Source: a virus
Taxonomy: Duplodnaviria; Caudoviricetes
Length of the DNA: 52,749 nt
Reading direction: 5' to 3' (one strand)
Virus record (IMG/VR): IMGVR_UViG_3300044617_001342
Span: 1-52,749 of that record
Shown: positions 1-52,749 of the stretch, one piece after another
Layout of the letters: each line of letters opens with the position of its first letter
Position numbering within the stretch: the first letter of the stretch is position 1
The notes under the pieces: model-generated
What the model saw: only the letters and a program-made list of their open reading frames with translations
Told to the model about the DNA's origin: nothing
Databases searched by the model: none
Translations under genes and position numbers: made by a program

Positions 1-29
1 GTGCGGTATCTGGTGGTTCGGGTTCAGGC

Positions 30-1367
30 TTGATTTTAAACATCACTACAGGAAAAGTAGGAAACGTAGTTACAGCAGTAAATCACGATTTCAGGAATGG
101 TGAATTTGTTACTATTGCTGGTTGTACCGCAGAAACAACATTTAATAATACATTTGCAGTAATAGGAACTAATTCTCAAACCGCATTTAGCATTGCTGCA
201 AATTCTGCCGCAACCCAAAGCCCAACTGCGGCTAGCTCACTCACAACGACTTTGATTGTAGATGCTTCTCAAAACTGGAATACCAACGAGCATGTCGGAA
301 GAGTGGTATTCGTACAAACACAGGGAACGTCTCCAACTAACGCAGGTGCCAGACGTATTACCGCAAATACTGCAACAACATTAACTTTGTCGTCTGTAAT
401 TTCAGTGATGGCAAACGGACAATCTCGTTATGTGATTCAAGAAGCACGACCATTCGGTGCGATGTGCATAGATAAAGTTGCAGAACGCTCACCAAACGGA
501 TGGACAACTTCCGGTACAGCAACTACGCTAGTTGACACAACCAAAAACTGGAGAATAAATCAATATCAAAACTGCCGTGTTAGAATTGTTTCAGGAACGG
601 GAGAAGGAAATGATGTTGTAATCACTTCCAATACTGCAACGACTCTAACCGTGGCTTCTTGGAACGTTGCAACACCAGATGCAACTTCAAAGTATCAGAT
701 TATGGACTCGTATGGAATAGTAACTACTGGTGCAGGAACAACAACTGTTACTGATGCAAATAAAAATTTCCCAACAAACTATCTGGCAGGAAAAAGACTC
801 CGTTATATTGCGGGAACCGCTTCTTCTTCTGCTGGTACAGCAACAGTAGAAGTTTCAGTAACATCAAATACTGCAACAGTAATTACTGTACCTGCATTGA
901 CTTCCAACGCCACAGATACATTCTATGCAATTTATGAAATTCCAGCAAGAAGCACAGGTATTAATATAAAATGGCTGTATGGTGTTTCCGATGTAGATAA
1001 GAAAGGAAGATGGTTGATTTCTCCCCGTGGCGGTGGTTCAAATATCTTTGATATATTTGACATCCCAACATCAACTTGGGAACTCACGCCATTCGTTACA
1101 CCTATAACAACTACTTTGACTACGGGTTCCATGTATGCATATGACGGAGTTGATTCGTATTACTTCACCAAAGACGCTACAAACCGTATTTATCAACTAG
1201 ATCTTTCTAAGTTCCAAGTAGAAACAGCAACATCTATTCCATATGCTCATAGCACAGCAACCCTCAGCAATAAATTTGAAATTGTAAAAACTGTTGATGG
1301 TTTAACATATCTGTACGTCATGCGTCATACTGGTCAGGAAATGTGGCGTACTCTTAAGTTCTGGTAA
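30..1367 (+). CDS. Virion structural / tail-associated protein (probably 5'-truncated by window edge)
   Basis: Thr/Asn/Gly-rich beta-strand repeats (xITSNTATTLT x3, DxxKNW), directly upstream of tail-fibre gene; frame is open towards the window start. Confidence 0.6.
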   Translation: MILNITTGKVGNVVTAVNHDFRNGEFVTIAGCTAETTFNNTFAVIGTNSQTAFSIAANSAATQSPTAASSLTTTLIVDASQNWNTNEHVGRVVFVQTQGTSPTNAGARRITANTATTLTLSSVISVMANGQSRYVIQEARPFGAMCIDKVAERSPNGWTTSGTATTLVDTTKNWRINQYQNCRVRIVSGTGEGNDVVITSNTATTLTVASWNVATPDATSKYQIMDSYGIVTTGAGTTTVTDANKNFPTNYLAGKRLRYIAGTASSSAGTATVEVSVTSNTATVITVPALTSNATDTFYAIYEIPARSTGINIKWLYGVSDVDKKGRWLISPRGGGSNIFDIFDIPTSTWELTPFVTPITTTLTTGSMYAYDGVDSYYFTKDATNRIYQLDLSKFQVETATSIPYAHSTATLSNKFEIVKTVDGLTYLYVMRHTGQEMWRTLKFW

Positions 1368-1395
1368 GTATGCAATATAACATAAATATTAACAC

Positions 1396-4167
1396 ATGGC
1401 ACTAGATTTTCCTACATCACCAACACTTAATGAAATTTACACATTTGGTGGTCGTTCATGGCAATGGAACGGTACCGCATGGGATGTTTATAGTCCTGCA
1501 GGCGGTCTGACGCAATATGTTTCAAAATTAAATGGTCTTTGTGGATCAATTAATATTGCTGCAGGATCTTCTATATCTGTAACCCCAACAGGTAATACTC
1601 TAACAATTGCCTATACTGGTGGAGGTGGTGGTGGAGCTACTGGTGCTACTGGTGCTACGGGAGCCACTGGAGCAGGTGGAGCTTTAGGATACTGGGGTAG
1701 TTTCTGGTCAACTCAAGACCAAGCAGCAGCAGGTACAACACTTGCTTATGCAATTACTTACAATAATACAGATCCAAATTCTAATGGTGTAAGTATTGTT
1801 TCCAATTCAAGAATTACATTCAGTAATTCCGGTGTATATAACATTCAGTTTTCAGCACAGGCAGACAGAATTTCTGGTTCTGGTACTGATACGATAGAAA
1901 TATGGTTCCGTAAAAATGGATCAGATGTTCCAGATAGCAACAGTATCGTAACTGTTTCTGGTAGTGCAGCAGCAGCCAAAACAATTGCTGCGTGGAACTA
2001 TATGTTTAATATTACTGCTAATGATTATGTTGAATTAATGTGGAGAACATCTGATACTCGTTTAGAATTTATCGCAGATCCAGCAGGAACAAACCCAACT
2101 AGACCGGCAATTCCTTCTGTAATTCTTTCAGCAAATCAGGTTATGTATACTCAGCTTGGTCCCACGGGTCCCGCAGGTCCAACTGGTCCACAAGGAAATA
2201 CAGGAAATACAGGAGCCACTGGTTCTCAAGGTATTCAGGGAAATACAGGAAACACTGGTGCAACTGGTCCACAGGGAAACACTGGTGCTACTGGTGCTAC
2301 TGGTTCTCAAGGAAACACTGGTGCTACTGGTGCCACTGGTCCTGTTGGTCCTTATGTAATTTCAATTCGTGGTCTTACTGGCGCTGTTGGTTTGACCAAC
2401 GGTTCTGGAATAGGTCTATCAGTTTCTGGAAACACTCTGACTGTTTCGAATACTGGGGTACTGAGTATTGACGGTAGTACTGGGGCTATTACAAATGTTG
2501 CTCGTACAAATGTAGATAATAATTTTAGTGCATCACAAACTACAGTAAGTACAATAACTGCAAATTCTACGTCTTTACAGCCTACTTCAATATTTCATTA
2601 TTATGATTCTAGTACAAATTCACAGTTGTGGCAATCTGCTGATGCAAATTCAACAATAACATTTCCAAATTATACCACAACTCTTGCAGGACTTGCAGGA
2701 ACTCAAACCTTTACAGGTACAAATACTTTTAGTACTTTAACAAACTTTACTTCAGGAATCAGTGCAGCAGGAGGAACCTTCAGCGCACTCACAAGATTCA
2801 ATTCAGGTATTAGTTCAGCAGGAGGAACTTTCACCGCACTCACAAGATTTACTGCGGGAATTAGTGCTTCTGGAGCAACCTTTAGCGGCAACATCTCTGC
2901 ACCAAATATTGTTAACAGTTTCAACGGAATCACAGGTGCAGTCACAGGTGTAGCATCTATTCGTGGTCTTACTGGTACTGTTGGAATCACCAATGGCAAT
3001 GGAATTGGTCTGAGTGTATCTGGTCAGACTATGACCTTCAGTAATACTGGAGTGTTGAGTATTGATGGGAGTACTGGTGCTATTACAAATGTTGCTCGTA
3101 CAAATGTAGATAATAATTTTAGTTCTGCTCAAACCATAGAAGCACCAGGTGCATATCTTGAAATAATTAATAGTGCTACCTCTACCGCCTTTACTCTTAC
3201 TCCTGGTTTGGGTATTGCAGTTAGTGATTCAATTAATTCTCCTCAAACATTACAGTTTAATCAGACATTTACTAATACTACAGTTACTCTTCCTAATTAT
3301 ACTACAACTTTAGCAGGTCTTTCTGGTAATCAAACCTTCACCGCACTCAATACCTTTAATGCAGGTATTAGTGCTGCTGGTGGTGTTACTCTTTCAGGAA
3401 CTTTGCGGGGAACAACTGCAAACTTCACAGGTCTTGTATCCTCTACTGTTGGGTTCTCTGGTGCAGCAACCAATCTTACAGGAAATGCAACTGGATTGAC
3501 TGCGGGAACTGCTTCTAGAGTTCAAATCGCAGAAGGAGCAGGATCAAATTACTATTTGGCTCTTGTTGGAGGTACGGGAAACACAGGAATATTCGTAGAC
3601 ACATCCGTCCCAAGATGGAACTACAATGCATCAACAGGTGCGCTGACAACAACCACGGGATATGTAGAGGCTGCAAATTTATATGCAACTACTGCAATCT
3701 ATGCAAATACTTTGGAAGGGTTTGACGGCACCTCACAACTAAACATTCGCGCTCCATACTTTGATGGAACATATCAGCCAATATATATTGGTGATACTAA
3801 TGGTTCGGGGGACGGAACATTAATTACAGTAGACGATGCCGCAAGTAAGATTGAATTCGCCGCAGGTAATATTGACGCTTACGGAAGCCTGAATGTAAAA
3901 AATAGTGGCTATTTGACATTCTTTGATGCAGATGCATCAAACTATGTTGCATTCAGAGGAGCAACGGCTCTTGCTGCTAATACTACTTGGACACTCCCGT
4001 CTGCTGATGGCTCTGCAAACCAAGTCCTGACCACAAACGGTTCAGGAACTTTGAGTTGGAGTACTCCAAGCGGTAGTGGAATAACACAATATGTTTCTAC
4101 TTTAAATGGTTTAACAGGTGCTGTTCAATATATCGTAGACTTCAAGAGAGGGTGGTTCTTATCATGA
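1396..4167 (+). CDS. Tail fibre protein with collagen-like segment
   Basis: [25 protein letters not shown]-terminus, G-X-Y repeats ~2158-2350, repeated SxNGLTGAV motifs, C-terminal [24 protein letters not shown]; CATAAATA at 1381-1388. Confidence 0.8.
2362..3135 (+). repeat. Internal ~60-aa module duplication in tail fibre plus 3-4 short GISAAGGTF repeats
   Basis: [35 protein letters not shown] occurs at ~2362-2529 and ~2956-3123, with an identical ~45-nt stretch. Confidence 0.9.
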
Positions 4168-4955
4168 GAAGATGGCGACTCAATTCAGGATACTGCGGCA
4201 ACACAGACCAACGCCGTACAAAGGCAGGAACTATTCCTATTCTGAAGCACTACATTGAAAGAGATTTAGGGACGTTCTTTACCTCAAGTGATGAGTATTA
4301 CAGTTTTGTTACTCTTTTGCTGCATTGCGATGGAGCCAACAACAGCACCACAATTACTGATAGTAGTTCATCACAAGTAACCGTAACTCCTCAAGGTGAT
4401 GCAAAAATCAGCACCGCACAAAGTAAGTTTGGCGGATCGTCTTTGCTGCTAGATGGCACAGGAGATTTTGGTCTAATCGATACTCAAATGACCAACTTTG
4501 AATATTCTGGTGATTTTACAATTGAGGGTTGGTGGCGGTTTAATGCGAACAATGTGGGCTATCAGGGTCTTATTGGTTCAGCAGCAGGTGGAGATCAAAC
4601 AGGTTGGGCTTTGATTGCCGAAACCAATAACACATTGAATTTTTATGGATCTAGCACAACTGCTTGGAATACTGTTGTATCTAGTACTCAGGTTCCCACA
4701 ATAAACACTTGGCATCATATTGCTGTTTGTCGTTCAGGAAGCACAGTTCGTTTATTTTACAACGGCACACAAATTGGGTCATCAACATCGTCCAATTCCA
4801 TTCGTTCTGGAACCTCATTACGAGTCGGTGGCTATCAATTTTTTCCGGGTGGTGCGAGAAGTTTCAATGGTTATATTGACGAACTTCGGATTACCAAAGG
4901 ATTTGCCAGATACACAGCCAACTTTACGCCGCCAACACAAGCACCAACACCATAA
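4164..4955 (+). CDS. LamG / concanavalin A-like lectin domain tail protein
   Basis: [47 protein letters not shown] motifs; ATG 4164 overlaps upstream TGA (ATGA). Confidence 0.8.
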
Positions 4956-4976
4956 ATATCATAGAAGGAACATCGT

Positions 4977-5297
4977 ATGCCAGACATATACACAAATTAC
5001 GCAACTTCAGTCGGTGTCACGGCAGCCACCACAATTTATGCGGGGATCACAGGAACCGCAATAGTGAATGCTATTCATGTTGCCAACAGTAACACCACAA
5101 TAGCCAATAGTGTATCTGTTCAGTTGTTCAAGGGAGCAACAGGTTACTACATTGTTCGTGCAGCAGCAGTTCCAATTCAATCAACATACCAAGCACTTGA
5201 TGCACCAATTCCACTCGTAACAGGAGACACTCTCAAAGTTACAGCAGGATTCACTGCGGGACTTGATATCATCGTATCGGTATTGGAGTCAACCTAA
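4977..5297 (+). CDS. Small structural/hypothetical protein
   Basis: CATAAATA at 4951 plus AAGGA; beta-rich, PIPLVTGDTLKVTA motif typical of phage tail-region proteins. Confidence 0.6.
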   Translation: MPDIYTNYATSVGVTAATTIYAGITGTAIVNAIHVANSNTTIANSVSVQLFKGATGYYIVRAAAVPIQSTYQALDAPIPLVTGDTLKVTAGFTAGLDIIVSVLEST

Positions 5298-5599
5298 TGG
5301 CACTACAGCAAATCATACAGCACCCAACGGGAACCTATTCGCAGTATTGGAAGATTCGTACTCTGAATCTGAATCATACCGCCAAGACAGGTACAGTTAT
5401 TTTGGATGGATATGTTTCTGAACAAGCAAGAATAGACAATAAGATTCCTCTTGATGAAAGAACCATCAATGTGTTTGATTTTGATGTGTGGTTTGCACCA
5501 GATGTCATTGATGCTGAGGGAATGAATCAGGTAAAATCTGCATATACCTTTACAAAGTCCATTCCGAATGGTGAGTTTGTTGGATCGACAGACGTTTAA
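5297..5599 (+). CDS. Hypothetical protein (tail-fibre assembly-like)
   Basis: TAATG coupling; QYWKI..AYTFTKSIPNGEF resembles small tail-region proteins. Confidence 0.5.
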   Translation: MALQQIIQHPTGTYSQYWKIRTLNLNHTAKTGTVILDGYVSEQARIDNKIPLDERTINVFDFDVWFAPDVIDAEGMNQVKSAYTFTKSIPNGEFVGSTDV

Positions 5600-5614
5600 A
5601 ATCTATATTTTTAA

Positions 5615-5642
5615 TTGACATATGAATATTATATGATATAAT
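5615..5642 (+). promoter_or_regulatory. sigma70-like promoter TTGACA-16-TATAAT (extended -10 TG), leaderless
   Basis: Read directly; ATG 6 nt after the -10 box. Confidence 0.8.
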
Positions 5643-5648
5643 ACTTAT

Positions 5649-6170
5649 ATGCTTTTAGAATATTTTAAAGATAATCCGTACATCCCAGATCCAAATTTTC
5701 AGACCAAGATGGCAGCATGTTTTGACCTTGCCGCATACATTCCAAAGAATGAAAAAGTCAAAGTTTACTCTGGCAAAGAATGTATGGATGTCTCCCCAAT
5801 ATATGACTCCGAAAAGGAAGACTCCTATGTCTGCCTAATGCCCGGAGAAAGGGCTCTAATTCGCACAGGCTTGACTTTTAAGCTGCCCGATGGATATTCC
5901 CTCCGTCTACACCCCCGGTCAGGGATGGCTCTTAAATACGGTCTTACGCTGACAAATTGCGAAGGCGTGGTTGACGAAGATTATACCTACGAAACCAAAC
6001 TTATTATGATGAATACCAATAGCAAGGATTCTATCAAAATTTATAATAAGGACCGTGTAGCACAGGCAGAACTAGTTCCCTATGAGCAGCCTTTACTTGC
6101 TGAAATTCAATTTCGTCCGACTCTAAAGTCAGACAGAATCGGTGGGTTCGGTAGTACTGGTGTCAGATGA
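5649..6170 (+). CDS. dut: Trimeric dUTPase
   Basis: AACFDL, PRSGMALK, GVVDEDY, DRVAQ, RIGGFGSTG motifs I-V. Confidence 0.95.
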   Translation: MLLEYFKDNPYIPDPNFQTKMAACFDLAAYIPKNEKVKVYSGKECMDVSPIYDSEKEDSYVCLMPGERALIRTGLTFKLPDGYSLRLHPRSGMALKYGLTLTNCEGVVDEDYTYETKLIMMNTNSKDSIKIYNKDRVAQAELVPYEQPLLAEIQFRPTLKSDRIGGFGSTGVR

Positions 6171-6395
6171 TTTCTTTGGAAATTTAATTGATTTAAATTC
6201 TTTCCAAGCAAACCATATCACAACAGCCAAGATAACCACATACCAAAAACTCCATTCGGAGGCTTGGTTGGGAGATCCAAAGAATGGTTCTTTAAGAACG
6301 CTGTGAATTGGATTTCCCTTTTTGTCTAAAGGGGAAATAATCTGAGGAGTTGTGCATGATACTAGAAATAGAACCATTGGAATCAAATATTTCAT
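6129..6395 (-). CDS. Lipoprotein with C-terminal TM helix (u-spanin-like topology)
   Basis: MKYLIPMVLFLVS-C lipobox; WYVVILAVVIWFAW TM followed by basic tail. Confidence 0.5.
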   Translation of the reverse strand: MKYLIPMVLFLVSCTTPQIISPLDKKGNPIHSVLKEPFFGSPNQASEWSFWYVVILAVVIWFAWKEFKSIKFPKKSSDTSTTEPTDSV

Positions 6396-6826
6396 GATTT
6401 ATTTCCTCCTGCGGCTGTGCCAAAGTAGAATCCAACCACAGCCAAAAGAACTTGGCGATTTTCTTCAGCAAACAAGTATCCAGGAATTTCTACAAAGTAT
6501 TTCCGTGTTGTTTCTGGAACCAATCCAAAGAAACTTTCAGGTTGTTTTTGAGTAAACTCGGCAAAGGTTGAAATTCCAAAAAATGGTAAGACAAATGGAG
6601 CAGCAACTACGGCAAATAGACAGGCCAATACGATCAGTTGTCTTACTCCCTTTCCAAGATCAATTGGAACTCTTTGAGCAGCCTTATCTTGGTTGTCTGT
6701 GGTTTGTTTATTGGCCTCAATTGCCATCTTAAACATGTCTTTTTGATCTTGGGCTCTTTGTGCCCAATAACGAAACAGGAATCCCGTGACTCCTCCACCT
6801 AGCAAAGATATTAATTCTGTTGGCAT
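6392..6826 (-). CDS. Membrane protein, holin-like
   Basis: Hydrophobic N-terminus, central TM, C-terminal AVVGFYFG motif seen in phage holin-like proteins. Confidence 0.55.
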   Translation of the reverse strand: MPTELISLLGGGVTGFLFRYWAQRAQDQKDMFKMAIEANKQTTDNQDKAAQRVPIDLGKGVRQLIVLACLFAVVAAPFVLPFFGISTFAEFTQKQPESFFGLVPETTRKYFVEIPGYLFAEENRQVLLAVVGFYFGTAAGGNKS

Positions 6827-6832
6827 ATTACC

Positions 6833-7426
6833 TCAATTCTTTTGATGTGAAAGTTGTAGTTCAATCGAATTACGAATAGATTCAAAAATATCCATAAAAT
6901 TCTTTTCTTGAATTAGTATTGGTTCAAAATCTTTGTGCCATTGCATCAACACAAATCCAACATTTGTTCCCTTGCTTTTCAAAGGTAAGCAAGAAAAATG
7001 AGAAATGTTTTCATCATCAAAAAAATGTCTTGCATGGCTGTCTGTTGGCAAAGACTCAATTGAATGAATGACTGCACTGTTTTGTGTGACTTTATTCAAT
7101 AAAGGAACAAATAAAGAACATTGAGTTCCTTTGAGTTTTCCTACTTGTGAAACATATCCTTTATGGGAAGATTCGTGAGTTATTGAAAACTTTAACATAG
7201 AGATGCCATCCATGAAATATTCTCCATTATGCAGTTGCAAAACGGTGGATCTCATGCTGCGGCCTTCAAGACGAAGTTCTGTAAGTAGTTCGTGGATTTC
7301 TGTATGGATTGTATTAAAACTGTAATTTGTTTTATCTTTATTCCAAAATTTTTTAATTCCGTATCCGAGTCCCGCCAATCCGGCTACTCCATACGCTGAA
7401 AGTTCAAATATTTTAGAAAAATCCAT
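6833..7426 (-). CDS. N-terminal TM plus GAF-like domain protein (T4 holin T-like architecture)
   Basis: TM AYGVAGLAGLGYGI; LQLHNG, FSITHE, SCLPLK..VGFVLMQW GAF-like pattern; late promoter upstream. Confidence 0.5.
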   Translation of the reverse strand: MDFSKIFELSAYGVAGLAGLGYGIKKFWNKDKTNYSFNTIHTEIHELLTELRLEGRSMRSTVLQLHNGEYFMDGISMLKFSITHESSHKGYVSQVGKLKGTQCSLFVPLLNKVTQNSAVIHSIESLPTDSHARHFFDDENISHFSCLPLKSKGTNVGFVLMQWHKDFEPILIQEKNFMDIFESIRNSIELQLSHQKN

Positions 7427-7446
7427 TGATAAACTCCATGTCTTAA

Positions 7447-7483
7447 TATTTATATTTGACAGGGTGTTAATATATGATAGAAT
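7447..7483. promoter_or_regulatory. Divergent pair: late TATAAATA (-, 7447-7454) and TTGACA-16-TAGAAT (+, 7456-7483)
   Basis: Read directly. Confidence 0.8.
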
Positions 7484-7491
7484 GTTAATCT

Positions 7492-7815
7492 ATGATGACC
7501 AGAGAAGAATTATTTAAATTACACGAAGAAATTTGCAAAGAAGCCATCGAACTCATGCGTAAAAAGAACAATGACTACGCATCTGGCGCAGATCCTTTCA
7601 TGAATTTCCGAAGAGCGGAATATTTAGGTTTTGCAACGGCAGAACTTGGTGTTCTCATTCGCATGACTGACAAGATGTCAAGAATCTCCACTTATTTGAA
7701 TAAGGGAGAACTTTCATTGCAGAATGAGAGTGTTTATGATGCAATTGTTGACCTAATTAATTACAGTGTTATACTTGCAGGGCTTCTCAAAGATAGAGAA
7801 CCCAAGAAAGACTAA
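7492..7815 (+). CDS. DUF1599 / nucleotide-modification-associated domain protein
   Basis: KKNNDY..DPFMNF..GVLIRMTDKMSRI..ESVYDAIVDLINYSVI pattern. Confidence 0.7.
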   Translation: MMTREELFKLHEEICKEAIELMRKKNNDYASGADPFMNFRRAEYLGFATAELGVLIRMTDKMSRISTYLNKGELSLQNESVYDAIVDLINYSVILAGLLKDREPKKD

Positions 7816-10322
7816 TGAAATTTTATACTGCCTGTGCTTTGAAGGGGAACAAGGTTCTTGTTCGTGGTTATGACAATGGTGTTCGGTTTACCGACACCAT
7901 TGCTTATAAGCCATCCCTATACATTAAATCTGATAGCCAATCCAAGTACAGGACTCTCAACAATGTCAACGTCAAACGTATGAAGTTTGACACGTTGTAT
8001 GATTGCCGTCAATTCCTAGACCAATACAGAGACCTAGATGATTGCCCGATTTATGGAAACACTGATTTCGTCACTCAATATCTCATGGAGACTTATCCGA
8101 CTGAGGTGGAATACGATCTTTCCAAGATCAAAGTAGCCTACCTAGACTTGGAATGTGAGACTGAGGGAGGCTTCCCAGACCTAGACAATCCCAATGAACG
8201 AATCAATCTTGTGACTATTCGTATCTGCGGTGTCAACTATGTTCTTACTATGAAGCCACTTACCTTGCCAGACTGCAAGGTTGTTATGGTTACATCAGAG
8301 AAGGAACTGATCAAGAAAATCTTTGATATCCTTGCTAAGGAAGACATAGATATTCTTACCGGATGGAACATCAAACTCTTCGATATGCCCTATATAATAG
8401 GTAGGGCAAAGCTTTTCTTTGAGGAAAAAGAGATTCAGAGTTGGATGCCGTTTGGTTTGATGAAGATGCGTGAGACTAATATTGGTGGCAAGGATTACAA
8501 ACTCTTTGAGTTTCCCGGCTACACGATTCTAGACTACATGGATCTTTACAAGAAGTTCAGGCTTGTTCCCAGAGAAAGTTACGCTCTTAACTTTATTGCA
8601 AAGGCGGAACTAAATGCTCAAAAACTGGATTACAGCGAGTATGGATCTTTGCGGGAGTTCTATACAAAAGATTTTCAAAAGTTTGCGGAGTATAACGTAC
8701 AAGATGTCGTGCTGGTTGAACAGCTTGACAATAAGCTCCGACTGATTGATTTGGCGATCTCCATTGCCTATGAGGCAAAGATCACATTTGATACGGTCTT
8801 CTTTGCCACTCGGATCTGGGAGACCATTTGCTGTGACTATCTTGCAAAGCAATACATTGTTCCACCTCTAAAGACCAAGTATGCCAAGGATGAGCAGTTT
8901 GTTGGTGCATATGTCAAGGAAGTTGTACCGGGACTCTACAAGAACATAGTCAGTTTTGACGCAACTAGCCTGTATCCATCCATCATCATGTCATGGAACA
9001 TTTCTCCTGAAACTTGCATTCACAAAGATTCATCACTCAATGCTGATGATTTCCTTCGCAGCAAGCGTAAGGAGATTCCAGATATTATTGAAGATGCTGA
9101 AAGCCAGAATGCATGTGTTACATGCAATGGTTCTTTCTTCACCCGTAAAGTCAAGGGCTTTATTCCAATACTAATTGAGACCACTTTCAATCAGCGTAAG
9201 GAAGCCAAGAACAAGATGATGGAACTGAAAAAGGAATATGAGGAAACCAAGAACGCCGATCTTCTTCCACGTATCTCTGCTCTAGATATTCGTCAGACCG
9301 TAAAGAAAATTTTGGCAAACAGCCTGTATGGTTGCCTTGGTAATCCTGCATTTACATATTCATCTCCTGAACTGGCTACGGCTGTTACCGTGACTGGACA
9401 GGTGATTATTCGTACTGCTGAGAATTCCATGAATGACTATATCAACAAGGTAATGAAGAATGAAGAACCCAAAGATTACGTTATTGCAGTCGATACTGAT
9501 TCGGTCTATTTGAATCTTGATGAAGTTATCACAAAGGTTTCCAGCAAGACTCCGATTGAAGATATCACTTCTTTTGTAGATGACATTTGTGAAAACAATA
9601 TTCAGAAACAACTAAACAAGGTCATGAAAGATCTTACTGGTATGTTGGGCTGCAAAAATAATAAGATTTCTTTCAAGCGTGAAGCCATTGCTTCTGCCGG
9701 AATGTTTATTGCCAAGAAGCGGTATGCATTGCTTGTGCACGACAATGAAGGAATTAGATATGCCGAACCTCAATTGAAGATCATGGGACTGGAGACTGCA
9801 CGGAGCAGCACTCCTGCAGTAGTCCGCGATAAATTGAAGGATTGCATCATGATCATCCTGACCAAGACCCCCGAGGAGTTACGCGACTTTGTGAATATAT
9901 TCTCTGATGAATTTATGAAGATGCCTATAGAAGATGTCGCTGCTCCTCGGGGTGTCAAGGGTATTAGTAAATATACTGATTCCTCTGACATCTATAAGTC
10001 TGGTACTCCAATTGCCACCAAGGCTGCATTGTTACACAATGCATACACAAAGAAGATAAAGCTTGACAAGGAACTTCCACCCATCAAGGAAAACGATAAG
10101 ATCAAGTTTGTATTTGTTCGTGTTCCAAATCCATATGGCATGGGTGGCAGAGATGCCGTGATGGGATTCATTGGCAAGCCTCCTCCACAATTTAATCTTG
10201 AAAAGTATATTGATCGAAAGAAACAATTTGAAAAAACTTTTGGTGAGCCCCTAGACAATATTTTGCAGGCCATCAAGTGGTCGATAAATGAACAAGTCAC
10301 ACTTGAATCCTTCTTTGGTTGA
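7815..10322 (+). CDS. gp43: Family B DNA polymerase (T4 gp43-like)
   Basis: ExoI DLECE, GWNIKLFD, SFDATSLYPSII, KILANSLYG, DTDS, KKRY, GLETARSSTP; C-terminal clamp-binding TLESFF. Confidence 0.97.
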   Translation: MKFYTACALKGNKVLVRGYDNGVRFTDTIAYKPSLYIKSDSQSKYRTLNNVNVKRMKFDTLYDCRQFLDQYRDLDDCPIYGNTDFVTQYLMETYPTEVEYDLSKIKVAYLDLECETEGGFPDLDNPNERINLVTIRICGVNYVLTMKPLTLPDCKVVMVTSEKELIKKIFDILAKEDIDILTGWNIKLFDMPYIIGRAKLFFEEKEIQSWMPFGLMKMRETNIGGKDYKLFEFPGYTILDYMDLYKKFRLVPRESYALNFIAKAELNAQKLDYSEYGSLREFYTKDFQKFAEYNVQDVVLVEQLDNKLRLIDLAISIAYEAKITFDTVFFATRIWETICCDYLAKQYIVPPLKTKYAKDEQFVGAYVKEVVPGLYKNIVSFDATSLYPSIIMSWNISPETCIHKDSSLNADDFLRSKRKEIPDIIEDAESQNACVTCNGSFFTRKVKGFIPILIETTFNQRKEAKNKMMELKKEYEETKNADLLPRISALDIRQTVKKILANSLYGCLGNPAFTYSSPELATAVTVTGQVIIRTAENSMNDYINKVMKNEEPKDYVIAVDTDSVYLNLDEVITKVSSKTPIEDITSFVDDICENNIQKQLNKVMKDLTGMLGCKNNKISFKREAIASAGMFIAKKRYALLVHDNEGIRYAEPQLKIMGLETARSSTPAVVRDKLKDCIMIILTKTPEELRDFVNIFSDEFMKMPIEDVAAPRGVKGISKYTDSSDIYKSGTPIATKAALLHNAYTKKIKLDKELPPIKENDKIKFVFVRVPNPYGMGGRDAVMGFIGKPPPQFNLEKYIDRKKQFEKTFGEPLDNILQAIKWSINEQVTLESFFG

Positions 10323-10330
10323 GGTATAAT
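10303..10330 (+). promoter_or_regulatory. sigma70-like promoter TTGAAT-16-TATAAT, leaderless
   Basis: ATG at 10337, 6 nt after -10. Confidence 0.65.
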
Positions 10331-10336
10331 ACAAAT

Positions 10337-10588
10337 ATGGGTAAAATTAAATATACACAAAGTCCGCAATTGACTAAACAAGACATTGATTTTGATGAAC
10401 TTCTTACAGACATCAGAAAAGACATGAAGAGACCTAGATATCAGTCAAAGCATACTCATGTAGATTTTGAAGTATTCAAACTAAAAGATGCAATAATTAA
10501 ACAGTTGCAAGAAGAAGTTAAAAATTTGAAAGAAGAAATCGAAGATCTCAAGACTGATCTAAAGTCTATGATTGAAATGGAAAGTTAA
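10337..10588 (+). CDS. Hypothetical coiled-coil protein
   Basis: ORF with C-terminal heptads; start revised to ATG after promoter. Confidence 0.6.
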   Translation: MGKIKYTQSPQLTKQDIDFDELLTDIRKDMKRPRYQSKHTHVDFEVFKLKDAIIKQLQEEVKNLKEEIEDLKTDLKSMIEMES

Positions 10589-10591
10589 GAA

Positions 10592-10876
10592 ATGATAAAG
10601 AAATTTAAATCTAGATACGGTGATGAACGAATTCTCACACTTCTTGAAAACGGATCTTACAAGGTCGAAGGTCGGACTATATATACTCGCCACGGTGATG
10701 GGCTATTTGATTTTGAAGGTGGTCCATGCTATATGGTTGGGGATAGACTACTTGACGTTGATGATGACTTAATCATTGAATCACTAACAATTGATCATAG
10801 CATAGACAAAGAAGACTACGCTGCTGTTATTATTAATACAAGAAAGGCAAAGCGTGGAAAATCAAAAATTTGCTGA
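10592..10876 (+). CDS. Hypothetical protein
   Basis: SRYGDER..DFEGGP motif; packed operon. Confidence 0.6.
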   Translation: MIKKFKSRYGDERILTLLENGSYKVEGRTIYTRHGDGLFDFEGGPCYMVGDRLLDVDDDLIIESLTIDHSIDKEDYAAVIINTRKAKRGKSKIC

Positions 10877-11093
10877 TGAAAACCCAATAATAAAATTTTC
10901 TAATGATGAAGTTAGCAAAATAATGTTGGCCAAGTATGATACTGAATCATTAGAAGATAGACTAGATGTTGTTGCTATGTCGCAAATGTTTTCTTTTTGG
11001 TTGCATGTCCAAGAAGTTTTACTAGATGCTTCGGCAGAAATTAAAAAACTTAAACAACAAATTAAAGAATTGGAAGAAAAAAATGGCAAGTAA
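10854..11093 (+). CDS. Hypothetical protein
   Basis: Packed in operon, GTG start after AAAGG. Confidence 0.5.
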   Translation: MENQKFADENPIIKFSNDEVSKIMLAKYDTESLEDRLDVVAMSQMFSFWLHVQEVLLDASAEIKKLKQQIKELEEKNGK

Positions 11094-11442
11094 AAAGAAG
11101 AAGATGCCTAAGTTGCTTAGATATCGTCGTCTATATGATGTCCTCACAGAATCTGAAACAGATTTTAAGAGTCGCATTACTGGGATGCCCGTATATCTTT
11201 TATTGAGTGAACATAGGTTGATTAGTGAGCAATATGGTGTAGAATCATTTAAGGTTAATGATCAGTTGACAGACAGAGTATCTAAAATTTATGATAGACT
11301 GTCTCTTGTTCAAAAAGAAATCATGCAGACCTTTCATAACATGAATGATCAGTTGATGATATCCGATTATTATGCTGATCAAGCATACACAAAGAAAGAA
11401 AAGGAAAAGAATGTCGAAGTATCTACAAAATCTACTAAGTAA
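11083..11442 (+). CDS. Hypothetical protein
   Basis: ATG 11083 (MASKKKK) overlapping upstream stop. Confidence 0.55.
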   Translation: MASKKKKMPKLLRYRRLYDVLTESETDFKSRITGMPVYLLLSEHRLISEQYGVESFKVNDQLTDRVSKIYDRLSLVQKEIMQTFHNMNDQLMISDYYADQAYTKKEKEKNVEVSTKSTK

Positions 11443-12439
11443 AATTAACAACCCCGATGCATCAATTGTTGCCGATGGCATTGATGGTGCAGACGTAACT
11501 GGGTTCATTGACACGGGCTCATATGTATTGAATGCCCTACTGTCTGGATCTATATATGGTGGGCTTCCAAATAACAAGATTTCTTGTCTGGCTGGAGATC
11601 CCGCAACTGGAAAGACTTTTTATGCAATTGGAATGGCTACGCAGTTCCTTAAAGACCACAAAGACGGGCTTGTCATGTACTTTGACACGGAGCAAGCAGT
11701 CACTTCAGACATGTTTGAATCCAGAGGGATTGACACCAAAAGAATTGCGGTTGTTCCTGTTGCAACAATCGAAGAATTCAGGACACAGGCTCTCCAGATC
11801 GTCAATGAAGTTAATGAGACACCTGAAGAGGAACGCAAGCCAATCTTTATGGTTCTTGATTCTCTGGGAATGTTATCGACAAAGAAGGAAATGAGCGACA
11901 CTGCTGAAGGCAAGGATGTTCGTGACATGACCAAGGCTCAGGTCACCAAGGGTGCTTTCCGTGTTCTTACAATTAAGCTTGGTAAGGCCAAGATTCCTCT
12001 TCTTCTTACCAACCACACTTATCAAGTAATTGGTTCTTATGTTCCTACCAAGGATCTCAGCGGTGGCGTTGGCCTGAAGTATGCAGCCAGTAACATCATC
12101 ATGCTTTCTAAGAGCAAGGATAAGACAGACGAAGGCGTAGTTGGAAACTTTATTAAGTGCACAAATTACAAAAATCGTTTTGTTAAAGAGAACATGCACG
12201 TTGAGACACGCTTAAACTATACTTCAGGTCTCAGCCGTTATTATGGCTTGACTGAATTTGCAATCAAGTATGGTATCTTCAAGAAGGTATCCACTCGCGT
12301 AGAACTTCCCGATGGCAGCAAGGTCTTTGAAAAAAATATTGATGAAGAGCCTGAGAAGTACTTCACCAAGGATATTCTAGATAAGTTGGACGCACAGATT
12401 CAAAAGGAATTCAAGTATGGAAAAGGCTCCGAAGTATAA
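11411..12439 (+). CDS. uvsX: RecA-like recombinase UvsX
   Basis: DTGSYVLNALLSG, Walker A GDPATGKT, YFDTE, VLDSLGML, GGVGLKYAAS. Confidence 0.95.
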   Translation: MSKYLQNLLSKINNPDASIVADGIDGADVTGFIDTGSYVLNALLSGSIYGGLPNNKISCLAGDPATGKTFYAIGMATQFLKDHKDGLVMYFDTEQAVTSDMFESRGIDTKRIAVVPVATIEEFRTQALQIVNEVNETPEEERKPIFMVLDSLGMLSTKKEMSDTAEGKDVRDMTKAQVTKGAFRVLTIKLGKAKIPLLLTNHTYQVIGSYVPTKDLSGGVGLKYAASNIIMLSKSKDKTDEGVVGNFIKCTNYKNRFVKENMHVETRLNYTSGLSRYYGLTEFAIKYGIFKKVSTRVELPDGSKVFEKNIDEEPEKYFTKDILDKLDAQIQKEFKYGKGSEV

Positions 12440-12740
12440 ATTTTTATCAGAAGTATCCACTGATGTTTCACAGACTTGTCCGATTTTAATTATTGAAGGA
12501 AAGTTTGAAGGAATTGTTTATCGATATGGACAAATTTCTTTTAAAGAAACTGATGATGGTGATTTGAATGTTATGATGGATATTGAAATGATTACAGCAC
12601 CTGAAGGTTTCAATCAGCAAGATAAAGATTTTACAGATGTTGCTGGTGAAATATTTGTTAATATTGTAGAGAATCAAGTAGAGTCGGAACCGAGCGATCT
12701 TGAAGCCGATGTTCATGAAGATTCTCTGGACAAACCCTAA
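12417..12740 (+). CDS. gp40: Head vertex assembly chaperone gp40-like
   Basis: IIEGKFEGIVYRYGQISF motif; T4 synteny uvsX-40-41. Confidence 0.7.
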   Translation: MEKAPKYKFLSEVSTDVSQTCPILIIEGKFEGIVYRYGQISFKETDDGDLNVMMDIEMITAPEGFNQQDKDFTDVAGEIFVNIVENQVESEPSDLEADVHEDSLDKP

Positions 12741-12754
12741 ATCAGTGATATACT
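12727..12754 (+). promoter_or_regulatory. sigma70-like promoter TGGACA-16-TATACT, leaderless
   Basis: ATG 12761 is 6 nt after -10. Confidence 0.7.
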
Positions 12755-12760
12755 AAAAAC

Positions 12761-14179
12761 ATGGAAACAGTTATTCTAAAGAACTTGGTCCTCAATGAGG
12801 ACTATGCTCGCAAAGTTGTTCCGTTCCTTCAGGATGAATACTTTCACGACAAGGCCGAGAAAACGGTCTTTAATATCGTAAGCAAGTTCATTCTAAAGTA
12901 CAACAACATTCCAACCAAGGATGCTATTCTCATCTCTCTAGGAGATGAGAAGGGCCTTGGAGAAATGGAATTCAAGAAGTGCTCGTCTATTGCAGACGAA
13001 ATGTACAAGGAAGGTGAGAAGTCAGACACTAACTGGCTTGTGGAGAACACCGAAAAGTTCTGCAAAGAAAAGGCCATCTACAATGGTATCATGGCCTCCA
13101 TCGGTATCATTGAAGGTAAAGATAAGGAGCAAACCCAAAATGCAATTCCTGAGATTATGTCTAAAGCCCTTTCAGTATCCTTTGATACAAGAGTTGGGCA
13201 TGATTTCCTTGAAGATGTGGATGAGCGGTATGAATATTATCACCGCGTCGAAGAGAGAACTCCATTCGATCTGGAAATGTTTAATGTCATTACCAGAGGT
13301 GGTGTACGCAAGAAGACGCTGAACGTTGTCATGGCAGCATCTGGTGTTGGTAAGAGTGCATTCCTCTGCCATCATGCAGCAGCCTGCCTATCTCAAAACA
13401 TGAATGTTCTGTACATCACGCTTGAGATGGCTGAAGAGGAAATCGCCAAGCGAATTGATGCCAATCTTTTAGATACAGACATGCATGTTCTTGAGCAGAT
13501 GCCTCTTAAGCAGTACGAGAGCAAGGTTGATAATCTTAAGCGCACTTGCCGGGGTAAGCTTATCATCAAGGAATATCCTACTGCTGCTGCAAACGTGACT
13601 CACTTCAGAGTTCTCATGGAAGAACTGAAGATCAAGAAAAAGTTTGTGCCTGATGTTATCTTTGTAGATTATCTGAACATCTGCTCCTGTGCTCGTTTCA
13701 AGATGGGCAACGGAATGAATAGTTACACTTACGTCAAGGGCATTGCAGAAGAACTTCGTGGTATCGCCAAGCAGTTCAATGTTCCTCTCTGGACGGCTAC
13801 TCAAGTCAATCGTGAAGGTGCGAAGAGCAGCGACATGGAGATGACAGATACCTCGGAAAGCTTTGGTCTGCCTCAGACTGCAGACTTCTTCTTTGCTCTG
13901 ATTGAGAATGAAGAACTCGCTGAAGCCGGCCAACTGGTTGTCAAGCAACTAAAAAACCGTGGTAATGATACCACAAAGAATCGTAAGTTCCTAGTTGGCG
14001 TAAACAAATCCAAGATGAAATTTTATGATGTTGACAACTCCAGCAATAATCTTGTTGAAGCCAACAACACAGGTGAAGAAGGATTTGGTTCGGGTTCAGA
14101 TCCGATTACGTTTGATCCAAAATTTGGTAAGAAGAAGAACAAGGCAGTCAACTGGACTTTTGAAGACGCTGCAAAATGA
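12761..14179 (+). CDS. gp41: DnaB-like replicative helicase gp41
   Basis: AASGVGKS, YITLEMAEE, LIIKEYPT, VDYLNI, TATQVNR, SESFGLP, KQLKNR. Confidence 0.96.
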   Translation: METVILKNLVLNEDYARKVVPFLQDEYFHDKAEKTVFNIVSKFILKYNNIPTKDAILISLGDEKGLGEMEFKKCSSIADEMYKEGEKSDTNWLVENTEKFCKEKAIYNGIMASIGIIEGKDKEQTQNAIPEIMSKALSVSFDTRVGHDFLEDVDERYEYYHRVEERTPFDLEMFNVITRGGVRKKTLNVVMAASGVGKSAFLCHHAAACLSQNMNVLYITLEMAEEEIAKRIDANLLDTDMHVLEQMPLKQYESKVDNLKRTCRGKLIIKEYPTAAANVTHFRVLMEELKIKKKFVPDVIFVDYLNICSCARFKMGNGMNSYTYVKGIAEELRGIAKQFNVPLWTATQVNREGAKSSDMEMTDTSESFGLPQTADFFFALIENEELAEAGQLVVKQLKNRGNDTTKNRKFLVGVNKSKMKFYDVDNSSNNLVEANNTGEEGFGSGSDPITFDPKFGKKKNKAVNWTFEDAAK

Positions 14180-15162
14180 GCATATATATTGATAAGAAAT
14201 ATGTGAACATGGTTTCTGGAGCCCTTCAGAAGTTTAAGTGGAAGAAAGACAACCTAGCCACATGCAGATGTTTCGCATGTGGTGACTCAAAGAAAAATAG
14301 ATCCAAGACAAGGGGATATTTCTTTGAGAACAAGGGAAAATATGTTTACAAATGTCACAATTGCGGTATTGCTTGTAATTTATATTCTGTTCTTGAAAGT
14401 GTCAGCCCATCTCTCTGCAAGGAGTATGCGTTTGAAAACTTCAAAGACAAAAATCCAGAGCCGATTGAACGAGAGGAAACAGTTGTGCGTCAGCCTATGT
14501 TCACGAATCTCGGAACCCGGCTCGACTTGCTCGACCCAACTCATAAGGCAGTAAAATATGTTAAATCTAGAGAAATTCCTGAAGAAAAGTATTGCAATTT
14601 TTATTACTGCTCTGATTTCAGTCGGATCATGGCGGATTTTGACCGTGAAGGAACCAAGGAAGACAGACTCGTCATACCGTTCTATGACGAGGATGGGTCA
14701 CTACTTGGCGTACAGGGGAGATCCTTTGAAGAAAAGAAAGACTCCATTCGATACATCACGCTCAAGAAAGACGGCGAAGAACGGCTTTGGTACAACCTAG
14801 ATAAAGTAGACCCTCGGGAAACTGTATATGTTACTGAGGGTCCGATTGACTCCATGTTCATTCCCAATGGAGTGGCAATGCAAGGTGCTGGCTGGCTTGA
14901 TACGATGCCTGCAAAGATTGCAAAGTCAAAGATTGTGTTTGTGTTTGACAACGAGCCTAGAAACTTTGAGATTGTCAACCTGATTGGTAGATATATTGAC
15001 GCCGGACGAAATGTAGTAATCTGGCCAGATGAAATAGAAAAGAAAGATGTCAATGACATGGTAAAGGTTTATGGAACAAATCTTACCATGAAGCTGATTA
15101 TCAACAATGTTTATTCTGGACTAAAAGCCAAAATGAAGTATACTTACTGGAAGAAGGTTTAA
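14176..15162 (+). CDS. gp61: DNA primase gp61
   Basis: Zn finger CFACGDS..CHNC; TOPRIM VTEGPIDS, FDNEPRN, KDVND. Confidence 0.96.
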   Translation: MSIYIDKKYVNMVSGALQKFKWKKDNLATCRCFACGDSKKNRSKTRGYFFENKGKYVYKCHNCGIACNLYSVLESVSPSLCKEYAFENFKDKNPEPIEREETVVRQPMFTNLGTRLDLLDPTHKAVKYVKSREIPEEKYCNFYYCSDFSRIMADFDREGTKEDRLVIPFYDEDGSLLGVQGRSFEEKKDSIRYITLKKDGEERLWYNLDKVDPRETVYVTEGPIDSMFIPNGVAMQGAGWLDTMPAKIAKSKIVFVFDNEPRNFEIVNLIGRYIDAGRNVVIWPDEIEKKDVNDMVKVYGTNLTMKLIINNVYSGLKAKMKYTYWKKV

Positions 15163-15163
15163 A

Positions 15164-15391
15164 ATGGATGATAACGAAGACATGACAGAAGAAGATATCT
15201 TAAAGGCTAGTGAAGCCTATCTTACTTTTGTGCAGCGATTCGGTGAATACGTAAAAGAGATGGACCCAGGTCTGTGGTCCCGAGCACGAGAATACGCTGC
15301 GGACTTCACAAAGATTGATGGTGTGAGAGTTGAACTTGTAGATGAGGATGAAGATGACCGAGATACAGAACATAAAAATGGAGCAGACTAA
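15164..15391 (+). CDS. Hypothetical acidic protein
   Basis: Packed ORF with AAGG upstream. Confidence 0.6.
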   Translation: MDDNEDMTEEDILKASEAYLTFVQRFGEYVKEMDPGLWSRAREYAADFTKIDGVRVELVDEDEDDRDTEHKNGAD

Positions 15392-16088
15392 GTACTTTGT
15401 CCTAGATCACGGACACGTTGATCTAGTGGACTATATGGGCTCTGATCTGAGTGTTGTTAATGCTGCAAGAGTTTCTTTCAATAAAGAAAGTTCTTGGCAG
15501 AGCGATCCTAATTGGACAGGCTTCAATAAAAAAGAACTGTCTGAGAGAGACGCAAAGCTTATTCGTTATCTTGCAAAGCACAATCACTTCACTCCATTCT
15601 GCCATGCACAAATTAGTTTGCGCATCAAGTGCCCAATCTTTGTTCGTGCACAACTTGGCAAGCATCAGATTGGTCTTGTGATGAATGAGGTCAGTCGTAG
15701 GTATGTCACCTATGAGCCTGAGATCTATACTCCACTGTGGAGAAGTTCTCCTACTGATGGAGCAAAGCAAGGCAGCAGTGGTCCAATCGAAGATATGGAT
15801 ACATGCATCAAACTTCGTCAGGAGTATGATGGCGTTGCAAAAGAATGTTTGGATCTTTACAATAAACTTTTGGCCGATGGTGTTGCTCCTGAACAGGCGC
15901 GTTCAATATTGCCACAAGGAACTTATACGGAATTTGTGTGGACTGGTTCTCTCTATGCATTTGCCCGCGTTTATAACTTGAGAATCGATGCACATGCCCA
16001 ATGGGAAATTCAAGAATACGCAAAAGCAATTGATAAATTAATTGCTCCTATTTTCCCGGTTTCGTGGCAAACTCTAACAACTAAATAA
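15378..16088 (+). CDS. thyX: Flavin-dependent thymidylate synthase
   Basis: GSDLSVVNAARVSF, HFTPF, PIFVRAQLGKHQ..NEVSRRY, APEQARSILP, HAQWEI. Confidence 0.95.
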   Translation: MEQTKYFVLDHGHVDLVDYMGSDLSVVNAARVSFNKESSWQSDPNWTGFNKKELSERDAKLIRYLAKHNHFTPFCHAQISLRIKCPIFVRAQLGKHQIGLVMNEVSRRYVTYEPEIYTPLWRSSPTDGAKQGSSGPIEDMDTCIKLRQEYDGVAKECLDLYNKLLADGVAPEQARSILPQGTYTEFVWTGSLYAFARVYNLRIDAHAQWEIQEYAKAIDKLIAPIFPVSWQTLTTK

Positions 16089-16111
16089 GACACCCACTTA
16101 AGGATTTAACT

Positions 16112-18001
16112 ATGGCCGAAATTTTATCACCATTTCAATCGTTTATTTTCATCTCTCGCTACTCTCGCTGGCTCAACGACCAAAATCGTCGTGAGACTTG
16201 GGATGAATGTGTAGACCGTTGGTGGAAATACTTTACTGGTAAAGTTCCGCAACTCGCAGAACGCCCGGATGTCAAAGAAGCAATTCTCAATCTAGAAGTT
16301 CTTCCTTCCATGCGCAGCCTGATGACTGCTGGTCCTGCATTGGATCACGACAACACTTGCTTATACAACTGCTCATACTTGCCAATCGATAGTCTTGATT
16401 CGTTCGCAGAACTTTTTGTTGTTCTTATGAATGGCACTGGTGTTGGATATTCAGTTGAACATCAATATACCGACAAGCTTCCACAAGTTGCTAACAAGAT
16501 TGAAAAGTCTTTCAACATAACTTATGTTGTTGAGGACTCCAAGGAAGGTTGGGGCAACGCAATCAAGTTCATTATGGATCACCTCTATGCGGGTCGTCAC
16601 GTTAAATGGGATTTAAGCAAGATTCGTCCTGCTGGAGCAAGACTCAAGACCTTTGGTGGTCGTGCTAGTGGGCCTGCTCCTCTAGACAATCTATTCAAGT
16701 TTGTCGTTAAGATTTTCTACAATGCACAAGGACGCAGACTAACTGCTCTTGAATGCCATGATGTTTGCTGTGCTATTGCAAATGCCGTCATCGTTGGTGG
16801 CGTTCGTCGCTCTGCTATGATCTCCTTGAGCGATCTTGCTGATCGTGAGATGGCACTCTGCAAGAGTGGTGCATGGTGGGAGCAGGCTGGCTTCCGTTCA
16901 TATGCCAACAACTCTGCTGTTTATCGTGGCCGTCCTCCAATGGGTCAATTCCTTGAAGAATGGACCTCACTCTACAACAGTCACAGCGGTGAACGTGGAA
17001 TGATCAATCGCAAGGCACTACAGGAACAGGCTGCTAAGTCTGGCCGTGATCCAGACTGCGAGTATGGTACAAACCCATGCTCAGAGATCATTCTCAAGCC
17101 ATTTGAATTCTGCAATCTTTCTACAGTCGTAGTTCGTCAAGACGATACTGCTGCAACACTGAAGAAGAAGATTGAGATCGCTACAATCATTGGTACTGTT
17201 CAATCTACCTTTACCAACTTCCCATATCTTCGTCCAGAGTGGAAGAAGAATTGTGAAGAGGAAAGACTGCTTGGCGTATCTATGACAGGTATTTTTGACA
17301 ACAAGCTTACCAGTGGTTTGGAAGGCAAGCCAAAGCTTGTTCGTCTTCTTGAGACTCTTCGTGATCATGCGACCGCGACCAATCTCAAGTGGGCAGAGAA
17401 GTTGGGAATCAATCCTAGCAAGTCAGTTACTTGCGTGAAGCCTGAAGGCACTACATCGTGTTTGGTGGACTCTGCCTCGGGTCTGCATCCTCGCTATGCG
17501 GATTATTATTACCGCAGAATTCGTCTGGACAAGAAAGATCCTCTGTACAATTTAATGAAGGATCAAGGCGTCCCGTGTGAGGATGATGTCATCAACCCAA
17601 CTTCTACTGCCGTCTTTACGTTTGCTATGAAGGCTCCAAAGGGAACTATGACCACTGAGGAACTTCGTGCACTTGACCATCTTGATCTGTGGAAAACTTA
17701 TCAAGAGCACTTCTGCCATCACAAGCCATCAATCACCGTCAACTACAAGGACTCTGAATTCCTTGAAGTCGGTAACTGGCTCTGGGAAAACTTCGATGTC
17801 GCAACAGGCATCTCGTTCCTTCCCGGTGGTGACAGTCATACCTATGCTCAGGCACCCTTTGAGCAGATTGATTCTGCAACCTATTCAGCACATCCTAAGG
17901 TTAAAGTTAACTTTAAGGACTTGTCTAAATACGAGGCAGAAGACAATACCGAATCTGCAAAAGAATATGCTTGTAGTGCAGGCGGATGTCAGATAGTCTG
18001 A
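16112..18001 (+). CDS. nrdJ: Class II (B12-dependent) ribonucleotide reductase
   Basis: PSMR, YNCS, LKTFGGRASGP, VGGVRRSA, TNPCSE, FCNL, VKPEGT, C-terminal CSAGGC; no beta subunit adjacent. Confidence 0.93.
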   Translation: MAEILSPFQSFIFISRYSRWLNDQNRRETWDECVDRWWKYFTGKVPQLAERPDVKEAILNLEVLPSMRSLMTAGPALDHDNTCLYNCSYLPIDSLDSFAELFVVLMNGTGVGYSVEHQYTDKLPQVANKIEKSFNITYVVEDSKEGWGNAIKFIMDHLYAGRHVKWDLSKIRPAGARLKTFGGRASGPAPLDNLFKFVVKIFYNAQGRRLTALECHDVCCAIANAVIVGGVRRSAMISLSDLADREMALCKSGAWWEQAGFRSYANNSAVYRGRPPMGQFLEEWTSLYNSHSGERGMINRKALQEQAAKSGRDPDCEYGTNPCSEIILKPFEFCNLSTVVVRQDDTAATLKKKIEIATIIGTVQSTFTNFPYLRPEWKKNCEEERLLGVSMTGIFDNKLTSGLEGKPKLVRLLETLRDHATATNLKWAEKLGINPSKSVTCVKPEGTTSCLVDSASGLHPRYADYYYRRIRLDKKDPLYNLMKDQGVPCEDDVINPTSTAVFTFAMKAPKGTMTTEELRALDHLDLWKTYQEHFCHHKPSITVNYKDSEFLEVGNWLWENFDVATGISFLPGGDSHTYAQAPFEQIDSATYSAHPKVKVNFKDLSKYEAEDNTESAKEYACSAGGCQIV

Positions 18002-18008
18002 TTCACTT

Positions 18009-18081
18009 TCCTCTGTAGCTCAGCTGGTAGAGCAGAGAGCTGTTAACTCTCGGGTCACTGGTTCAAATCCAGTCGGAGGAG
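18009..18081 (+). tRNA. trnN: tRNA-Asn(GTT), CCA not encoded
   Basis: TCCTCTG/CGGAGGA acceptor, GAGAG-CTGTTAA-CTCTC anticodon arm, GGTTCAAATCC T arm. Confidence 0.95.
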
Positions 18082-18087
18082 CATAAA

Positions 18088-18117
18088 ATAACCCCTAGGA
18101 GCAATCCTGGGGGTTAT
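18088..18117. terminator. Hairpin after tRNA-Asn, overlapping late promoter TATAAATA (18115-18122)
   Basis: ATAACCCCTAGGA-GCAA-TCCTGGGGGTTAT. Confidence 0.7.
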
Positions 18118-18127
18118 AAATATTGGT

Positions 18128-18991
18128 ATGCTATCATTTAAACAATATTTAATTCTAGAAAACGATGCTAAAACAGGTTCCTTTAACATGGGTCAATGGT
18201 CTAAAAATTATAAAGATGAGGTTGATAGAATTTATAAAGAATTATATCAAAAACATAAAAATGACATCGATCCACATATTTTACGTACCTCTTTTGGGGG
18301 AAACATGGAAGAATATATACGAACTAAATTTATGAATCCAGAAGAAAGGGAAATGGCTACACGGGCATCAAGTTATTACTATAGTCCATTGGATATAGAT
18401 GACCCGAAATATAATGATAGTCTTGTTAAACTAAGAAAGGATCCGGCTCCTCCAGATACTTTTAACAGACAATTATATACATCCCGAGAACCTGTTGATG
18501 TAATATTCGGTAAAACTCCAAATGAAAAACCTGTAATAGATTATACAAAACCTGTATTGGATCAAGATTTGTCTACGACATATCCTGCGCCCGGTGAAAT
18601 AGAACCAAGTACATCATCAATACAACAAAAAAATCTAAAAGGTGATCCAAATATAATAACAAACCCACCACAATCGGATGCATCTAGATGGCAGGCACGT
18701 CTAAGTATAGGCAAAGGCGTTGGAAAAGCTGTTCTAAAAGCTCTACCAGTCATCGGAACCGCAGCTTCTGTAGCAGCCATGACACAAAGAGCCCAAGCAG
18801 GAGATTATGTGGGAGCTGGATTGGAGGCAGCATCTGAACTAGCAGATTATATTCCGGGTGTTGGTACAGCTGCTTCTATGGGAATTCAAACATATCTTGC
18901 TGATAGAGATACACCAGAAGAAGAAAAGAAAAAACAAAAAAGTACTATGGCAAGACAAAATCTTAGAAGTCTTGGTCAGGGTATTCAATAA
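18128..18991 (+). CDS. Putative internal head protein (CTS-like leader; pre-toxin-like C-terminal motif)
   Basis: MLSFKQYLILE leader; late promoter; LPVIGTA..AGDYVGAGLEAA..IPGVGTA. Confidence 0.6.
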   Translation: MLSFKQYLILENDAKTGSFNMGQWSKNYKDEVDRIYKELYQKHKNDIDPHILRTSFGGNMEEYIRTKFMNPEEREMATRASSYYYSPLDIDDPKYNDSLVKLRKDPAPPDTFNRQLYTSREPVDVIFGKTPNEKPVIDYTKPVLDQDLSTTYPAPGEIEPSTSSIQQKNLKGDPNIITNPPQSDASRWQARLSIGKGVGKAVLKALPVIGTAASVAAMTQRAQAGDYVGAGLEAASELADYIPGVGTAASMGIQTYLADRDTPEEEKKKQKSTMARQNLRSLGQGIQ

Positions 18992-18998
18992 TAAAATA

Positions 18999-19029
18999 AA
19001 AAATTCCACCTCACAAGGGTGGAATTTTT
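18999..19029 (+). terminator. Intrinsic terminator
   Basis: AAAAATTCCACC-TCACAAG-GGTGGAATTTTT. Confidence 0.75.
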
Positions 19030-19043
19030 ACATAAATATTTTA

Positions 19044-19129
19044 GGCAGAGGTGGTGGGTATTCCACGCAGTCCTTTTGGAATGGTCGAAGTATATTTCAT
19101 CAGACTGCTAAGGAACCACCACTTCTGCC
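19044..19129 (+). ncRNA. Candidate late rod-shaped small RNA of unknown family
   Basis: Own CATAAATA at 19031-19038; nested helices GGCAGAGGTGGTGG/CCACCACTTCTGCC, TTCC/GGAA, GCAGTC/GACTGC, TGGAAT/ATTTCA. Confidence 0.65.
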
Positions 19130-19154
19130 CAAGGTATAAATATATAGTAATTAT

Positions 19155-19889
19155 ATGACAATAAATGAAAACAATTTTATTGATAGGTTTACTCCAAAAA
19201 CACCTAAACAAGTGCAAAAAGAAATTTCTTTAAAAGAGAGAAAACAAAAGCAATTAGAGCAGCTTAATTATCTTGAAGCAATGAAGCCTCTTACTCTCTT
19301 AAAAGAAGATTTGAAAAATGCAACAGATAGATTTTTTAATCTTCATCCCGAAACTCAATTTAAGAAAACTGTAGAACTAGATCAACCTATAGAAAAAAAA
19401 GCTCTATTAGAACAATTGCAGGTAGCAGACCCACTTGTTGTAATAGATGGCAAAATTACAATCGATCCTTCTAAACTAGAAGAGATGATAACATCTCAAG
19501 CAGCTGTTTTGGCACAAAAGGCTTTTGAAAAATTTAACAGTGCAAACATGGCAAATAGTAATATTGGTGGAGGTGGTGGTGTTGGGATCAAACTTAAAGA
19601 TTATCAAGGAAATATTACATCAGTTTTAAAGTCTGTTAATGATTTAATAATCACGGGCGATGGTGTTACGGTGACTCAAAGAGGCAAAAATGTTGAAATA
19701 AACATTCCAGGAGTATCTGTTCAGGCTGGAGATCCAACTATTGATTTTGCAAGAGAATCTACTGCTTTGAGTATTATGCAATCACTGTATACAATTAATC
19801 AAACAGTAGATAGTTTGGAACAATTGACTCTACCATCTGAATATTCCGAAGGTATTGGTGGAAGCACAGGAAGCTGGACTGCAATATAA
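19155..19889 (+). CDS. Hypothetical late (structural?) protein
   Basis: TATAAATA 19135-19142; GGGGGVG linker then beta-rich segment. Confidence 0.6.
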   Translation: MTINENNFIDRFTPKTPKQVQKEISLKERKQKQLEQLNYLEAMKPLTLLKEDLKNATDRFFNLHPETQFKKTVELDQPIEKKALLEQLQVADPLVVIDGKITIDPSKLEEMITSQAAVLAQKAFEKFNSANMANSNIGGGGGVGIKLKDYQGNITSVLKSVNDLIITGDGVTVTQRGKNVEINIPGVSVQAGDPTIDFARESTALSIMQSLYTINQTVDSLEQLTLPSEYSEGIGGSTGSWTAI

Positions 19890-21094
19890 TGTATTATAAA
19901 AATTATGATCCAAATATTCATGATGTTTATTTATATGGTCCCGGAAACATTGGTTATCCAATAGGAATCAATCCAACAAGTTTAATAGCAGGTGCGTCAG
20001 CAGATTTTGCATCTATATCACCACGATATAGAGCTTTTACTGGAACTGGACCTATTCCAATTCCTCCTGGTACTGGAGTTACTGGTTTACCAAATTATTA
20101 TAATATAAAAGACAATCCATTATATCTTGTTTTTGGAGATAAAACATTATCTTCAAATATTCATTATATAATAAATAAAGCATCTGACAGTTTTACAACT
20201 TTAGCAAAGTATACAGGAACTACAACGGCATATCCTGCATTATCTGTGGCCCTATGGAATAAAAATTTATCTGGATTTTGTTATTTTGGACCTTTTACTG
20301 GATTTTATAATTGTGTTCCATTAAATCAAATTTCTGGTAATACATCTTATATGCCTCCAATTTATTTTCAAGGTTCTCCAGAAATTCCTGGCTTTGGATT
20401 GGGTGCAACTTTTTATCAAGTCTTACCAAATGACAATGGAATTATGGATTTAATGGGAGCTGGTCTTGGCATAACAATGAATCAGCCTGTAGCAAAAAAA
20501 ATTCATCCATCGGTTTATATAAAAGAAATAATTGATCAAGGAATAACTCCAACAATTACGCCTGTATCGAATAACCCATCAGCGTTTACAGTAAGAGTAC
20601 CGGGTATAAATTTATATATTTGGGATGGAAATGATAAAATTATACCAATATCAGCATTTGAAGTTGGTTATTCATATCAAACAATTAATAATTTTAACTA
20701 TATGAGCCCATTTGCTTTTTATGCTGTATTTCCAAATAATAATCTAAATAACTTAGATTATGCTATATGGGTAGGTGATTCTTCTTCTCAAATAATTTAT
20801 AAAAAAAATAATTCTTTATTTTTTTTAGGAAGTGTTTATGGTTTACTTACACTGCCGATTATACAAGAGAATTTAGAAGAATTATTAGGAGTTGGATCTC
20901 TATATTGTACCGAAGCTATGCCGTTATACACATTTTTAAAAAATAGTTTTATAGATAAAAATCATTTTTGGTATCCATTAAATCAAGGATTCACATTAAG
21001 TACACAAATTGATTTTGATCGAATTGAGACCGATATAAATAATCTTAATTCTTCAGTAAATTTTAAATATCAAGAATGGAATAATAATATATGA
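19889..21094 (+). CDS. Hypothetical AT-rich protein
   Basis: 401-aa ORF coupled by TAATG; contains GDSSS. Confidence 0.6.
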   Translation: MYYKNYDPNIHDVYLYGPGNIGYPIGINPTSLIAGASADFASISPRYRAFTGTGPIPIPPGTGVTGLPNYYNIKDNPLYLVFGDKTLSSNIHYIINKASDSFTTLAKYTGTTTAYPALSVALWNKNLSGFCYFGPFTGFYNCVPLNQISGNTSYMPPIYFQGSPEIPGFGLGATFYQVLPNDNGIMDLMGAGLGITMNQPVAKKIHPSVYIKEIIDQGITPTITPVSNNPSAFTVRVPGINLYIWDGNDKIIPISAFEVGYSYQTINNFNYMSPFAFYAVFPNNNLNNLDYAIWVGDSSSQIIYKKNNSLFFLGSVYGLLTLPIIQENLEELLGVGSLYCTEAMPLYTFLKNSFIDKNHFWYPLNQGFTLSTQIDFDRIETDINNLNSSVNFKYQEWNNNI

Positions 21095-21627
21095 CAGTTG
21101 ATAGAATCTATGCACCGGTTATTCCTAATACAAATCAATCTCCAACTTCTTTACCAGGAGTAACTTTATCAGGAGATCTTCCTTATATAACTCTTACTTC
21201 TTCTGGTAAATCAGGAGAATTATATACACGAACTCCTTTTATATCTAATATCTCTGGAAACACAGCAGATTATCTTGGTCAATTATTTTTAAATTCAACT
21301 TTTGATCTTTCATATAATTATCTACATTTGATTTATGGATTTATTCCAAATTATTATATTGATGTACATAAAAATATAGAAGTTTCAATGTCTCGGACAA
21401 CTGGTCCTTTTTACTTACCAAAAGGAGCATCAAGACCTGGTGGAAATAAAGAAATTCGTTGGGAAGTTATAACTATTTCCTATAATACTGCTTCTTTTTT
21501 AACAAATCTTTCTGGTGCGTCATCTACCGCAATAACTGGTTTAAATATTATACATGATATTGTTCCCGGTGGTCAAACATTAACAGGTGAGTATATTTTT
21601 TATAGAAAAATAGGCGAACTTTCTTAA
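21091..21627 (+). CDS. Hypothetical AT-rich protein
   Basis: ATGA-coupled ORF. Confidence 0.55.
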   Translation: MTVDRIYAPVIPNTNQSPTSLPGVTLSGDLPYITLTSSGKSGELYTRTPFISNISGNTADYLGQLFLNSTFDLSYNYLHLIYGFIPNYYIDVHKNIEVSMSRTTGPFYLPKGASRPGGNKEIRWEVITISYNTASFLTNLSGASSTAITGLNIIHDIVPGGQTLTGEYIFYRKIGELS

Positions 21628-21632
21628 TAAAG

Positions 21633-22181
21633 ATGTTTCATATGTTAATCGGCATTGATTACTCCATAACCTGCCCATGTCTTTGTCTTTATGATGAACG
21701 CAAAGAATTTAAATTTGATAATTGTTTTTTCTATTATCTGACCAACACCAAGAAATATGCTGATAAGATTGCTCCAAATATTACTGGAGAATCTTTTCAG
21801 GAATATATTCAAGATGTCGATAGATTTGATACCATATCCCAATGGGCTTCCAATCTTTGCATAGGGGCTGCAGATATAGCCGTAGAAGGGTATTCATTCG
21901 GTTCCAAAGGCCGAGTTTTCAATCTGGCTGAGAATATGGGAATCCTGAAGCATAAGCTTTATAAGCTCGCCATTCCTGTGACCATCATTGAGCCATCCAG
22001 AGTCAAGAAATGCGCCACGGGCAAAGGTAATGCTGATAAACAGGCAATGTACGAAGCCTTCACCAAAGAAACAAAAACCGATCTTTTGTCGGTCTTTGAT
22101 CAGAAAACTTTGAGCAATCCTGTTACGGATGTTATTGACAGTTATTATATTTTAAAGGCAATGATTCAGTCCAGAAATTAA
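21633..22181 (+). CDS. RuvC-like Holliday junction resolvase / RNase H-fold nuclease
   Basis: IGIDYS, IAVEGYSFG, VKKCATGKGNADK, DVIDSY. Confidence 0.8.
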   Translation: MFHMLIGIDYSITCPCLCLYDERKEFKFDNCFFYYLTNTKKYADKIAPNITGESFQEYIQDVDRFDTISQWASNLCIGAADIAVEGYSFGSKGRVFNLAENMGILKHKLYKLAIPVTIIEPSRVKKCATGKGNADKQAMYEAFTKETKTDLLSVFDQKTLSNPVTDVIDSYYILKAMIQSRN

Positions 22182-22483
22182 CGGACAATACGTCCAGCAT
22201 TCATTTTGGCACTGTTGTCCAATTTTTCATGGAATCTTTTTGGAACCTGACCGCTACTCTTAATTTTGTCAATTACTTCTTTAAACTGACTTCCAACGAC
22301 CTTTGAAGGGGTCAGAGTAGCATCCATTGCTAGTGATGGTGTGCTGGCTTGCCAATCTTTTATAATTTTCTTTTTTTTGCACTTTGGGCAGGGTTTCTCT
22401 AACGGAGTATTACGCTCTGAAAGACTTAATATCTCATCAAAGGTATGGTCACAATTTTCACACTTAAAGGCATAATTAGGCAT
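22178..22483 (-). CDS. FmdB-family zinc-ribbon protein
   Basis: MPNYAFKCENCDHTFD..PCPKC. Confidence 0.8.
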   Translation of the reverse strand: MPNYAFKCENCDHTFDEILSLSERNTPLEKPCPKCKKKKIIKDWQASTPSLAMDATLTPSKVVGSQFKEVIDKIKSSGQVPKRFHEKLDNSAKMNAGRIVR

Positions 22484-22970
22484 TTTTTTTCTTTCTAAAG
22501 GTAATTAGCATAGAATCAAACAAGAAGCCATAGGATGGTTCTTTTGGCTTTGATTTTAATTCCATTTTGGCTTCCTTAGGAGTTCTGTTTCCTTTAAGAA
22601 GATTACAATCTCTGCAAGCAGCCACCATGTTAACCCATGATGATGCACCACCCTTAGACCTTGGTATAACATGATCGACTGTGGCGTCTTTATTGTTTAA
22701 TTCAATTCCACAATACTGACAGCAAAATTGATCTCTTCGCAGAATATTTTGACGAGAACAAGAAGCTTTTTTATATGGCAACTTTACATAATACTTTAAA
22801 ATTAAAATTTTGGGAATTTTAACAATTTTAGAAACAGATTTAACTTCATAGCACTCGTTTGAGTCATCACCCCAAACCTTATCCCTGCTTATGAGTTTAT
22901 AGGCTTTATTAATGGTAATGATATTCAGAGGGGTATTATCTTGATTTAGCAAGAGTACCTGTTTCTTCAT
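22476..22970 (-). CDS. HNH endonuclease (McrA-like)
   Basis: VLLLN, RDQFCCQYCG, TVDHVIPRSKGG..WVNMVAACRDCN..KG; CATAAATA (-) at 22981-22988. Confidence 0.9.
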   Translation of the reverse strand: MKKQVLLLNQDNTPLNIITINKAYKLISRDKVWGDDSNECYEVKSVSKIVKIPKILILKYYVKLPYKKASCSRQNILRRDQFCCQYCGIELNNKDATVDHVIPRSKGGASSWVNMVAACRDCNLLKGNRTPKEAKMELKSKPKEPSYGFLFDSMLITFRKKKNA

Positions 22971-23010
22971 ATTCTTTAAGTATTTATGTAAATCTAAATA
23001 TTTCATAGCC

Positions 23011-25389
23011 ATGGATAATAAACAAGATAGACAATTTTATTGGGAAGTCAAGGATTTCTTGGGAAAAAATAATCAATCTAACTCTTCAAAAGTTAGTAAA
23101 CCAGAATCCTTAAAGGAATGTATCTCAAAGACCATCATCAAAAATGATGCTCTCTATAGACCTTCCATCATTCCACCCGTACCATTGACCGAGGATATTA
23201 TTTCCAGCGTCAATTCGTTGCTATCCTTGAATGAATCACATATAAAAAATAATTCCCACAACATTACAAAAAGTATGTTCAATTTGACAGAAGCCCCTGC
23301 GCCAGCATTTGGTGGTGGTAGCCTTAGCGGTGGAGCAAGTGGAAGATCATTTGATTCTTCTCGTAGATCTGGTTCATCATGGAGAGAACGTAATCCAGAA
23401 GAATATCAGCAAAATGTTGAGATGAGATTGGCAAGACAAAGAGAAGCTGAAGAAAATAGAAGAAAAGTTGCAACAGACAGTCAACGCAGAAGAGCTGAAG
23501 ATGAAACTTACCAGTATGGGCAGGCTATGAAAGATGCAGGTTCTGATGCCCAACTTGAAATGGATTCTAATAGACCTGGTATTGCTGCAGATACAGCAGC
23601 AAACCGAGCCAAACTTCAATCATGGCGTGGTGAAAAAGACAGAGAAAAAAGAGCTACAAGTATTGCCAAAACCATAGAAACAGTATCTGGTAAAGATCCT
23701 GCTTCGCTGACTTCTAAAGAAGCCAGTGAACTTCAGATGGCAAAAATTTATATGGGTGGTGGTCAATATTCCAAAGGAGACGCCAGCCTAGAAGGTAGAG
23801 TAAAAGATAAATTAACAAATAGCCAAGCATTGAAAAATAAAGCTGAGGCCCTACAAGGACCAACTCCAGATGGCGGAAATGTAACCGATTCATTTGCTAC
23901 CCCTGATGCTGCCATGAAGTCAACTTTAGGAAGAAGTGTAGAAGATCTTGCACAAACAACTCAAACTGCTTTCTCACGTGAAGCAGCAATTAAGAGACAA
24001 GAAGATAAAGCTTTTGATGATAGAGTTAAAGAAGAACGTTATCAAAGCATGAAAGATAAAGTAGTTCAAGGTACCAATATGACTTATGGTGAATTTGAAG
24101 CTAAGACTGGAAGAAGATTCAATGCTACTGATGCCCGTGACAGTTCATTGATTAGTAACTTGGCTGGTGCTGGTAGCAGAGGAAGATCAGAACAAGCTAA
24201 ACAACTTGATCTTACTACTGATCAATTTAACAGCAGATATGCTGAACAAAATAAAGATCTTGCACAACGACAAGGTACAGCAGATCGTGCATATGATCAA
24301 TCTAAGTTTGAATCGGATAAATTCAAAAATGATCCTGCGTATAGAAAACAAGTCCAAGATGCGGAGACAGCAAAACTAATGCCACAAGTTAAAGCTCAAA
24401 TTGCAGCCGATGAAGCAAAACGTGTTGCAGCAGAAACTGCAGGCAGAGAACAAGCAAGAATAGCAAAAGATAAAATAACAAAAACTGATCTTGAAAAATC
24501 TAAAAATCTTATCCCAAGTCTTTCTTCTTTTTCTGATAAAGATAAATTGGCAGCTAAAATTGATGCTATGCAAGGACCAAATCCAGATGGTGGAAACGCA
24601 TCAAGTAAATTCTTACCACCAGCTGAAGATTTTGTTTCTCTTAAGCCCGAAGAAGAAAGCATAATTCCTTATCGCAGTGAAGAAGCAAAAGCCGCCAGTA
24701 ATGCAGAAGTACAAAAACAAGCAACTTATCGACAATACGCTGAAACACAAAAACGATTAGATGCAGAAAGAGAAAAATCAAATGCAGAAAGACAAAAATT
24801 AAATGCAGAAAATGAAAGAAAACAAAAAGAATTATCAAATCCACGTTACCAACCTGGATTGAGTTCTCGTTTGGAAGGACCCCCTTCACCAGAAACTCAA
24901 AAAATTATTGATCAAGAAATGTCAGATCGTGCCGGTCTTCAATCATATAGAACTCAAAGAGATTTAGAAGGACCAATCAGAGATTTAATTGGTGATGTTC
25001 CATTGAGTAAAGATGATTTTACGCGCAACAGAAATCAAGCAGCTGCCGAAAAACTTGCAACTCAAGCAGAATATAATGAATACGTGATACAAAAGAAAGA
25101 TGCCGAAAAAACAGCAAGAAGCAGAGGTGTAAATCCTTCTGCACTAGAACCAATTCAAAGTTTTGATGAATGGAAAAAATCAAAACAAAAACAATCATCT
25201 GATGCTGCTTTTGCTAATCAGCCGAGACCTGAATTTACTCAAAATGTTTCAAGTGCTTCCAAAGCACCAAACGAATATGTATCTCTAATAAATAGTTTTA
25301 CTTCTCCTAAAGTTGGCCGCGAACCAATCGAACCTGGAAGTAAACAAGATGTTGATAGACAATTAAAGAGACTAAGGGGAGGACAATGA
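23011..25389 (+). CDS. Large charged helical hypothetical protein (probable virion internal protein)
   Basis: TCTAAATA 22993-23000; LNE/LTE sites near N-terminus; QGPxPDGGN repeated twice. Confidence 0.6.
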   Translation: MDNKQDRQFYWEVKDFLGKNNQSNSSKVSKPESLKECISKTIIKNDALYRPSIIPPVPLTEDIISSVNSLLSLNESHIKNNSHNITKSMFNLTEAPAPAFGGGSLSGGASGRSFDSSRRSGSSWRERNPEEYQQNVEMRLARQREAEENRRKVATDSQRRRAEDETYQYGQAMKDAGSDAQLEMDSNRPGIAADTAANRAKLQSWRGEKDREKRATSIAKTIETVSGKDPASLTSKEASELQMAKIYMGGGQYSKGDASLEGRVKDKLTNSQALKNKAEALQGPTPDGGNVTDSFATPDAAMKSTLGRSVEDLAQTTQTAFSREAAIKRQEDKAFDDRVKEERYQSMKDKVVQGTNMTYGEFEAKTGRRFNATDARDSSLISNLAGAGSRGRSEQAKQLDLTTDQFNSRYAEQNKDLAQRQGTADRAYDQSKFESDKFKNDPAYRKQVQDAETAKLMPQVKAQIAADEAKRVAAETAGREQARIAKDKITKTDLEKSKNLIPSLSSFSDKDKLAAKIDAMQGPNPDGGNASSKFLPPAEDFVSLKPEEESIIPYRSEEAKAASNAEVQKQATYRQYAETQKRLDAEREKSNAERQKLNAENERKQKELSNPRYQPGLSSRLEGPPSPETQKIIDQEMSDRAGLQSYRTQRDLEGPIRDLIGDVPLSKDDFTRNRNQAAAEKLATQAEYNEYVIQKKDAEKTARSRGVNPSALEPIQSFDEWKKSKQKQSSDAAFANQPRPEFTQNVSSASKAPNEYVSLINSFTSPKVGREPIEPGSKQDVDRQLKRLRGGQ

Positions 25390-27485
25390 TGCCACGCAAA
25401 CTCCACCCACTAACAGAAGTTCTTCTAGAACAAAGATACCAACAGAATTTTCTTCAAGAAAGAATTGATGATGGTGGAGATGGTGCGTTTTCTTGGAATA
25501 GATTAGCCAAAGCCAAAGGTAAAACTGCAGAAGATTTGCTGCAAGATTATGCCGATGCCAGTATAAAATACACACCGGGCGTAGAAGGTATGTCTTATGC
25601 AGAAGTTCCTTTTGCCAGAGAAGATCCTGAAGCATATGGTAAACTAAGATCAGAATTGGCCAAGGAAATGGTACTTGCCCGTAAAAAAGCTTTTGATGAC
25701 CGTCAAAAAGCTATTGCAGGTGGAATTCCAGATCCTATTCAGGTTGATGATACAGAAATATTAAAAAGAGCTCTTGCAAATAAACCAAAACTAGCTCAAA
25801 TACTTACACGCGATGAGTATGAAAGTTTGGCGGGAGAGATTACCAATCCACTAGAAATACAATCTACTGTAAAAGACGAAACAGGAAAAGAATATTCTAA
25901 AGCACCTATTTCAATGGAAAAATGGGGTGGCATAAGTGATAATTCTGCTGCACTTTATGATTTTTTGCGTGGTGCTCAAGAAAGTTTAACCACACCTGAA
26001 GGTCTTGCAAAAGGTGCAGCATTTGGAGCAGGATTTAAAGCATTAGGAATGGGTGCAGGTGCACTTGGTAAAGTTGTTGCACCAAAAATTGCAAAGTTTG
26101 TTCCTAAATTCTTGCCATCTATTACCAAATATTTTCCCGGTGCTATTGGAAAAGCAAGAGATGCTGCTGAAATGGGATCGGCTGTAGGACAATCTGCTGT
26201 AAACCTTGCTGGACTTGGTGCAATGGGTTATGGTGCATATCAAGCCGGCCAAGAAGGAAAGCTTTCAAGATTTGCTGGTGAAGTTGCTGGTGGTGTTCTT
26301 CCTTTTGGTGTTGGTAGAGATGTTACAGGTGTAGCAATTCCAGCAGGAATCAAAGCAGCACCCGCAGCATATGCCAAAGGAAAAGAAATTGCTGGAGATG
26401 TAGGCGCAGTTGCCAAAGGTACTGCAGAATCTTTAGGAGCAGCAGGTGGTAAAGTGGCAGGGGCAGCTCGTTCCGTGGCTCGCGGTATTGCAGATACTCC
26501 ATGGAGTGAAATTCCTTCAAATGTAGGAACTGCAGCTAAAGATTTGGTTTTTTCTGCAAAAGAAATGTATCCTTTTAATTATAAAATTATTAAAGGAAAA
26601 GCAGGAACAGTACCTACAAATAGATCTTGGGATCTACCAACTGGTGAACGTTCATGGGAGACTGGACTAGGTTATGATATTATAGCTGATGCTGAAGGTA
26701 ATATTGTAGGAGAAAGACCAACAATACCGACTGATCCATCTTCTCTTACAGTTAAACCTTCAAATGTATCTTCATCTGAACCAGTAAGCCGTGCCAAACA
26801 AGGTGCAGCAGCTACTGTAGCCCTTGCTATGGCTGCACGTGGTACAGGTGTACCCAGCCCCGCCGTTGATGTAGTTAAACCCTCTGAGTCTATGGTTTCT
26901 ACAGAAACAGCTCCCAGAGAAACTATGGGAAATATTGAGATGAGAAACCCAACTGCACCTCCTGAATCTGGAGCATCAACTTCCAGAACAACTACTGCAC
27001 CTGCAGCAGAATCAGGAGCAAAAGGAGCAGATACAGGATCTTCATCCAGAATTCCTGTAACAACAAGTTCTTCAGATAAAACTACTTCAACAACTAGTTA
27101 CAGTACTAAAGCTTCCAATAAATTTCAAAATGATTGGTGGAAGAAATTAGACAATAAAAATACATCAACATCAACTGCGCCTGCTAAAGGCAAGGTAAAC
27201 TTTAATACTGTTGATCAAACCAATACCAATAGAATAAGTCAAGCCAATACTGTTGGTGGTACCCCATTTGTTCCTCCTGTAGTTCCAATGACAACTACTC
27301 CTCCAAAGGAACCGCCATCAACTCCTCCAACAGTTCCACCAACATTGCCAACTTTGAAATTTGGTGGTGGTGAAAGCCGTGGTAGTGATCTTGATGATTC
27401 TCGTCGTAGACAAATGGCAGGAACTGATATCAATGCCATATTGAGAAGTTTGTTCCCATCTTCTCAAACAATTTCAATTGAATAA
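25386..27485 (+). CDS. Large Gly/Ala-rich hypothetical protein (probable virion/ejection protein)
   Basis: LTE/LLE/LQE N-terminal sites, amphipathic Gly/Ala helices, Ser/Thr/Pro-rich tail. Confidence 0.6.
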   Translation: MMPRKLHPLTEVLLEQRYQQNFLQERIDDGGDGAFSWNRLAKAKGKTAEDLLQDYADASIKYTPGVEGMSYAEVPFAREDPEAYGKLRSELAKEMVLARKKAFDDRQKAIAGGIPDPIQVDDTEILKRALANKPKLAQILTRDEYESLAGEITNPLEIQSTVKDETGKEYSKAPISMEKWGGISDNSAALYDFLRGAQESLTTPEGLAKGAAFGAGFKALGMGAGALGKVVAPKIAKFVPKFLPSITKYFPGAIGKARDAAEMGSAVGQSAVNLAGLGAMGYGAYQAGQEGKLSRFAGEVAGGVLPFGVGRDVTGVAIPAGIKAAPAAYAKGKEIAGDVGAVAKGTAESLGAAGGKVAGAARSVARGIADTPWSEIPSNVGTAAKDLVFSAKEMYPFNYKIIKGKAGTVPTNRSWDLPTGERSWETGLGYDIIADAEGNIVGERPTIPTDPSSLTVKPSNVSSSEPVSRAKQGAAATVALAMAARGTGVPSPAVDVVKPSESMVSTETAPRETMGNIEMRNPTAPPESGASTSRTTTAPAAESGAKGADTGSSSRIPVTTSSSDKTTSTTSYSTKASNKFQNDWWKKLDNKNTSTSTAPAKGKVNFNTVDQTNTNRISQANTVGGTPFVPPVVPMTTTPPKEPPSTPPTVPPTLPTLKFGGGESRGSDLDDSRRRQMAGTDINAILRSLFPSSQTISIE

Positions 27486-27505
27486 TAAAAAACCTGTGTT
27501 ATAAT
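27478..27505 (+). promoter_or_regulatory. sigma70-like promoter TTGAAT-16-TATAAT
   Basis: Read directly. Confidence 0.65.
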
Positions 27506-27527
27506 GTAGGTTATATATTGTGTACAT

Positions 27528-28178
27528 ATGAATAATTTTTTACATAAACCTATTGTTATTGATAATGAATTAAAAGAAGTAACCATCGAAGGAAAACGTT
27601 TCTATGAAACGCCCGGTGGTATATTTCCCAGTGTAACTACCGTAGTTGGCTGGGATAAACAAAATTTTTTTGCTGACTGGAGAAGAAAAAATCCAGAAGA
27701 AAGCAAAAGAGTTACTTCTCGTGGAACAAAATTTCATAGTTTGATTGAAAATTATCTCAACAATGAAGAGATTGATTTTGATAATATGATACCAAACTTC
27801 AAGGTTTTATTCAATCAATTAAAACCAGAAATTGATAAAATTCAAAATATCGTAGCCCTTGAAACTCCACTCTGGTCACAGACTTTGGGCTTGGCTGGAC
27901 GAACAGACTGCATTGCAGAATACGATGGAAAACTTTCCATTATCGATTTCAAAGCAAGCAGCAAAGAAAAAAGAAAATCGGATATTGAAAATTACTTTAC
28001 ACAGGCTACAGCATATGCCTTGATGTTCCAAGAAAGAACTGGCATTATTGTTGAGAATTTCGCCATTCTTATTTCATGTGAAGATGGAATGAAGCAAGTG
28101 TTTCAAGACAAACCGATTAATTATGTCAAAAAATTAAAACAAGCCATTACGAGATACAAAACCCATGCATTATCGTGA
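27528..28178 (+). CDS. PD-(D/E)XK exonuclease (T4-like conserved)
   Basis: PSVTTV, RGTKFH, LAGRTDCIAEYDGKLSIIDFK, YFTQATAYA. Confidence 0.88.
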   Translation: MNNFLHKPIVIDNELKEVTIEGKRFYETPGGIFPSVTTVVGWDKQNFFADWRRKNPEESKRVTSRGTKFHSLIENYLNNEEIDFDNMIPNFKVLFNQLKPEIDKIQNIVALETPLWSQTLGLAGRTDCIAEYDGKLSIIDFKASSKEKRKSDIENYFTQATAYALMFQERTGIIVENFAILISCEDGMKQVFQDKPINYVKKLKQAITRYKTHALS

Positions 28179-28755
28179 ATTAAAAACACTTGAACAAATC
28201 GTCAATACTAGAGGCAGCAGACTCTGGTTGAAGATGAATGACAATTCAAAGGCAGCAAAGCAAAGACATATGTTTGTGGAAGCACATGGTGGTTTCTTTA
28301 AACAAGAAGGACGATACTGGATATGGGTTTGTCCAGAGGATGAACAGAACGGTTATTGGCTAAAGCGTGTCGATACAGATGAAAAGACATTTTTTAGCAA
28401 TATGTCTGAATTTGCCGCATCTCAGGGAATGACCGCTGTAAAAATTTGCGAACTTTTAAATGGAAAGCGCAAGACCTACAAAGGGTGGACTGCTGTTGAA
28501 ATCCGAGAAGTAAAGGAAACTGAAGGTTCTCACGTAAAAGTTAAGAAAAAACCCCCTGAAAAGATAGCAATAACTAAACAGGTGGTATTCCAAGATAGAA
28601 CCACGAAACAACTCTATATCGTGGATAATATTAATAAATTTGCCAAAGAAAACAATTTAGATTCACATGCCTTATATAAGGTAGCCCGTGGAAAGAATAA
28701 AAGTTATAAAAATTTGGTAGTTTATAACCCTTTAGACAATATAGGGAATTCCTAG
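28165..28755 (+). CDS. Protein with two NUMOD1-like HTH DNA-binding repeats
   Basis: NMSEFA..ICELLNGKRKTYKGW and NINKFA..LYKVARGKNKSYK. Confidence 0.55.
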   Translation: MHYRELKTLEQIVNTRGSRLWLKMNDNSKAAKQRHMFVEAHGGFFKQEGRYWIWVCPEDEQNGYWLKRVDTDEKTFFSNMSEFAASQGMTAVKICELLNGKRKTYKGWTAVEIREVKETEGSHVKVKKKPPEKIAITKQVVFQDRTTKQLYIVDNINKFAKENNLDSHALYKVARGKNKSYKNLVVYNPLDNIGNS

Positions 28756-28773
28756 AGTGATAAATAATTTAAG

Positions 28774-31167
28774 ATGAACTTCAAGGATATTATCAAACTT
28801 ACAGAAGCCGCCAGCACTTCCGCAGATTCTTTCAGAACTACTGGAGAAGCCATGCGTAAAGATTCAGCCAAATCGGGTGCATCCAACGATAGGGCCAAGG
28901 ACGCTGCACGTAAGCGTGCAGAGCGTGCCAAGCAGGTCCCAAGAGATAGAAAATCCAAGGGTGAGCTCGTAAGAGAGATGATTGCGGTAAAGACTCAATC
29001 TGGAAGAGTTCAGTTGATCTTCAAAGATTCCTTCAATAAGAATCTTCACACCAAGCTCAATAAAAGCGATGTGTTAACTGAAGATGAAGCAAAGCAATAT
29101 ACTGGTGATGCAAACTTTGAACAGACAAGAGCATCTAAATTATTGTTTGGAGATGTAAAATCCAAAGAAAAGAAAGAGCCAGAAAAGAAAAAGGGCAGGG
29201 AAGAGGAAACCAAGGAAAAGAAAGCAAAGCCATCTGAAGATGATGCTGAAGCACAAGGTCAACCTCAAAAAGCCAGAAGACTTTCAAAAGAAGAAATTCT
29301 TCAAGCCATGCAAGGTATGAATGGCGAACAATTGGCTGGAATGCCAAAAGAACTTCAACAAGAATATTTTCAAAGTATCCGAGCACCAATGGCATCAAAA
29401 GATTTTGATGTCCTTAACTTTGAAAATTTGAGCGTTGAGTTTGGTATCAATTCTCTTTCCAGCACCCCATACAATCAACAAGTACTGAATGCTTTGTTGT
29501 TTGTTGCAAAGCTAAAGGCTGGAGCAAGCGAACAAGAATTACAAACACTAATGGCTACCAGTGCAGGATCCATGGATTTTACCAAGACTGCATTCTTGCA
29601 AGCCAGCAAGATTCTATCACAGATTGGTGATGAGTGCATTCAAAATCTAGTATCTAGCATCGAAGCCGGAACCAGTGGAATGTATTCGGAAGGAACACCG
29701 GAACTTCAATGCGGTGAATACAAATTCAAGATTTCTGCTGGTGGTGAATTCACGATCAACACCAATTCATTGAATCAAAGCGGTAAGATAATTCGTGGAA
29801 TTATCGGTGGTGCCATCTCAAGAACATTGATGGATCCAAAAATCGCCGCATCAGATCCGACAGTCAAGAAACTATTGAATGATGTTGAAGCATCTGGAGA
29901 AAATTATTCTGCTCAATTGCTTCCAGACGAGTCAGTTGCAGCTATTTTGACTAACCCAGAATTGGTAAAACAATTCCAGTCTTATGAAGTTTTTTCACCT
30001 TCCGGCAAAAGTCTTGGTTTTGCAATCGATGCAAATGGAAATGTAAATCCCGCAATTTCTGTATCTGCTTATCAGAATTCCATAAACAAAGCAGGCCAAG
30101 AGTTGTTCAAGGGTGGCAAGAAAAATACATTCTTGAAATCCTTGACTGCAAACGTTATGAAGACTTCACTTCGTGGTGATGGTATGACTGATCCCAAGAT
30201 GTCACCAAACCATGTCATTACAGCGAATGGTATTTTTAAACTTACAGATGATTATATCGATGAAGTTTCAAATAATGCCATTGTAACCGTAAAGAAATCA
30301 GATGATCTCATTGATAATTCTAATTTGTCTTCTTATAAGAAATCTGCAATAAACAATCTACAAAAATGGCGTACAGTTGTAGAAGAAACCGAGCCTAAAG
30401 CAGCCAAGAAGACAGATATTAAAAAGCTTTTTATAGACAGAAAAACAATTGATCCACTGGGATTAATCGTACAGAATTCTATTCGAAATCTTTCTTTTGA
30501 TATCAATGCAAGCCTTTTGCCCGGATTCAAGCCTGAAGATATCAATGCCGTAGAATATAACTATGTAACGATTGGTAAAAAGACAACAAAGATTCCAGTT
30601 GTAAGAAGTGAAAAACTTTCTACCCAATTGATTGGTGAAAATTATTCTGTAATCAATGAAATGCTTGTAGAAGCATTAACAAATAATTTCTTATTGTCAA
30701 GATTGAATCAAGTAAAAATACTTGATGATGGTGAAAGAAATCTTATTGAAAAATATGGCCCACTTCTTTTGGAAGAAGAAGATCTAAAAGTAGGATGCTT
30801 AATTCCTATGTTGAATAAGATCTATTCTCTTACAGAAAAAAATTCAGATTATCTTGTTCCACTCTTTGAAGAAATAATTGATTCGGATCTAGAAGAAGAA
30901 TACAAGAGAGATTATAAAAAAGAATACCGAAATTATCACGGTAAGAAAAAGCAGAAAAAAGAACGTGCTGCTAGAACAGCCGCAAGAGAATTGATGATTC
31001 GCAAAGGAGTCGTCAAAAAGGGATCTAAGAAAGATATAGATCACAAGAAGGCTTTGCGCAATGGTGGTTCCAATGGTATAAATAATTTGCGTCTCAGAGA
31101 TAGATCTGACAATAGATCAGACAATGGTCATAAAAAAGGCGAGAAGCAAAACAAGGATTGGAAATGA
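28774..31167 (+). CDS. Large late protein with C-terminal HNH module
   Basis: GATAAATA 28759-28766; MNFKDIIKLTE leader; LEEE-YKRDYKKEY..DIDHKKALRNGGSN..NLR..NRS. Confidence 0.7.
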   Translation: MNFKDIIKLTEAASTSADSFRTTGEAMRKDSAKSGASNDRAKDAARKRAERAKQVPRDRKSKGELVREMIAVKTQSGRVQLIFKDSFNKNLHTKLNKSDVLTEDEAKQYTGDANFEQTRASKLLFGDVKSKEKKEPEKKKGREEETKEKKAKPSEDDAEAQGQPQKARRLSKEEILQAMQGMNGEQLAGMPKELQQEYFQSIRAPMASKDFDVLNFENLSVEFGINSLSSTPYNQQVLNALLFVAKLKAGASEQELQTLMATSAGSMDFTKTAFLQASKILSQIGDECIQNLVSSIEAGTSGMYSEGTPELQCGEYKFKISAGGEFTINTNSLNQSGKIIRGIIGGAISRTLMDPKIAASDPTVKKLLNDVEASGENYSAQLLPDESVAAILTNPELVKQFQSYEVFSPSGKSLGFAIDANGNVNPAISVSAYQNSINKAGQELFKGGKKNTFLKSLTANVMKTSLRGDGMTDPKMSPNHVITANGIFKLTDDYIDEVSNNAIVTVKKSDDLIDNSNLSSYKKSAINNLQKWRTVVEETEPKAAKKTDIKKLFIDRKTIDPLGLIVQNSIRNLSFDINASLLPGFKPEDINAVEYNYVTIGKKTTKIPVVRSEKLSTQLIGENYSVINEMLVEALTNNFLLSRLNQVKILDDGERNLIEKYGPLLLEEEDLKVGCLIPMLNKIYSLTEKNSDYLVPLFEEIIDSDLEEEYKRDYKKEYRNYHGKKKQKKERAARTAARELMIRKGVVKKGSKKDIDHKKALRNGGSNGINNLRLRDRSDNRSDNGHKKGEKQNKDWK

Positions 31168-32033
31168 AATCAAAGATTGCCAAAGTTTTAGTTGAAAAGA
31201 TTTTTTCAAAGTATAGCCATTCTTCTTCAAAGAAGAGAGATATCATTAGAAAAGATATCAATGAAAGCAAGGGCGATAGACCTGTTTTTGTAAAACCTGG
31301 TTTACTGGAACTAAAAGAAGCACATGATTTGTTCTTAGTAGAAGGTGCATCTAAAGTATTCAAGATGACTTTTGATTCCATCGAAGTAAAAAATTTACTT
31401 CCATGCGATATAATAATTAATGAGTCGGGTGACATGTTTGAAGTAGATTTGGTAGAACAGAATGAAGGAATTTATACTGTAACTTTTGTTGATCAGAACA
31501 ACTGCGAACTAAAAGAAGTCTTCACACCTGATACTGTTATGGGATTTGTTGATAACGTTGAGAGCACTTCTTATAATCAATTTGATGAAAAGATTGAAAT
31601 ATATGAAGATTCTGATAAAAAAGTCAAGTTGAATAAGATTATGCGCGGAGATGTAAAGAAATACAAAGTTTATGTAAAGAATGATAAAGGAAATGTTGTC
31701 AAAGTAAACTTTGGTGATCCTAACATGGAAATAAAGCGGGATAATCCTGCTAGACGTAAAAACTTCAGAGCAAGACACAATTGCGATAATCCAGGGCCCA
31801 GATGGAAGGCCAGATACTGGGCTTGCAAGACTTGGAGCAGCAAGCCTGTATCATCAATGCTCAAGGAAGAAACTGAATCACCAAAAGATGTAAAGTGGAA
31901 GACGATCACAGAAGAAATTTCTAATAAAACTTTAAATTCATTGCTAGAAAAAACTTATGATCCCAATCTATATGGTCTTGTAAATAACAAAACAAATTTA
32001 CATCTAAATATAAAGGATAGCCATGAAATTTAA
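31164..32033 (+). CDS. Hypothetical T4-like protein with conserved basic module
   Basis: KYKVYVKN..VNFGDPNM..RRKNFRARHNC..ARYWAC module common in T4-like phages. Confidence 0.65.
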   Translation: MKSKIAKVLVEKIFSKYSHSSSKKRDIIRKDINESKGDRPVFVKPGLLELKEAHDLFLVEGASKVFKMTFDSIEVKNLLPCDIIINESGDMFEVDLVEQNEGIYTVTFVDQNNCELKEVFTPDTVMGFVDNVESTSYNQFDEKIEIYEDSDKKVKLNKIMRGDVKKYKVYVKNDKGNVVKVNFGDPNMEIKRDNPARRKNFRARHNCDNPGPRWKARYWACKTWSSKPVSSMLKEETESPKDVKWKTITEEISNKTLNSLLEKTYDPNLYGLVNNKTNLHLNIKDSHEI

Positions 32034-32568
32034 ACAATTATTATCAAAAATCAGCGTATTAAATGAAAATGCCCCAGAGCACACCTTTGGCGGTGGCCTT
32101 TATATCGGTGACCCTCAAGGAAAGTTGGGCCAATCTGCCCTAACTGACAAGGGAACCCACAACATCAAGCTCCCTCACTCTCTAGACGCAATCAATGCGA
32201 TGCTTTATGGTCTATCCTCCAGAGAATACATTGATCCAGATGGTCTTTTGGGAATAATCAAGCAAAAACTAAATCATTTTGGTTTTGATTTTGCTCCCAA
32301 GGGTTCATTGCAAGAAGGACCAAATATGTTTGAGTTGGTTCAATATGGCAGTCCTCAATTGGGCGTTTATGGTCAAAATCCATATGATGATGTCAATAAA
32401 AACGGATTCAAACAAGGTGATGGCATCAAGGAAAAGATTGGCCACTCACTAGCTCTTTCAATTACGGTTGTCAAGCAACCAAATCATCTAAAGAAGCTAT
32501 CAATAGTCATTGTACCAACTGGTGATTCATCTTTAAATAGTGGTTCTGACTGTGGCTGCATGCACTAA
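32023..32568 (+). CDS. Hypothetical late protein
   Basis: TCTAAATA 32003-32010, AAGGA; MKFKQLL..LNE leader. Confidence 0.6.
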   Translation: MKFKQLLSKISVLNENAPEHTFGGGLYIGDPQGKLGQSALTDKGTHNIKLPHSLDAINAMLYGLSSREYIDPDGLLGIIKQKLNHFGFDFAPKGSLQEGPNMFELVQYGSPQLGVYGQNPYDDVNKNGFKQGDGIKEKIGHSLALSITVVKQPNHLKKLSIVIVPTGDSSLNSGSDCGCMH

Positions 32569-32575
32569 TTCCATA

Positions 32576-32974
32576 ATGCAAGAAAAAATAGTACCTCTGA
32601 CAGAAGATAATTTTCTCGACTTCTGTCAGAGATATTATTTTAACTCAGAGTGTTCTGGAAAAAATGAATTCATGGATGATCTCAAGCGTATCAAATACGT
32701 AAAAAGATTATTACAAAAAGTTCATAAGCACAAGACTTTGAAATCAATTCGTGAAAGATTGATTATAAATCACATAATCATTTTAAAGAATGTTTTTGGT
32801 GAAGAGAATTGCACAAGAATTCTATTTTTTAGACTAGAACCAAGATTACACTCTTATCTCAAATCTTTCTTGGTATTCCTTGAATTTAACATTAAGTCAA
32901 TACCAGAAGTTCATTATCATAAGATTAATTGTGACCCTAGAGTCGATAGGAAGCTCCAGCAGGCTGAAAACTAA
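32576..32974 (+). CDS. Conserved T4-like hypothetical protein
   Basis: LTEDNFL..EFMDDLKRIKYVKRLL..ERLIINHIIILKNVFG pattern seen in cyanomyoviruses. Confidence 0.75.
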   Translation: MQEKIVPLTEDNFLDFCQRYYFNSECSGKNEFMDDLKRIKYVKRLLQKVHKHKTLKSIRERLIINHIIILKNVFGEENCTRILFFRLEPRLHSYLKSFLVFLEFNIKSIPEVHYHKINCDPRVDRKLQQAEN

Positions 32975-32984
32975 ATATTAGTAT

Positions 32985-34649
32985 ATGCCATCTTCATCAG
33001 CCTATATTCCTTCTTTCTCCATATCAAATTTTGCACAATCTGTTTCTGCTCCATATACTTCATTTGGAGCATATGCCTCAGGTGTAATTGATGCCAGTGG
33101 TAATTTATTAAAGCCCGAAAGTAGCATAGATCCTTATGAATATTTTGTAATAAAGTTAAAGAAAATATTTGAAGAGTTGCCAACAAACTACACTAAAGCT
33201 AGATTGAATAGCTACATGTCTGCATTCCAGATCTTTAATGAAGAAGCTGAGTCTTTTGGAATTCCTGAAAATCATTTTTTAATGTTTGTTGAAGGTTATC
33301 TTCAAGGTGGTCTGTTGTTGAACGAAGATATGGGAGCAGGAATGGCAACAGGTGGCTCTCCCGGAAGCATTGGAACCGCACAGGTTGTTCCAAACACAGG
33401 AACTGTAATGGGATATGACAAGCCAATGGATCTGCCATTGTTTAGAAGATCTCCTGTTGAAATGTTTGATGTAGATAATAACGAATTCCAAAATTTTAAA
33501 AATGCTAAAGCATGGAAGCATATTCCAGATAGCCCTACAAAAAAATATCTGAAGCGTTTTCAGCAAAGAAATCCAAACGGCAAAATGGCTATTAGAACTA
33601 AGAAGCCTGATACAGATGAGCATGATCTCTATTGGATCACATATCCTGCCAAGAATTTTATGGAAGAGTATGGACTGGATGTTATGGATTTTTTATTTGA
33701 AGAAACAGAAGCATTAACAAAAGCTTATAATGACGCCGATGATCGTTCTGGAGAACCATCGGTAGCAACATTGACAGATGCAGAAGAATTGGAATCCATT
33801 GGAAAAAAGACAATGGTTTCTTTGACTGCCAGAACTAAAAAAGAAACTGCTCAAAAAGAAATAGATAATGGTTCTGCTTTGTTTGGAAACACTAAAATAG
33901 TTGGTAGCAATGTTCAAAAAGAACAAGCTTTGTTGGATGCGATAACAAAAAAATTGCATGCCGCTGGATATAAATTAAAAACCGGAGTTAAATCAAAAGA
34001 AGAACTTGGAATTGGAGAGTTTGGTATTTTTGGAGAAGGTGGTAGAGGAGTACACTCCGATGTCCATGTCGGTATGGAACACCCTGAGAAAAAAGGTACA
34101 GTGCATCATATAGGTATTGAATCTGGATATAATAGAAAAATGCAGAAACAATATTTAATTCCCAGAGGAACAAGAGTTTCCATGACCAAATTTTTTAGTA
34201 ACATTGGCGTGCAACCTACTTCTTCAAACATATCTACCCGTGAAGGGGAAATTGATGTTGGTGAAGAATTGATTAAACGTGGAACTGTTTCTGGATCAAG
34301 AAAAAGATATGGTCTATGGCCAACATTGGAAAGATTATTTCCACGTACAATAGAGAGAGTAAAAGAAAAATTTAGGCAACCAGCATATCAAGCAATTCGA
34401 ACAAAATCAGATGATTTGAGTATTATAGGTCATGAAGGTAGGATTGCAACAGTTCACCACAGAGGTGGAGATTTAGTTCAAAGAAAACTTTCTCAACAAT
34501 TGATGGATCAAATGGGTTTGCACCACACACATGAATTAGATGAACTTACTTTTTCAAGATCACCATTTTATGGTGGTTCTAAGAAAAAGAAAGGTATTGC
34601 AAAAAAGAAGAAAAAAAAAGGTATTGCAAAAAAGAACAAAAAGAAATAA
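32985..34649 (+). CDS. Hypothetical late protein with poly-Lys tail
   Basis: ACTAAATA 32970-32977; GVIDASGNLLK..KLKKI N-terminal module; LNE/LFEE sites. Confidence 0.65.
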   Translation: MPSSSAYIPSFSISNFAQSVSAPYTSFGAYASGVIDASGNLLKPESSIDPYEYFVIKLKKIFEELPTNYTKARLNSYMSAFQIFNEEAESFGIPENHFLMFVEGYLQGGLLLNEDMGAGMATGGSPGSIGTAQVVPNTGTVMGYDKPMDLPLFRRSPVEMFDVDNNEFQNFKNAKAWKHIPDSPTKKYLKRFQQRNPNGKMAIRTKKPDTDEHDLYWITYPAKNFMEEYGLDVMDFLFEETEALTKAYNDADDRSGEPSVATLTDAEELESIGKKTMVSLTARTKKETAQKEIDNGSALFGNTKIVGSNVQKEQALLDAITKKLHAAGYKLKTGVKSKEELGIGEFGIFGEGGRGVHSDVHVGMEHPEKKGTVHHIGIESGYNRKMQKQYLIPRGTRVSMTKFFSNIGVQPTSSNISTREGEIDVGEELIKRGTVSGSRKRYGLWPTLERLFPRTIERVKEKFRQPAYQAIRTKSDDLSIIGHEGRIATVHHRGGDLVQRKLSQQLMDQMGLHHTHELDELTFSRSPFYGGSKKKKGIAKKKKKKGIAKKNKKK

Positions 34650-34672
34650 AAAACCCCCTTTCGGGGGTTTTC
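34648..34672. terminator. Bidirectional intrinsic terminator
   Basis: AAAAACCCCC-TTTC-GGGGGTTTT between convergent genes. Confidence 0.85.
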
Positions 34673-34888
34673 TCAATCCTGAATAAAGTTCTTACAACAC
34701 TTCGGTTTAGTGCAACCAGAGTTTGCTCTGGCTTCATTAATGATCTTGGTGTGAGCATCTTCCCAACCAGCAAGCCATTCCTGCCAATAAACTGAATTAG
34801 ATTCAAAAATATTGGAAGCCTTATCACCCCCATTCATTCTAGTGTCATAGCCTTTCTTATAGGCTGAACCTGGAACATAATCTGTCAT
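34673..34888 (-). CDS. Ribosome modulation factor (RMF)-like protein
   Basis: AYKKGY..G..N.F....QEWLAGWEDA matches the RMF pattern A..RGY.AG..CPY..QWLGGW. Confidence 0.55.
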   Translation of the reverse strand: MTDYVPGSAYKKGYDTRMNGGDKASNIFESNSVYWQEWLAGWEDAHTKIINEARANSGCTKPKCCKNFIQD

Positions 34889-35316
34889 TGTTTATCCTTT
34901 GGATCAATAGGAACAATTACGATTTGACTGATAAGCTTGTCAAGAGCCTTAACGTGAGCACGTTGCTCAGTAATGTTTAGATAACCACGAATCTCAATAA
35001 GCTTCTCGTAATCTTCACGAGAGAAAGTAGTCGTGGTCTTGGCAGGCTGTTGCTTCTTCATAGGACGACGATTGTTCATGGGATTCTTGGGGCGAGGGTT
35101 CTTGCTCCATTCCTTCATGATGTCATCAATGTTAAGATACTCTTTCATGCTCTCGGTGAAGTCTTGCCCACTGTTGATGTCATTCCACATCTTGCGGAAC
35201 TCTGGGCCCATGTTGCCATAGAAGAAGAACCCATTAGGGTTGTTGTTTGGATTGTTGGCGTCATCATCGTCGCCGTTCTGCCAGTTCTTGAAATCATTAT
35301 AATCAGAATTATTCAT
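34885..35316 (-). CDS. Hypothetical protein
   Basis: AAGGA upstream, ATGA coupling downstream. Confidence 0.65.
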   Translation of the reverse strand: MNNSDYNDFKNWQNGDDDDANNPNNNPNGFFFYGNMGPEFRKMWNDINSGQDFTESMKEYLNIDDIMKEWSKNPRPKNPMNNRRPMKKQQPAKTTTTFSREDYEKLIEIRGYLNITEQRAHVKALDKLISQIVIVPIDPKDKQ

Positions 35317-35324
35317 ATCTTTCC

Positions 35325-35624
35325 TTAGTTAGTGTCAAAAATTTGTTCGTAAACTACCTTGCCCCGATTGTCCGTAACGGATACATATCGAACGTGACGG
35401 CTCATTGCATCACTGATATTTAGGGGATCCTTTGGACCGAATGCCATGTGCTTGATCCAAGCAGGGCACCCACCAAGGGAAATACGAACTTCGGCACCAG
35501 TTGCATCAGTACCATAAAAATCAAATGCAGCCTTCTCACCATCATAATAGGTGAAGAAGCAATCAATAGAATCATACTTCTTGCGAACATCCGCAAGAGT
35601 CATTTCTGTAGCGGTCTTAGCCAT
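35325..35624 (-). CDS. Hypothetical protein
   Basis: Packed operon ORF. Confidence 0.65.
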   Translation of the reverse strand: MAKTATEMTLADVRKKYDSIDCFFTYYDGEKAAFDFYGTDATGAEVRISLGGCPAWIKHMAFGPKDPLNISDAMSRHVRYVSVTDNRGKVVYEQIFDTN

Positions 35625-35790
35625 TAGGCAATCTCACTTGCTTGATTAAAATAGGTAGTTGGCCATTCGCGTCAAGCGCACGAAGAGTACCAACTTTAGC
35701 CTCCATGAGGCTCTTGTGACGGTTATTACGAAGACGGGTTTTGCGCTTTCTATGCGCCCGAGCAGTTACACGTTGTTTTGAATTAGGCAT
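35617..35790 (-). CDS. 57-aa basic protein resembling N-terminus of ribosomal protein bS20 (not in ORF track)
   Basis: MPNSKQRVTARAHRKRKTRLRNNRHKSLMEAKVGTLRALDANGQLPILIKQVRLPNG; leaderless after TTGACA-16-TATACT (35824-35797). Confidence 0.55.
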   Translation of the reverse strand: MPNSKQRVTARAHRKRKTRLRNNRHKSLMEAKVGTLRALDANGQLPILIKQVRLPNG

Positions 35791-35796
35791 ATGAAT

Positions 35797-35824
35797 AGTA
35801 TACTCCTTATTTATGGTCTGTCAA
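35797..35824 (-). promoter_or_regulatory. sigma70-like promoter TTGACA-16-TATACT with nested CATAAATA
   Basis: Read directly; ATG 6 nt after -10. Confidence 0.75.
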
Positions 35825-35828
35825 ATAA

Positions 35829-35854
35829 CAAAACCCCCTTTGAAGGGGGTTTTG
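35829..35854 (-). terminator. Terminator hairpin after tmRNA
   Basis: CAAAACCCCCT-TTGA-AGGGGGTTTTG. Confidence 0.8.
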
Positions 35855-36170
35855 GGTCGATTCAGATGCGGGAGACCAAACCCCACTGCTTTAAGCAGCC
35901 ATTGCCATATAGTTGGCAATTATTTTTGCAACTGTTTATTTACGACACTTGTTACCCGTGTCGGGTATCTCCTTCTTCATTACTTTGCGCCAATCGATTC
36001 CTTTCGACCCCGGTGACCCGAAGCCTAGGACTTCGGGAAATGCCCCGCTGCTACGAGGACTTAATTCGCCGTTTTCAGAGGATTGCAGATTCTCTGACTT
36101 AGGCTAATGGAGTCGGGGGGATTCGAACCCCCGTCTTGTACGCATTTCAATCCAATATCAACAATACCAT
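35855..36170 (-). ncRNA. ssrA: Circularly permuted (two-piece) tmRNA
   Basis: Acceptor piece ends GACGGGGGTTCGAATCCCCCCGACTCCA (36108); coding piece starts GGGGTCGAAAGGAATCGA (36011); G3-U70 pair; pk1; tag ANYMAMAA* at 35917-35891; outer ends approximate. Confidence 0.9.
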
Positions 36171-36180
36171 TTTTATTTAG

Positions 36181-36263
36181 TGCGAGCGGAAGGATTCGAA
36201 CCTTCGTAGACATAAGCCAGCAGATTTACAGTCTGCCCTCGTTGACCGCTTGAGTACACTCGC
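36181..36263 (-). tRNA. trnY: tRNA-Tyr(GTA), CCA not encoded
   Basis: GCGAGTG/CGCTCGC acceptor, GCAGA-CTGTAAA-TCTGC, long variable arm. Confidence 0.95.
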
Positions 36264-36413
36264 TAAAGTCGGGCATTGAATCCTTTTTCCAGCCCTGATC
36301 AAGGTCTGGGAAGTATAGTACTAGCCCTGCGCGTTCTTCTAAGGTATCCCGCGCCCCACCTCTGATTACTGCTAGGGTATCAGTTATCCCTATACAGTTT
36401 TATAGATTGTCAG

Positions 36414-36539
36414 TTATTTAGTCTTCTTTTTTGATTTCTTCTTTTTCTTGAAAATTGCATCAAAATTCTTACCGTACTGTTCCATGTTCACGGGACGGGG
36501 AGAACTTCCTTTTCCAGCACCATGTGATCCGTAATCCAT
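36414..36539 (-). CDS. 41-aa basic protein (not in ORF track)
   Basis: MDYGSHGAGKGSSPRPVNMEQYGKNFDAIFKKKKKSKKKTK; leaderless after TTGACT-16-TATACT (36573-36546). Confidence 0.7.
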   Translation of the reverse strand: MDYGSHGAGKGSSPRPVNMEQYGKNFDAIFKKKKKSKKKTK

Positions 36540-36545
36540 GCCAGC

Positions 36546-36582
36546 AGTATATACCATATATAACGGAAGTCAAATCTAAATA
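36546..36582. promoter_or_regulatory. Divergent pair: TTGACT-16-TATACT (-) and late TCTAAATA (+)
   Basis: Read directly. Confidence 0.75.
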
Positions 36583-36587
36583 TTGAT

Positions 36588-37433
36588 ATGAAGAACAATA
36601 AAGGTAGATACAACTGGATTCATTCTCTAAACGAGGCTGGCCTTCAAGCCCAACAAAATGGCTTTAATATGCTTAATGAAGCTACAGCCAAAAAAATTAC
36701 TGATCCTGCTAAAATAGCCCAATTAATGGGTCAAATGCCTCAACCGACTGTAATTGATCCCGAATCACCAAGCGCTCATCCTGCCGATGTTATGGATGCA
36801 ATTAGCCGTCTTGGTGCTCATTCTGCCGGAACAATTAAACTGGCCGATGGTGATGTTGGTGCTTATGTAGATCTTGAAAGAATGAAACGGGCTGAAAGAC
36901 TTGCTCAATTGGCACGAAATACAGGTCCAGTTGACGCCAAACCAGCTGGAAATGCCAATGATGTTGCTGCAGACGGACAAGATGGTGTTATGGCTGATCC
37001 AGAAGATTCAGATTTCGAAGATGAAATCGCTCAGGCTGCAGACATCCGTGCAGTTGCACTTGCAAATAGAGCAAGACGCGAACAAGAAGAATATCCTGAA
37101 GAACCCGAAGATGATTATCGTTATACGGCTCCAACTGCAAATTGGCAGACAGTAAGAGAATCAATTAATTCTAAGATTTCAAGAATGATGAATGAGGCTA
37201 AAAAAGCTGTTCGTGGACGTATAGTCACTGGAGCCGATTCTGAAATTCCTACTAGAAGTCCAAATAGTTTAGATGCTCCAAGAGGAATATTTAGAGGTAC
37301 AGAAACTCCCAGCGAAAAGCTTGGAAAGATTTTAGAAATTGTTCGTGATGGTCCAGAAAAGCATGGTGAAGAAAAACATAGTTGGGCTTCTAATGCTTTA
37401 GAAGTAATGCAAAAACAATTGCGTAAGGGTTAA
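36588..37433 (+). CDS. Hypothetical late protein (probable internal head protein)
   Basis: Late promoter; repeated LNE sites. Confidence 0.65.
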   Translation: MKNNKGRYNWIHSLNEAGLQAQQNGFNMLNEATAKKITDPAKIAQLMGQMPQPTVIDPESPSAHPADVMDAISRLGAHSAGTIKLADGDVGAYVDLERMKRAERLAQLARNTGPVDAKPAGNANDVAADGQDGVMADPEDSDFEDEIAQAADIRAVALANRARREQEEYPEEPEDDYRYTAPTANWQTVRESINSKISRMMNEAKKAVRGRIVTGADSEIPTRSPNSLDAPRGIFRGTETPSEKLGKILEIVRDGPEKHGEEKHSWASNALEVMQKQLRKG

Positions 37434-37636
37434 AGGTCGGGATACCCGATCTCTCGGGACCATTCCCATTCTTTCCATAACAATTTAGCAAATTCGTCGT
37501 CAGGATCATGACGACGAATTTCTATTTCTGCGATACCTTGTGCTGAGATGGCAGCATCCATTTCCCACGATAGCCAAAACCATTCACCCTTTTTAAGAAG
37601 GTTGTTGGTAATCAGACATCGAATGTCTTTAGGCAT
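37430..37636 (-). CDS. Hypothetical protein
   Basis: Trp-rich 68-aa ORF following 37638-37883. Confidence 0.55.
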   Translation of the reverse strand: MPKDIRCLITNNLLKKGEWFWLSWEMDAAISAQGIAEIEIRRHDPDDEFAKLLWKEWEWSREIGYPDL

Positions 37637-37637
37637 A

Positions 37638-37883
37638 TTAATTTATATAGAATGCAGTAAGACCAGCTGGTAATGCACTTGGGATAGCATATACTTGCAT
37701 AGGTAAAATAAATGGACTGCTATTAACTGTAATAGCTGTATTAAAAGTTCCACCGGCACCAGTAACCAAACTTAAAGTAATGCCAGTTCCTGCTGACAAC
37801 GCACCAGAGATTAAAAGACCTTTATGCTTAGGAATTCTGGAACCGACTGTAATTGGAGTTGCTTGAAAGTATTTGTCGTACAT
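37638..37883 (-). CDS. Small beta-rich structural protein
   Basis: TCTAAATA (-) 37892-37899; ILPMQVY motif. Confidence 0.55.
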   Translation of the reverse strand: MYDKYFQATPITVGSRIPKHKGLLISGALSAGTGITLSLVTGAGGTFNTAITVNSSPFILPMQVYAIPSALPAGLTAFYIN

Positions 37884-37901
37884 GTTACAAATATTTAGAC
37901 T

Positions 37902-38180
37902 TTATTTTATAGACCAAAATTGATCCAATTCTTCTTTGGTTTTGGCATAATTGATCATCCAAATGCAATGATATCTTCCATAAGGAATGGATTTACAGAC
38001 ACCCACATGGTACCCAGAACCTTCATTATATTGAGAGGCCACTACTTTATATGAAGTTTTGGTTTCTACTTCATCTATAAAATTTTGAACATATTCAGGA
38101 TAGATCTTTTTGGGGATCACCACTGGCTTTTTATTATATTTGCGCTTGGGCTGAGTAGAAGTTTTACGGTGTCTGGGCAT
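37902..38180 (-). CDS. Hypothetical protein
   Basis: ORF immediately after tRNA-Gly. Confidence 0.55.
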   Translation of the reverse strand: MPRHRKTSTQPKRKYNKKPVVIPKKIYPEYVQNFIDEVETKTSYKVVASQYNEGSGYHVGVCKSIPYGRYHCIWMINYAKTKEELDQFWSIK

Positions 38181-38183
38181 AAA

Positions 38184-38255
38184 TGCGGCTGGAGGGAATC
38201 GAACCCTCGTGACGGGTTTGGAAAACCCGCGTAATGGCCGTTATACGACAGCCGC
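38184..38255 (-). tRNA. trnG: tRNA-Gly(TCC), CCA not encoded
   Basis: GCGGCTG/CAGCCGC acceptor, CGGGT-TTTCCAA-ACCCG. Confidence 0.93.
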
Positions 38256-38287
38256 AGATTAAATTAGTATAATACATAAATATTAGT

Positions 38288-38992
38288 ATGCAAGAACTAA
38301 ATGAAGGAAATATTTTTGATATTCAAGATGTTTTTGGTGCAAATTTAAATGCATCACAAATGGGTATTAAAAAACAAAAGAATGCTGTCAAATCTCAATT
38401 ATTTGATTATTTGAAAAGAAATAAAGTTCAAAATCCAGAACAAGTTATTAAACAAACTTTTGGTGATTTGGTGGAAAAAGCGGGTGGTGGTATGGGTGTA
38501 GGTGAGGCTGGTTTTGGTCCACCAGAAAACGTTGGTGATGCGTTGCCATTCTTAGATCCTTCAAATAAAACAGGTGCGGAAGTCGTAGTGGTTGCAAATA
38601 AAAATGGAAAAGCATATACATCTCCTTCTTCTGGATTTGGTATGGGTTTTGCCTTGGATCCAATGTTGGTTCCCAATGTAAGTCAATTTGTTAATTTTCA
38701 TGCCGATAAAGGTGATCAAGGAGCTGTAAGTGATTCTTTTGAACAAGAAAGATTAGAAGATACAGATACTCCAGAAGAATTGTCACATATTACATGGCAA
38801 AAAATGAATAATGCTGTTGCGAATTATGTTTATAAAAATTTAAAACAGACTCTTCAACAGTATCATGCTTACTTGCCAGATGAAATGTATCAGAATCAAT
38901 CTGGGACTCCCGCAATAAATTCACATCATTATGATCCATATTCTAGACAAGTATATATGCCTAAGAAATTTAATAGCGAACCTCAAATATAA
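38288..38992 (+). CDS. Hypothetical late protein
   Basis: CATAAATA 38275-38282; MQELNE start. Confidence 0.6.
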   Translation: MQELNEGNIFDIQDVFGANLNASQMGIKKQKNAVKSQLFDYLKRNKVQNPEQVIKQTFGDLVEKAGGGMGVGEAGFGPPENVGDALPFLDPSNKTGAEVVVVANKNGKAYTSPSSGFGMGFALDPMLVPNVSQFVNFHADKGDQGAVSDSFEQERLEDTDTPEELSHITWQKMNNAVANYVYKNLKQTLQQYHAYLPDEMYQNQSGTPAINSHHYDPYSRQVYMPKKFNSEPQI

Positions 38993-39010
38993 ATAAATTA
39001 AAAGGACACC

Positions 39011-39358
39011 ATGAATCACATCACAAATTATTATAAAAACAAATGCGAAATTTTGAATGAACAACTCAATTCATTGCAAAATACAATCAATACATTACTT
39101 ACAGAAAAATCAAGAGGATTTGATGTTGCTCAAGAGCAACAAAACCTTCTACATCCTCCTAATTGGTACAGGAATCGTGGATTACCAAATCCATGGGATG
39201 CAATGGATCCAAAACAACGTTCCAGAGAATTGCAACGCCTTTTAGATTATTGGAGCTCAATGGATATCGGAGCACCGGGTTTACAAACCGTGCCTAACAT
39301 GCCTTTCCTTAACCCCAGACCAGCAGAATTTTCTATTGGTGAACGTTTACATTTATAA
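39011..39358 (+). CDS. Late protein with MNHITNYYKN leader
   Basis: TATAAATA 38988-38995, AAGGA. Confidence 0.65.
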   Translation: MNHITNYYKNKCEILNEQLNSLQNTINTLLTEKSRGFDVAQEQQNLLHPPNWYRNRGLPNPWDAMDPKQRSRELQRLLDYWSSMDIGAPGLQTVPNMPFLNPRPAEFSIGERLHL

Positions 39359-39366
39359 TTTAAAAA

Positions 39367-39543
39367 TTAATTTTTACGGAAGAACTCATCAAACTTTTTG
39401 GTGAGTTCTTCCCTTTTTTTAGTATATTGATTATAATCTTTTTGACTCTCTTTACCATCGGTCTCAAGTCTTCCCAATTTATACATTACTTGGCCAAACT
39501 CATAAATTGCATTTTCAAGTTCTTTGTTTGATATACTAAACAT
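39367..39543 (-). CDS. 58-aa hypothetical protein (not in ORF track)
   Basis: MFSISNKELENAIYEFGQVMYKLGRLE..; after TTGTTT-16-TATAAT (39578-39551). Confidence 0.55.
   Translation of the reverse strand: MFSISNKELENAIYEFGQVMYKLGRLETDGKESQKDYNQYTKKREELTKKFDEFFRKN
39378..39420 (+). terminator. Intrinsic terminator
   Basis: GGAAGAACTCATCA..TGGTGAGTTCTTCC followed by C-TTTTTTT. Confidence 0.7.
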
Positions 39544-39603
39544 GATGTATATTATACATCCATTTTAAGTAAAAACAAATATTATAAATAGTTTAAGAGT
39601 ATA

Positions 39604-39984
39604 ATGAGAAAACAATTTTTATCTTTTAAAGAATTTTTAAATGAAGCATTGGCTTTGGTTGGACCTCCCGGTGGACCAGGAATGCCACAACAGGGGATGC
39701 CTCCGGGTGGTATGCCTCCGATGCCAAAAGGCAAAGGAAAAAAGATGCCAATGCAACCTCAACAAGATCCGTTGAAGCCTCAAAATTATCAAGGATTTAC
39801 TAATAGCCCCGAAGAAGAAGCAGACTTAAGAAATCTTATTGCAACTCAATATGATGATCCAGACACAATGGAACAAGAACAAGCACAAGATGCTTCATGG
39901 CAGACTCTGAATACAGCACAACAAAATGCATCTCAAAGAGCATTAGAACAATTAAAAGCCAAACAAGGAATGGTAACAAGATAA
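39604..39984 (+). CDS. Pro/Gly/Gln-rich late protein with CTS-like leader
   Basis: TATAAATA 39583-39590; LSFKEFLNE. Confidence 0.65.
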   Translation: MRKQFLSFKEFLNEALALVGPPGGPGMPQQGMPPGGMPPMPKGKGKKMPMQPQQDPLKPQNYQGFTNSPEEEADLRNLIATQYDDPDTMEQEQAQDASWQTLNTAQQNASQRALEQLKAKQGMVTR

Positions 39985-39996
39985 AGGACAATAAAA

Positions 39997-40434
39997 ATGG
40001 CAAATTTTAAAAATAAAAAAGTATCAATCAATGAAGGTAGAAATGTAACTGACGGAAAGTTTACTTTTGGTGGATTTCCAAGAATTTTGAATGAAGTAAA
40101 ATATGATATTCCAGCTAAAGCTAGTGATATAGAAGGCGATCGTGGTGCTGTTGGAATTGACGAGTTTGAAGAGTTAATGAATAATAGATTTTCACATCCT
40201 TTGATGGCAGGACAAACAGAAAATGGTAAACGAGGAGTGCCCCCAGAAATTCGTGCTGAAGCTTTGATGCATATAAAAAAATTAAGGAACCATCCTCAAG
40301 GAAAAGTTGAAGGATATGGTAGTGATCATCCAATATATCAAGAAGCAAAAGCTGCACACGAATTTTTTATCACACATTTTCCAGCATTTGGCGTAGAAGA
40401 TCAAATTGCTCAAGATTATAACCTTTCTCAATAA
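39997..40434 (+). CDS. Hypothetical late protein
   Basis: AAGGA; INE and FGGFPRILNE motifs. Confidence 0.6.
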   Translation: MANFKNKKVSINEGRNVTDGKFTFGGFPRILNEVKYDIPAKASDIEGDRGAVGIDEFEELMNNRFSHPLMAGQTENGKRGVPPEIRAEALMHIKKLRNHPQGKVEGYGSDHPIYQEAKAAHEFFITHFPAFGVEDQIAQDYNLSQ

Positions 40435-40466
40435 ATAAACCCCTGTAAAGATCGCAAGGTCTTTCG

Positions 40467-40503
40467 ACCCCTTCTAATCTCTGCGCAGAAGGGGTTTTTC
40501 TTT
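40467..40503 (+). terminator. Terminator hairpin preceded by a GCAA-tetraloop hairpin
   Basis: ACCCCTTCT..AGAAGGGGT-TTTTCTTT. Confidence 0.65.
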
Positions 40504-40517
40504 CCATAAATAATTGT

Positions 40518-41378
40518 ATGATCAAGGCTGTAGGCGACAAATTCTATGTTATGGACTCCACAGGAAAGAAAGTTCTTGGAAAACATTCTTCCAAGAAGAA
40601 AGCAGTTGCACAGCTTCAAGCTATTGAGATATCAAAGCACGAAAGAAATGAATCCAGAATAATTAAATTTTCTGATTTTCTCAAAGAAGAACTGACATCG
40701 ACTCTCCAATATCACCAAGATCTAAATCCAACTATTTGGGATGGATTTGAATTAAAAGATGATGTAAGAAATAAACTTATTGAAATTGGACGTACATGGG
40801 CTACATGGGCCAACATTCCAGTTGAAGCAGTTAAAGATATGATTCTTGTTGGTGGTAATGCAAACTATAATTACACACCACAATCAGATATCGATCTACA
40901 CATTCTTGTAGATGTAGATGCAATTCCAAATTGCCCGGAATTCATAGATGACTATCTTAAAGACAAGAAACAACTTTGGTCATTGACACATGATATTAAA
41001 ATTCGTGGCCATGATGTAGAGATATATGCTCAAGATATGAACGATGGTTTTACCAAAGATCAAGGTGTCTTTAGTTTAACTGATAACAATTGGATTGCTG
41101 AACCGGTTAATCAAGAAATAAATCTTGATAATCCACATATTCTGAAGAAAGTTCAAGAATACATTGAAAAGATTGATTCTCTTATTGCTTCGAATGCTGA
41201 AGAAGAATCATTCCAAAAACTCAAAGAGAAGTTTAAAGATATGCGTTCAACTGATATAAAGAAATACGGTGAGTTTTCACACGGAAATCTCATATTCAAA
41301 GAACTTCGCAATCTTGGTTATCTTGACAAGATGAATAGTTATATCAAAACAAAACAAGATAAGGAATTAAGTTTATGA
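40518..41378 (+). CDS. Pol-beta-superfamily nucleotidyltransferase-like protein
   Basis: LVGGNANYNY..SDIDLHILVD, DVEIYAQD; CATAAATA 40505-40512; internal KFSDFLKEE. Confidence 0.7.
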   Translation: MIKAVGDKFYVMDSTGKKVLGKHSSKKKAVAQLQAIEISKHERNESRIIKFSDFLKEELTSTLQYHQDLNPTIWDGFELKDDVRNKLIEIGRTWATWANIPVEAVKDMILVGGNANYNYTPQSDIDLHILVDVDAIPNCPEFIDDYLKDKKQLWSLTHDIKIRGHDVEIYAQDMNDGFTKDQGVFSLTDNNWIAEPVNQEINLDNPHILKKVQEYIEKIDSLIASNAEEESFQKLKEKFKDMRSTDIKKYGEFSHGNLIFKELRNLGYLDKMNSYIKTKQDKELSL

Positions 41379-42178
41379 AATCATTTAAACAATTTTTATT
41401 TGAAAGATTAGAAGATGATATTGAAAGAACAAAAACTGTTCCAGTTACTGTTAAACCTAAACAATCACTTCCGCCATCAAGAAAAAATTATCCAGATACC
41501 GAAGAAGGTACACAGCAATGGAAAACGGACGTAAATTCTTGGGTTCCCCAAGCACGCAAAGATGCTGAATCAATGACAAATAATGCAGAGTCCGCTGCCA
41601 ACACTTTAGGCAAAATAGAAACTGGATTAAAAGTTGCCGATGCTGTTACTGACACAGCACTCTCTGCTGGAGCGGTTGCTGTTCCTGGTGTTGGCACAGC
41701 ACTAAATGCTGCAGTAAAAGGAGTAAAAGGTGGAATAAACGCCTCACAAGGAAATTATGTAGCAACTGGTTTAAATGCTGTTGATGCAGTATTGCCTGTG
41801 GCCGGACAACTACAAACTGCTGGAAAAGTTGCTTCAACAATTGGTAGTTTAGTAAAATCTCCAGTTACTGCTGTTTTAGAAAAAGGAGCAGAAGCTTTAG
41901 GAGTTACAAAAGCTTTAGCGGGAGAAACTGTAAAAGCGATTCCAGCAGCAACAGAAGTTTTAAGTAATACTGGTGCTCAATTGGCTAGAAATGTTGCTGC
42001 AAAAGCTGGTGTAAAAGTTGCATCAAGATCAGCCGAGAGCCCTATCAAATCTACGGTGTCTGATGTAATGGGTTCTATGGTTTCAGATACAGATACTTCC
42101 AAAACATCCAAATCACCATCAACAACGCTAGCATCGTCTCATAATTCTAAAGGACGAACAAATATGCCAAAAATGTGA
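41375..42178 (+). CDS. Putative internal head protein (CTS-like leader; pre-toxin-like motif)
   Basis: MKSFKQFLFE; AVPGVGTA..QGNYVATGLNAVDAVLP. Confidence 0.65.
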   Translation: MKSFKQFLFERLEDDIERTKTVPVTVKPKQSLPPSRKNYPDTEEGTQQWKTDVNSWVPQARKDAESMTNNAESAANTLGKIETGLKVADAVTDTALSAGAVAVPGVGTALNAAVKGVKGGINASQGNYVATGLNAVDAVLPVAGQLQTAGKVASTIGSLVKSPVTAVLEKGAEALGVTKALAGETVKAIPAATEVLSNTGAQLARNVAAKAGVKVASRSAESPIKSTVSDVMGSMVSDTDTSKTSKSPSTTLASSHNSKGRTNMPKM

Positions 42179-42191
42179 TATGTTAAAACAA

Positions 42192-42443
42192 TTATCTTTC
42201 AACCATCTCAACCCAATCTTGATGGATCACATGGTTTCCACCATAGCCATCTTTGATCTTGCTGACATCCCACCAGATGGTATCACCAACCTGAATGTCT
42301 TCGGTGAGTTTGTTTCCAATAGCCAAAACCTTTGCAGGAATAATCTTTGATTTAGATTTTTCCTGATAAATGATTCCTGCTTCAGATGTTTTTTCTCCAC
42401 CAATCGACGCTTTTGCAACAATCCATTTTCCTACTGGTTTCAT
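42192..42443 (-). CDS. GroES-like co-chaperonin (gp31 analogue)
   Basis: MKPVGKWIV..EKTSEAGII..AKVLAIG..IQVGDTI. Confidence 0.75.
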   Translation of the reverse strand: MKPVGKWIVAKASIGGEKTSEAGIIYQEKSKSKIIPAKVLAIGNKLTEDIQVGDTIWWDVSKIKDGYGGNHVIHQDWVEMVER

Positions 42444-42444
42444 A

Positions 42445-42555
42445 TTATTTCTTTCTTGAATCACTAATCATGCACCAGATGCCATAACCGATTAACCAAA
42501 AACCAGGAATGGATGCAAGAGCACATATAGACAATACTATAATTTTTTCAGTCAT
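42445..42555 (-). CDS. 36-aa single-TM protein (not in ORF track)
   Basis: MTEKIIVLSICALASIPGFWLIGYGIWCMISDSRKK fills the gap between tRNA-Gln and GroES. Confidence 0.45.
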   Translation of the reverse strand: MTEKIIVLSICALASIPGFWLIGYGIWCMISDSRKK

Positions 42556-42557
42556 AA

Positions 42558-42628
42558 TTCCTCAGATAGGATTCGAACCTATACAAAGAGATCCAAAGTC
42601 TCTGGTGCTACCGTTACACTACCGAGGA
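42558..42628 (-). tRNA. trnQ: tRNA-Gln(TTG), CCA not encoded
   Basis: TCCTCGG/CTGAGGA acceptor, AGAGA-CTTTGGA-TCTCT. Confidence 0.92.
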
Positions 42629-43162
42629 GTGAATTTTAGCGCAATAATTATTCATGATAATTGAACTTGCGCAACCAACATTGATGCTTCTTACAGATCC
42701 GTACTGCGGGATATACAAGACATCATCACACATACTTAGCACATCCATAGGAACCCCAATCTGTTCCTGACCAAAGATCATAATATAATGCACATTTGGA
42801 TCAAAGTCAAATGCATTTACATCCTTGGCTTCAGGAATGTTGTCTATTCCAATTAGTCGGACTGACCCCGATTCTTGCTTGGATTCAAAATAAGATCCAA
42901 GATTATCAATGCTTCGTACATGATGAAAATTGGTATAATGGTGAGTACCAACAGTACCACGACGATCATATTTTTTATGCCCATAGATTACTACTTCTTT
43001 CGCAAGAAACGCATTAGCATTTCTAATGACCGTGGCGATATTAAAGTCATTGCCAATATTGCAACACACAACACTGAAGTTATGTCTTTTAGTATTAAGA
43101 TCAGCCCTGATTGCATCGTCGTTCCAATAATGGTAATGATCAATAATATTACGAGTTTCCAT
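42614..43162 (-). CDS. SpoU/TrmH-family RNA 2'-O-methyltransferase
   Basis: NIATVIRNANAF, IFGQEQIG, IPQYGSVRSINVGCA SPOUT motifs. Confidence 0.88.
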   Translation of the reverse strand: METRNIIDHYHYWNDDAIRADLNTKRHNFSVVCCNIGNDFNIATVIRNANAFLAKEVVIYGHKKYDRRGTVGTHHYTNFHHVRSIDNLGSYFESKQESGSVRLIGIDNIPEAKDVNAFDFDPNVHYIMIFGQEQIGVPMDVLSMCDDVLYIPQYGSVRSINVGCASSIIMNNYCAKIHSSVV

Positions 43163-43164
43163 GA

Positions 43165-43509
43165 TTAAAGCTTGGTAATAAGAACACCAACAATAGCAAG
43201 AATTCCACCAATCAGAGTCTTCATATCCATCTTTACATTATACATGAAAAGAGGAACTAAAATGGTAATCATGCTGACTACGACATCCCAGATCACGTTT
43301 ATGACAAATATATCTTTCTTTTCATCATAAGTTCTAACAAGATATAACCACATTGCAGTTGCAACCACTGCTGCGATTATTGAAATGCTATATGCCAGTA
43401 CGGGTCTGTTGTCAAAGTAAGTATCATAACTGATTACAGAAAATGCTCCGTAACAAATGATTACCAATATAATTGTTATTGTGAATAATAGCATATTACG
43501 AGTTTCCAT
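43165..43509 (-). CDS. Four-TM membrane protein (SMR/DMT-like)
   Basis: Four hydrophobic segments; flanked by a 17-bp direct repeat. Confidence 0.6.
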   Translation of the reverse strand: METRNMLLFTITIILVIICYGAFSVISYDTYFDNRPVLAYSISIIAAVVATAMWLYLVRTYDEKKDIFVINVIWDVVVSMITILVPLFMYNVKMDMKTLIGGILAIVGVLITKL

Positions 43510-43951
43510 TATCCACAACCTCATATTCATTTTTAATACGAACTTCTTCGCAGAACGTATGGTAATGCATTCCAGATCGGCAAAGATTTCCGGGCTTTCC
43601 GGTTACCTCACAAATCTTGTATGAATTGTCTTCTGCCGTATCAATCAACTTTCGAACATCATGATACAGTTTGTCATTGTCCGTGTTCATCATGTAATAG
43701 AACCGAAGACCACCAAACTTTTCTTTGATCTGAAGAAGCATGAACATAGGCTGTTCAGGATCTTCCTTGATATTCTTTCTCTCTTCATCAAGAAGAACAG
43801 AAAGATCGGAGCACAATTTATCAACAAGAATATACCAACCACTTGGAAGATCATATGAAGAACTATGAACCATACCCTTGAAAACAGAAGGATAATCTTC
43901 AATCAACTTATCGATTGGATCTGCATACTCTTTTAGTTCAATAGGATTCAT
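43496..43951 (-). CDS. Conserved phage hypothetical protein
   Basis: GWY.LV..QIKEKFGGLRFY..CEVTGKPG..TFC motif. Confidence 0.7.
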   Translation of the reverse strand: MNPIELKEYADPIDKLIEDYPSVFKGMVHSSSYDLPSGWYILVDKLCSDLSVLLDEERKNIKEDPEQPMFMLLQIKEKFGGLRFYYMMNTDNDKLYHDVRKLIDTAEDNSYKICEVTGKPGNLCRSGMHYHTFCEEVRIKNEYEVVDNGNS

Positions 43952-44148
43952 TCGTCTTTTCCTTTCCCCCAACCAGTTCCATGGTTGTAAGCGGTGATTA
44001 TAGATTCCTTAGTCTCCAGTGCACAGTTACGCTGTATGCGCAACACACGAATTTCCTCTGCAGCATCTCTGCAAACTTCAAATACTTCTCGGTTTGCATC
44101 GTGCCACTTATCGGCCATGTTTCTCAAACGTAGTTCAATGTCTTTCAT
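43948..44148 (-). CDS. Hypothetical protein
   Basis: DIELRLR..DAAEEIRVLR; ATGA coupling. Confidence 0.6.
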   Translation of the reverse strand: MKDIELRLRNMADKWHDANREVFEVCRDAAEEIRVLRIQRNCALETKESIITAYNHGTGWGKGKDE

Positions 44149-44156
44149 AAGTTTAG

Positions 44157-44231
44157 TGATCCTGACGGGATTCGAACCCGTGTTGTGGCCTTGAAAGGGC
44201 CGCGTCCTTGACCAGACTAGACGACAGGACC
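44157..44231 (-). tRNA. trnE: tRNA-Glu(TTC), CCA not encoded
   Basis: GGTCCTG/CAGGATC acceptor, GGCC-CTTTCAA-GGCC. Confidence 0.92.
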
Positions 44232-44237
44232 GTTGTA

Positions 44238-44402
44238 TTAGTCAAACTTTGCGCGAATCTCGTTAGCAAGGAAGGCGACCATCATACCAATGATGCTGCC
44301 AATCAATGCACCTTCGTAGTTGTAATGGTATGCCATGCCAATCATGTTAATTAAGGCAAGAATAGTTAGCGGAATGGTAAGTTTGTTTATTACAGTTTTC
44401 AT
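44238..44402 (-). CDS. 54-aa two-TM protein (not in ORF track)
   Basis: MKTVINKLTIPLTILALINMIGMAYHYNYEGALIGSIIGMMVAFLANEIRAKFD; leaderless after TTGACA-16-TATAAT. Confidence 0.65.
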   Translation of the reverse strand: MKTVINKLTIPLTILALINMIGMAYHYNYEGALIGSIIGMMVAFLANEIRAKFD

Positions 44403-44408
44403 GATTGT

Positions 44409-44445
44409 ATTATACATGATATATACGTTTTGTCAAATATAAATA
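44409..44445. promoter_or_regulatory. Divergent pair: TTGACA-16-TATAAT (-) and late TATAAATA (+)
   Basis: Read directly. Confidence 0.8.
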
Positions 44446-44463
44446 TAGCAGAAGGTACATAAT

Positions 44464-45171
44464 ATGAACTACGTAACAAACTATTACAAAAATTTATCAG
44501 AACAACTTCAACAAAGAGTACAAATTTTATCTGAAGCATTGGCTACCTATGGCAATGTAAATAGAAATCAAGATGAAATTGGTTATGCTCCACAAGCATT
44601 TAGCGGCCAACAACTAGGTCAAATGCTTGGTAGCGGTAATGTACATGGTGCTCAAAACTATGTAAATTCTTATGCTCCAATGCAAGTTGCTGGTCAAGCC
44701 TCTTACCGTATGGCTCCATCTCCCCGTTCAAACCGTGGTCGTCGTGGTGCAGAATCTATGGGTGACAGCCAAGGTGGTTTTGTTGCTGGCGATTATAATG
44801 GAGATGGCATCGTAGACGGTGCTGATCTTGGTCTCGCACTAGGTTCAGGTCAAAATCCTTCTAACGTTGTTAACAACTACTCAACTGGTATGCAAGTTGG
44901 TGGTTATGCCAATCGTTCTATGATGGGTCCTAGCCGTGGTAGTAATCGCGGTATGGGGGCTGAAGACGCTGGTAGCCAAGGTAATCCCTTCGGTGTAGAT
45001 GGTCAAGCAGGTGGTTACGGTGGTGAAGCATCTAGCCAAGGTGGCTATGATGGTGCAGTTCTAGGTCGACTTTTAAGCAATGGTGATATGAATGCCGTTA
45101 ATAATTACCTATCACAATTTGCTCGTAAACCAGGTGTCTCTGGCAAAAATCAAAGAAAGCGTAAAGCTTAA
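44464..45171 (+). CDS. Gly-rich late protein with MNYVTNYYKN leader and dockerin/EF-hand-like motif
   Basis: GDYNGDGIVDGADLGLALG at 44788-44844. Confidence 0.7.
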   Translation: MNYVTNYYKNLSEQLQQRVQILSEALATYGNVNRNQDEIGYAPQAFSGQQLGQMLGSGNVHGAQNYVNSYAPMQVAGQASYRMAPSPRSNRGRRGAESMGDSQGGFVAGDYNGDGIVDGADLGLALGSGQNPSNVVNNYSTGMQVGGYANRSMMGPSRGSNRGMGAEDAGSQGNPFGVDGQAGGYGGEASSQGGYDGAVLGRLLSNGDMNAVNNYLSQFARKPGVSGKNQRKRKA

Positions 45172-45193
45172 TAATTAAAAATTAAATTTTTAT

Positions 45194-45228
45194 AGAAAAC
45201 CCCTTTTTAACGAAGGGGTTTTTCTTTT
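45194..45228. terminator. Bidirectional terminator
   Basis: AAAACCCCTT..AAGGGGTTTT. Confidence 0.7.
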
Positions 45229-45461
45229 ATATAAATTAATATTTCTGCAATTGCCAACGCAATCACTGGCAGAAAAGTAGCAACAGCAAAGCACCAAAAT
45301 GGTACGGTATGTTCTACCATTAGACTTCACATCCAGTCTTTTTTTTATTTGTAAGAAGATACTTTATCATTCCTTCGATCATTCCAAAAATCATCAAAGG
45401 AAATATAATCATAAAACAAAGAGTAAGTACAGATACTCTTTTAAATTCTTCAATGAAAAGA

Positions 45462-46220
45462 TCAATGGATCGCATAGGTGTCCAGTTTCAAAGATCCATC
45501 TGAATCTTCATAAAGAAATGTGCAGTTGTCTTTTTCTGTCCAGCAGCCACAGTTGGCATATGTAATATTATTTACAGTATACAACTTTGGTTCGTGCAAA
45601 TGACCACAGACAATGCCATCATATTTCTTTTCTTTGGCGTATTTAATAACAACGCTTTCAAAGCTTTCGATGAACTGAGCTGCTCTCTTTACTTTAATCT
45701 TCACATACTTTGAGATAGACCAGTATCTCATTCCCATCATTCTTCTGCACCAATTGAACCAATCATTGATTTCCAAGATCAGTTCATATGCATAGTCACC
45801 TAGTTTGTAGATATAGGAACTGACAGGAAACTTTGTGAGAAAGTCAAACTGATGTCCATGAAGAATAAGAAACTTTTTTCCTGAAGAAGTAGTATATTCT
45901 TCTCGTTCACTTAAACTGATATTACCAAAGATATGATGTCCTGAAAACTTTGCCATGAACTCATCATGGTTTCCATAGATGTAATGAATCTTTGTTCCCT
46001 TGCGAGAAAGTTTGAGCAATCTTTCAATCACTTCCATATGGTGATTTTGTTTTTCGGCATTCATTGAGAATGCCTGTTTGAATCTCCATATATCGATAAT
46101 ATCTCCCACAAGGAAGATATTATCAAATTCATTATTTTTTAAAAATGCAATAAGAGGCTTTGTCTTTGCTTTCTTGGAAGCCAAATGAAAGTCTGAAAGA
46201 AAGACAGTCTTGTAATGCAT
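45462..46220 (-). CDS. LpxH-like (UDP-2,3-diacylglucosamine hydrolase family) metallophosphoesterase
   Basis: SDFHL, LVGDIID, GNHD, LHGHQFD, CGHLH, YANCGCW. Confidence 0.85.
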   Translation of the reverse strand: MHYKTVFLSDFHLASKKAKTKPLIAFLKNNEFDNIFLVGDIIDIWRFKQAFSMNAEKQNHHMEVIERLLKLSRKGTKIHYIYGNHDEFMAKFSGHHIFGNISLSEREEYTTSSGKKFLILHGHQFDFLTKFPVSSYIYKLGDYAYELILEINDWFNWCRRMMGMRYWSISKYVKIKVKRAAQFIESFESVVIKYAKEKKYDGIVCGHLHEPKLYTVNNITYANCGCWTEKDNCTFLYEDSDGSLKLDTYAIH

Positions 46221-46229
46221 TTCTAATAT

Positions 46230-46667
46230 TTATCGCCGTCTAGAGAAGGCAACCAAAGTTGCCATCGCCACAAGCAAACCCATTCCCGGAGCAGGAACGG
46301 GAGGACGCACAGGCCCATCGTAAGGAATGCTTTCAGTCGGAAATTTTATACACACGCTCTCAATACGATCATAGTGCATGGGAATGAACATATCCTGATC
46401 TACAGTCTGCACAGTCATCACAAGGTTTCCTTCACGATAGATCTTGTGAACCCAAAAGCCATCAAAAGAACCCATGAAAAAATTATGAGAAACCTGTGGG
46501 TAGTTGGAAACTGTTGGCTGTACGATTGCTTCACCAATAGGCTCCGTAATGGTTAGGGTATTGTCAAAGGTTAGCGGCTTGGTATAGGACACTTCAACAT
46601 ACATCGAACCTTCGTTGATGGAGGTTGAGAAAATATTGCCCTGTCCGTAAATCAAAGACACGCTCAT
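46230..46667 (-). CDS. PEP-CTERM-type (VPAPG) sorting-signal protein
   Basis: C-terminus VPAPG + hydrophobic helix + RRR. Confidence 0.7.
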   Translation of the reverse strand: MSVSLIYGQGNIFSTSINEGSMYVEVSYTKPLTFDNTLTITEPIGEAIVQPTVSNYPQVSHNFFMGSFDGFWVHKIYREGNLVMTVQTVDQDMFIPMHYDRIESVCIKFPTESIPYDGPVRPPVPAPGMGLLVAMATLVAFSRRR

Positions 46668-46981
46668 TAGATCCCGTCCATTTCATTGTTATCATCGGGC
46701 GCAAAGAATCCCAATGCGTTGTCATTGTCTGCCTTATCGTCCAAAGCCTGTTGCTGCTTCATCTTCTCCATGCGCTCCGATGTACGGAACTTCTTCATGA
46801 AGTCACACTTGCAATGGTCAAACTCACGGTCATCAGCGTGAATGAGAAGCCCGTCCCATTCATCGCACCAATGCCATCCATCGTCAAGTTCCTGTGCGGT
46901 CAGCATGACGCTCTCATCGCCATCAAAGGGCTGCATAAGGTAGTACCAACGCTCTTGGGTCATTTTGTGTTTGTCGCTCAC
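46667..46981 (-). CDS. Hypothetical protein
   Basis: GWHWCDEWDGL..C.C; coupled ORF. Confidence 0.6.
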   Translation of the reverse strand: MSDKHKMTQERWYYLMQPFDGDESVMLTAQELDDGWHWCDEWDGLLIHADDREFDHCKCDFMKKFRTSERMEKMKQQQALDDKADNDNALGFFAPDDNNEMDGI

Positions 46982-47232
46982 TTGCCGTCCTCCTTAAAGC
47001 AGTCCCACTTTCGCAGTTCTGCGTATCCCTTTGGGGAAATTACACAACAACGATCTAGACTTTTAAGAGAGCATACCTCTTGTCTTGCCTCATCACGTTC
47101 GGCACGGAGTTCCTTGATATGCTCAACTACCTGATGAAAAACATCTTCTGTCACGCTGAACTGCATGAACCTTGACTTATATGCCAAGAAGCGATCAAGA
47201 ATATCTACACCATTTGAATCCACATCAGGCAT
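46978..47232 (-). CDS. Hypothetical protein
   Basis: LRAERDEARQEVC..WDCF; AAGGA upstream. Confidence 0.6.
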   Translation of the reverse strand: MPDVDSNGVDILDRFLAYKSRFMQFSVTEDVFHQVVEHIKELRAERDEARQEVCSLKSLDRCCVISPKGYAELRKWDCFKEDGK

Positions 47233-47259
47233 TGGTGTTCCTTTTCTTGGTAGGCATGT

Positions 47260-47490
47260 TTATTTCTTTTCTGAATGTTTGATATAGTCGATTTCGTGCT
47301 TGAGGAAGTCATCTTCAACCACATAGATGTTATGCGAGATCTTGTCCAACATATCTTCAATCTCAACCTGCGAGATGGTTCCATCTCTGACATCATTACG
47401 CAAAAGATCAATCTGTTCAATGACAATAGAAAGTTTGTCCATTGCTTTGAAGAAACGCTTCGGGCTCTTGGTCTTGGTCTTGGTAGCCAT
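47260..47490 (-). CDS. Hypothetical protein
   Basis: AAGGA upstream; packed operon. Confidence 0.55.
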   Translation of the reverse strand: MATKTKTKSPKRFFKAMDKLSIVIEQIDLLRNDVRDGTISQVEIEDMLDKISHNIYVVEDDFLKHEIDYIKHSEKK

Positions 47491-47491
47491 A

Positions 47492-47761
47492 TTAGTCCTT
47501 GTTGTATTCCTGCTTGGTCATGCGAGTGATGCTATGAATATAGCCGTAACGACGACGAGCGCAAGCAACTATGCGCTTGTATTCCTTGGCGGTGCAGTAG
47601 AAGTGCAGGTCGAATGACTTGCCTTCCAACATCATACCGGACCCAACGAACATTCGGCTGTAACGTTTTTCCAGTCCACGGGAAATTTCAAAATAGTTTC
47701 CACGGTTGTACTGGAAGAAGTAGTGGTACTTGGTTTCTTTCTTGGTCTTGAGCATTGTCAT
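47492..47761 (-). CDS. Hypothetical basic protein
   Basis: GAGG upstream of ATG 47761. Confidence 0.55.
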   Translation of the reverse strand: MTMLKTKKETKYHYFFQYNRGNYFEISRGLEKRYSRMFVGSGMMLEGKSFDLHFYCTAKEYKRIVACARRRYGYIHSITRMTKQEYNKD

Positions 47762-47766
47762 GTTCC

Positions 47767-48015
47767 TCAATCTTTTGTGGGTTGGACTTTGTTCTTCTTG
47801 GAAGACTTGTATATCTGCTGTTCTCCCATCCATTCAGATGCTTTTACAAGCCATGCTGCAAACTTAAATGCCATGATGGGATCGTAAATCTGTGCCTTGG
47901 CAGGCGTGTAGGTTGTCAAATTTTTATTGTAGATTTTGATACCTCTTTCGCCGTTGCCATATTCATAGCATTCGGCAATAAGGTTTTTGTTTTTGAATGG
48001 TGCTGGGGTTTTCAT
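47767..48015 (-). CDS. Hypothetical protein, first gene of early operon
   Basis: TTGACT-16-TATAAT at 48052-48025. Confidence 0.55.
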   Translation of the reverse strand: MKTPAPFKNKNLIAECYEYGNGERGIKIYNKNLTTYTPAKAQIYDPIMAFKFAAWLVKASEWMGEQQIYKSSKKNKVQPTKD

Positions 48016-48118
48016 TGTGCCCATATTATACCCCTTACCCAGCCAAAGTCAAACAAATACAAGTGATTTAAACAGACGTATAAATATTTTTACCAACTAA
48101 AACTAAAGGGATGATACT

Positions 48119-49531
48119 ATGCATAATCAAGAAAATTTAGAAGAAGGATACTTTGGAGATTTAGCAAAGAATATTATAGGAAGACCAGTCTATGCCAAAG
48201 CTTCAAAGGTTGCACAAAAAGCTTCTGATTATGTTCGTGCTGCAGCCGATAAATTAAGTGGCGTTTCTCAATCATTGGGAAAAAAACCAGAAATATTATC
48301 ACCCACAAAATCTTGGCGAGTTCCAACAGATGCCGAAGAAGGACGTAGGCAGGTTGCAGAACATCACGCCCGTACTGCGTATTTCTTAGTACCCGAAATA
48401 CAAAAACATGCAAAACGTGCTGATTGGGAAATGGCATATGCAAACAGAACGTCAATTCCAACTCCCAGACAAATAGAAGAAATTCGTGATGATTTAACCA
48501 AACAAAGAACAGAGACAGCAGGAAAGAAAAAACCAAAGGCAGTAACTGACAGGGATATTCAAAAAGCATGGGAAGAAAAAGCTAAGCCGCAACAACAAAA
48601 ACAAGCAGTAATTTCATCATTGCTTGGTAGAGCCCATAATCTTCTTTCGGGATCTGTATTGAATGCCATAGATTCTGTATACGAAGGAAAACCATCTCAT
48701 TCAGGTGTTCATTTGAATACAGGTTTTAGTGGAAATTTTGCAGATAAAGATCATATAGGTGTTCAGTATGCAAAAGCATGGGAATCTGCAGGTGAAGCCC
48801 AAGCCTCAATGCCTAAACCAGAAGATCTGTTTGGAGAGCATACTCACCATGTAGGAGAAGGACATGAGTGGATTATTCATAAAGATAATATTGGTGACAG
48901 TCTTGCCAAAGATGTTGCAAAAGCAAACAAACAAGCAAGAGCAGCATATGCAGATGCCGTAAAAATTGCTACAGGCCATGTGGAAAATTTAAACGCAAGA
49001 AGAGCCGAACAAAGAGCAACCAATGCTGCGGGGACACAACTTAAATTGGTTGAGGCATATAATAATCACCATGTAAAATTGGACTACGGGATGATCTACG
49101 GTGGATTTCCCAGCAAAAAATCAAAATTTTTAACTGAAGTAGCGGATACCGGTGATGGCGGACTGCAGCCCGGAAATCCTAACCAACCAAATATCCCAGT
49201 TCCACCACCCGGTGGAGACTACCCACACCCACCCGGATTACCTGCGTTCTGGTATAGACCCGGAACTGGTATTGGATTTAATGGTGACAGCGAAATGCCC
49301 GGCACCCCACCCGGACCAAATGATCCTCGTTGGAGGGAATGGGATAGACAATGGCAAGAAAGTAATCCTAAACCTACAAGACAACCTAATGAATCTGATA
49401 AAGATTTTAGAAAAAGAGTAGATGATTATCGTAAGTTATTGGAACAATATAGAATTTGGAAATACCAATACTTAAAATGGTGGCAACGAACTTATGGCCC
49501 AAATGCTAATCCGCAACAACCAACTGTATAA
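48119..49531 (+). CDS. Hypothetical late protein with Pro/Trp-rich C-terminus
   Basis: TATAAATA 48079-48086; LEE, LVE, YGGFP..FLTE sites. Confidence 0.65.
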   Translation: MHNQENLEEGYFGDLAKNIIGRPVYAKASKVAQKASDYVRAAADKLSGVSQSLGKKPEILSPTKSWRVPTDAEEGRRQVAEHHARTAYFLVPEIQKHAKRADWEMAYANRTSIPTPRQIEEIRDDLTKQRTETAGKKKPKAVTDRDIQKAWEEKAKPQQQKQAVISSLLGRAHNLLSGSVLNAIDSVYEGKPSHSGVHLNTGFSGNFADKDHIGVQYAKAWESAGEAQASMPKPEDLFGEHTHHVGEGHEWIIHKDNIGDSLAKDVAKANKQARAAYADAVKIATGHVENLNARRAEQRATNAAGTQLKLVEAYNNHHVKLDYGMIYGGFPSKKSKFLTEVADTGDGGLQPGNPNQPNIPVPPPGGDYPHPPGLPAFWYRPGTGIGFNGDSEMPGTPPGPNDPRWREWDRQWQESNPKPTRQPNESDKDFRKRVDDYRKLLEQYRIWKYQYLKWWQRTYGPNANPQQPTV

Positions 49532-49536
49532 TTAAA

Positions 49537-49941
49537 ATGAAAAGTTTTAAACAATTTTTAATTGAATCAACCGATCTCTACGAAGAGAAAGATGCCTGCT
49601 ACTACAAGATCATGAAGTCATACGGCAAGTGGTCAGCAAGAGCAGCCCAAGCCACCGCCAAGTGCCGTAAGGGCAAAGGAAAGGTGCGTAAGAGCAAAGA
49701 AGGGGCTAACCTTAAGCGTTGGGGGGCAGAGAAGTGGAAGGACACCAAGTCAGGTAAAGCCTGTGGTGCAGGAGGCAAGAATGAGTATTGCAGACCCACA
49801 AAGCGAGTCAGCAAAGAAACCCCCAAGACAGCCAGCGAGATGTCATCAAAAGAATTGAAGAGCAAGAAGGCCGAGAAGTCAAGAGTCGGAATGCATGGGG
49901 CATCAGGAAAGAAAGTTTCCCCAACAAAGAGAAAACAATGA
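49537..49941 (+). CDS. Basic Cys-containing protein with CTS-like leader
   Basis: MKSFKQFLIE; KDACY.K..W.SA.A..KCRK; LKRW..EKW.D..C.P.KRVS..TPKT. Confidence 0.7.
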   Translation: MKSFKQFLIESTDLYEEKDACYYKIMKSYGKWSARAAQATAKCRKGKGKVRKSKEGANLKRWGAEKWKDTKSGKACGAGGKNEYCRPTKRVSKETPKTASEMSSKELKSKKAEKSRVGMHGASGKKVSPTKRKQ

Positions 49942-50357
49942 ACCACATAACAAATTATTACAAAAATTTATGCGAACAACTAGAAGCCCAAATTAGATTT
50001 CTTGAAGAGAAGATCAAGGAAAAGAAACTTGACAAAGTGGGCAAAGAGGACAAAGATATCAACAATGATGGCAAGGTGAACAAGAGTGACAAGTATCTAG
50101 CCAATCGCCGTAAGAAAATAGCCATGGCAATGAAAAACAAGAAAATTGTCAAAGAGGCAACTTCTACGCAAGTAGAGGGAGATTACGAAGGAGAGATGGC
50201 AAGAGGGGAACTTGAGTACACAATTCAAAATGCTCAAGAAATTTTAAATTCTCTCAATGATGGGGATGAATTAGAAGCATGGGTACAGAGCAAAATCACC
50301 AAGGCTGCTGATTATATTTCTACAGTAAGAGATTACATGGCTGGTAGAAAAGGATAA
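49938..50357 (+). CDS. Late protein with MNHITNYYKN leader and T4-like head modules
   Basis: LDKVGKEDKDINNDG..YL.NRRK; EGEMA..LEAWVQSKITKAADY. Confidence 0.7.
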   Translation: MNHITNYYKNLCEQLEAQIRFLEEKIKEKKLDKVGKEDKDINNDGKVNKSDKYLANRRKKIAMAMKNKKIVKEATSTQVEGDYEGEMARGELEYTIQNAQEILNSLNDGDELEAWVQSKITKAADYISTVRDYMAGRKG

Positions 50358-50364
50358 GAAATAC

Positions 50365-50904
50365 TCAACGCTCCCAATAGACTGTCTCGCCTCTTTCGTA
50401 AAATTTTAAATTATTCTTGGATTCTTCTTTCACGAAGTGCTTATCCGTCACCGTGAAGTGATTATTGGGAACAAGGGCAAAGTAGCCACAGTCAAGCGTT
50501 ATCAGACTCAAGGGCTTGTGTTCGGCTGGGTAACGGGAATATCCATCCCCCCAGTCAATTATAATACCTGTATGTCTACCATTCAACCCCGTATGAAAGA
50601 CACTCACAGGTAGCCCTTCCAAGTAGGTTGTCATAAAAGTTTCAATATTATTGCCCATTCCACCCCAAGGTTGAATATTATTATTTTCGCCTGAATCAAA
50701 GACAGCAGTAGTGGACAAGGCACATAACGGAAGCCCAGACCAATGCGCACCAGATTCAAGAAGCACATGGCAACATATCAACTGACCCGGACGAGAATAC
50801 ACACCATGCCATATAGCAGGAGTATATCCATCAGGCATTTTAGGCCCAAGAAATGAATTTTTAACATTTACATAAAAATGGTATGGTAAAGAAACATTTC
50901 TCAT
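50365..50904 (-). CDS. Conserved phage hypothetical protein
   Basis: LESGAHWSGLPLCAL, EHK..LDCGYFALVPNN; TTGTCT-16-TATAAT at 50940-50913. Confidence 0.7.
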   Translation of the reverse strand: MRNVSLPYHFYVNVKNSFLGPKMPDGYTPAIWHGVYSRPGQLICCHVLLESGAHWSGLPLCALSTTAVFDSGENNNIQPWGGMGNNIETFMTTYLEGLPVSVFHTGLNGRHTGIIIDWGDGYSRYPAEHKPLSLITLDCGYFALVPNNHFTVTDKHFVKEESKNNLKFYERGETVYWER

Positions 50905-50961
50905 AGTATGTAATTATATACCATAATAGCAATAAGACAAGCAATCAATAAATATTATACC

Positions 50962-51153
50962 ATGAAGAAATTTAAAGAATTTTTAGAAGATTATGATGTA
51001 TATCTTGATATGCCCAAAAAGAAGAAAAAGAAAAGATCAAAGAAGAAGGCAAAGAAATATACATTACCATATTATGGGTTTAGTCTTTATGGATATAATA
51101 ACAATAATACAGATGGAGAGAGTGGTGGAGGAGATGGTGGTGGAGGAGAATGA
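50962..51153 (+). CDS. Small late protein with CTS-like leader, Lys tract and Gly tail
   Basis: AATAAATA 50947-50954; MKKFKEFLE. Confidence 0.6.
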   Translation: MKKFKEFLEDYDVYLDMPKKKKKKRSKKKAKKYTLPYYGFSLYGYNNNNTDGESGGGDGGGGE

Positions 51154-51849
51154 GTTTTGTGGGTAAAGATGGGGGAGAGTGGGAGTGTGTGGGGTAAAGA
51201 ATTTTTAAGAATATTTTGAAAGATTTGAGTTAGAGACCCACCCTCAAACACCCTCTAATCCCATCTATACGCCTCTATACGGCCTTCCAAGGCACAAAAC
51301 GACCCTAGAGACCTCCAATACAACCAAGAGCCTATAAAGGATCGTAGCCTGTCAAGCAATACTTGACAGGTTTTTAACAATTTTTAAGAAATTTTAGCAA
51401 TTTTTGAATCCCGTCCCTCTCAGGACCCTCAAACAATTACAATTTTATTAAATTATTGACAATCCGTGTACAATATCTCTCTATTGCGTTCTAGAGCTCC
51501 AACCAGTCCAGGTGTATCCAGTCCGCCTTTCTGGATCCCGTCCAGAGCTCTAGGGGACCTGCGTCCCATCCGTATCATGTCCAGGATCCCCCCTCTGTCA
51601 CCCCCCTGATAGTAGCCATTAATATTTTCAGGAATTTTTGAAACCCGTCCAGAATCCCGTCCGCTAATATTTTCAAATTTATTTGAAACTTTGAAGAGTC
51701 CGATAACCATGGCACCGGCCAGACCGATAACCGAGAGTCCGATAAGTATGGCCACGATAACCATAAACGTCCGATAACCCCCTGCCCACCCTCTCACGAT
51801 TATAGGACACAGGGGCTGGGGGGTTATCGGTCGCATGAACAGTCCTATA

Positions 51850-51877
51850 ACTATACACCAGATATGGGGGGAGTCAA
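51850..51877 (-). promoter_or_regulatory. sigma70-like promoter TTGACT-16-TATAGT firing into the repeat array
   Basis: Same geometry as the other 16-bp promoters. Confidence 0.6.
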
Positions 51878-52091
51878 GTAACTGACCACAAGTCCGATAA
51901 GCCGGCCAGAGCTAAGCACGCAGCTACCTGGATCCTGGTTCAGTGTTTAATTAAATTATTATTATTGTCCCAGAAGCGCTCGACGGCCTCTCGACAGCTC
52001 CAGGTAACGTCCCGTCCAATCTACTATCAGGCTGTCCGAATAAATCAAATTTCCTCGGAGGAAATTTGATAGTAGTCTAGGTACACAGCCA

Positions 52092-52123
52092 CCCAGGACT
52101 GGCTCTCTCCTTCCAGTCCTGGG
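52092..52123 (-). terminator. Hairpin downstream of the last gene
   Basis: CCCAGGACTGG-N10-CCAGTCCTGGG; no clear U-tract. Confidence 0.5.
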
Positions 52124-52149
52124 CGACCATGTATGAATTAAAAACGATC

Positions 52150-52749
52150 TTATCTGTCCCGGCGATCCCGGAACTTCATGCCCTCCGGGAAGCAGGGGAG
52201 TCCGTAGATCCCGGAGTCCATCTTGCGGATGGGCTGACCCGCCACGATGTCCACATACCGGGTGAGGAACACGCGGCTACCTGCCCGCTTGCCCATCGTC
52301 TTGATGAACTGGTTCTTCACCTTCGTGAAGTTACCTCCGGTGGCAATCGCCTCCTCGTCCTTGACGGGCTTCGGGGTCTGAATGAGGAAGTACGAATCGT
52401 AGCCGGGGAAGGTATCTTCGTGCAGGACGAGGCATCCCTCCTTGAACGCTTCCGCCGCAGCCTTGTACCGCTCCGAATCTCCAACGGTCACACCACCCTT
52501 GAAGTGATGGGAGATCGAATCGGCATTCTTCTGCTTCTCCTGTTCGCTCAAGCAGAACTGCTCAAAGCAGCGTTCCGTCAGGATACGAGTGGGCATCACA
52601 TACATTCCAACGCATCGGGCGTTCAACTTGGTGCGGAGGGAATTGAGCATGGCGTAGATGACACCATCGGGCAGATTCGTCCTGCCGTTCTTGTTGTCGA
52701 TGACGGTGACCGTATCAAGGATCTCGTTCGTCACGGTGAGGGAAGTACC
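52150..52749 (-). CDS. C-terminal part of a vWA/CobT-like protein (5'-truncated)
   Basis: LRTKLNARCVGMYV..GYDSYFLI..FIKTM..SRVFLTRYVDIVA resembles the T4-like CobS-partner protein; GC-rich codons. Confidence 0.55.
   Translation of the reverse strand, partial: GTSLTVTNEILDTVTVIDNKNGRTNLPDGVIYAMLNSLRTKLNARCVGMYVMPTRILTERCFEQFCLSEQEKQKNADSISHHFKGGVTVGDSERYKAAAEAFKEGCLVLHEDTFPGYDSYFLIQTPKPVKDEEAIATGGNFTKVKNQFIKTMGKRAGSRVFLTRYVDIVAGQPIRKMDSGIYGLPCFPEGMKFRDRRDR

Follow-up and report, generated by a model that had tools for sequence, protein, structure and literature searches.

A predicted early operon ending in an RMF-like protein gene and a neighbouring tRNA-Tyr/tmRNA cassette in an uncultured T4-like phage

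Gene content and organisation of the locus

The locus carries genes for a small basic protein (p47), a tRNA-Tyr, a two-piece tmRNA and four further small proteins: p57, p99, p143 and an RMF-like protein. All the elements listed in a first-pass annotation of the region were recovered on the minus strand at positions 34673–36573 of the window (the whole 52,749-nt stretch of DNA that was analysed) using ARAGORN, Rfam and the ORF list (Table 1). The elements are ordered in two units. The first consists of the small basic ORF, an RNA of about 150 nt, the tRNA-Tyr, the two-piece tmRNA and a terminator. The second comprises a promoter, ORFs of 57, 99, 143 and 71 aa and a second terminator, which sits between the operon and a convergent 554-aa ORF. 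Genes p57 and p99 overlap by 8 nt (ATGGCTAA), p99 and p143 are separated by an 8-nt gap, and p143 overlaps the RMF-like gene by 4 nt (ATGA).

Table 1. Features of the locus in window coordinates.
Feature	Position	Strand	Source or remark
Sigma-70-type promoter-like site TTGACT-N16-TATACT	36546..36573	-	ends 6 nt before ATG 36539
p47, small basic protein, Lys-rich	36414..36539 (ORF open from 36557, 47 aa)	-	ORF list
Structured RNA, ~150 nt, directly 5' of tRNA-Tyr	36264..36417	-	folding and covariance model
tRNA-Tyr (anticodon GTA)	36180..36263	-	ARAGORN
Two-piece (permuted) tmRNA	35891..36168	-	Rfam RF04321; ARAGORN 35800-36198
Intrinsic-terminator hairpin, end of RNA-gene unit	35829..35854	-	11 pairs, then T run
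Sigma-70-type promoter-like site TTGACA-N16-TATACT	35797..35824	-	11/12 matches; ends 6 nt before p57 ATG
p57, 57 aa, very basic	35617..35790	-	ORF list
p99, 99 aa, most conserved operon protein	35325..35624	-	ORF list
p143, 143 aa	34885..35316	-	ORF list
RMF-like protein, 71 aa, last operon gene	34673..34888	-	profiles and predicted fold
Intrinsic-terminator hairpin, end of operon	34648..34673	-	hairpin and T run

The source of the window is an uncultured T4-like phage, and the record is about 31% complete. Genes of the window include those for PolB, a DnaB-like protein, a RecA-like protein and a class II RNR; the identity of PolB to T4-like cyanophages does not exceed 41.6%. A megablast search with positions 33000–39000 returned a 44-nt match only. 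Distant blastn with the RNA region hit 87 records, and the 25 listed all match the tRNA-Tyr part only. A tblastn search with p99 and the RMF-like protein gave no match among 50,697 phage records.

The Rfam tRNA model matches positions 36181–36263 with 55.6 bits. The tmRNA matches RF04321 (tmRNA_permuted) over model positions 1–213 of 213 with 82.3 bits versus a gathering score of 47. Of the tmRNA families in the tRNA clan, the one for beta-proteobacteria scored highest, with 56 bits versus a gathering score of 84. The tag frame (35917–35891) encodes ANYMAMAA followed by a stop codon. The acceptor stem (GGGGUCG/CGACUCC) contains a G3:U70 pair, which is kept in all 24 phage tmRNA copies found, with one compensatory change at pair 5; CCA is not encoded. 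Judged by these features, the tmRNA looks functional. It presumably uses the SmpB and AlaRS of the host and would free stalled ribosomes in infection, as has been proposed for other aquatic phages; SmpB (PF01668) was not found in the record, itself about 31% complete. An exact 25-nt tmRNA pattern was searched in bacterial genomes and occurred at four loci. Three of these are inside ordinary tRNA genes: one tRNA-Ala gene is on a tRNA-rich MAG contig, and the other two genes, for tRNA-Ala and tRNA-Glu, are on two MAG contigs of archaea. The fourth belongs to a two-piece tmRNA carried by a further MAG contig, which is phage-like and also rich in tRNA genes.

Two-piece tmRNAs are known in aquatic T4-like phages, e.g., Methylophilales phage Melnitz and pelagimyophages (PMC9004378). 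As far as that source describes them, these phages and the present one share a permuted ssrA gene located beside tRNAs and downstream of an early-type promoter, as well as a patchy distribution of the tmRNA (17 of 47 related contigs there, 20 of 80 loci here). Unlike in the phages described there, the tag is short and ends in AMAA, the structured RNA of about 150 nt precedes the tRNA-Tyr and no glutamine riboswitch was detected with Rfam.

The gene p47 probably starts at the second ATG (36539) and encodes 41 aa with a GAGKGSSPRPV...YGKNFDAIF core, a Lys-rich tail and a pI of 10.2. No family was found for it in Pfam, PHROG or NCBIfam; its homologues are located upstream of the operon in 70 of the 76 loci with room for them. 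The segment between p47 and the tRNA-Tyr, described earlier as a structured spacer, proved to be a conserved structured RNA, supported by its folding energy (MFE −43.1 kcal/mol, z −2.08) and by covariance. The covariance model built for it, R1, has 15 copies in 63 sources. In the R1 alignment, 94% of cells are paired and compensatory changes occur at 5 pairs; there are 17 doubly changed cells versus 5.3 in shuffles, and none of 500 shuffles was as high. A comparison of this RNA with Rfam gave no match at E ≤ 1.

The two sigma-70-type sites are the two best promoter-like sites. Both end 6 nt before an ATG, so that the mRNAs of both units are predicted to be leaderless. All 26 distinct upstream regions listed from relatives retain the geometry of the p57 promoter. 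Among 66 distinct promoter-like sites (the window and 44 loci), the ATG is exactly 6 nt past the −10 box in 43, many of which are homologous, non-independent copies, and each of the other offsets accounts for 0–8 sites. All 51 distinct sequences preceding the RMF-like gene contain a Shine-Dalgarno core, as do 38 of the 41 preceding p143; for p57, the figure is only 13 of 41, with the core lying far upstream. The T4 late promoter motif TATAAATA does not occur within 34000–37500. Promoters, early timing and leaderless starts are all predicted from sequence, and no paper dealing with leaderless early genes of aquatic T4-like phages was found in the literature.

The junction of the units is reminiscent of the promoter-early stem-loop (PeSL) cassettes of T4-type phages, reportedly described by Arbiol et al. 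in 2010. Here, a stem-loop terminator is followed at once by an early promoter and then by small ORFs (35854–35797), and the gene content at the terminator/promoter junction differs among relatives. Unlike in PeSL, the promoter abuts the ATG, with a leaderless message predicted, and in many relatives it is embedded in the coding sequence for the Lys-rich tail of the peptide encoded upstream.

Conservation of the locus in related phages

Two sets of loci, which share contigs in part, were compared. Set A comprises 44 loci chosen by the RMF-like protein, and set B comprises 80 loci out of 106 relatives, chosen by p99. In set A, p143 is present in 44/44 loci, p99 in 41/44 and p57 in 37/44, with all misses at contig ends. 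In set B, p143, the RMF-like protein and p57 are each present in all 80 loci and always colinear. Thus, the four protein genes, annotated in the first pass as neighbours in one operon, are tightly linked in relatives. The values of dN/dS against relatives are 0.01–0.07 for three operon ORFs, including p99 (0.05–0.07) and p143 (0.05), and 0.28–0.51 for p57. In public data, the three operon families contain 49, 115 (RMF-like protein) and 223 (p143) clusters.

The RNA genes are distributed differently. The tmRNA is present in 11 of the 44 set A loci, with one copy on the opposite strand, and in set B the tmRNA and the tRNA-Tyr were found beside the operon in 20 and 34 of the 80 loci, respectively. 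The flanks examined were 3–5 kb long, some loci scored as lacking the tmRNA end short upstream, and the tmRNA counts refer to the vicinity of the operon and not to the whole genome. The starred branches of the operon-protein tree force at least six changes of tmRNA presence. ORFs of 133, 197 and 153 aa are inserted between the tRNA-Tyr and the tmRNA in relatives, the first of which encodes a PD-(D/E)XK endonuclease. The RNA genes are cargo of an insertion hot spot, which also receives this endonuclease and orphan ORFs. These frequencies, together with the terminator of the RNA genes, contradict the initial suggestion that the tRNA-Tyr and the tmRNA are inherited along with the operon.

Proteins of the operon

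The RMF-like protein features a helix-loop-helix core (residues 8–57) and a conserved tail (C-x4-CC ... FIQD). It matches the Pfam RMF profile PF04957 with 22.7 bits (E 1e-4) and the NCBIfam RMF profile NF011162 with 27.4 bits (E 2.2e-6), which is below the curated cut-offs of 27.9 and 40, respectively. PF04957 is matched at E ≤ 0.01 by 7 of 17 family members (best 3.9e-6), and the two most distant members tested gave no NCBIfam match. With the enterobacterial RMF HMM, 9 of 64 members scored at least 10 bits versus 4 of 12,800 shuffles, and 22 of 64 scored at least 5 bits versus 59 of 12,800; the protein of the window reached only 6.9 bits. The probabilities given by hhalign against RMF profiles were only 19–31% (E 5e-4 at 31%), and a search of PDB sequences with the family profile returned no RMF at E ≤ 10. 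Judged against the shuffles, the sequence likeness of the family to bona fide RMF is above chance.

The model of the protein has a pLDDT of 79.8. Among 350,542 PDB chains, Foldseek placed three RMFs (2jrm, 9iot_y and 6h4n_v) at the top, with E of 1.1–1.5 and TM-scores per target length of 0.52–0.60. VIA-align ranked ribosome-bound RMF (4v8g_AV) first among 48,161 chains, with 51 of 53 residues aligned, rmsd 3.1 and Z 5.5, a score within 1 of those of unrelated helical chains. The model thus shows the helix-loop-helix fold of RMF, with weak scores; many proteins share this arrangement. The pI of the protein is 6.5 versus 10.9 for E. coli RMF, and the median pI of the first 57 residues in the family is 5.1. 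Such an acidic helical core makes it unlikely that the protein copies the 16S rRNA binding of RMF. Of the 64 members, 60 have a tail terminating in F[IL]Q[DE] and 43 carry the C-x3/4-CC motif. Hence, the designation "RMF-like" holds with regard to the above-chance profile scores and the top-ranked fold, but the scores remain below the cut-offs and the protein is not basic.

RMF, the ribosome modulation factor, is encoded by a stand-alone stationary-phase gene of Gammaproteobacteria. It is a strongly basic, ribosome-silencing protein that attaches to 16S rRNA near the anti-Shine-Dalgarno region, binds 30S and 70S and promotes the formation of 100S dimers. Both RMF and the phage protein are small helix-loop-helix proteins, sharing the motif (K/R)G(Y/F)..(G/R)..G ... 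W..GW..A (residues 9–47 of the phage protein and 12–49 of RMF), and the RMF structures 2JRM, 4V8G and 6H4N are the best structural matches of the phage protein. Unlike RMF, the latter has a tail of 14–16 residues with a Cys cluster and terminal FIQD, and its gene is the last one of a four-gene early operon. [quoted passage not shown] 2019, PMC6375957). As presented in that article, these proteins are a precedent for small ribosome-associated factors in phages and, unlike the RMF-like protein, are clear homologues passing family thresholds. The terms "ribosome modulation factor" and "bS20" do not occur in the main text of the article. No described case of a phage RMF was found in the literature.

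The protein p57 has a pI of 12.0 and invariant N-terminal MPNSKQR and C-terminal RLPNG sequences. The earlier label "bS20-like" was not borne out: hhalign against E. coli bS20 gave a probability of 0.11% (E 0.52, 5 columns), Pfam gave no match at E ≤ 1 and the best PDB profile match was bL35 (E 0.35). The protein p99 is an orphan alpha/beta protein. An exhaustive profile search with p99 yielded 9 matches at E ≤ 0.001 among 1.84 billion representatives; since the Pfam matches were scattered and incoherent, the long multi-stretch matches were regarded as repeat or composition noise. A likeness to WD40 proteins (PDB profile, E 0.0077) consisted of weak single stretches, was unsupported by the predicted fold and was rejected. 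The N-terminal part of the protein p143 is acidic and rich in Asn, and its C-terminal block, Y.KLIEIRGYL.I.EQ.AHVKALDK, is invariant. The likeness of p143 to TFIIE-beta (PDB, E 0.031; Pfam Tfa2 E-tether, E 0.032) was below significance. No family in Pfam or PHROG and no usable match in the ESM Atlas was found for p99 and p143, which are clade-restricted orphans under strong purifying selection. None of the five proteins was matched in PADLOC.

Interpretation of the locus

The locus probably represents two tandem early transcription units of a T4-like phage and not one co-inherited module. The linkage of the four protein genes is strict, they are under purifying selection, the promoter geometry is maintained and the last protein has an RMF-type fold by prediction. 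Unit 1 (36573–35829) would be an accessory RNA cassette, running from its promoter through the 41-aa peptide, the structured RNA, the tRNA-Tyr and the tmRNA to the terminator. The cassette probably occupies a hot spot of recombination, lying between the peptide gene and the promoter that follows, where relatives carry nothing, a tRNA, a tRNA and tmRNA, or these with extra ORFs. Unit 2 (35824–34648) would be the conserved core, in which a sigma-70-type promoter puts the transcription start on the p57 ATG. Translation of p99 may proceed via the overlapping stop and start codons, and that of p143 and the RMF-like protein from their own Shine-Dalgarno sites. We infer that the operon is an early host-takeover unit.

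According to the first-pass annotation, the tRNA-Tyr and tmRNA act together with a bS20 mimic, an RMF homologue and two effectors as a single coordinated module for the rescue, remodelling or hibernation of host ribosomes. The location of all parts on one strand within 1.9 kb, the position of the tmRNA, when present, directly upstream of the operon (30 of 31 cases) and the RMF-type fold of the last protein agree with this. The reading is nevertheless weakened because of synteny: 60 of 80 loci lack the tmRNA beside the operon and 46 of 80 lack the tRNA-Tyr, and unrelated ORFs are inserted at the RNA-gene spot. A terminator and a separate promoter also divide the RNA genes from the operon, a likeness to bS20 is undetectable with Pfam, PDB profile and hhalign searches, and the RMF-like core is acidic. 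With the RNA genes being optional and forming a separate unit with its own terminator, a single ribosome module is improbable. A separate proposal, in which the operon takes part in handling stalled ribosomes in parallel with the tmRNA, treats p99 as a cut-down module like NFACT-N, the domain with which RqcH-type rescue factors bind tRNA and the ribosome. VIA-align indeed ranked 3doa_A (Z 6.0) and 6pon_A (Z 5.5), which we take to be members of the RqcH/NFACT family, first and second of 48,161 chains, and RqcH on 50S (7ope_0, Z 4.2) eleventh. However, these alignments over model residues 1–99 have an rmsd of 5.3–6.7 Å and Z below the 7–8 typical of unrelated best matches, the best Foldseek E is 0.24, Pfam gives no match, and only one of five p99 models is confident (pLDDT 48–60 for the other four), which makes this proposal very improbable.

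Another reading, in which the small ORFs are open by chance and the match to RMF is noise, would fit the shortness of the ORFs and the RMF scores below curated thresholds. It is refuted by conservation, namely dN/dS of 0.01–0.07 for three ORFs, linkage in 80/80 loci and families of 49, 115 and 223 clusters; RMF also came first with two structure aligners independently, the shuffle control speaks against noise, and the probability left to this reading is negligible. A possible, although doubtful, alternative is that the RMF-type helix-loop-helix has been reused off the ribosome and the four early proteins form a host-takeover or anti-defence device. Its targets might be RNA polymerase, nucleases or a defence system, with p57 binding nucleic acid and the FIQD-ended tail docking on a host protein. 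T4-type early genes typically encode small host-takeover proteins, and an early-type promoter is predicted here. The neutral to acidic RMF-like core, the conserved extra tail absent from RMF and the lack of a family for p99 and p143 point in the same direction. Against it, positive evidence for any non-ribosomal target is absent, PADLOC gave no match and RMF is the only family signal in the operon.

Within the preferred reading of two tandem units, the RMF-fold protein may, tentatively, be a diverged relative of RMF that acts on the translation apparatus, and its conserved tail, with the Cys cluster, basic residues and terminal FIQD, would be the likely docking part. Ribosome targeting by the operon as a whole is conjectural. 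It is conceivable, if unlikely, that the strictly conserved, predicted leaderless operon is a translation-takeover kit docking on host ribosomes early in infection, composed of the diverged RMF-fold protein and possibly the basic p57 and an NFACT-N-like p99. Such a kit could shift ribosomes from Shine-Dalgarno-led host messages to leaderless early mRNAs of the phage or, alternatively, protect them against host hibernation or a defence that targets ribosomes. If so, it would be the first case of a virus using the RMF scaffold.

Phages were already known to carry HPF, bS21 and tmRNA. Here, an RMF-fold protein that differs in charge and has an additional conserved tail is a fixed member of a predicted early operon of four genes, which spans a large clade of uncultured T4-like phages present in many metagenomes. 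A tempting over-reading is corrected as well, the neighbouring tmRNA and tRNA being optional cargo and not partners of the operon. If the RMF-like protein acts on ribosomes, it would provide a small, testable handle on the reprogramming of translation by phages, a question sharpened by the predicted leaderless early mRNAs; if it does not, the RMF scaffold would have been reused for another purpose.

Origin and layout of the locus

The virus record of 52,749 bases has an estimated completeness of about 31% and encodes a family-B DNA polymerase, a DnaB-like helicase, a RecA/UvsX-like protein and a class II ribonucleotide reductase. The polymerase, with matches in 2,663 phage records, is at most 41.6% identical to the polymerases of T4-like cyanophages. 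Judging from this polymerase, its distance from the cyanophage enzymes and the replication gene set, the source of the window is a distant, uncultured T4-like phage.

All elements listed by the first-pass annotation were found in place, within positions 36573-34648 of the minus strand. They form an RNA cassette (p47, a structured RNA, tRNA-Tyr and tmRNA) followed by a protein operon (p57, p99, p143 and the 71-aa RMF-like protein). Within the operon, p57 and p99 overlap by 8 nt, p99 and p143 are 8 nt apart, and p143 overlaps the RMF-like gene by 4 nt. A 554-aa ORF on the plus strand converges on the operon. It has a long, Lys-rich C-terminal tail (...KKKKGIAKKKKKKGIAKKNKKK), and its stop adjoins the hairpin terminating the operon; its PHROG matches are weak only and of unknown function.

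Features of the locus, further promoter-like sites of the window and related loci (L-numbers are contigs compared with the window)
Feature	Position	Strand	Remarks
Promoter-like site 1	36573-36546	-	
p47, small Lys-rich ORF	36557/36539-36414	-	
~150-nt spacer, structured RNA	36264-36417	-	directly 5' of tRNA-Tyr
tRNA-Tyr	36263-36180	-	
Permuted tmRNA	36168-35891	-	Rfam 82.3 bits; ARAGORN tag ANYMAMAA*
Hairpin terminator 1	35854-35829	-	
Promoter-like site 2	35824-35797	-	
ATGs 6 nt after -10 box	36539 (p47), 35790 (p57)	-	
Four ORFs of 57, 99, 143 and 71 aa	35790-34673	-	in that order
Hairpin terminator 2	34673-34648	-	
Convergent 554-aa ORF	32985-34649	+	
Promoter-N6-ATG	5615-5642	+	before dUTPase/dCTP-deaminase-like ORF 5649-6170
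Promoter-N6-ATG	44436-44409	-	ATG 44402: 54-aa hydrophobic membrane peptide, then tRNA-Glu
Structured-RNA copies in relatives	L027:714-865, L035:685-836, L078:262-414		
PD-(D/E)XK endonuclease, 133 aa	L004:3215-3616		between tRNA-Tyr and tmRNA; Pfam E 4.3e-12
Orphan ORF, 197 aa	L007:3096-3689		between tRNA-Tyr and tmRNA
Orphan ORF, 153 aa	L015:3230-3691		between tRNA-Tyr and tmRNA

Conserved protein operon and variable RNA genes

Relatives picked by the 71-aa protein comprised 44 viral loci (99-44% identity). In this set tblastn detected p143 in 44/44, p99 in 41/44 and p57 in 37/44 loci; every miss lay at a contig end, and the gene order was constant. To avoid circularity, a second set, which has many contigs in common with the first, was picked with the p99 profile, and 80 of 106 relatives were kept. 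Here all 80 loci carried p143, the RMF-like protein and p57 in colinear arrangement, and p47 lay within 3 kb upstream of the operon in 70 of the 76 loci with room for it. The tmRNA, however, was found in 11/44 loci of the first set (in one case 4 kb off, on the opposite strand) and in only 20/80 of the second, and tRNA-Tyr in only 34/80.

Where relatives lack the RNA genes, p47 is immediately followed by p57, whose promoter is then embedded in the Lys-rich coding tail of p47. Relatives with RNA genes may carry extra ORFs between tRNA-Tyr and tmRNA, among them an endonuclease gene and two orphan ORFs; these differing inserts mark the site as a mobile-gene hot spot. When tmRNA presence is mapped on a maximum-likelihood tree built from the concatenated operon proteins (68 distinct rows), 9 changes are needed, at least 6 of them forced by well-supported branches, some "absent" rows being truncated contigs. 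Since the proteins are linked throughout the second set, whereas tmRNA and tRNA-Tyr are patchy, with inserts and repeated changes on the tree, the four-gene operon is the conserved unit. The RNA genes are variable cargo of an insertion hot spot and are transcribed as a unit of their own. The single coordinated ribosome-control module of the first-pass annotation is partly supported: the linkage of its protein genes is upheld, and patchy presence and separate transcription take tRNA-Tyr and tmRNA out of it.

The 150-nt stretch ahead of tRNA-Tyr has a folding z of -2.08 and gave no Rfam match at E ≤ 1. With a covariance model from 8 copies, 15 were recovered in 63 sources, all immediately preceding either tRNA-Tyr or a tRNA-Thr/tRNA-Tyr pair; three of these cassettes are situated elsewhere, on the other strand. 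In the alignment, which had been fitted to this model, pairing holds in 94% of cells, versus 28-52% with slid partners, and 17 cells are doubly changed, versus 5.3 in shuffles (0/500 as high). Compensatory changes affect 5 pairs in two hairpins, and no covariation was found in the long closing helix. By these comparisons the spacer is a real conserved RNA that moves with the tRNA cassette.

The tmRNA scores above the Rfam threshold across the full model. Its split acceptor stem has the alanine identity pair G3:U70 in 24/24 parsed phage copies, and a compensatory change was seen once, at another pair of the stem; CCA is not encoded in the gene. Tags in relatives are ANQLAMAA, ANELAMAA, ANEMAMAA, ANQMAMAA and longer forms. 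No SmpB was found in the ~31%-complete record. Such a tmRNA and tRNA cassette is of an already known kind: PMC9004378 describes two-piece tmRNAs of aquatic T4-like phages, namely of Methylophilales phage Melnitz and of pelagimyophages, where some relatives have them and others do not, and they are patchy here too. One 9.5-kb contig of a MAG labelled Bacteroidota (L210) carries, in positions 1-8000, 16 tRNA genes, a two-piece tmRNA (tag AAPMAMAA*) and a p47-like peptide; it appears to be of phage origin and to have been binned with a bacterial MAG.

Predicted expression and the small proteins

Each unit opens with a strong sigma-70-type site, and in both the distance from the end of the -10 box to the ATG is exactly 6 nt; transcription of p47 and p57 would therefore be expected to start on the A of the ATG, and leaderless mRNAs are predicted. 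All 26 distinct sequences listed upstream of p57 in relatives keep this geometry. Among 66 distinct promoter-like sites of the window and the 44 loci, many of them homologous, an ATG stands at offset 6 in 43, versus 0-8 at other offsets; the window alone gives 4/7 strict sites. Two further examples within the window are listed in the table. Shine-Dalgarno cores precede p143 in 38/41 and the RMF-like gene in 51/51 distinct sequences; p57 is mostly without one, and p99 is coupled through overlapping stop and start. No T4-type late promoter motif was found near the locus. The operon is accordingly described as strictly conserved and as predicted to be early and leaderless, all of its expression signals being predictions.

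The p47 family follows the pattern AGKG(D/S)x(Y/P)R(P)VN...Y(C/G)(K/E)N(W/F)(D/E)xIF, then a Lys-rich tail (e.g., window 36414-36539 (-), L018:3977-4132); the tail codons (K-L-D-K = ...CTTGACAAA...) harbour the -35 and -10 boxes of the following operon in many relatives.

p57 is very basic (pI 12.0), with invariant termini (MPNSKQR and RLPNG), and belongs to no family in Pfam, PHROG or NCBIfam. Its earlier identification as bS20-like was rejected: hhalign to E. coli bS20 aligned 5 columns at a probability of 0.11%, and the top PDB match of the p57 profile was bL35 (E 0.35). It is a basic peptide that probably binds nucleic acid. Its dN/dS (0.28-0.51) is much above that of the neighbouring operon genes, and its synonymous divergence is lower than that of p99 against L027, the one distant relative with both genes compared (pS 0.37 versus 0.72). 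This pattern may reflect RNA-level constraint at the 5' end of the predicted leaderless message.

p99 is the most conserved operon protein (47/99 columns invariant, dN/dS 0.05-0.07). An exhaustive search gave 9 matches, and its relatives are close only: 49 clusters, full-length members at least 65% identical, none with a functional name from any source. The model is alpha/beta (pLDDT 78.4; other four models 48-60) and had no Foldseek match (best E 0.24). VIA-align, an aligner independent of Foldseek, placed 3doa_A (Z 6.0) and 6pon_A (Z 5.5) on top, which we take to be RqcH/NFACT-N homologues, with RqcH in eleventh place (Z 4.2); at 5.3-6.7 Å, the rmsd is inside the noise range described by the tool, and this likeness may serve only as a lead. 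p143 is acidic and rich in Asn at its front and has an invariant block at its C-terminus; its family counts 223 clusters, and 119 of 120 rows among the matches listed record no Pfam domain. Both are real genes, and the name "ribosome effectors" proposed for them drew no support from any test of this analysis.

The RMF-like protein

The RMF scores of the 71-aa protein, from profiles and structures alike, are all below threshold or statistically weak. The Pfam model for RMF aligns to residues 9-47 (E 1e-4, 22.7 bits, cut-off 27.9) and reaches E ≤ 0.01 in 7/17 family members (best 3.9e-6); the NCBIfam equivalog gives 27.4 bits (cut-off 40), and no match in the two most distant members tested. Across the 115-cluster family, a precomputed PF04957 match occurs in 6 rows and an RMF name, from one source, in 8. 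An HMM of enterobacterial RMFs only gives at least 10 bits in 9/64 members versus 4/12,800 shuffled copies. The hhalign probabilities of the family against RMF are 19-31%, and its profile found no RMF among PDB sequences. By the curated cut-offs, the protein is not a member of the RMF family.

AlphaFold predicts helices at 8-18, 25-29 and 33-57, followed by a tail of low confidence (model pLDDT 79.8). The top three of 350,542 PDB chains in Foldseek are RMFs (2jrm, 9iot_y, 6h4n_v; E 1.1-1.5, TM-score per target length 0.52-0.60). The top of 48,161 chains in VIA-align is ribosome-bound RMF (4v8g_AV; rmsd 3.1, 51 residues aligned), its Z of 5.5 being tied with unrelated helical chains. The name RMF-like thus stands for the scaffold, the structural ranks and the matches above shuffles, but not for curated membership or charge; a diverged relative of RMF sharing its scaffold is a fairly probable reading.

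In contrast to E. coli RMF (pI 10.9), the phage protein has a pI of 6.5, and the first 57 residues of its family a median of 5.1. RMF also lacks the conserved tail of the phage family (C-x3/4-CC in 43/64, F[IL]Q[DE] end in 60/64). Because the core is acidic, the protein is unlikely to copy the rRNA binding of RMF, and action of the operon or of this product on ribosomes is a tentative, rather doubtful proposal. The point of interest in the locus is the strictly conserved operon, predicted to be early and leaderless, whose last gene encodes an RMF-scaffold variant with altered charge and an added tail.

Follow-up and report, generated by a model that had tools for sequence, protein, structure and literature searches.

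A compact, circularly permuted two-piece tmRNA gene with a structured intervening RNA in a T4-like phage

Does a phage of the T4 type carry its own two-piece tmRNA gene, and what is the long RNA that lies between the two pieces? These questions arise from a locus on the minus strand of a 52.7-kb virus record (52,749 nucleotides; this whole stretch of DNA is referred to here as the window), in which a preliminary description had proposed a circularly permuted, minimal two-piece tmRNA.

We assessed the identity of the locus with two detectors. ARAGORN reported a permuted tmRNA (tmRNA*) at 35800-36198 on the minus strand, with the tag ANYMAMAA*. The Rfam model tmRNA_permuted (RF04321) aligned over its full length (model positions 1-213) to 35891-36168 and scored 82.3 bits (gathering score 47; E 2.5e-14); ten relatives that we scanned scored 52-85 bits. 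In the calibration of this model, the one-piece tmRNAs of 151 Burkholderiales genomes reached at most 51.4 bits (one member of the set, G031, is unpublished and carries no weight in any conclusion), beta-type bacterial genes scored 105-174 bits, and the alpha-type gene of phage Melnitz scored 113.4 bits. These data confirm the initial proposal of a permuted gene and identify the locus as a genuine circularly permuted, compact two-piece tmRNA gene in a T4-like phage.

The window has an estimated completeness of 31% and a G+C content of 39%, and it belongs to an uncultured T4-like freshwater phage. PHROG profiles detected a T4-type gp43-like polymerase, UvsX, and gp41- and gp61-type proteins, in agreement with the T4-like assignment made earlier, and likewise thymidylate synthase, RNR, and baseplate or tail-fibre proteins. 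The identity of the polymerase to those of isolates does not exceed 41.6%, with T4-like cyanophages at the top of the ranking. A cyanophage identity was considered and not retained; psbA was not found in the five larger relatives. Among lake-water and freshwater metagenomes, 14 of the 24 listed runs, representing nine studies, contained at least half of the sampled words of the stretch. We detected no SmpB gene in the window or in the five larger relatives, one of which is a complete 147-kb genome with terminal repeats.

All features of the gene lie on the minus strand and are given here in their 5' to 3' order. The acceptor piece comes first (36168-36108, 61 nt), supported by the RF04321 alignment and by covariation of its helices 1-4. 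It carries a GGUAU that pairs with AUACC (35968-35964) of the coding piece, a contact that covaries in two relatives (GACAU/AUGUC and GAUAC/GUAUC). The T arm, GGGGG-UUCGAAU-CCCCC (36132-36116), is followed by the acceptor 3' strand CGACUCC (36115-36109) and the discriminator A36108. The next nucleotides are UUA, so CCA is not encoded. After a 96-nt intervening segment (36107-36012, a length that we read from the sequence exactly as first described), the coding piece (36011-35855) begins with the acceptor 5' strand GGGGUCG (36011-36005), which forms a 7-bp stem with CGACUCC that includes the alanine determinant G3-U70. The two pieces are further joined by P2, in which UUGGCGCA (35993-35986) pairs with UGCGU(A)CAA (36144-36136) around one bulged A.

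The coding piece itself is supported by the ARAGORN tag, by RF04321, and by helices 9-12. Its pseudoknot pk1 (35963-35928) comprises the stem CGACAC/GUGUCG (35963-35958/35948-35943) and the loop sequence GUAAC (35955-35951), which pairs with GUUGC (35932-35928). The tag reading frame ANYMAMAA* (35917-35891) starts at the resume codon GCC at 35917 and ends at UAA (35893-35891), the stop codon lying in the loop of the P5 hairpin (35899-35885). An upstream in-frame GCA, which ARAGORN uses to call longer tags in two relatives, is present in some members only, and a one-base indel takes it out of frame in close relatives. The piece ends in a 3' hairpin (35877-35855) with the stem GGUC/GACC and the invariant loop UCCCGCAUCUGAA; this stem takes 12 complementary forms, among them GGUC/GACC, UAGCCCU/AGGGCUG, and CCCGGUUU/AAACCGGG. 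The acceptor stem with G3-U70, P2, pk1, and the tag were thus all found where they had originally been placed, with compensatory changes in relatives.

Two structural details of the preliminary description fared differently. The helix GGAGA/UCUCC, which was thought to close the coding piece, can form, but both of its strands are invariant and never covary, and its 3' strand also fits the adjacent invariant GUGGGG as an alternative partner; we therefore found no support for it, nor, as a consequence, for the absence of pk2-4. The GUGGGG directly after P5 is in turn complementary to an invariant UCCCGC in the loop of the 3' hairpin. Together with that hairpin, this pairing would give the layout of an H-type pseudoknot after the tag, a candidate whose first stem shows no covariation. 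The gene is compact, as the term minimal implied, and "pk2-4 absent" should probably read "pk3-4 absent".

To evaluate selection on the fold, we scored 31 distinct sequences of the family with a model of 69 pairs, setting aside one sequence with a 173-nt spacer. The model was paired in 96.2% of cells, as compared with 37-44% when the 3' partners were slid, and 23 pairs changed on both sides, as compared with 2-7 in the slid versions. None of 500 shuffles matched the observed value on four of the five measures; the fifth, further pair types, carried no signal (252 of 500 shuffles). Helices 1-4 of the acceptor piece were 95-100% paired and contained compensatory changes, the T arm (helix 3) being 100% paired with one covarying pair. 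In pk1, helices 9 and 10 were paired in 95.2% and 98.7% of cells, and relatives exchange stem 1 from CGACAC/GUGUCG to CGAGGG/CCCUCG and stem 2 from GUAAC/GUUGC to GUGGU/GCUAC. Both pk1 and the stretch preceding the resume codon are conserved among relatives.

We then examined how widely the gene is distributed. Searches of IMG/VR with three independent motifs returned 37 contigs for a 25-base motif from the acceptor-piece 5' end and T arm, 75 contigs for a pk1 motif, and 51 contigs for a motif of the intervening segment, 50 of which place it in the tmRNA gene and one of which is a chance match in a G+C-rich coding region. Their union is about 90 contigs, a hand count of contig names. From the 75 pk1-motif contigs, 72 genes could be parsed; all 72 have the permuted order, with the acceptor part upstream of the coding part, and all 72 keep G3-U70 across nine covarying versions of the acceptor stem. 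The 25-base motif had no match in 185,579 bacterial and archaeal species genomes (one genome per species). In isolate phages, a distant blastn search gave 26 records, whose matches were confined to the T arm and spanned about 34 nt at most; another search was dominated by tRNA-Tyr matches. Judged by these searches, the gene belongs to a phage-only family.

The family falls outside the three lineage models of Rfam. The gene scored 56.0 bits with beta_tmRNA (RF01850; gathering score 84) in a full-length alignment, five relatives scoring 34-49 bits; 34.1 bits with cyano_tmRNA (RF01851; cut-off 70); and 19.6 bits in a partial match with alpha_tmRNA (RF01849; cut-off 50), for which the Melnitz control reached 106.7 bits. 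In the covariance-model check suggested at the outset, the generic permuted model thus scored above its gathering score, and all three lineage models stayed below theirs. ARAGORN detected the gene in 19 of 37 relatives and missed it in 18. Given that it misses about half of the tested relatives and that all lineage models miss the family, annotation pipelines can be expected to under-call such genes. We also compared 50 phage genes with 53 distinct beta-type genes of Rhodocyclaceae and allies over 61 nt of the acceptor piece and 150 nt of the coding piece. The mean identity was 47% (range 40-54%); the phage genes share 43% with Melnitz, and the beta-type genes 49%. The family is thus about as far from the beta type as the beta type is from the alpha type.

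These observations raise the question of whether the family represents a fourth, independent permutation, arisen in or captured by phages, rather than a diverged alpha, beta, or cyanobacterial copy. The subthreshold scores with all three lineage models, an identity to beta-type genes no greater than that between beta-type genes and Melnitz, the lack of motif matches in the species genomes searched, and the restriction of isolate-phage matches to the T arm favor this reading. However, beta is by score clearly the nearest of the lineage models and aligns over its full length. Furthermore, the tag end AMAA resembles the beta consensus ...FAMAA in the model line; the order of elements (5' extension, pk1, stop in the P5 loop, 3' hairpin, terminator) is that of the beta type; and the gene is broken at the helix where all known two-piece forms are broken. 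Small phage RNAs that evolve quickly can fall under thresholds, and our comparison covered two-piece genes of the beta and alpha types. We therefore regard a fourth lineage as possible yet doubtful.

Two further observations came to light in these searches. Many relatives contain, upstream of the tmRNA, a tRNA-like RNA of about 105 nt that is not present in the window; it has a 7-bp acceptor stem (GCGUAGU/ACUACGC) and a T arm (GAGG-UGCAAGU-CCUC). ARAGORN did not report this RNA in loci that end in the same ACUACGC, nor did the Rfam tRNA model in the one relative searched with it. Separately, a Dechloromonas genome (G001:C1:3974388-3974971) holds two adjacent RF04321 matches on opposite strands (159.9 and 113.2 bits), perhaps duplicated when an island integrated into ssrA.

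The intervening segment (36107-36012) proved to be a structured RNA. It is composed of hairpins A (36104-36068), B (36058-36043), and C (36037-36017), with a loop-loop contact between A and B (CUGCAA 36088-36083 with UAGCAG 36053-36048). Folded alone, the segment adopts the three hairpins as its minimum-energy structure (z -3.19). We described it by 28 pairs, namely an outer helix GCC/GGC, the three hairpins, and the six-position A-B contact, and scored 33 of 38 distinct sequences, the other five having deleted or different spacers. The model was paired in 94.1% of cells, compared with 33-47% in slid versions, and 15 of the 28 pairs changed on both sides, compared with 0-4; the measure of further pair types again carried no signal (125 of 500). 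In the loop-loop contact, CUGC/GCAG is replaced by CUGU/ACAG in two sequences, and the fifth position is A-U, G-C, or G-U in eight sequences and unpaired in 25. Rfam contained no family for the segment, with matches at the chance level of 9-14 bits only.

The segment is also optional. The spacer measures 5-6 nt in 14 of the 72 parsed relatives, 31 nt in three (a deletion form), 71-73 nt in nine that lack hairpin C, 95-99 nt in 39, and 122-173 nt in seven that carry a different RNA; the hairpin-B motif is found in 48 of the 72. The different RNA of those seven relatives mostly begins UUCGGUUAGCGGCGUGGUAGGGACACGC, and the three copies scanned had no Rfam match. We tried the idea that copies of the intervening RNA are dispersed through phage genomes, and did not keep it: our own model of the segment, R1, had a single match in the window (114 bits) and one in each of five larger relatives, always within the tmRNA gene.

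Our results show that the intervening segment is an RNA of conserved structure whose presence in the gene is optional. Because the content and length of the spacer vary among relatives, the spacer behaves as a slot, and the three-hairpin RNA is one selected cargo of it. Our best guess is either that the cuts of tmRNA maturation also free it as a small RNA or that its fold shields assembly of the acceptor stem from a long spacer. The compound proposal, that the 71-99-nt RNA is functional and exploits the tRNA-like ends of the tmRNA to be freed by RNase P and 3' trimming and that the tmRNA family is a fourth, phage-borne lineage, we consider unlikely; if true, it would describe a cargo coupled to processing, in a slot that is empty in some relatives and differently filled in others.

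The surroundings of the gene suggest how it might be transcribed. A tRNA-Tyr (GUA) at 36263-36180 (ARAGORN; Rfam tRNA, 55.6 bits) lies 11 nt upstream of the acceptor piece, adjoins the tmRNA in several relatives as well, and is probably co-transcribed with it. A sigma-70-like site, TTGACT-16-TATACT (36573-36546; 10 of 12 consensus positions, a pattern match only), precedes both and is a possible start of the transcription unit. At the other end, a terminator scan predicted an intrinsic terminator with an 11-bp stem and a U-rich tail (35854-35829), in the position of the terminal hairpin in the beta_tmRNA model alignment; it would end the tRNA-Tyr/tmRNA unit. In addition, within 36180-36169 the acceptor piece is preceded, at a distance of 5 nt, by UAAAUA, and several relatives without an adjacent tRNA have it in the same place. 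This sequence is similar to the T4 late promoter core, and transcription initiation might therefore make the 5' end in some members.

Other features close by were noted on the same strand. Directly past the tmRNA terminator, a strong sigma-70-like site (TTGACA-16-TATACT, 11 of 12; 35824-35797) precedes a very basic ORF of 57 amino acids (MPNSKQRVTARAHRKRK...; 35790-35617), the start of which is kept downstream of the tmRNA in several relatives and which had no match in Pfam, PHROG, or NCBIfam. About 1 kb downstream of the tmRNA, a 71-amino acid ORF (34888-34673) gave consistent matches to ribosome modulation factor (RMF) below threshold, with Pfam PF04957 at 22.7 bits (cut-off 27.9) and NCBIfam PRK14563 at 27.4 bits (cut-off 40; E 2e-6; profile positions 9-46 of 47). 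If real, an RMF-like protein beside the tRNAs and the tmRNA would be a second phage gene directed at translation. RMF is largely gammaproteobacterial, and the ORF would point weakly away from the planctomycete host considered in the preliminary description, for which we found no indication.

We also looked for expression in four RNA runs. RNA-library contigs of two studies, at a depth of about 5, fall on part of the coding piece, one spanning 35794-35984 with 12 differences and one spanning 35796-35946 with none. They give a weak hint of expression, and DNA carry-over is possible. No contig fell on the acceptor piece or the intervening segment, an absence that carries no weight. High RNA depth at 36194-36274 was rejected as a signal; it reflects tRNA-like matches of other organisms, the flanks being unlike those of the window.

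On this evidence, the phage very probably has a functional two-piece tmRNA gene of its own. Relying on the tag, the family, and the conservation of the identity elements, we infer the following course of processing, charging, and tagging and the benefit to the phage, assuming compatibility with host SmpB, alanyl-tRNA synthetase, and proteases. One precursor would be transcribed after tRNA-Tyr and end at the terminator. Host RNase P would cut before G36011, and the 3' end would be trimmed after A36108 and then receive CCA, the uncoded CCA implying extra host steps in maturation; the excised 96 nt would be the three-hairpin RNA. The products would be an acceptor piece of 61 nt and a coding piece of roughly 155-180 nt, which the acceptor stem, P2, and the GGUAU/AUACC contact would keep joined. 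The host alanyl-tRNA synthetase would charge this two-piece RNA through G3-U70. With host SmpB, it would enter stalled ribosomes, where translation would resume on GCC and add ANYMAMAA, a presumptive short degradation tag with the usual hydrophobic-Ala-Ala end; host EF-Tu and proteases would serve the phage tmRNA as well. In this way, the phage could keep ribosomes recycling while infection yields broken mRNAs. The earlier suggestion that the gene stands in for a host tmRNA cleaved by defence nucleases is purely speculative.

An alternative at the level of function is that of a decoy RNA, which would enter trans-translation or bind SmpB and block the host system with no rescue of ribosomes. 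There is a precedent in PMC11915505, where a tmRNA of mycobacteriophage DS6A that lacks the coding sequence is reported to inhibit endogenous tmRNA in E. coli. The tag of our gene is, moreover, unusually short, and most of its reading frame lies inside a covarying hairpin (GCCA/UGGC, GCUA/UAGC, CCGCA/UGCGG), whose helix 11 pairs in 83.9% of cells and could hinder decoding. However, all 51 unique genes keep the 8-codon frame, with its alanine resume codon and AA end. These encode 13 peptides, all of the form A......AA, which preserve the hydrophobic-Ala-Ala end and vary in the interior. The frame, pk1, and the conserved sequence before the resume codon are features that a decoy would not need, and we consider a decoy improbable.

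Still less probable is a dead relic, either a host ssrA fragment from imprecise prophage excision or an att-site remnant. Fragments of ssrA are known in prophages, according to PMC9004378, and in temperate phages, att and integrase features underlie T-arm-like matches. Against this stand the completeness of both pieces, the compensatory changes in each variable helix, the presence of the gene in about 90 contigs of T4-like phages, and the lack of the family motif in any of the bacterial genomes searched. A plus-strand protein of 103 amino acids (35791-36102), which appears in the mechanical ORF list, is the least probable of all: the intervening lengths of the 51 unique genes fall into all three modulo 3 classes (28, 15, and 8), an antisense ORF of at least 90 amino acids occurs in only one of 51 relatives (a rough count, the ORF start having been cut), and the substitutions are RNA-type compensatory pairs.

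How, then, does this two-piece tmRNA gene compare with those already known? The two-piece tmRNA of the Caulobacter type was reportedly described by Keiler, Shapiro and Williams in 2000. With generic permuted tmRNA (RF04321), our gene shares a tRNA-like domain assembled from two RNAs, a break downstream of the tag, and a P2 that joins the pieces. It differs in being much more compact than the alpha type, in belonging to a family found in phages only, and in an intervening sequence that most members conserve as a structured RNA. With the betaproteobacterial type (RF01850; Dechloromonas, Azonexus, and Thauera), it shares the order of elements, the 3' hairpin followed by a terminator, and a tag ending in A-M/I/L-A-A. 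The bacterial genes, in contrast, score 105-174 bits with RF04321 compared with 82 for the phage gene, have spacers of 26-52 nt compared with 96 nt, specify tags of 10 residues compared with 8, and encode the CCA that the phage gene lacks.

Among phages, tmRNA genes as such are no novelty. PMC9004378 reports that 402 of 18,146 phage genomes have them and that they amount to 133 unique structures; ARAGORN called 53 of these structures as two-piece, 50 of the 53 from marine or aquatic phages. That set includes pelagimyophages and the T4-like OM43 phage Melnitz, whose two-piece ssrA was described by Buchholz et al. in 2022 (PMC9004378). A tmRNA database holds 97,179 sequences, 79 from phages and 11,946 permuted (PMC11915505). 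The novelty implied at the outset does not hold: phage two-piece tmRNA genes have been published, and the present gene is a further sound example. Like those of Melnitz (MZ577097, a Methylophilales phage) and the pelagimyophages, it is a permuted ssrA in a T4-like phage that has no SmpB of its own, placed among small early-type genes or tRNAs. It resembles the Melnitz gene in having a long intervening segment (144 nt in Melnitz) and in passing RF04321. The Melnitz gene, unlike ours, is plainly of the alpha type by RF01849, is only about 43% identical to the window gene, and has an unrelated intervening segment. A glutamine riboswitch lies just downstream of it, whereas the window had no match to RF01739 or RF01704 at E <= 10 (Melnitz control, 52.8 bits). 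The 8-residue tag also sets the window gene apart from both Melnitz and the pelagimyophages. The finding leaves the understanding of how tmRNA works unchanged and widens the set of phages with their own ribosome-rescue RNA by a large, uncultured freshwater branch.

The features worth keeping are a family that falls outside the three lineage models and a spacer that holds a conserved, optional structured RNA. Elsewhere, the intervening sequences of permuted tmRNA genes can hold a tRNA-Ala gene or a repetitive element, and tRNA-processing enzymes remove them, as given in PMC11915505. As in those cases, the spacer slot tolerates inserts. The cargo here is different, being a non-coding RNA of about 71-99 nt with three hairpins, a covarying loop-loop contact, and no Rfam family. 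The spacer of a two-piece tmRNA can therefore hold a selected, structured RNA, which provides a concrete object for asking whether phages release small RNAs via tRNA-processing sites.

Follow-up and report, generated by a model that had tools for sequence, protein, structure and literature searches.

A conserved N-terminal leader on unrelated late proteins of uncultured freshwater T4-like phages is a candidate head-targeting propeptide

The locus analyzed here raises the question of why three dispersed genes of one phage open with the same peptide and continue with different sequences (hereafter, the cargo). The window, i.e., the whole stretch of DNA that was analyzed (52.7 kb), is the entire record IMGVR_UViG_3300044617_001342 and originates from an uncultured lake T4-like phage; T4-type DNA polymerase, UvsX, helicase, and primase are encoded in it. 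As the first-pass annotation reported, three dispersed ORFs, named below by their start coordinates, bear one leader, with starts exactly as quoted there (Table 1). Their common opening is MN[HY][IV]TNYYKN, and a six-frame motif scan of the window found leader copies in these three only. The start of gene 49938 overlaps the stop of the companion gene upstream.

Table 1. Coordinates of the leader genes, their leaders, and neighboring features in the window.
Feature	Position	Strand	Details
Leader gene 1	39011..39358	+	115 aa, start MNHITNYYKNKCEILNEQL
Leader of gene 1	39011..39106	+	residues 1–32, LTE at end (30–32)
Leader gene 2	44464..45171	+	235 aa, start MNYVTNYYKNLSEQLQQRV
Leader of gene 2	44464..44535	+	residues 1–24, LSE at end (22–24), Ala next
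Leader gene 3	49938..50357	+	139 aa, start MNHITNYYKNLCEQLEAQI
Leader of gene 3	49938..50009	+	residues 1–24, LEE at end (22–24)
TATAAATA late-promoter-type box	38988..38995	+	15 nt upstream of gene 39011
TATAAATA box	44438..44445	+	18 nt upstream of gene 44464
TATAAATA box	48079..48086	+	ahead of run 48119–49531, 49537–49941, 49938–50357
Leaderless 470-aa protein	48119..49531	+	homologue on contig L078 (49% identity over 354 aa) with degenerate leader copy
Companion gene	49537..49941	+	CTS-like start MKSFKQFLIE; DUF5872

Pairwise BLAST of the three proteins detected likeness in residues 1–26/33 only (E-values from 4e-6 to 3e-9); thus, full-length paralogy, the outcome set beforehand as counting against a shared leader, was not found. 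The cargo parts showed no significant similarity: the best match (44464 versus 49938) had an E-value of 0.023 over 27 residues and corresponded to a Ca-loop-like motif. The cargoes had been annotated as unrelated, which is correct overall, except for this short motif common to two of the three. Pfam and PHROGs searches with the three proteins gave matches to PHROGs only, in the middle of 49938. Gly residues abound in the 44464 cargo, which is also basic, contains dockerin/EF-hand-like Ca-loop motifs, and has relatives on contigs L006 and L007. In 49938, a Ca-loop motif is followed by a conserved C-terminal helical module, the latter being present in cyanophages too. The family of the 39011 cargo provides no information on leader swaps because only six homologues were found, all of them leader-bearing (6/6).

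A profile scan of sequence databases, which had been proposed along with the first description of the leader, revealed a large family: the 45-column profile, run against 1.84 billion proteins, matched 670 representatives (E ≤ 0.001), which is far beyond chance. A word-indexed search recovered 187 leader proteins at E ≤ 0.01. Of the 150 best-matching representatives, 144 have the match starting at residue 1, and almost all of 154 proteins taken from their loci have Met at model position 1; such a location at the extreme N-terminus is a feature of T4-type capsid targeting sequences (CTS) and gp21-removed propeptides. The leader is 24–33 residues long, starts with M[ND][YH][ILV]TNYYKN, and is conserved over 23 residues; Leu is near-invariant at positions 4, 11, 15, and 22, and Cys occupies position 12 in 27 of 120 proteins. 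Its carriers are uncultured T4-like phages. No match to 44464, P0058, or a 35-residue leader was found by tblastn in 50,697 cultured phage records, megablast of window region 38200–50400 against cultured phages found nothing, and tblastn of 49938 detected its C-terminal module only, in nine cyanophage records. Among 185,579 species genomes of cellular organisms, the leader was present in two short MAG contigs. We failed to find a description of the leader in the full-text literature on T4 capsid targeting, internal proteins of cyanophages and T4-like phages, prohead protease, and metagenomes.

At least 28 BLAST-unrelated cargo groups were distinguished among the 120 listed leader proteins, and sharing of an N-terminal sequence by non-homologous cargo is likewise a CTS/propeptide feature. 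The cargoes are small and mostly basic (median length of 152 aa, median pI of 8.6). A Pfam search with 131 diverse members left 121 of them without a family; nine had Ca-loop motifs only, and one gave a sub-threshold PspB match. A single peptidase/endolysin-like PHROG match was obtained for the 25 cargoes of at least 281 aa, and it was not confirmed by Pfam, which was run on this cargo and 13 of the other 24. No cargo was a known head-internal protein. A ParB-like fold, guessed for the cargo shared by contigs L048 and L063, received no support from Pfam. Each of the three leader genes of the window is skipped or replaced in related lake-phage contigs.

The same cargo may carry either this leader or a T4-type CTS. 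The internal proteins IPI, IPII, and IPIII of T4 start with MKTFKEF or MKTYQEFIAE (read from NC_000866). The leader does not fit the CTS consensus (about 10 residues, of which 4 and 7 are aromatic, 8 is I/L, and 10 is E), to which five other genes of the window conform (49537, 18128, 39604, 41375, and 50962). Proteins from L048 (MKKFKEFLRE...) and L063 (MHYLANYYKN...LTE...) have cargo 80% identical over 129 residues, and P0285 (MKNFKKFLEEKIKAKKLD...) and P0070 (MDYLTNYYKNLSEQLEAQVKFLEEKVKAKKLD...) are collinear from LEE on; the joint between the swapped leader and the cargo lies directly after L-x-E. Among 120 homologues listed for the C-terminal module of 49938, 32 bear this leader and 14 a T4-type CTS; two other leaders, with L/I/M-x-E at their ends, account for 51 and 15, and the remaining 8 have other or truncated starts.

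The prohead protease gp21 of T4 cleaves after L/I-X-E and at Glu-Ala bonds, as stated in PMC9026906; according to the same paper, an Asp placed at the T4 cleavage site prevents processing but leaves targeting intact. In 332 non-redundant members of the leader family, the Glu of [LI]xE was located at positions 13 (90%), 17 (61%), 23 (27%), 28 (43%), and 31 (18%), compared with a per-position rate of 0.3% in the cargo. This putative cleavage motif, with Glu at 20–45, was found in 325 of 332 members versus 128 ± 9 in shuffles, a control that leaves in the L-x-E periodicity which a Glu-rich heptad helix alone could yield. Ala directly followed the last [LI]xE in 122 of the 325. A Peptidase_S77 protein (gp21-type prohead protease) was encoded in 14 of 19 large carrier contigs, one of which contained the canonical portal–gp21–gp22–gp23 module; all 19 had 1–7 leader genes, often in tandem. 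Conserved ILTE, HLxE, and LTE motifs were present near the N-termini of the capsid protein and protease of carrier phages. The window and four other, small carrier contigs yielded no head genes, that of the protease included, so the link to gp21 rests on related contigs; PF03420 and PF07068 gave no match there, nor did they in the control genomes.

The three genes had been called late, and the late-promoter-type boxes support this: TATAAATA closely precedes 39011 and 44464, and 49938 is the third gene in the plus-strand run behind the box at 48079. The window contains 10 such boxes versus 3.1 expected. The sequencing runs listed as holding these sequences included none of RNA. Within 60 nt upstream, TATAAATA was present in 44 of 110 leader genes compared with 33 of 531 other ORFs (≥150 aa), and in 1 of 29 CTS-like genes; the ip genes of T4 also lack it. 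The two leader classes are therefore not equivalent in regulation.

We consider it somewhat probable (roughly 55%) that the leader is a cleavable head-targeting propeptide, judging from the sequence comparisons above. It would be an N-terminal propeptide of small, mostly basic late proteins in an uncultured freshwater T4-like clade, addressing the cargo to the assembling head, probably to its scaffolding core. The gp21-type protease would then remove the leader, and probably fragment it, at L/I-x-E motifs, and the cargo would remain inside the capsid, perhaps for ejection into the next host. Core binding, cleavage, packaging, and ejection are steps that we infer. The leader would thus be a longer counterpart of the CTS, with no sequence relationship to it, and either one could replace the other on the same cargo. 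The first-pass annotation had proposed a second addressing signal, perhaps docking on the scaffold or portal; the comparisons agree with a signal other than the T4 CTS, and for the docking part the similarity of the leader to the scaffold protein gp22 was not significant. In hhalign, leader residues 5–20 aligned with gp22 148–163 at P 0.036 and a probability of 1.4%, and an HMM ranking of 1174 ORFs placed the gp22 proteins at rank 187 and below with about 0 bits; a leader copied from a gp22 helix was rejected for this lack of significance.

As far as described in PMC3012670 and PMC9026906, the CTS of IPI, IPII, and IPIII resembles the leader in being strictly N-terminal on otherwise unrelated small, mostly basic proteins, in ending with the L/I-x-E motif of the gp21 protease, in having T4-like carriers, and in belonging to genes that vary between relatives; to this is added the direct exchange of the two on the same cargo. 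However, the leader has 24–33 residues rather than 10 and no sequence similarity to MKTYQEFIAE or MKTFKEF; it is predicted to form a long helix and contains several L/I-x-E motifs where the CTS has one, and it is tied to late promoters, whereas T4 ip and CTS-like genes mostly lack TATAAATA. Being 2–3 times as long as the T4 CTS, with 23 conserved residues, the leader suggests a partner more specific than is known for the CTS. The head propeptides of phiKZ, 201phi2-1, and SPN3US, which gp21-related proteases remove, are also longer and N-terminal, occur on many head and ejection proteins, and are cleaved behind Glu in short motifs, each propeptide having multiple redundant sites that guarantee its removal; as far as they are described in PMC9026906, however, they are not one conserved portable sequence common to unrelated cargo. 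These giant phages also differ in genome organization, which is not T4-like. Encapsulin cargo-loading peptides are similarly short portable tags that bring diverse cargo into an HK97-fold shell, but they are usually C-terminal and uncleaved, bind the shell protein, and serve a bacterial compartment rather than a virion.

The foremost alternative, which we regard as unlikely, is an uncleaved coiled-coil helix that docks late structural proteins onto the outer virion (neck, whiskers, fibers, capsid surface) or joins them as dimers or trimers. The late expression of the genes and the spacing of hydrophobic residues (4, 7/8, 11, 15, 19, 22, 26) agree with it, as does an AlphaFold2 model of the 49938 protein (24-row alignment) with a low-confidence helix at residues 2–27 (pLDDT about 50–60; mean pLDDT of the protein 50.6, too poor for fold search). 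The PDB matches of the leader were generic coiled coils only, at E 0.13–0.9. The sole recognizable cargo motifs, dockerin/EF-hand-type Ca loops in several cargoes, are more typical of exposed or extracellular proteins. Such a helix is hard to reconcile with the same cargo carrying a 10-residue CTS, which is unable to form a coiled coil of this kind, with a joint directly after L-x-E, and with L/I-x-E at fixed positions, often followed by Ala; moreover, the small, mostly basic cargo is not fiber-like.

Still less likely, in our opinion, is a role in directing late proteins elsewhere than to the virion, e.g., to the membrane, to the prohead assembly site without packaging, to a chaperone, or to timed degradation. 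This would suit the leader, a predicted amphipathic helix, and the cargo, most of which has no assigned function. However, the leader columns are polar in make-up (N, Y, K, E, Q), hydrophobic residues occurring singly and at intervals, and lack the hydrophobic core of a Sec, Tat, or lipoprotein signal peptide, in which a charged N-region precedes some 10 or more such residues. Restriction to T4-like phage contigs, apart from the two MAG contigs, and exchange with a leader matching the experimentally defined T4 CTS also argue against such a fate. Very improbable is a nucleic-acid function (a combined promoter and start site giving leaderless late mRNAs, or a stretch of homology through which cassettes are exchanged) with a peptide devoid of any role: TAAATA ends exactly 5 nt ahead of ATG in 67 of 110 leader genes, and the genes behave like cassettes, with leader-only matches of 36–48 nt joining otherwise different contigs, but the same 5-nt spacing is found at 68 of 915 leader-free ORFs, the window copies have 15–18 nt mRNA leaders with AGGA-type ribosome sites, and the invariant residues differ widely in the synonymous codons used for them, with all six Leu codons in use at positions 4, 11, 15, and 22, so that the conservation is at the protein level.

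Returning to the head-targeting propeptide, a wider scheme is possible, if doubtful: two parallel head-loading systems, one with the short T4-type CTS and the other with a long, late-only, multi-site leader that would form a helix, assemble together with the scaffolding core, and then be shredded by the protease, would sort two cargo sets by time, place, or capsid copy number. Leaders would be swappable modules recruiting any small gene into the injected set, and in aquatic T4-like phages a single cargo family would use no fewer than four leader types in this way. Should the leader have no part in loading, one would still have to account for a conserved 23-residue peptide that hundreds of unrelated phage proteins have in common. 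If it is a loading tag, the T4 loading system would tolerate quite dissimilar address peptides, which bears on the binding partner of the CTS, and foreign proteins could be brought into phage capsids by means of a second, longer tag. The set of packaged and perhaps injected proteins in a large uncultured group of lake T4-like phages would become readable from sequence, at 2–7 leader genes in each partial genome and with cargo families numbering in the hundreds. This cargo would be mostly dark matter varying between close relatives, as is to be expected for proteins of anti-defence or host takeover, T4 IPI being an example.

The leader starts quoted in the first-pass annotation were confirmed in three ORFs of the window, a viral record of 52,749 bases (table), and a six-frame scan of the window revealed no fourth copy. 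The description of their cargo as unrelated held in that similarity of the three ORFs stops at residue 26-33, but a short Ca-loop motif is present in two of them. T4-type DNA polymerase, UvsX, gp41-type helicase, gp61-type primase, and ribonucleotide reductase were identified in the window by family-library searches; the genome is T4-like. Among cultured phages, cyanomyoviruses are nearest, yet their polymerases share only ~42% identity with that of the window; window DNA was present in lake-water and freshwater metagenome runs.

Features of the window considered in the text
Feature	Position	Strand	Length	Remark
Leader gene 1	39011-39358	+	115 aa	
Leader gene 2	44464-45171	+	235 aa	
Leader gene 3	49938-50357	+	139 aa	
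CTS-like genes	18128, 39604, 41375, 49537, 50962	+		one with DUF5872
Gene directly upstream of leader gene 1	38288-38992	+		internal NYVYKNLKQTLQQ, residues 179-191
Nucleotidyltransferase-domain protein	40518-41378	+	286 aa	
Cpn10/GroES-like protein	42192-42464	-	90 aa	Pfam E 2e-5; possibly counterpart of T4 gp31
Protein with Pro-rich C-terminal end	46230-46667	-	145 aa	
Putative permuted tmRNA-like gene (ARAGORN)	35800-36198	-		tag ANYMAMAA
Five tRNA genes near candidate tmRNA	18009, 36180, 38183, 42558, 44156			

The internal NYVYKNLKQTLQQ resembles the leader core, scoring only ~1 bit with the leader HMM, and its homologue at locus L005 gave the same picture. At the C-terminus of the 145-aa protein, a Pro-rich stretch is followed by a hydrophobic helix and RRR, a tail which we take to resemble a PEP-CTERM-type sorting tail.

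Five more leader genes, each with a different cargo, were found on four viral contigs using a strict back-translated pattern. A 45-column profile built from eight leaders matched 187 proteins of a word-indexed collection (E<=0.01) and 670 of 1.84 billion cluster representatives (E<=0.001); the match began at residue 1 in 144 of the 150 best representatives. The 120 leader proteins listed comprised 28 BLAST-unrelated cargo groups, and all family members with names were "hypothetical". No match was found in 50,697 cultured phage records, and the genomes of 185,579 species yielded two short MAG contigs only. In viral contigs, 97 relatives were confirmed by tblastn, the best 80 of which were retained (76 loci).

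We consider the leader, with a probability of about 0.55, to be a T4-like propeptide for loading proteins into the head, with a new, longer sequence; the strongest evidence for this reading comes from leader swaps between homologous proteins. The T4 CTS comprises the first 10 residues of IPIII, according to a passage of PMC9026906, and is described in part of PMC3012670 as the sole common part of otherwise diverse T-even internal proteins. The starts of the five CTS-like window genes (MKSFKQFLFE, MKSFKQFLIE, MKKFKEFLED, ..FLSFKEFLNE, and MLSFKQYLILE) are close to IPI MKTFKEF and IPII/IPIII MKTYQEFIAE of the T4 record, and 29 CTS-like genes were found in the flanks of leader genes on related contigs. 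For 4 of 30 CTS-like proteins (AOV61865 of cyanophage S-WAM2 counted in), cargo homologues occurred behind the new leader. The clearest pair, from loci L048 (MKKFKEFLRE...) and L063 (MHYLANYYKN...LTE...), was 80% identical over 129 residues, with identity beginning right behind L-x-E. In the family of leader gene 3, P0285 (MKNFKKFLEEKIKAKKLD...) and P0070 (MDYLTNYYKNLSEQLEAQVKFLEEKVKAKKLD...) are collinear from LEE on.

The C-terminal module of leader gene 3 had 261 homologues, 120 of them listed: 32 carried the new leader, 14 the T4-type CTS, 51 an MRFxS...LNES type, 15 an MxNPETIIRGIMxE type, and 8 another or truncated N-terminus. All four leader types on this module (GDYEGEM...EAWVQSKITKAADY) have a final L/I/M-x-E (proteins P0296-P0369). 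DUF6321 is often C-terminal of the module, which also lies within SSM2_109 of cyanophage S-SM2, located between terminase genes. The 470-aa window protein 48119 has no leader, and its L078 homologue bears a degenerate copy. In the nucleotidyltransferase-domain protein, a separate 46-residue N-terminal part matching another PHROG precedes a CTS-like IIKFSDFLKEE at ~residues 48-58; the protein could be a fusion, or the stretch could mark internal processing.

The prohead protease gp21 cleaves after L/I-X-E, a Glu-Ala bond being the first instance seen (passage in PMC9026906). Among 332 non-redundant leader-family members, the Glu of [LI]xE was at position 13 in 90%, 17 in 61%, 23 in 27%, 28 in 43%, and 31 in 18%, and at any single cargo position in 0.3%. 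Such a motif with Glu at 20-45 was present in 325 of the 332 members versus 128+-9 (maximum 150) in 200 shuffles, and Ala directly followed the last one in 122 of these 325. Part of this pattern could be explained by a Glu-rich heptad helix alone. Across 120 leader proteins, Y8, K9, and N10 were invariant, with L15 in 119 and L22 in 116; positions 19 and 26 were hydrophobic, and conservation weakened beyond ~residue 31. Residues 2-27 formed one helix in an overall poor AlphaFold model (pLDDT 50.6), generic coiled coils were the closest matches in the PDB, and similarity to gp22 was not significant. Such a helix would also suit an uncleaved docking or oligomerisation element; beside the L-x-E counts and the swap junctions, we regard this as rather unlikely.

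The cargo had a median length of 152 aa and a median pI of 8.6, was Gly-, Ala-, and Pro-rich, and almost Cys-free. Pfam assigned no family to 121 of 131 diverse members and EF-hand, dockerin, or FG-GAP Ca-loop motifs to 9. One cargo had a peptidase/endolysin-like PHROG match, which Pfam failed to confirm. None of the cargoes examined could be recognised as a known head protein or enzyme. An address for a non-virion destination appears even less likely than a docking or oligomerisation helix.

The late-promoter-type box TATAAATA was located <=60 nt upstream of 44/110 leader genes, 33/531 other ORFs of at least 150 aa (the comparison set), and 1/29 genes with a T4-type CTS-like start. TAAATA ended exactly 5 nt before ATG in 67/110 leader genes versus 68/915 ORFs lacking the leader, and the interval contains no ribosome site (e.g., loci L110, L114, L116, and L124). 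We presume, from T4 late-promoter geometry, that transcription would begin at the A of the ATG itself at this spacing; such genes would then give leaderless late mRNAs. No such box was found within 80 nt of 23/110 leader genes, some of which, like leader gene 3, lie inside gene runs. The window contained 10 TATAAATA boxes versus 3.1 expected, including those 15 and 18 nt upstream of leader genes 1 and 2, respectively; leader gene 3 is the last of a + strand gene run downstream of the box at 48079. Two of the five CTS-like window genes lie downstream of boxes at 18115 and 39583, the former (18115-18122) with 5-nt spacing to the ATG at 18128.

All 19 searchable large carrier contigs, a set leaving out one more behind L070, encoded 1-7 leader genes; tandem and head-to-head arrangements were frequent. 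Head-to-head pairs of L112 (carrier contig G006, 80386-80635), L111, L110, and L119 are separated by ~40 bp with two back-to-back late-promoter-like boxes. A gp21-type Peptidase_S77 gene was present in 14/19. One carrier contig showed the T4 order—portal, small core protein, gp21, 267-aa protein, acidic gp22-like scaffold, gp23—and the portal-to-gp23 module was kept in 13 further ones; head genes were not found in the window or four small carrier contigs. The carrier-phage capsid protein was 53-54% identical to those of cyanomyoviruses; ILTE and HLxE occur near the N-terminus of carrier-contig capsid proteins, and gp21 starts with MKLITELTE. Between gp21 and gp22, L128 encodes a variable Gly/Ala-rich protein (10030-10833; homologues in L134, L140, and L141), whose N-terminal 14-residue stretch ends in LLE followed by Ala and is a candidate head-module propeptide.

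Codon choice at near-invariant leader residues varied widely among synonyms, and at positions 4, 11, 15, and 22 all six Leu codons were in use; therefore, selection acts on the peptide, and a nucleic-acid-level module is very improbable.

Contigs of four lake runs were aligned to the window at >=85% likeness; those skipping leader genes represent related phages, perhaps other strains than the window. One jumps from 38184 to 40068, bypassing or replacing leader gene 1, and others from 44302 to 45221 and from 44366 to 45277, bypassing or replacing leader gene 2. At leader gene 3, a jump from 49934 to 50961 was seen in two runs, and one from 49942 to 51179 has 730 different letters in place. The three leader genes are accessory cassettes.

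The CTS principle is already known; we found no description of this leader in publications on capsid targeting sequences or internal proteins of T4-like phages. In every testable respect, the leader behaves like a T4-kind head-loading propeptide, and the proposed principle would be that of the T4 CTS, served here by a different and longer sequence.
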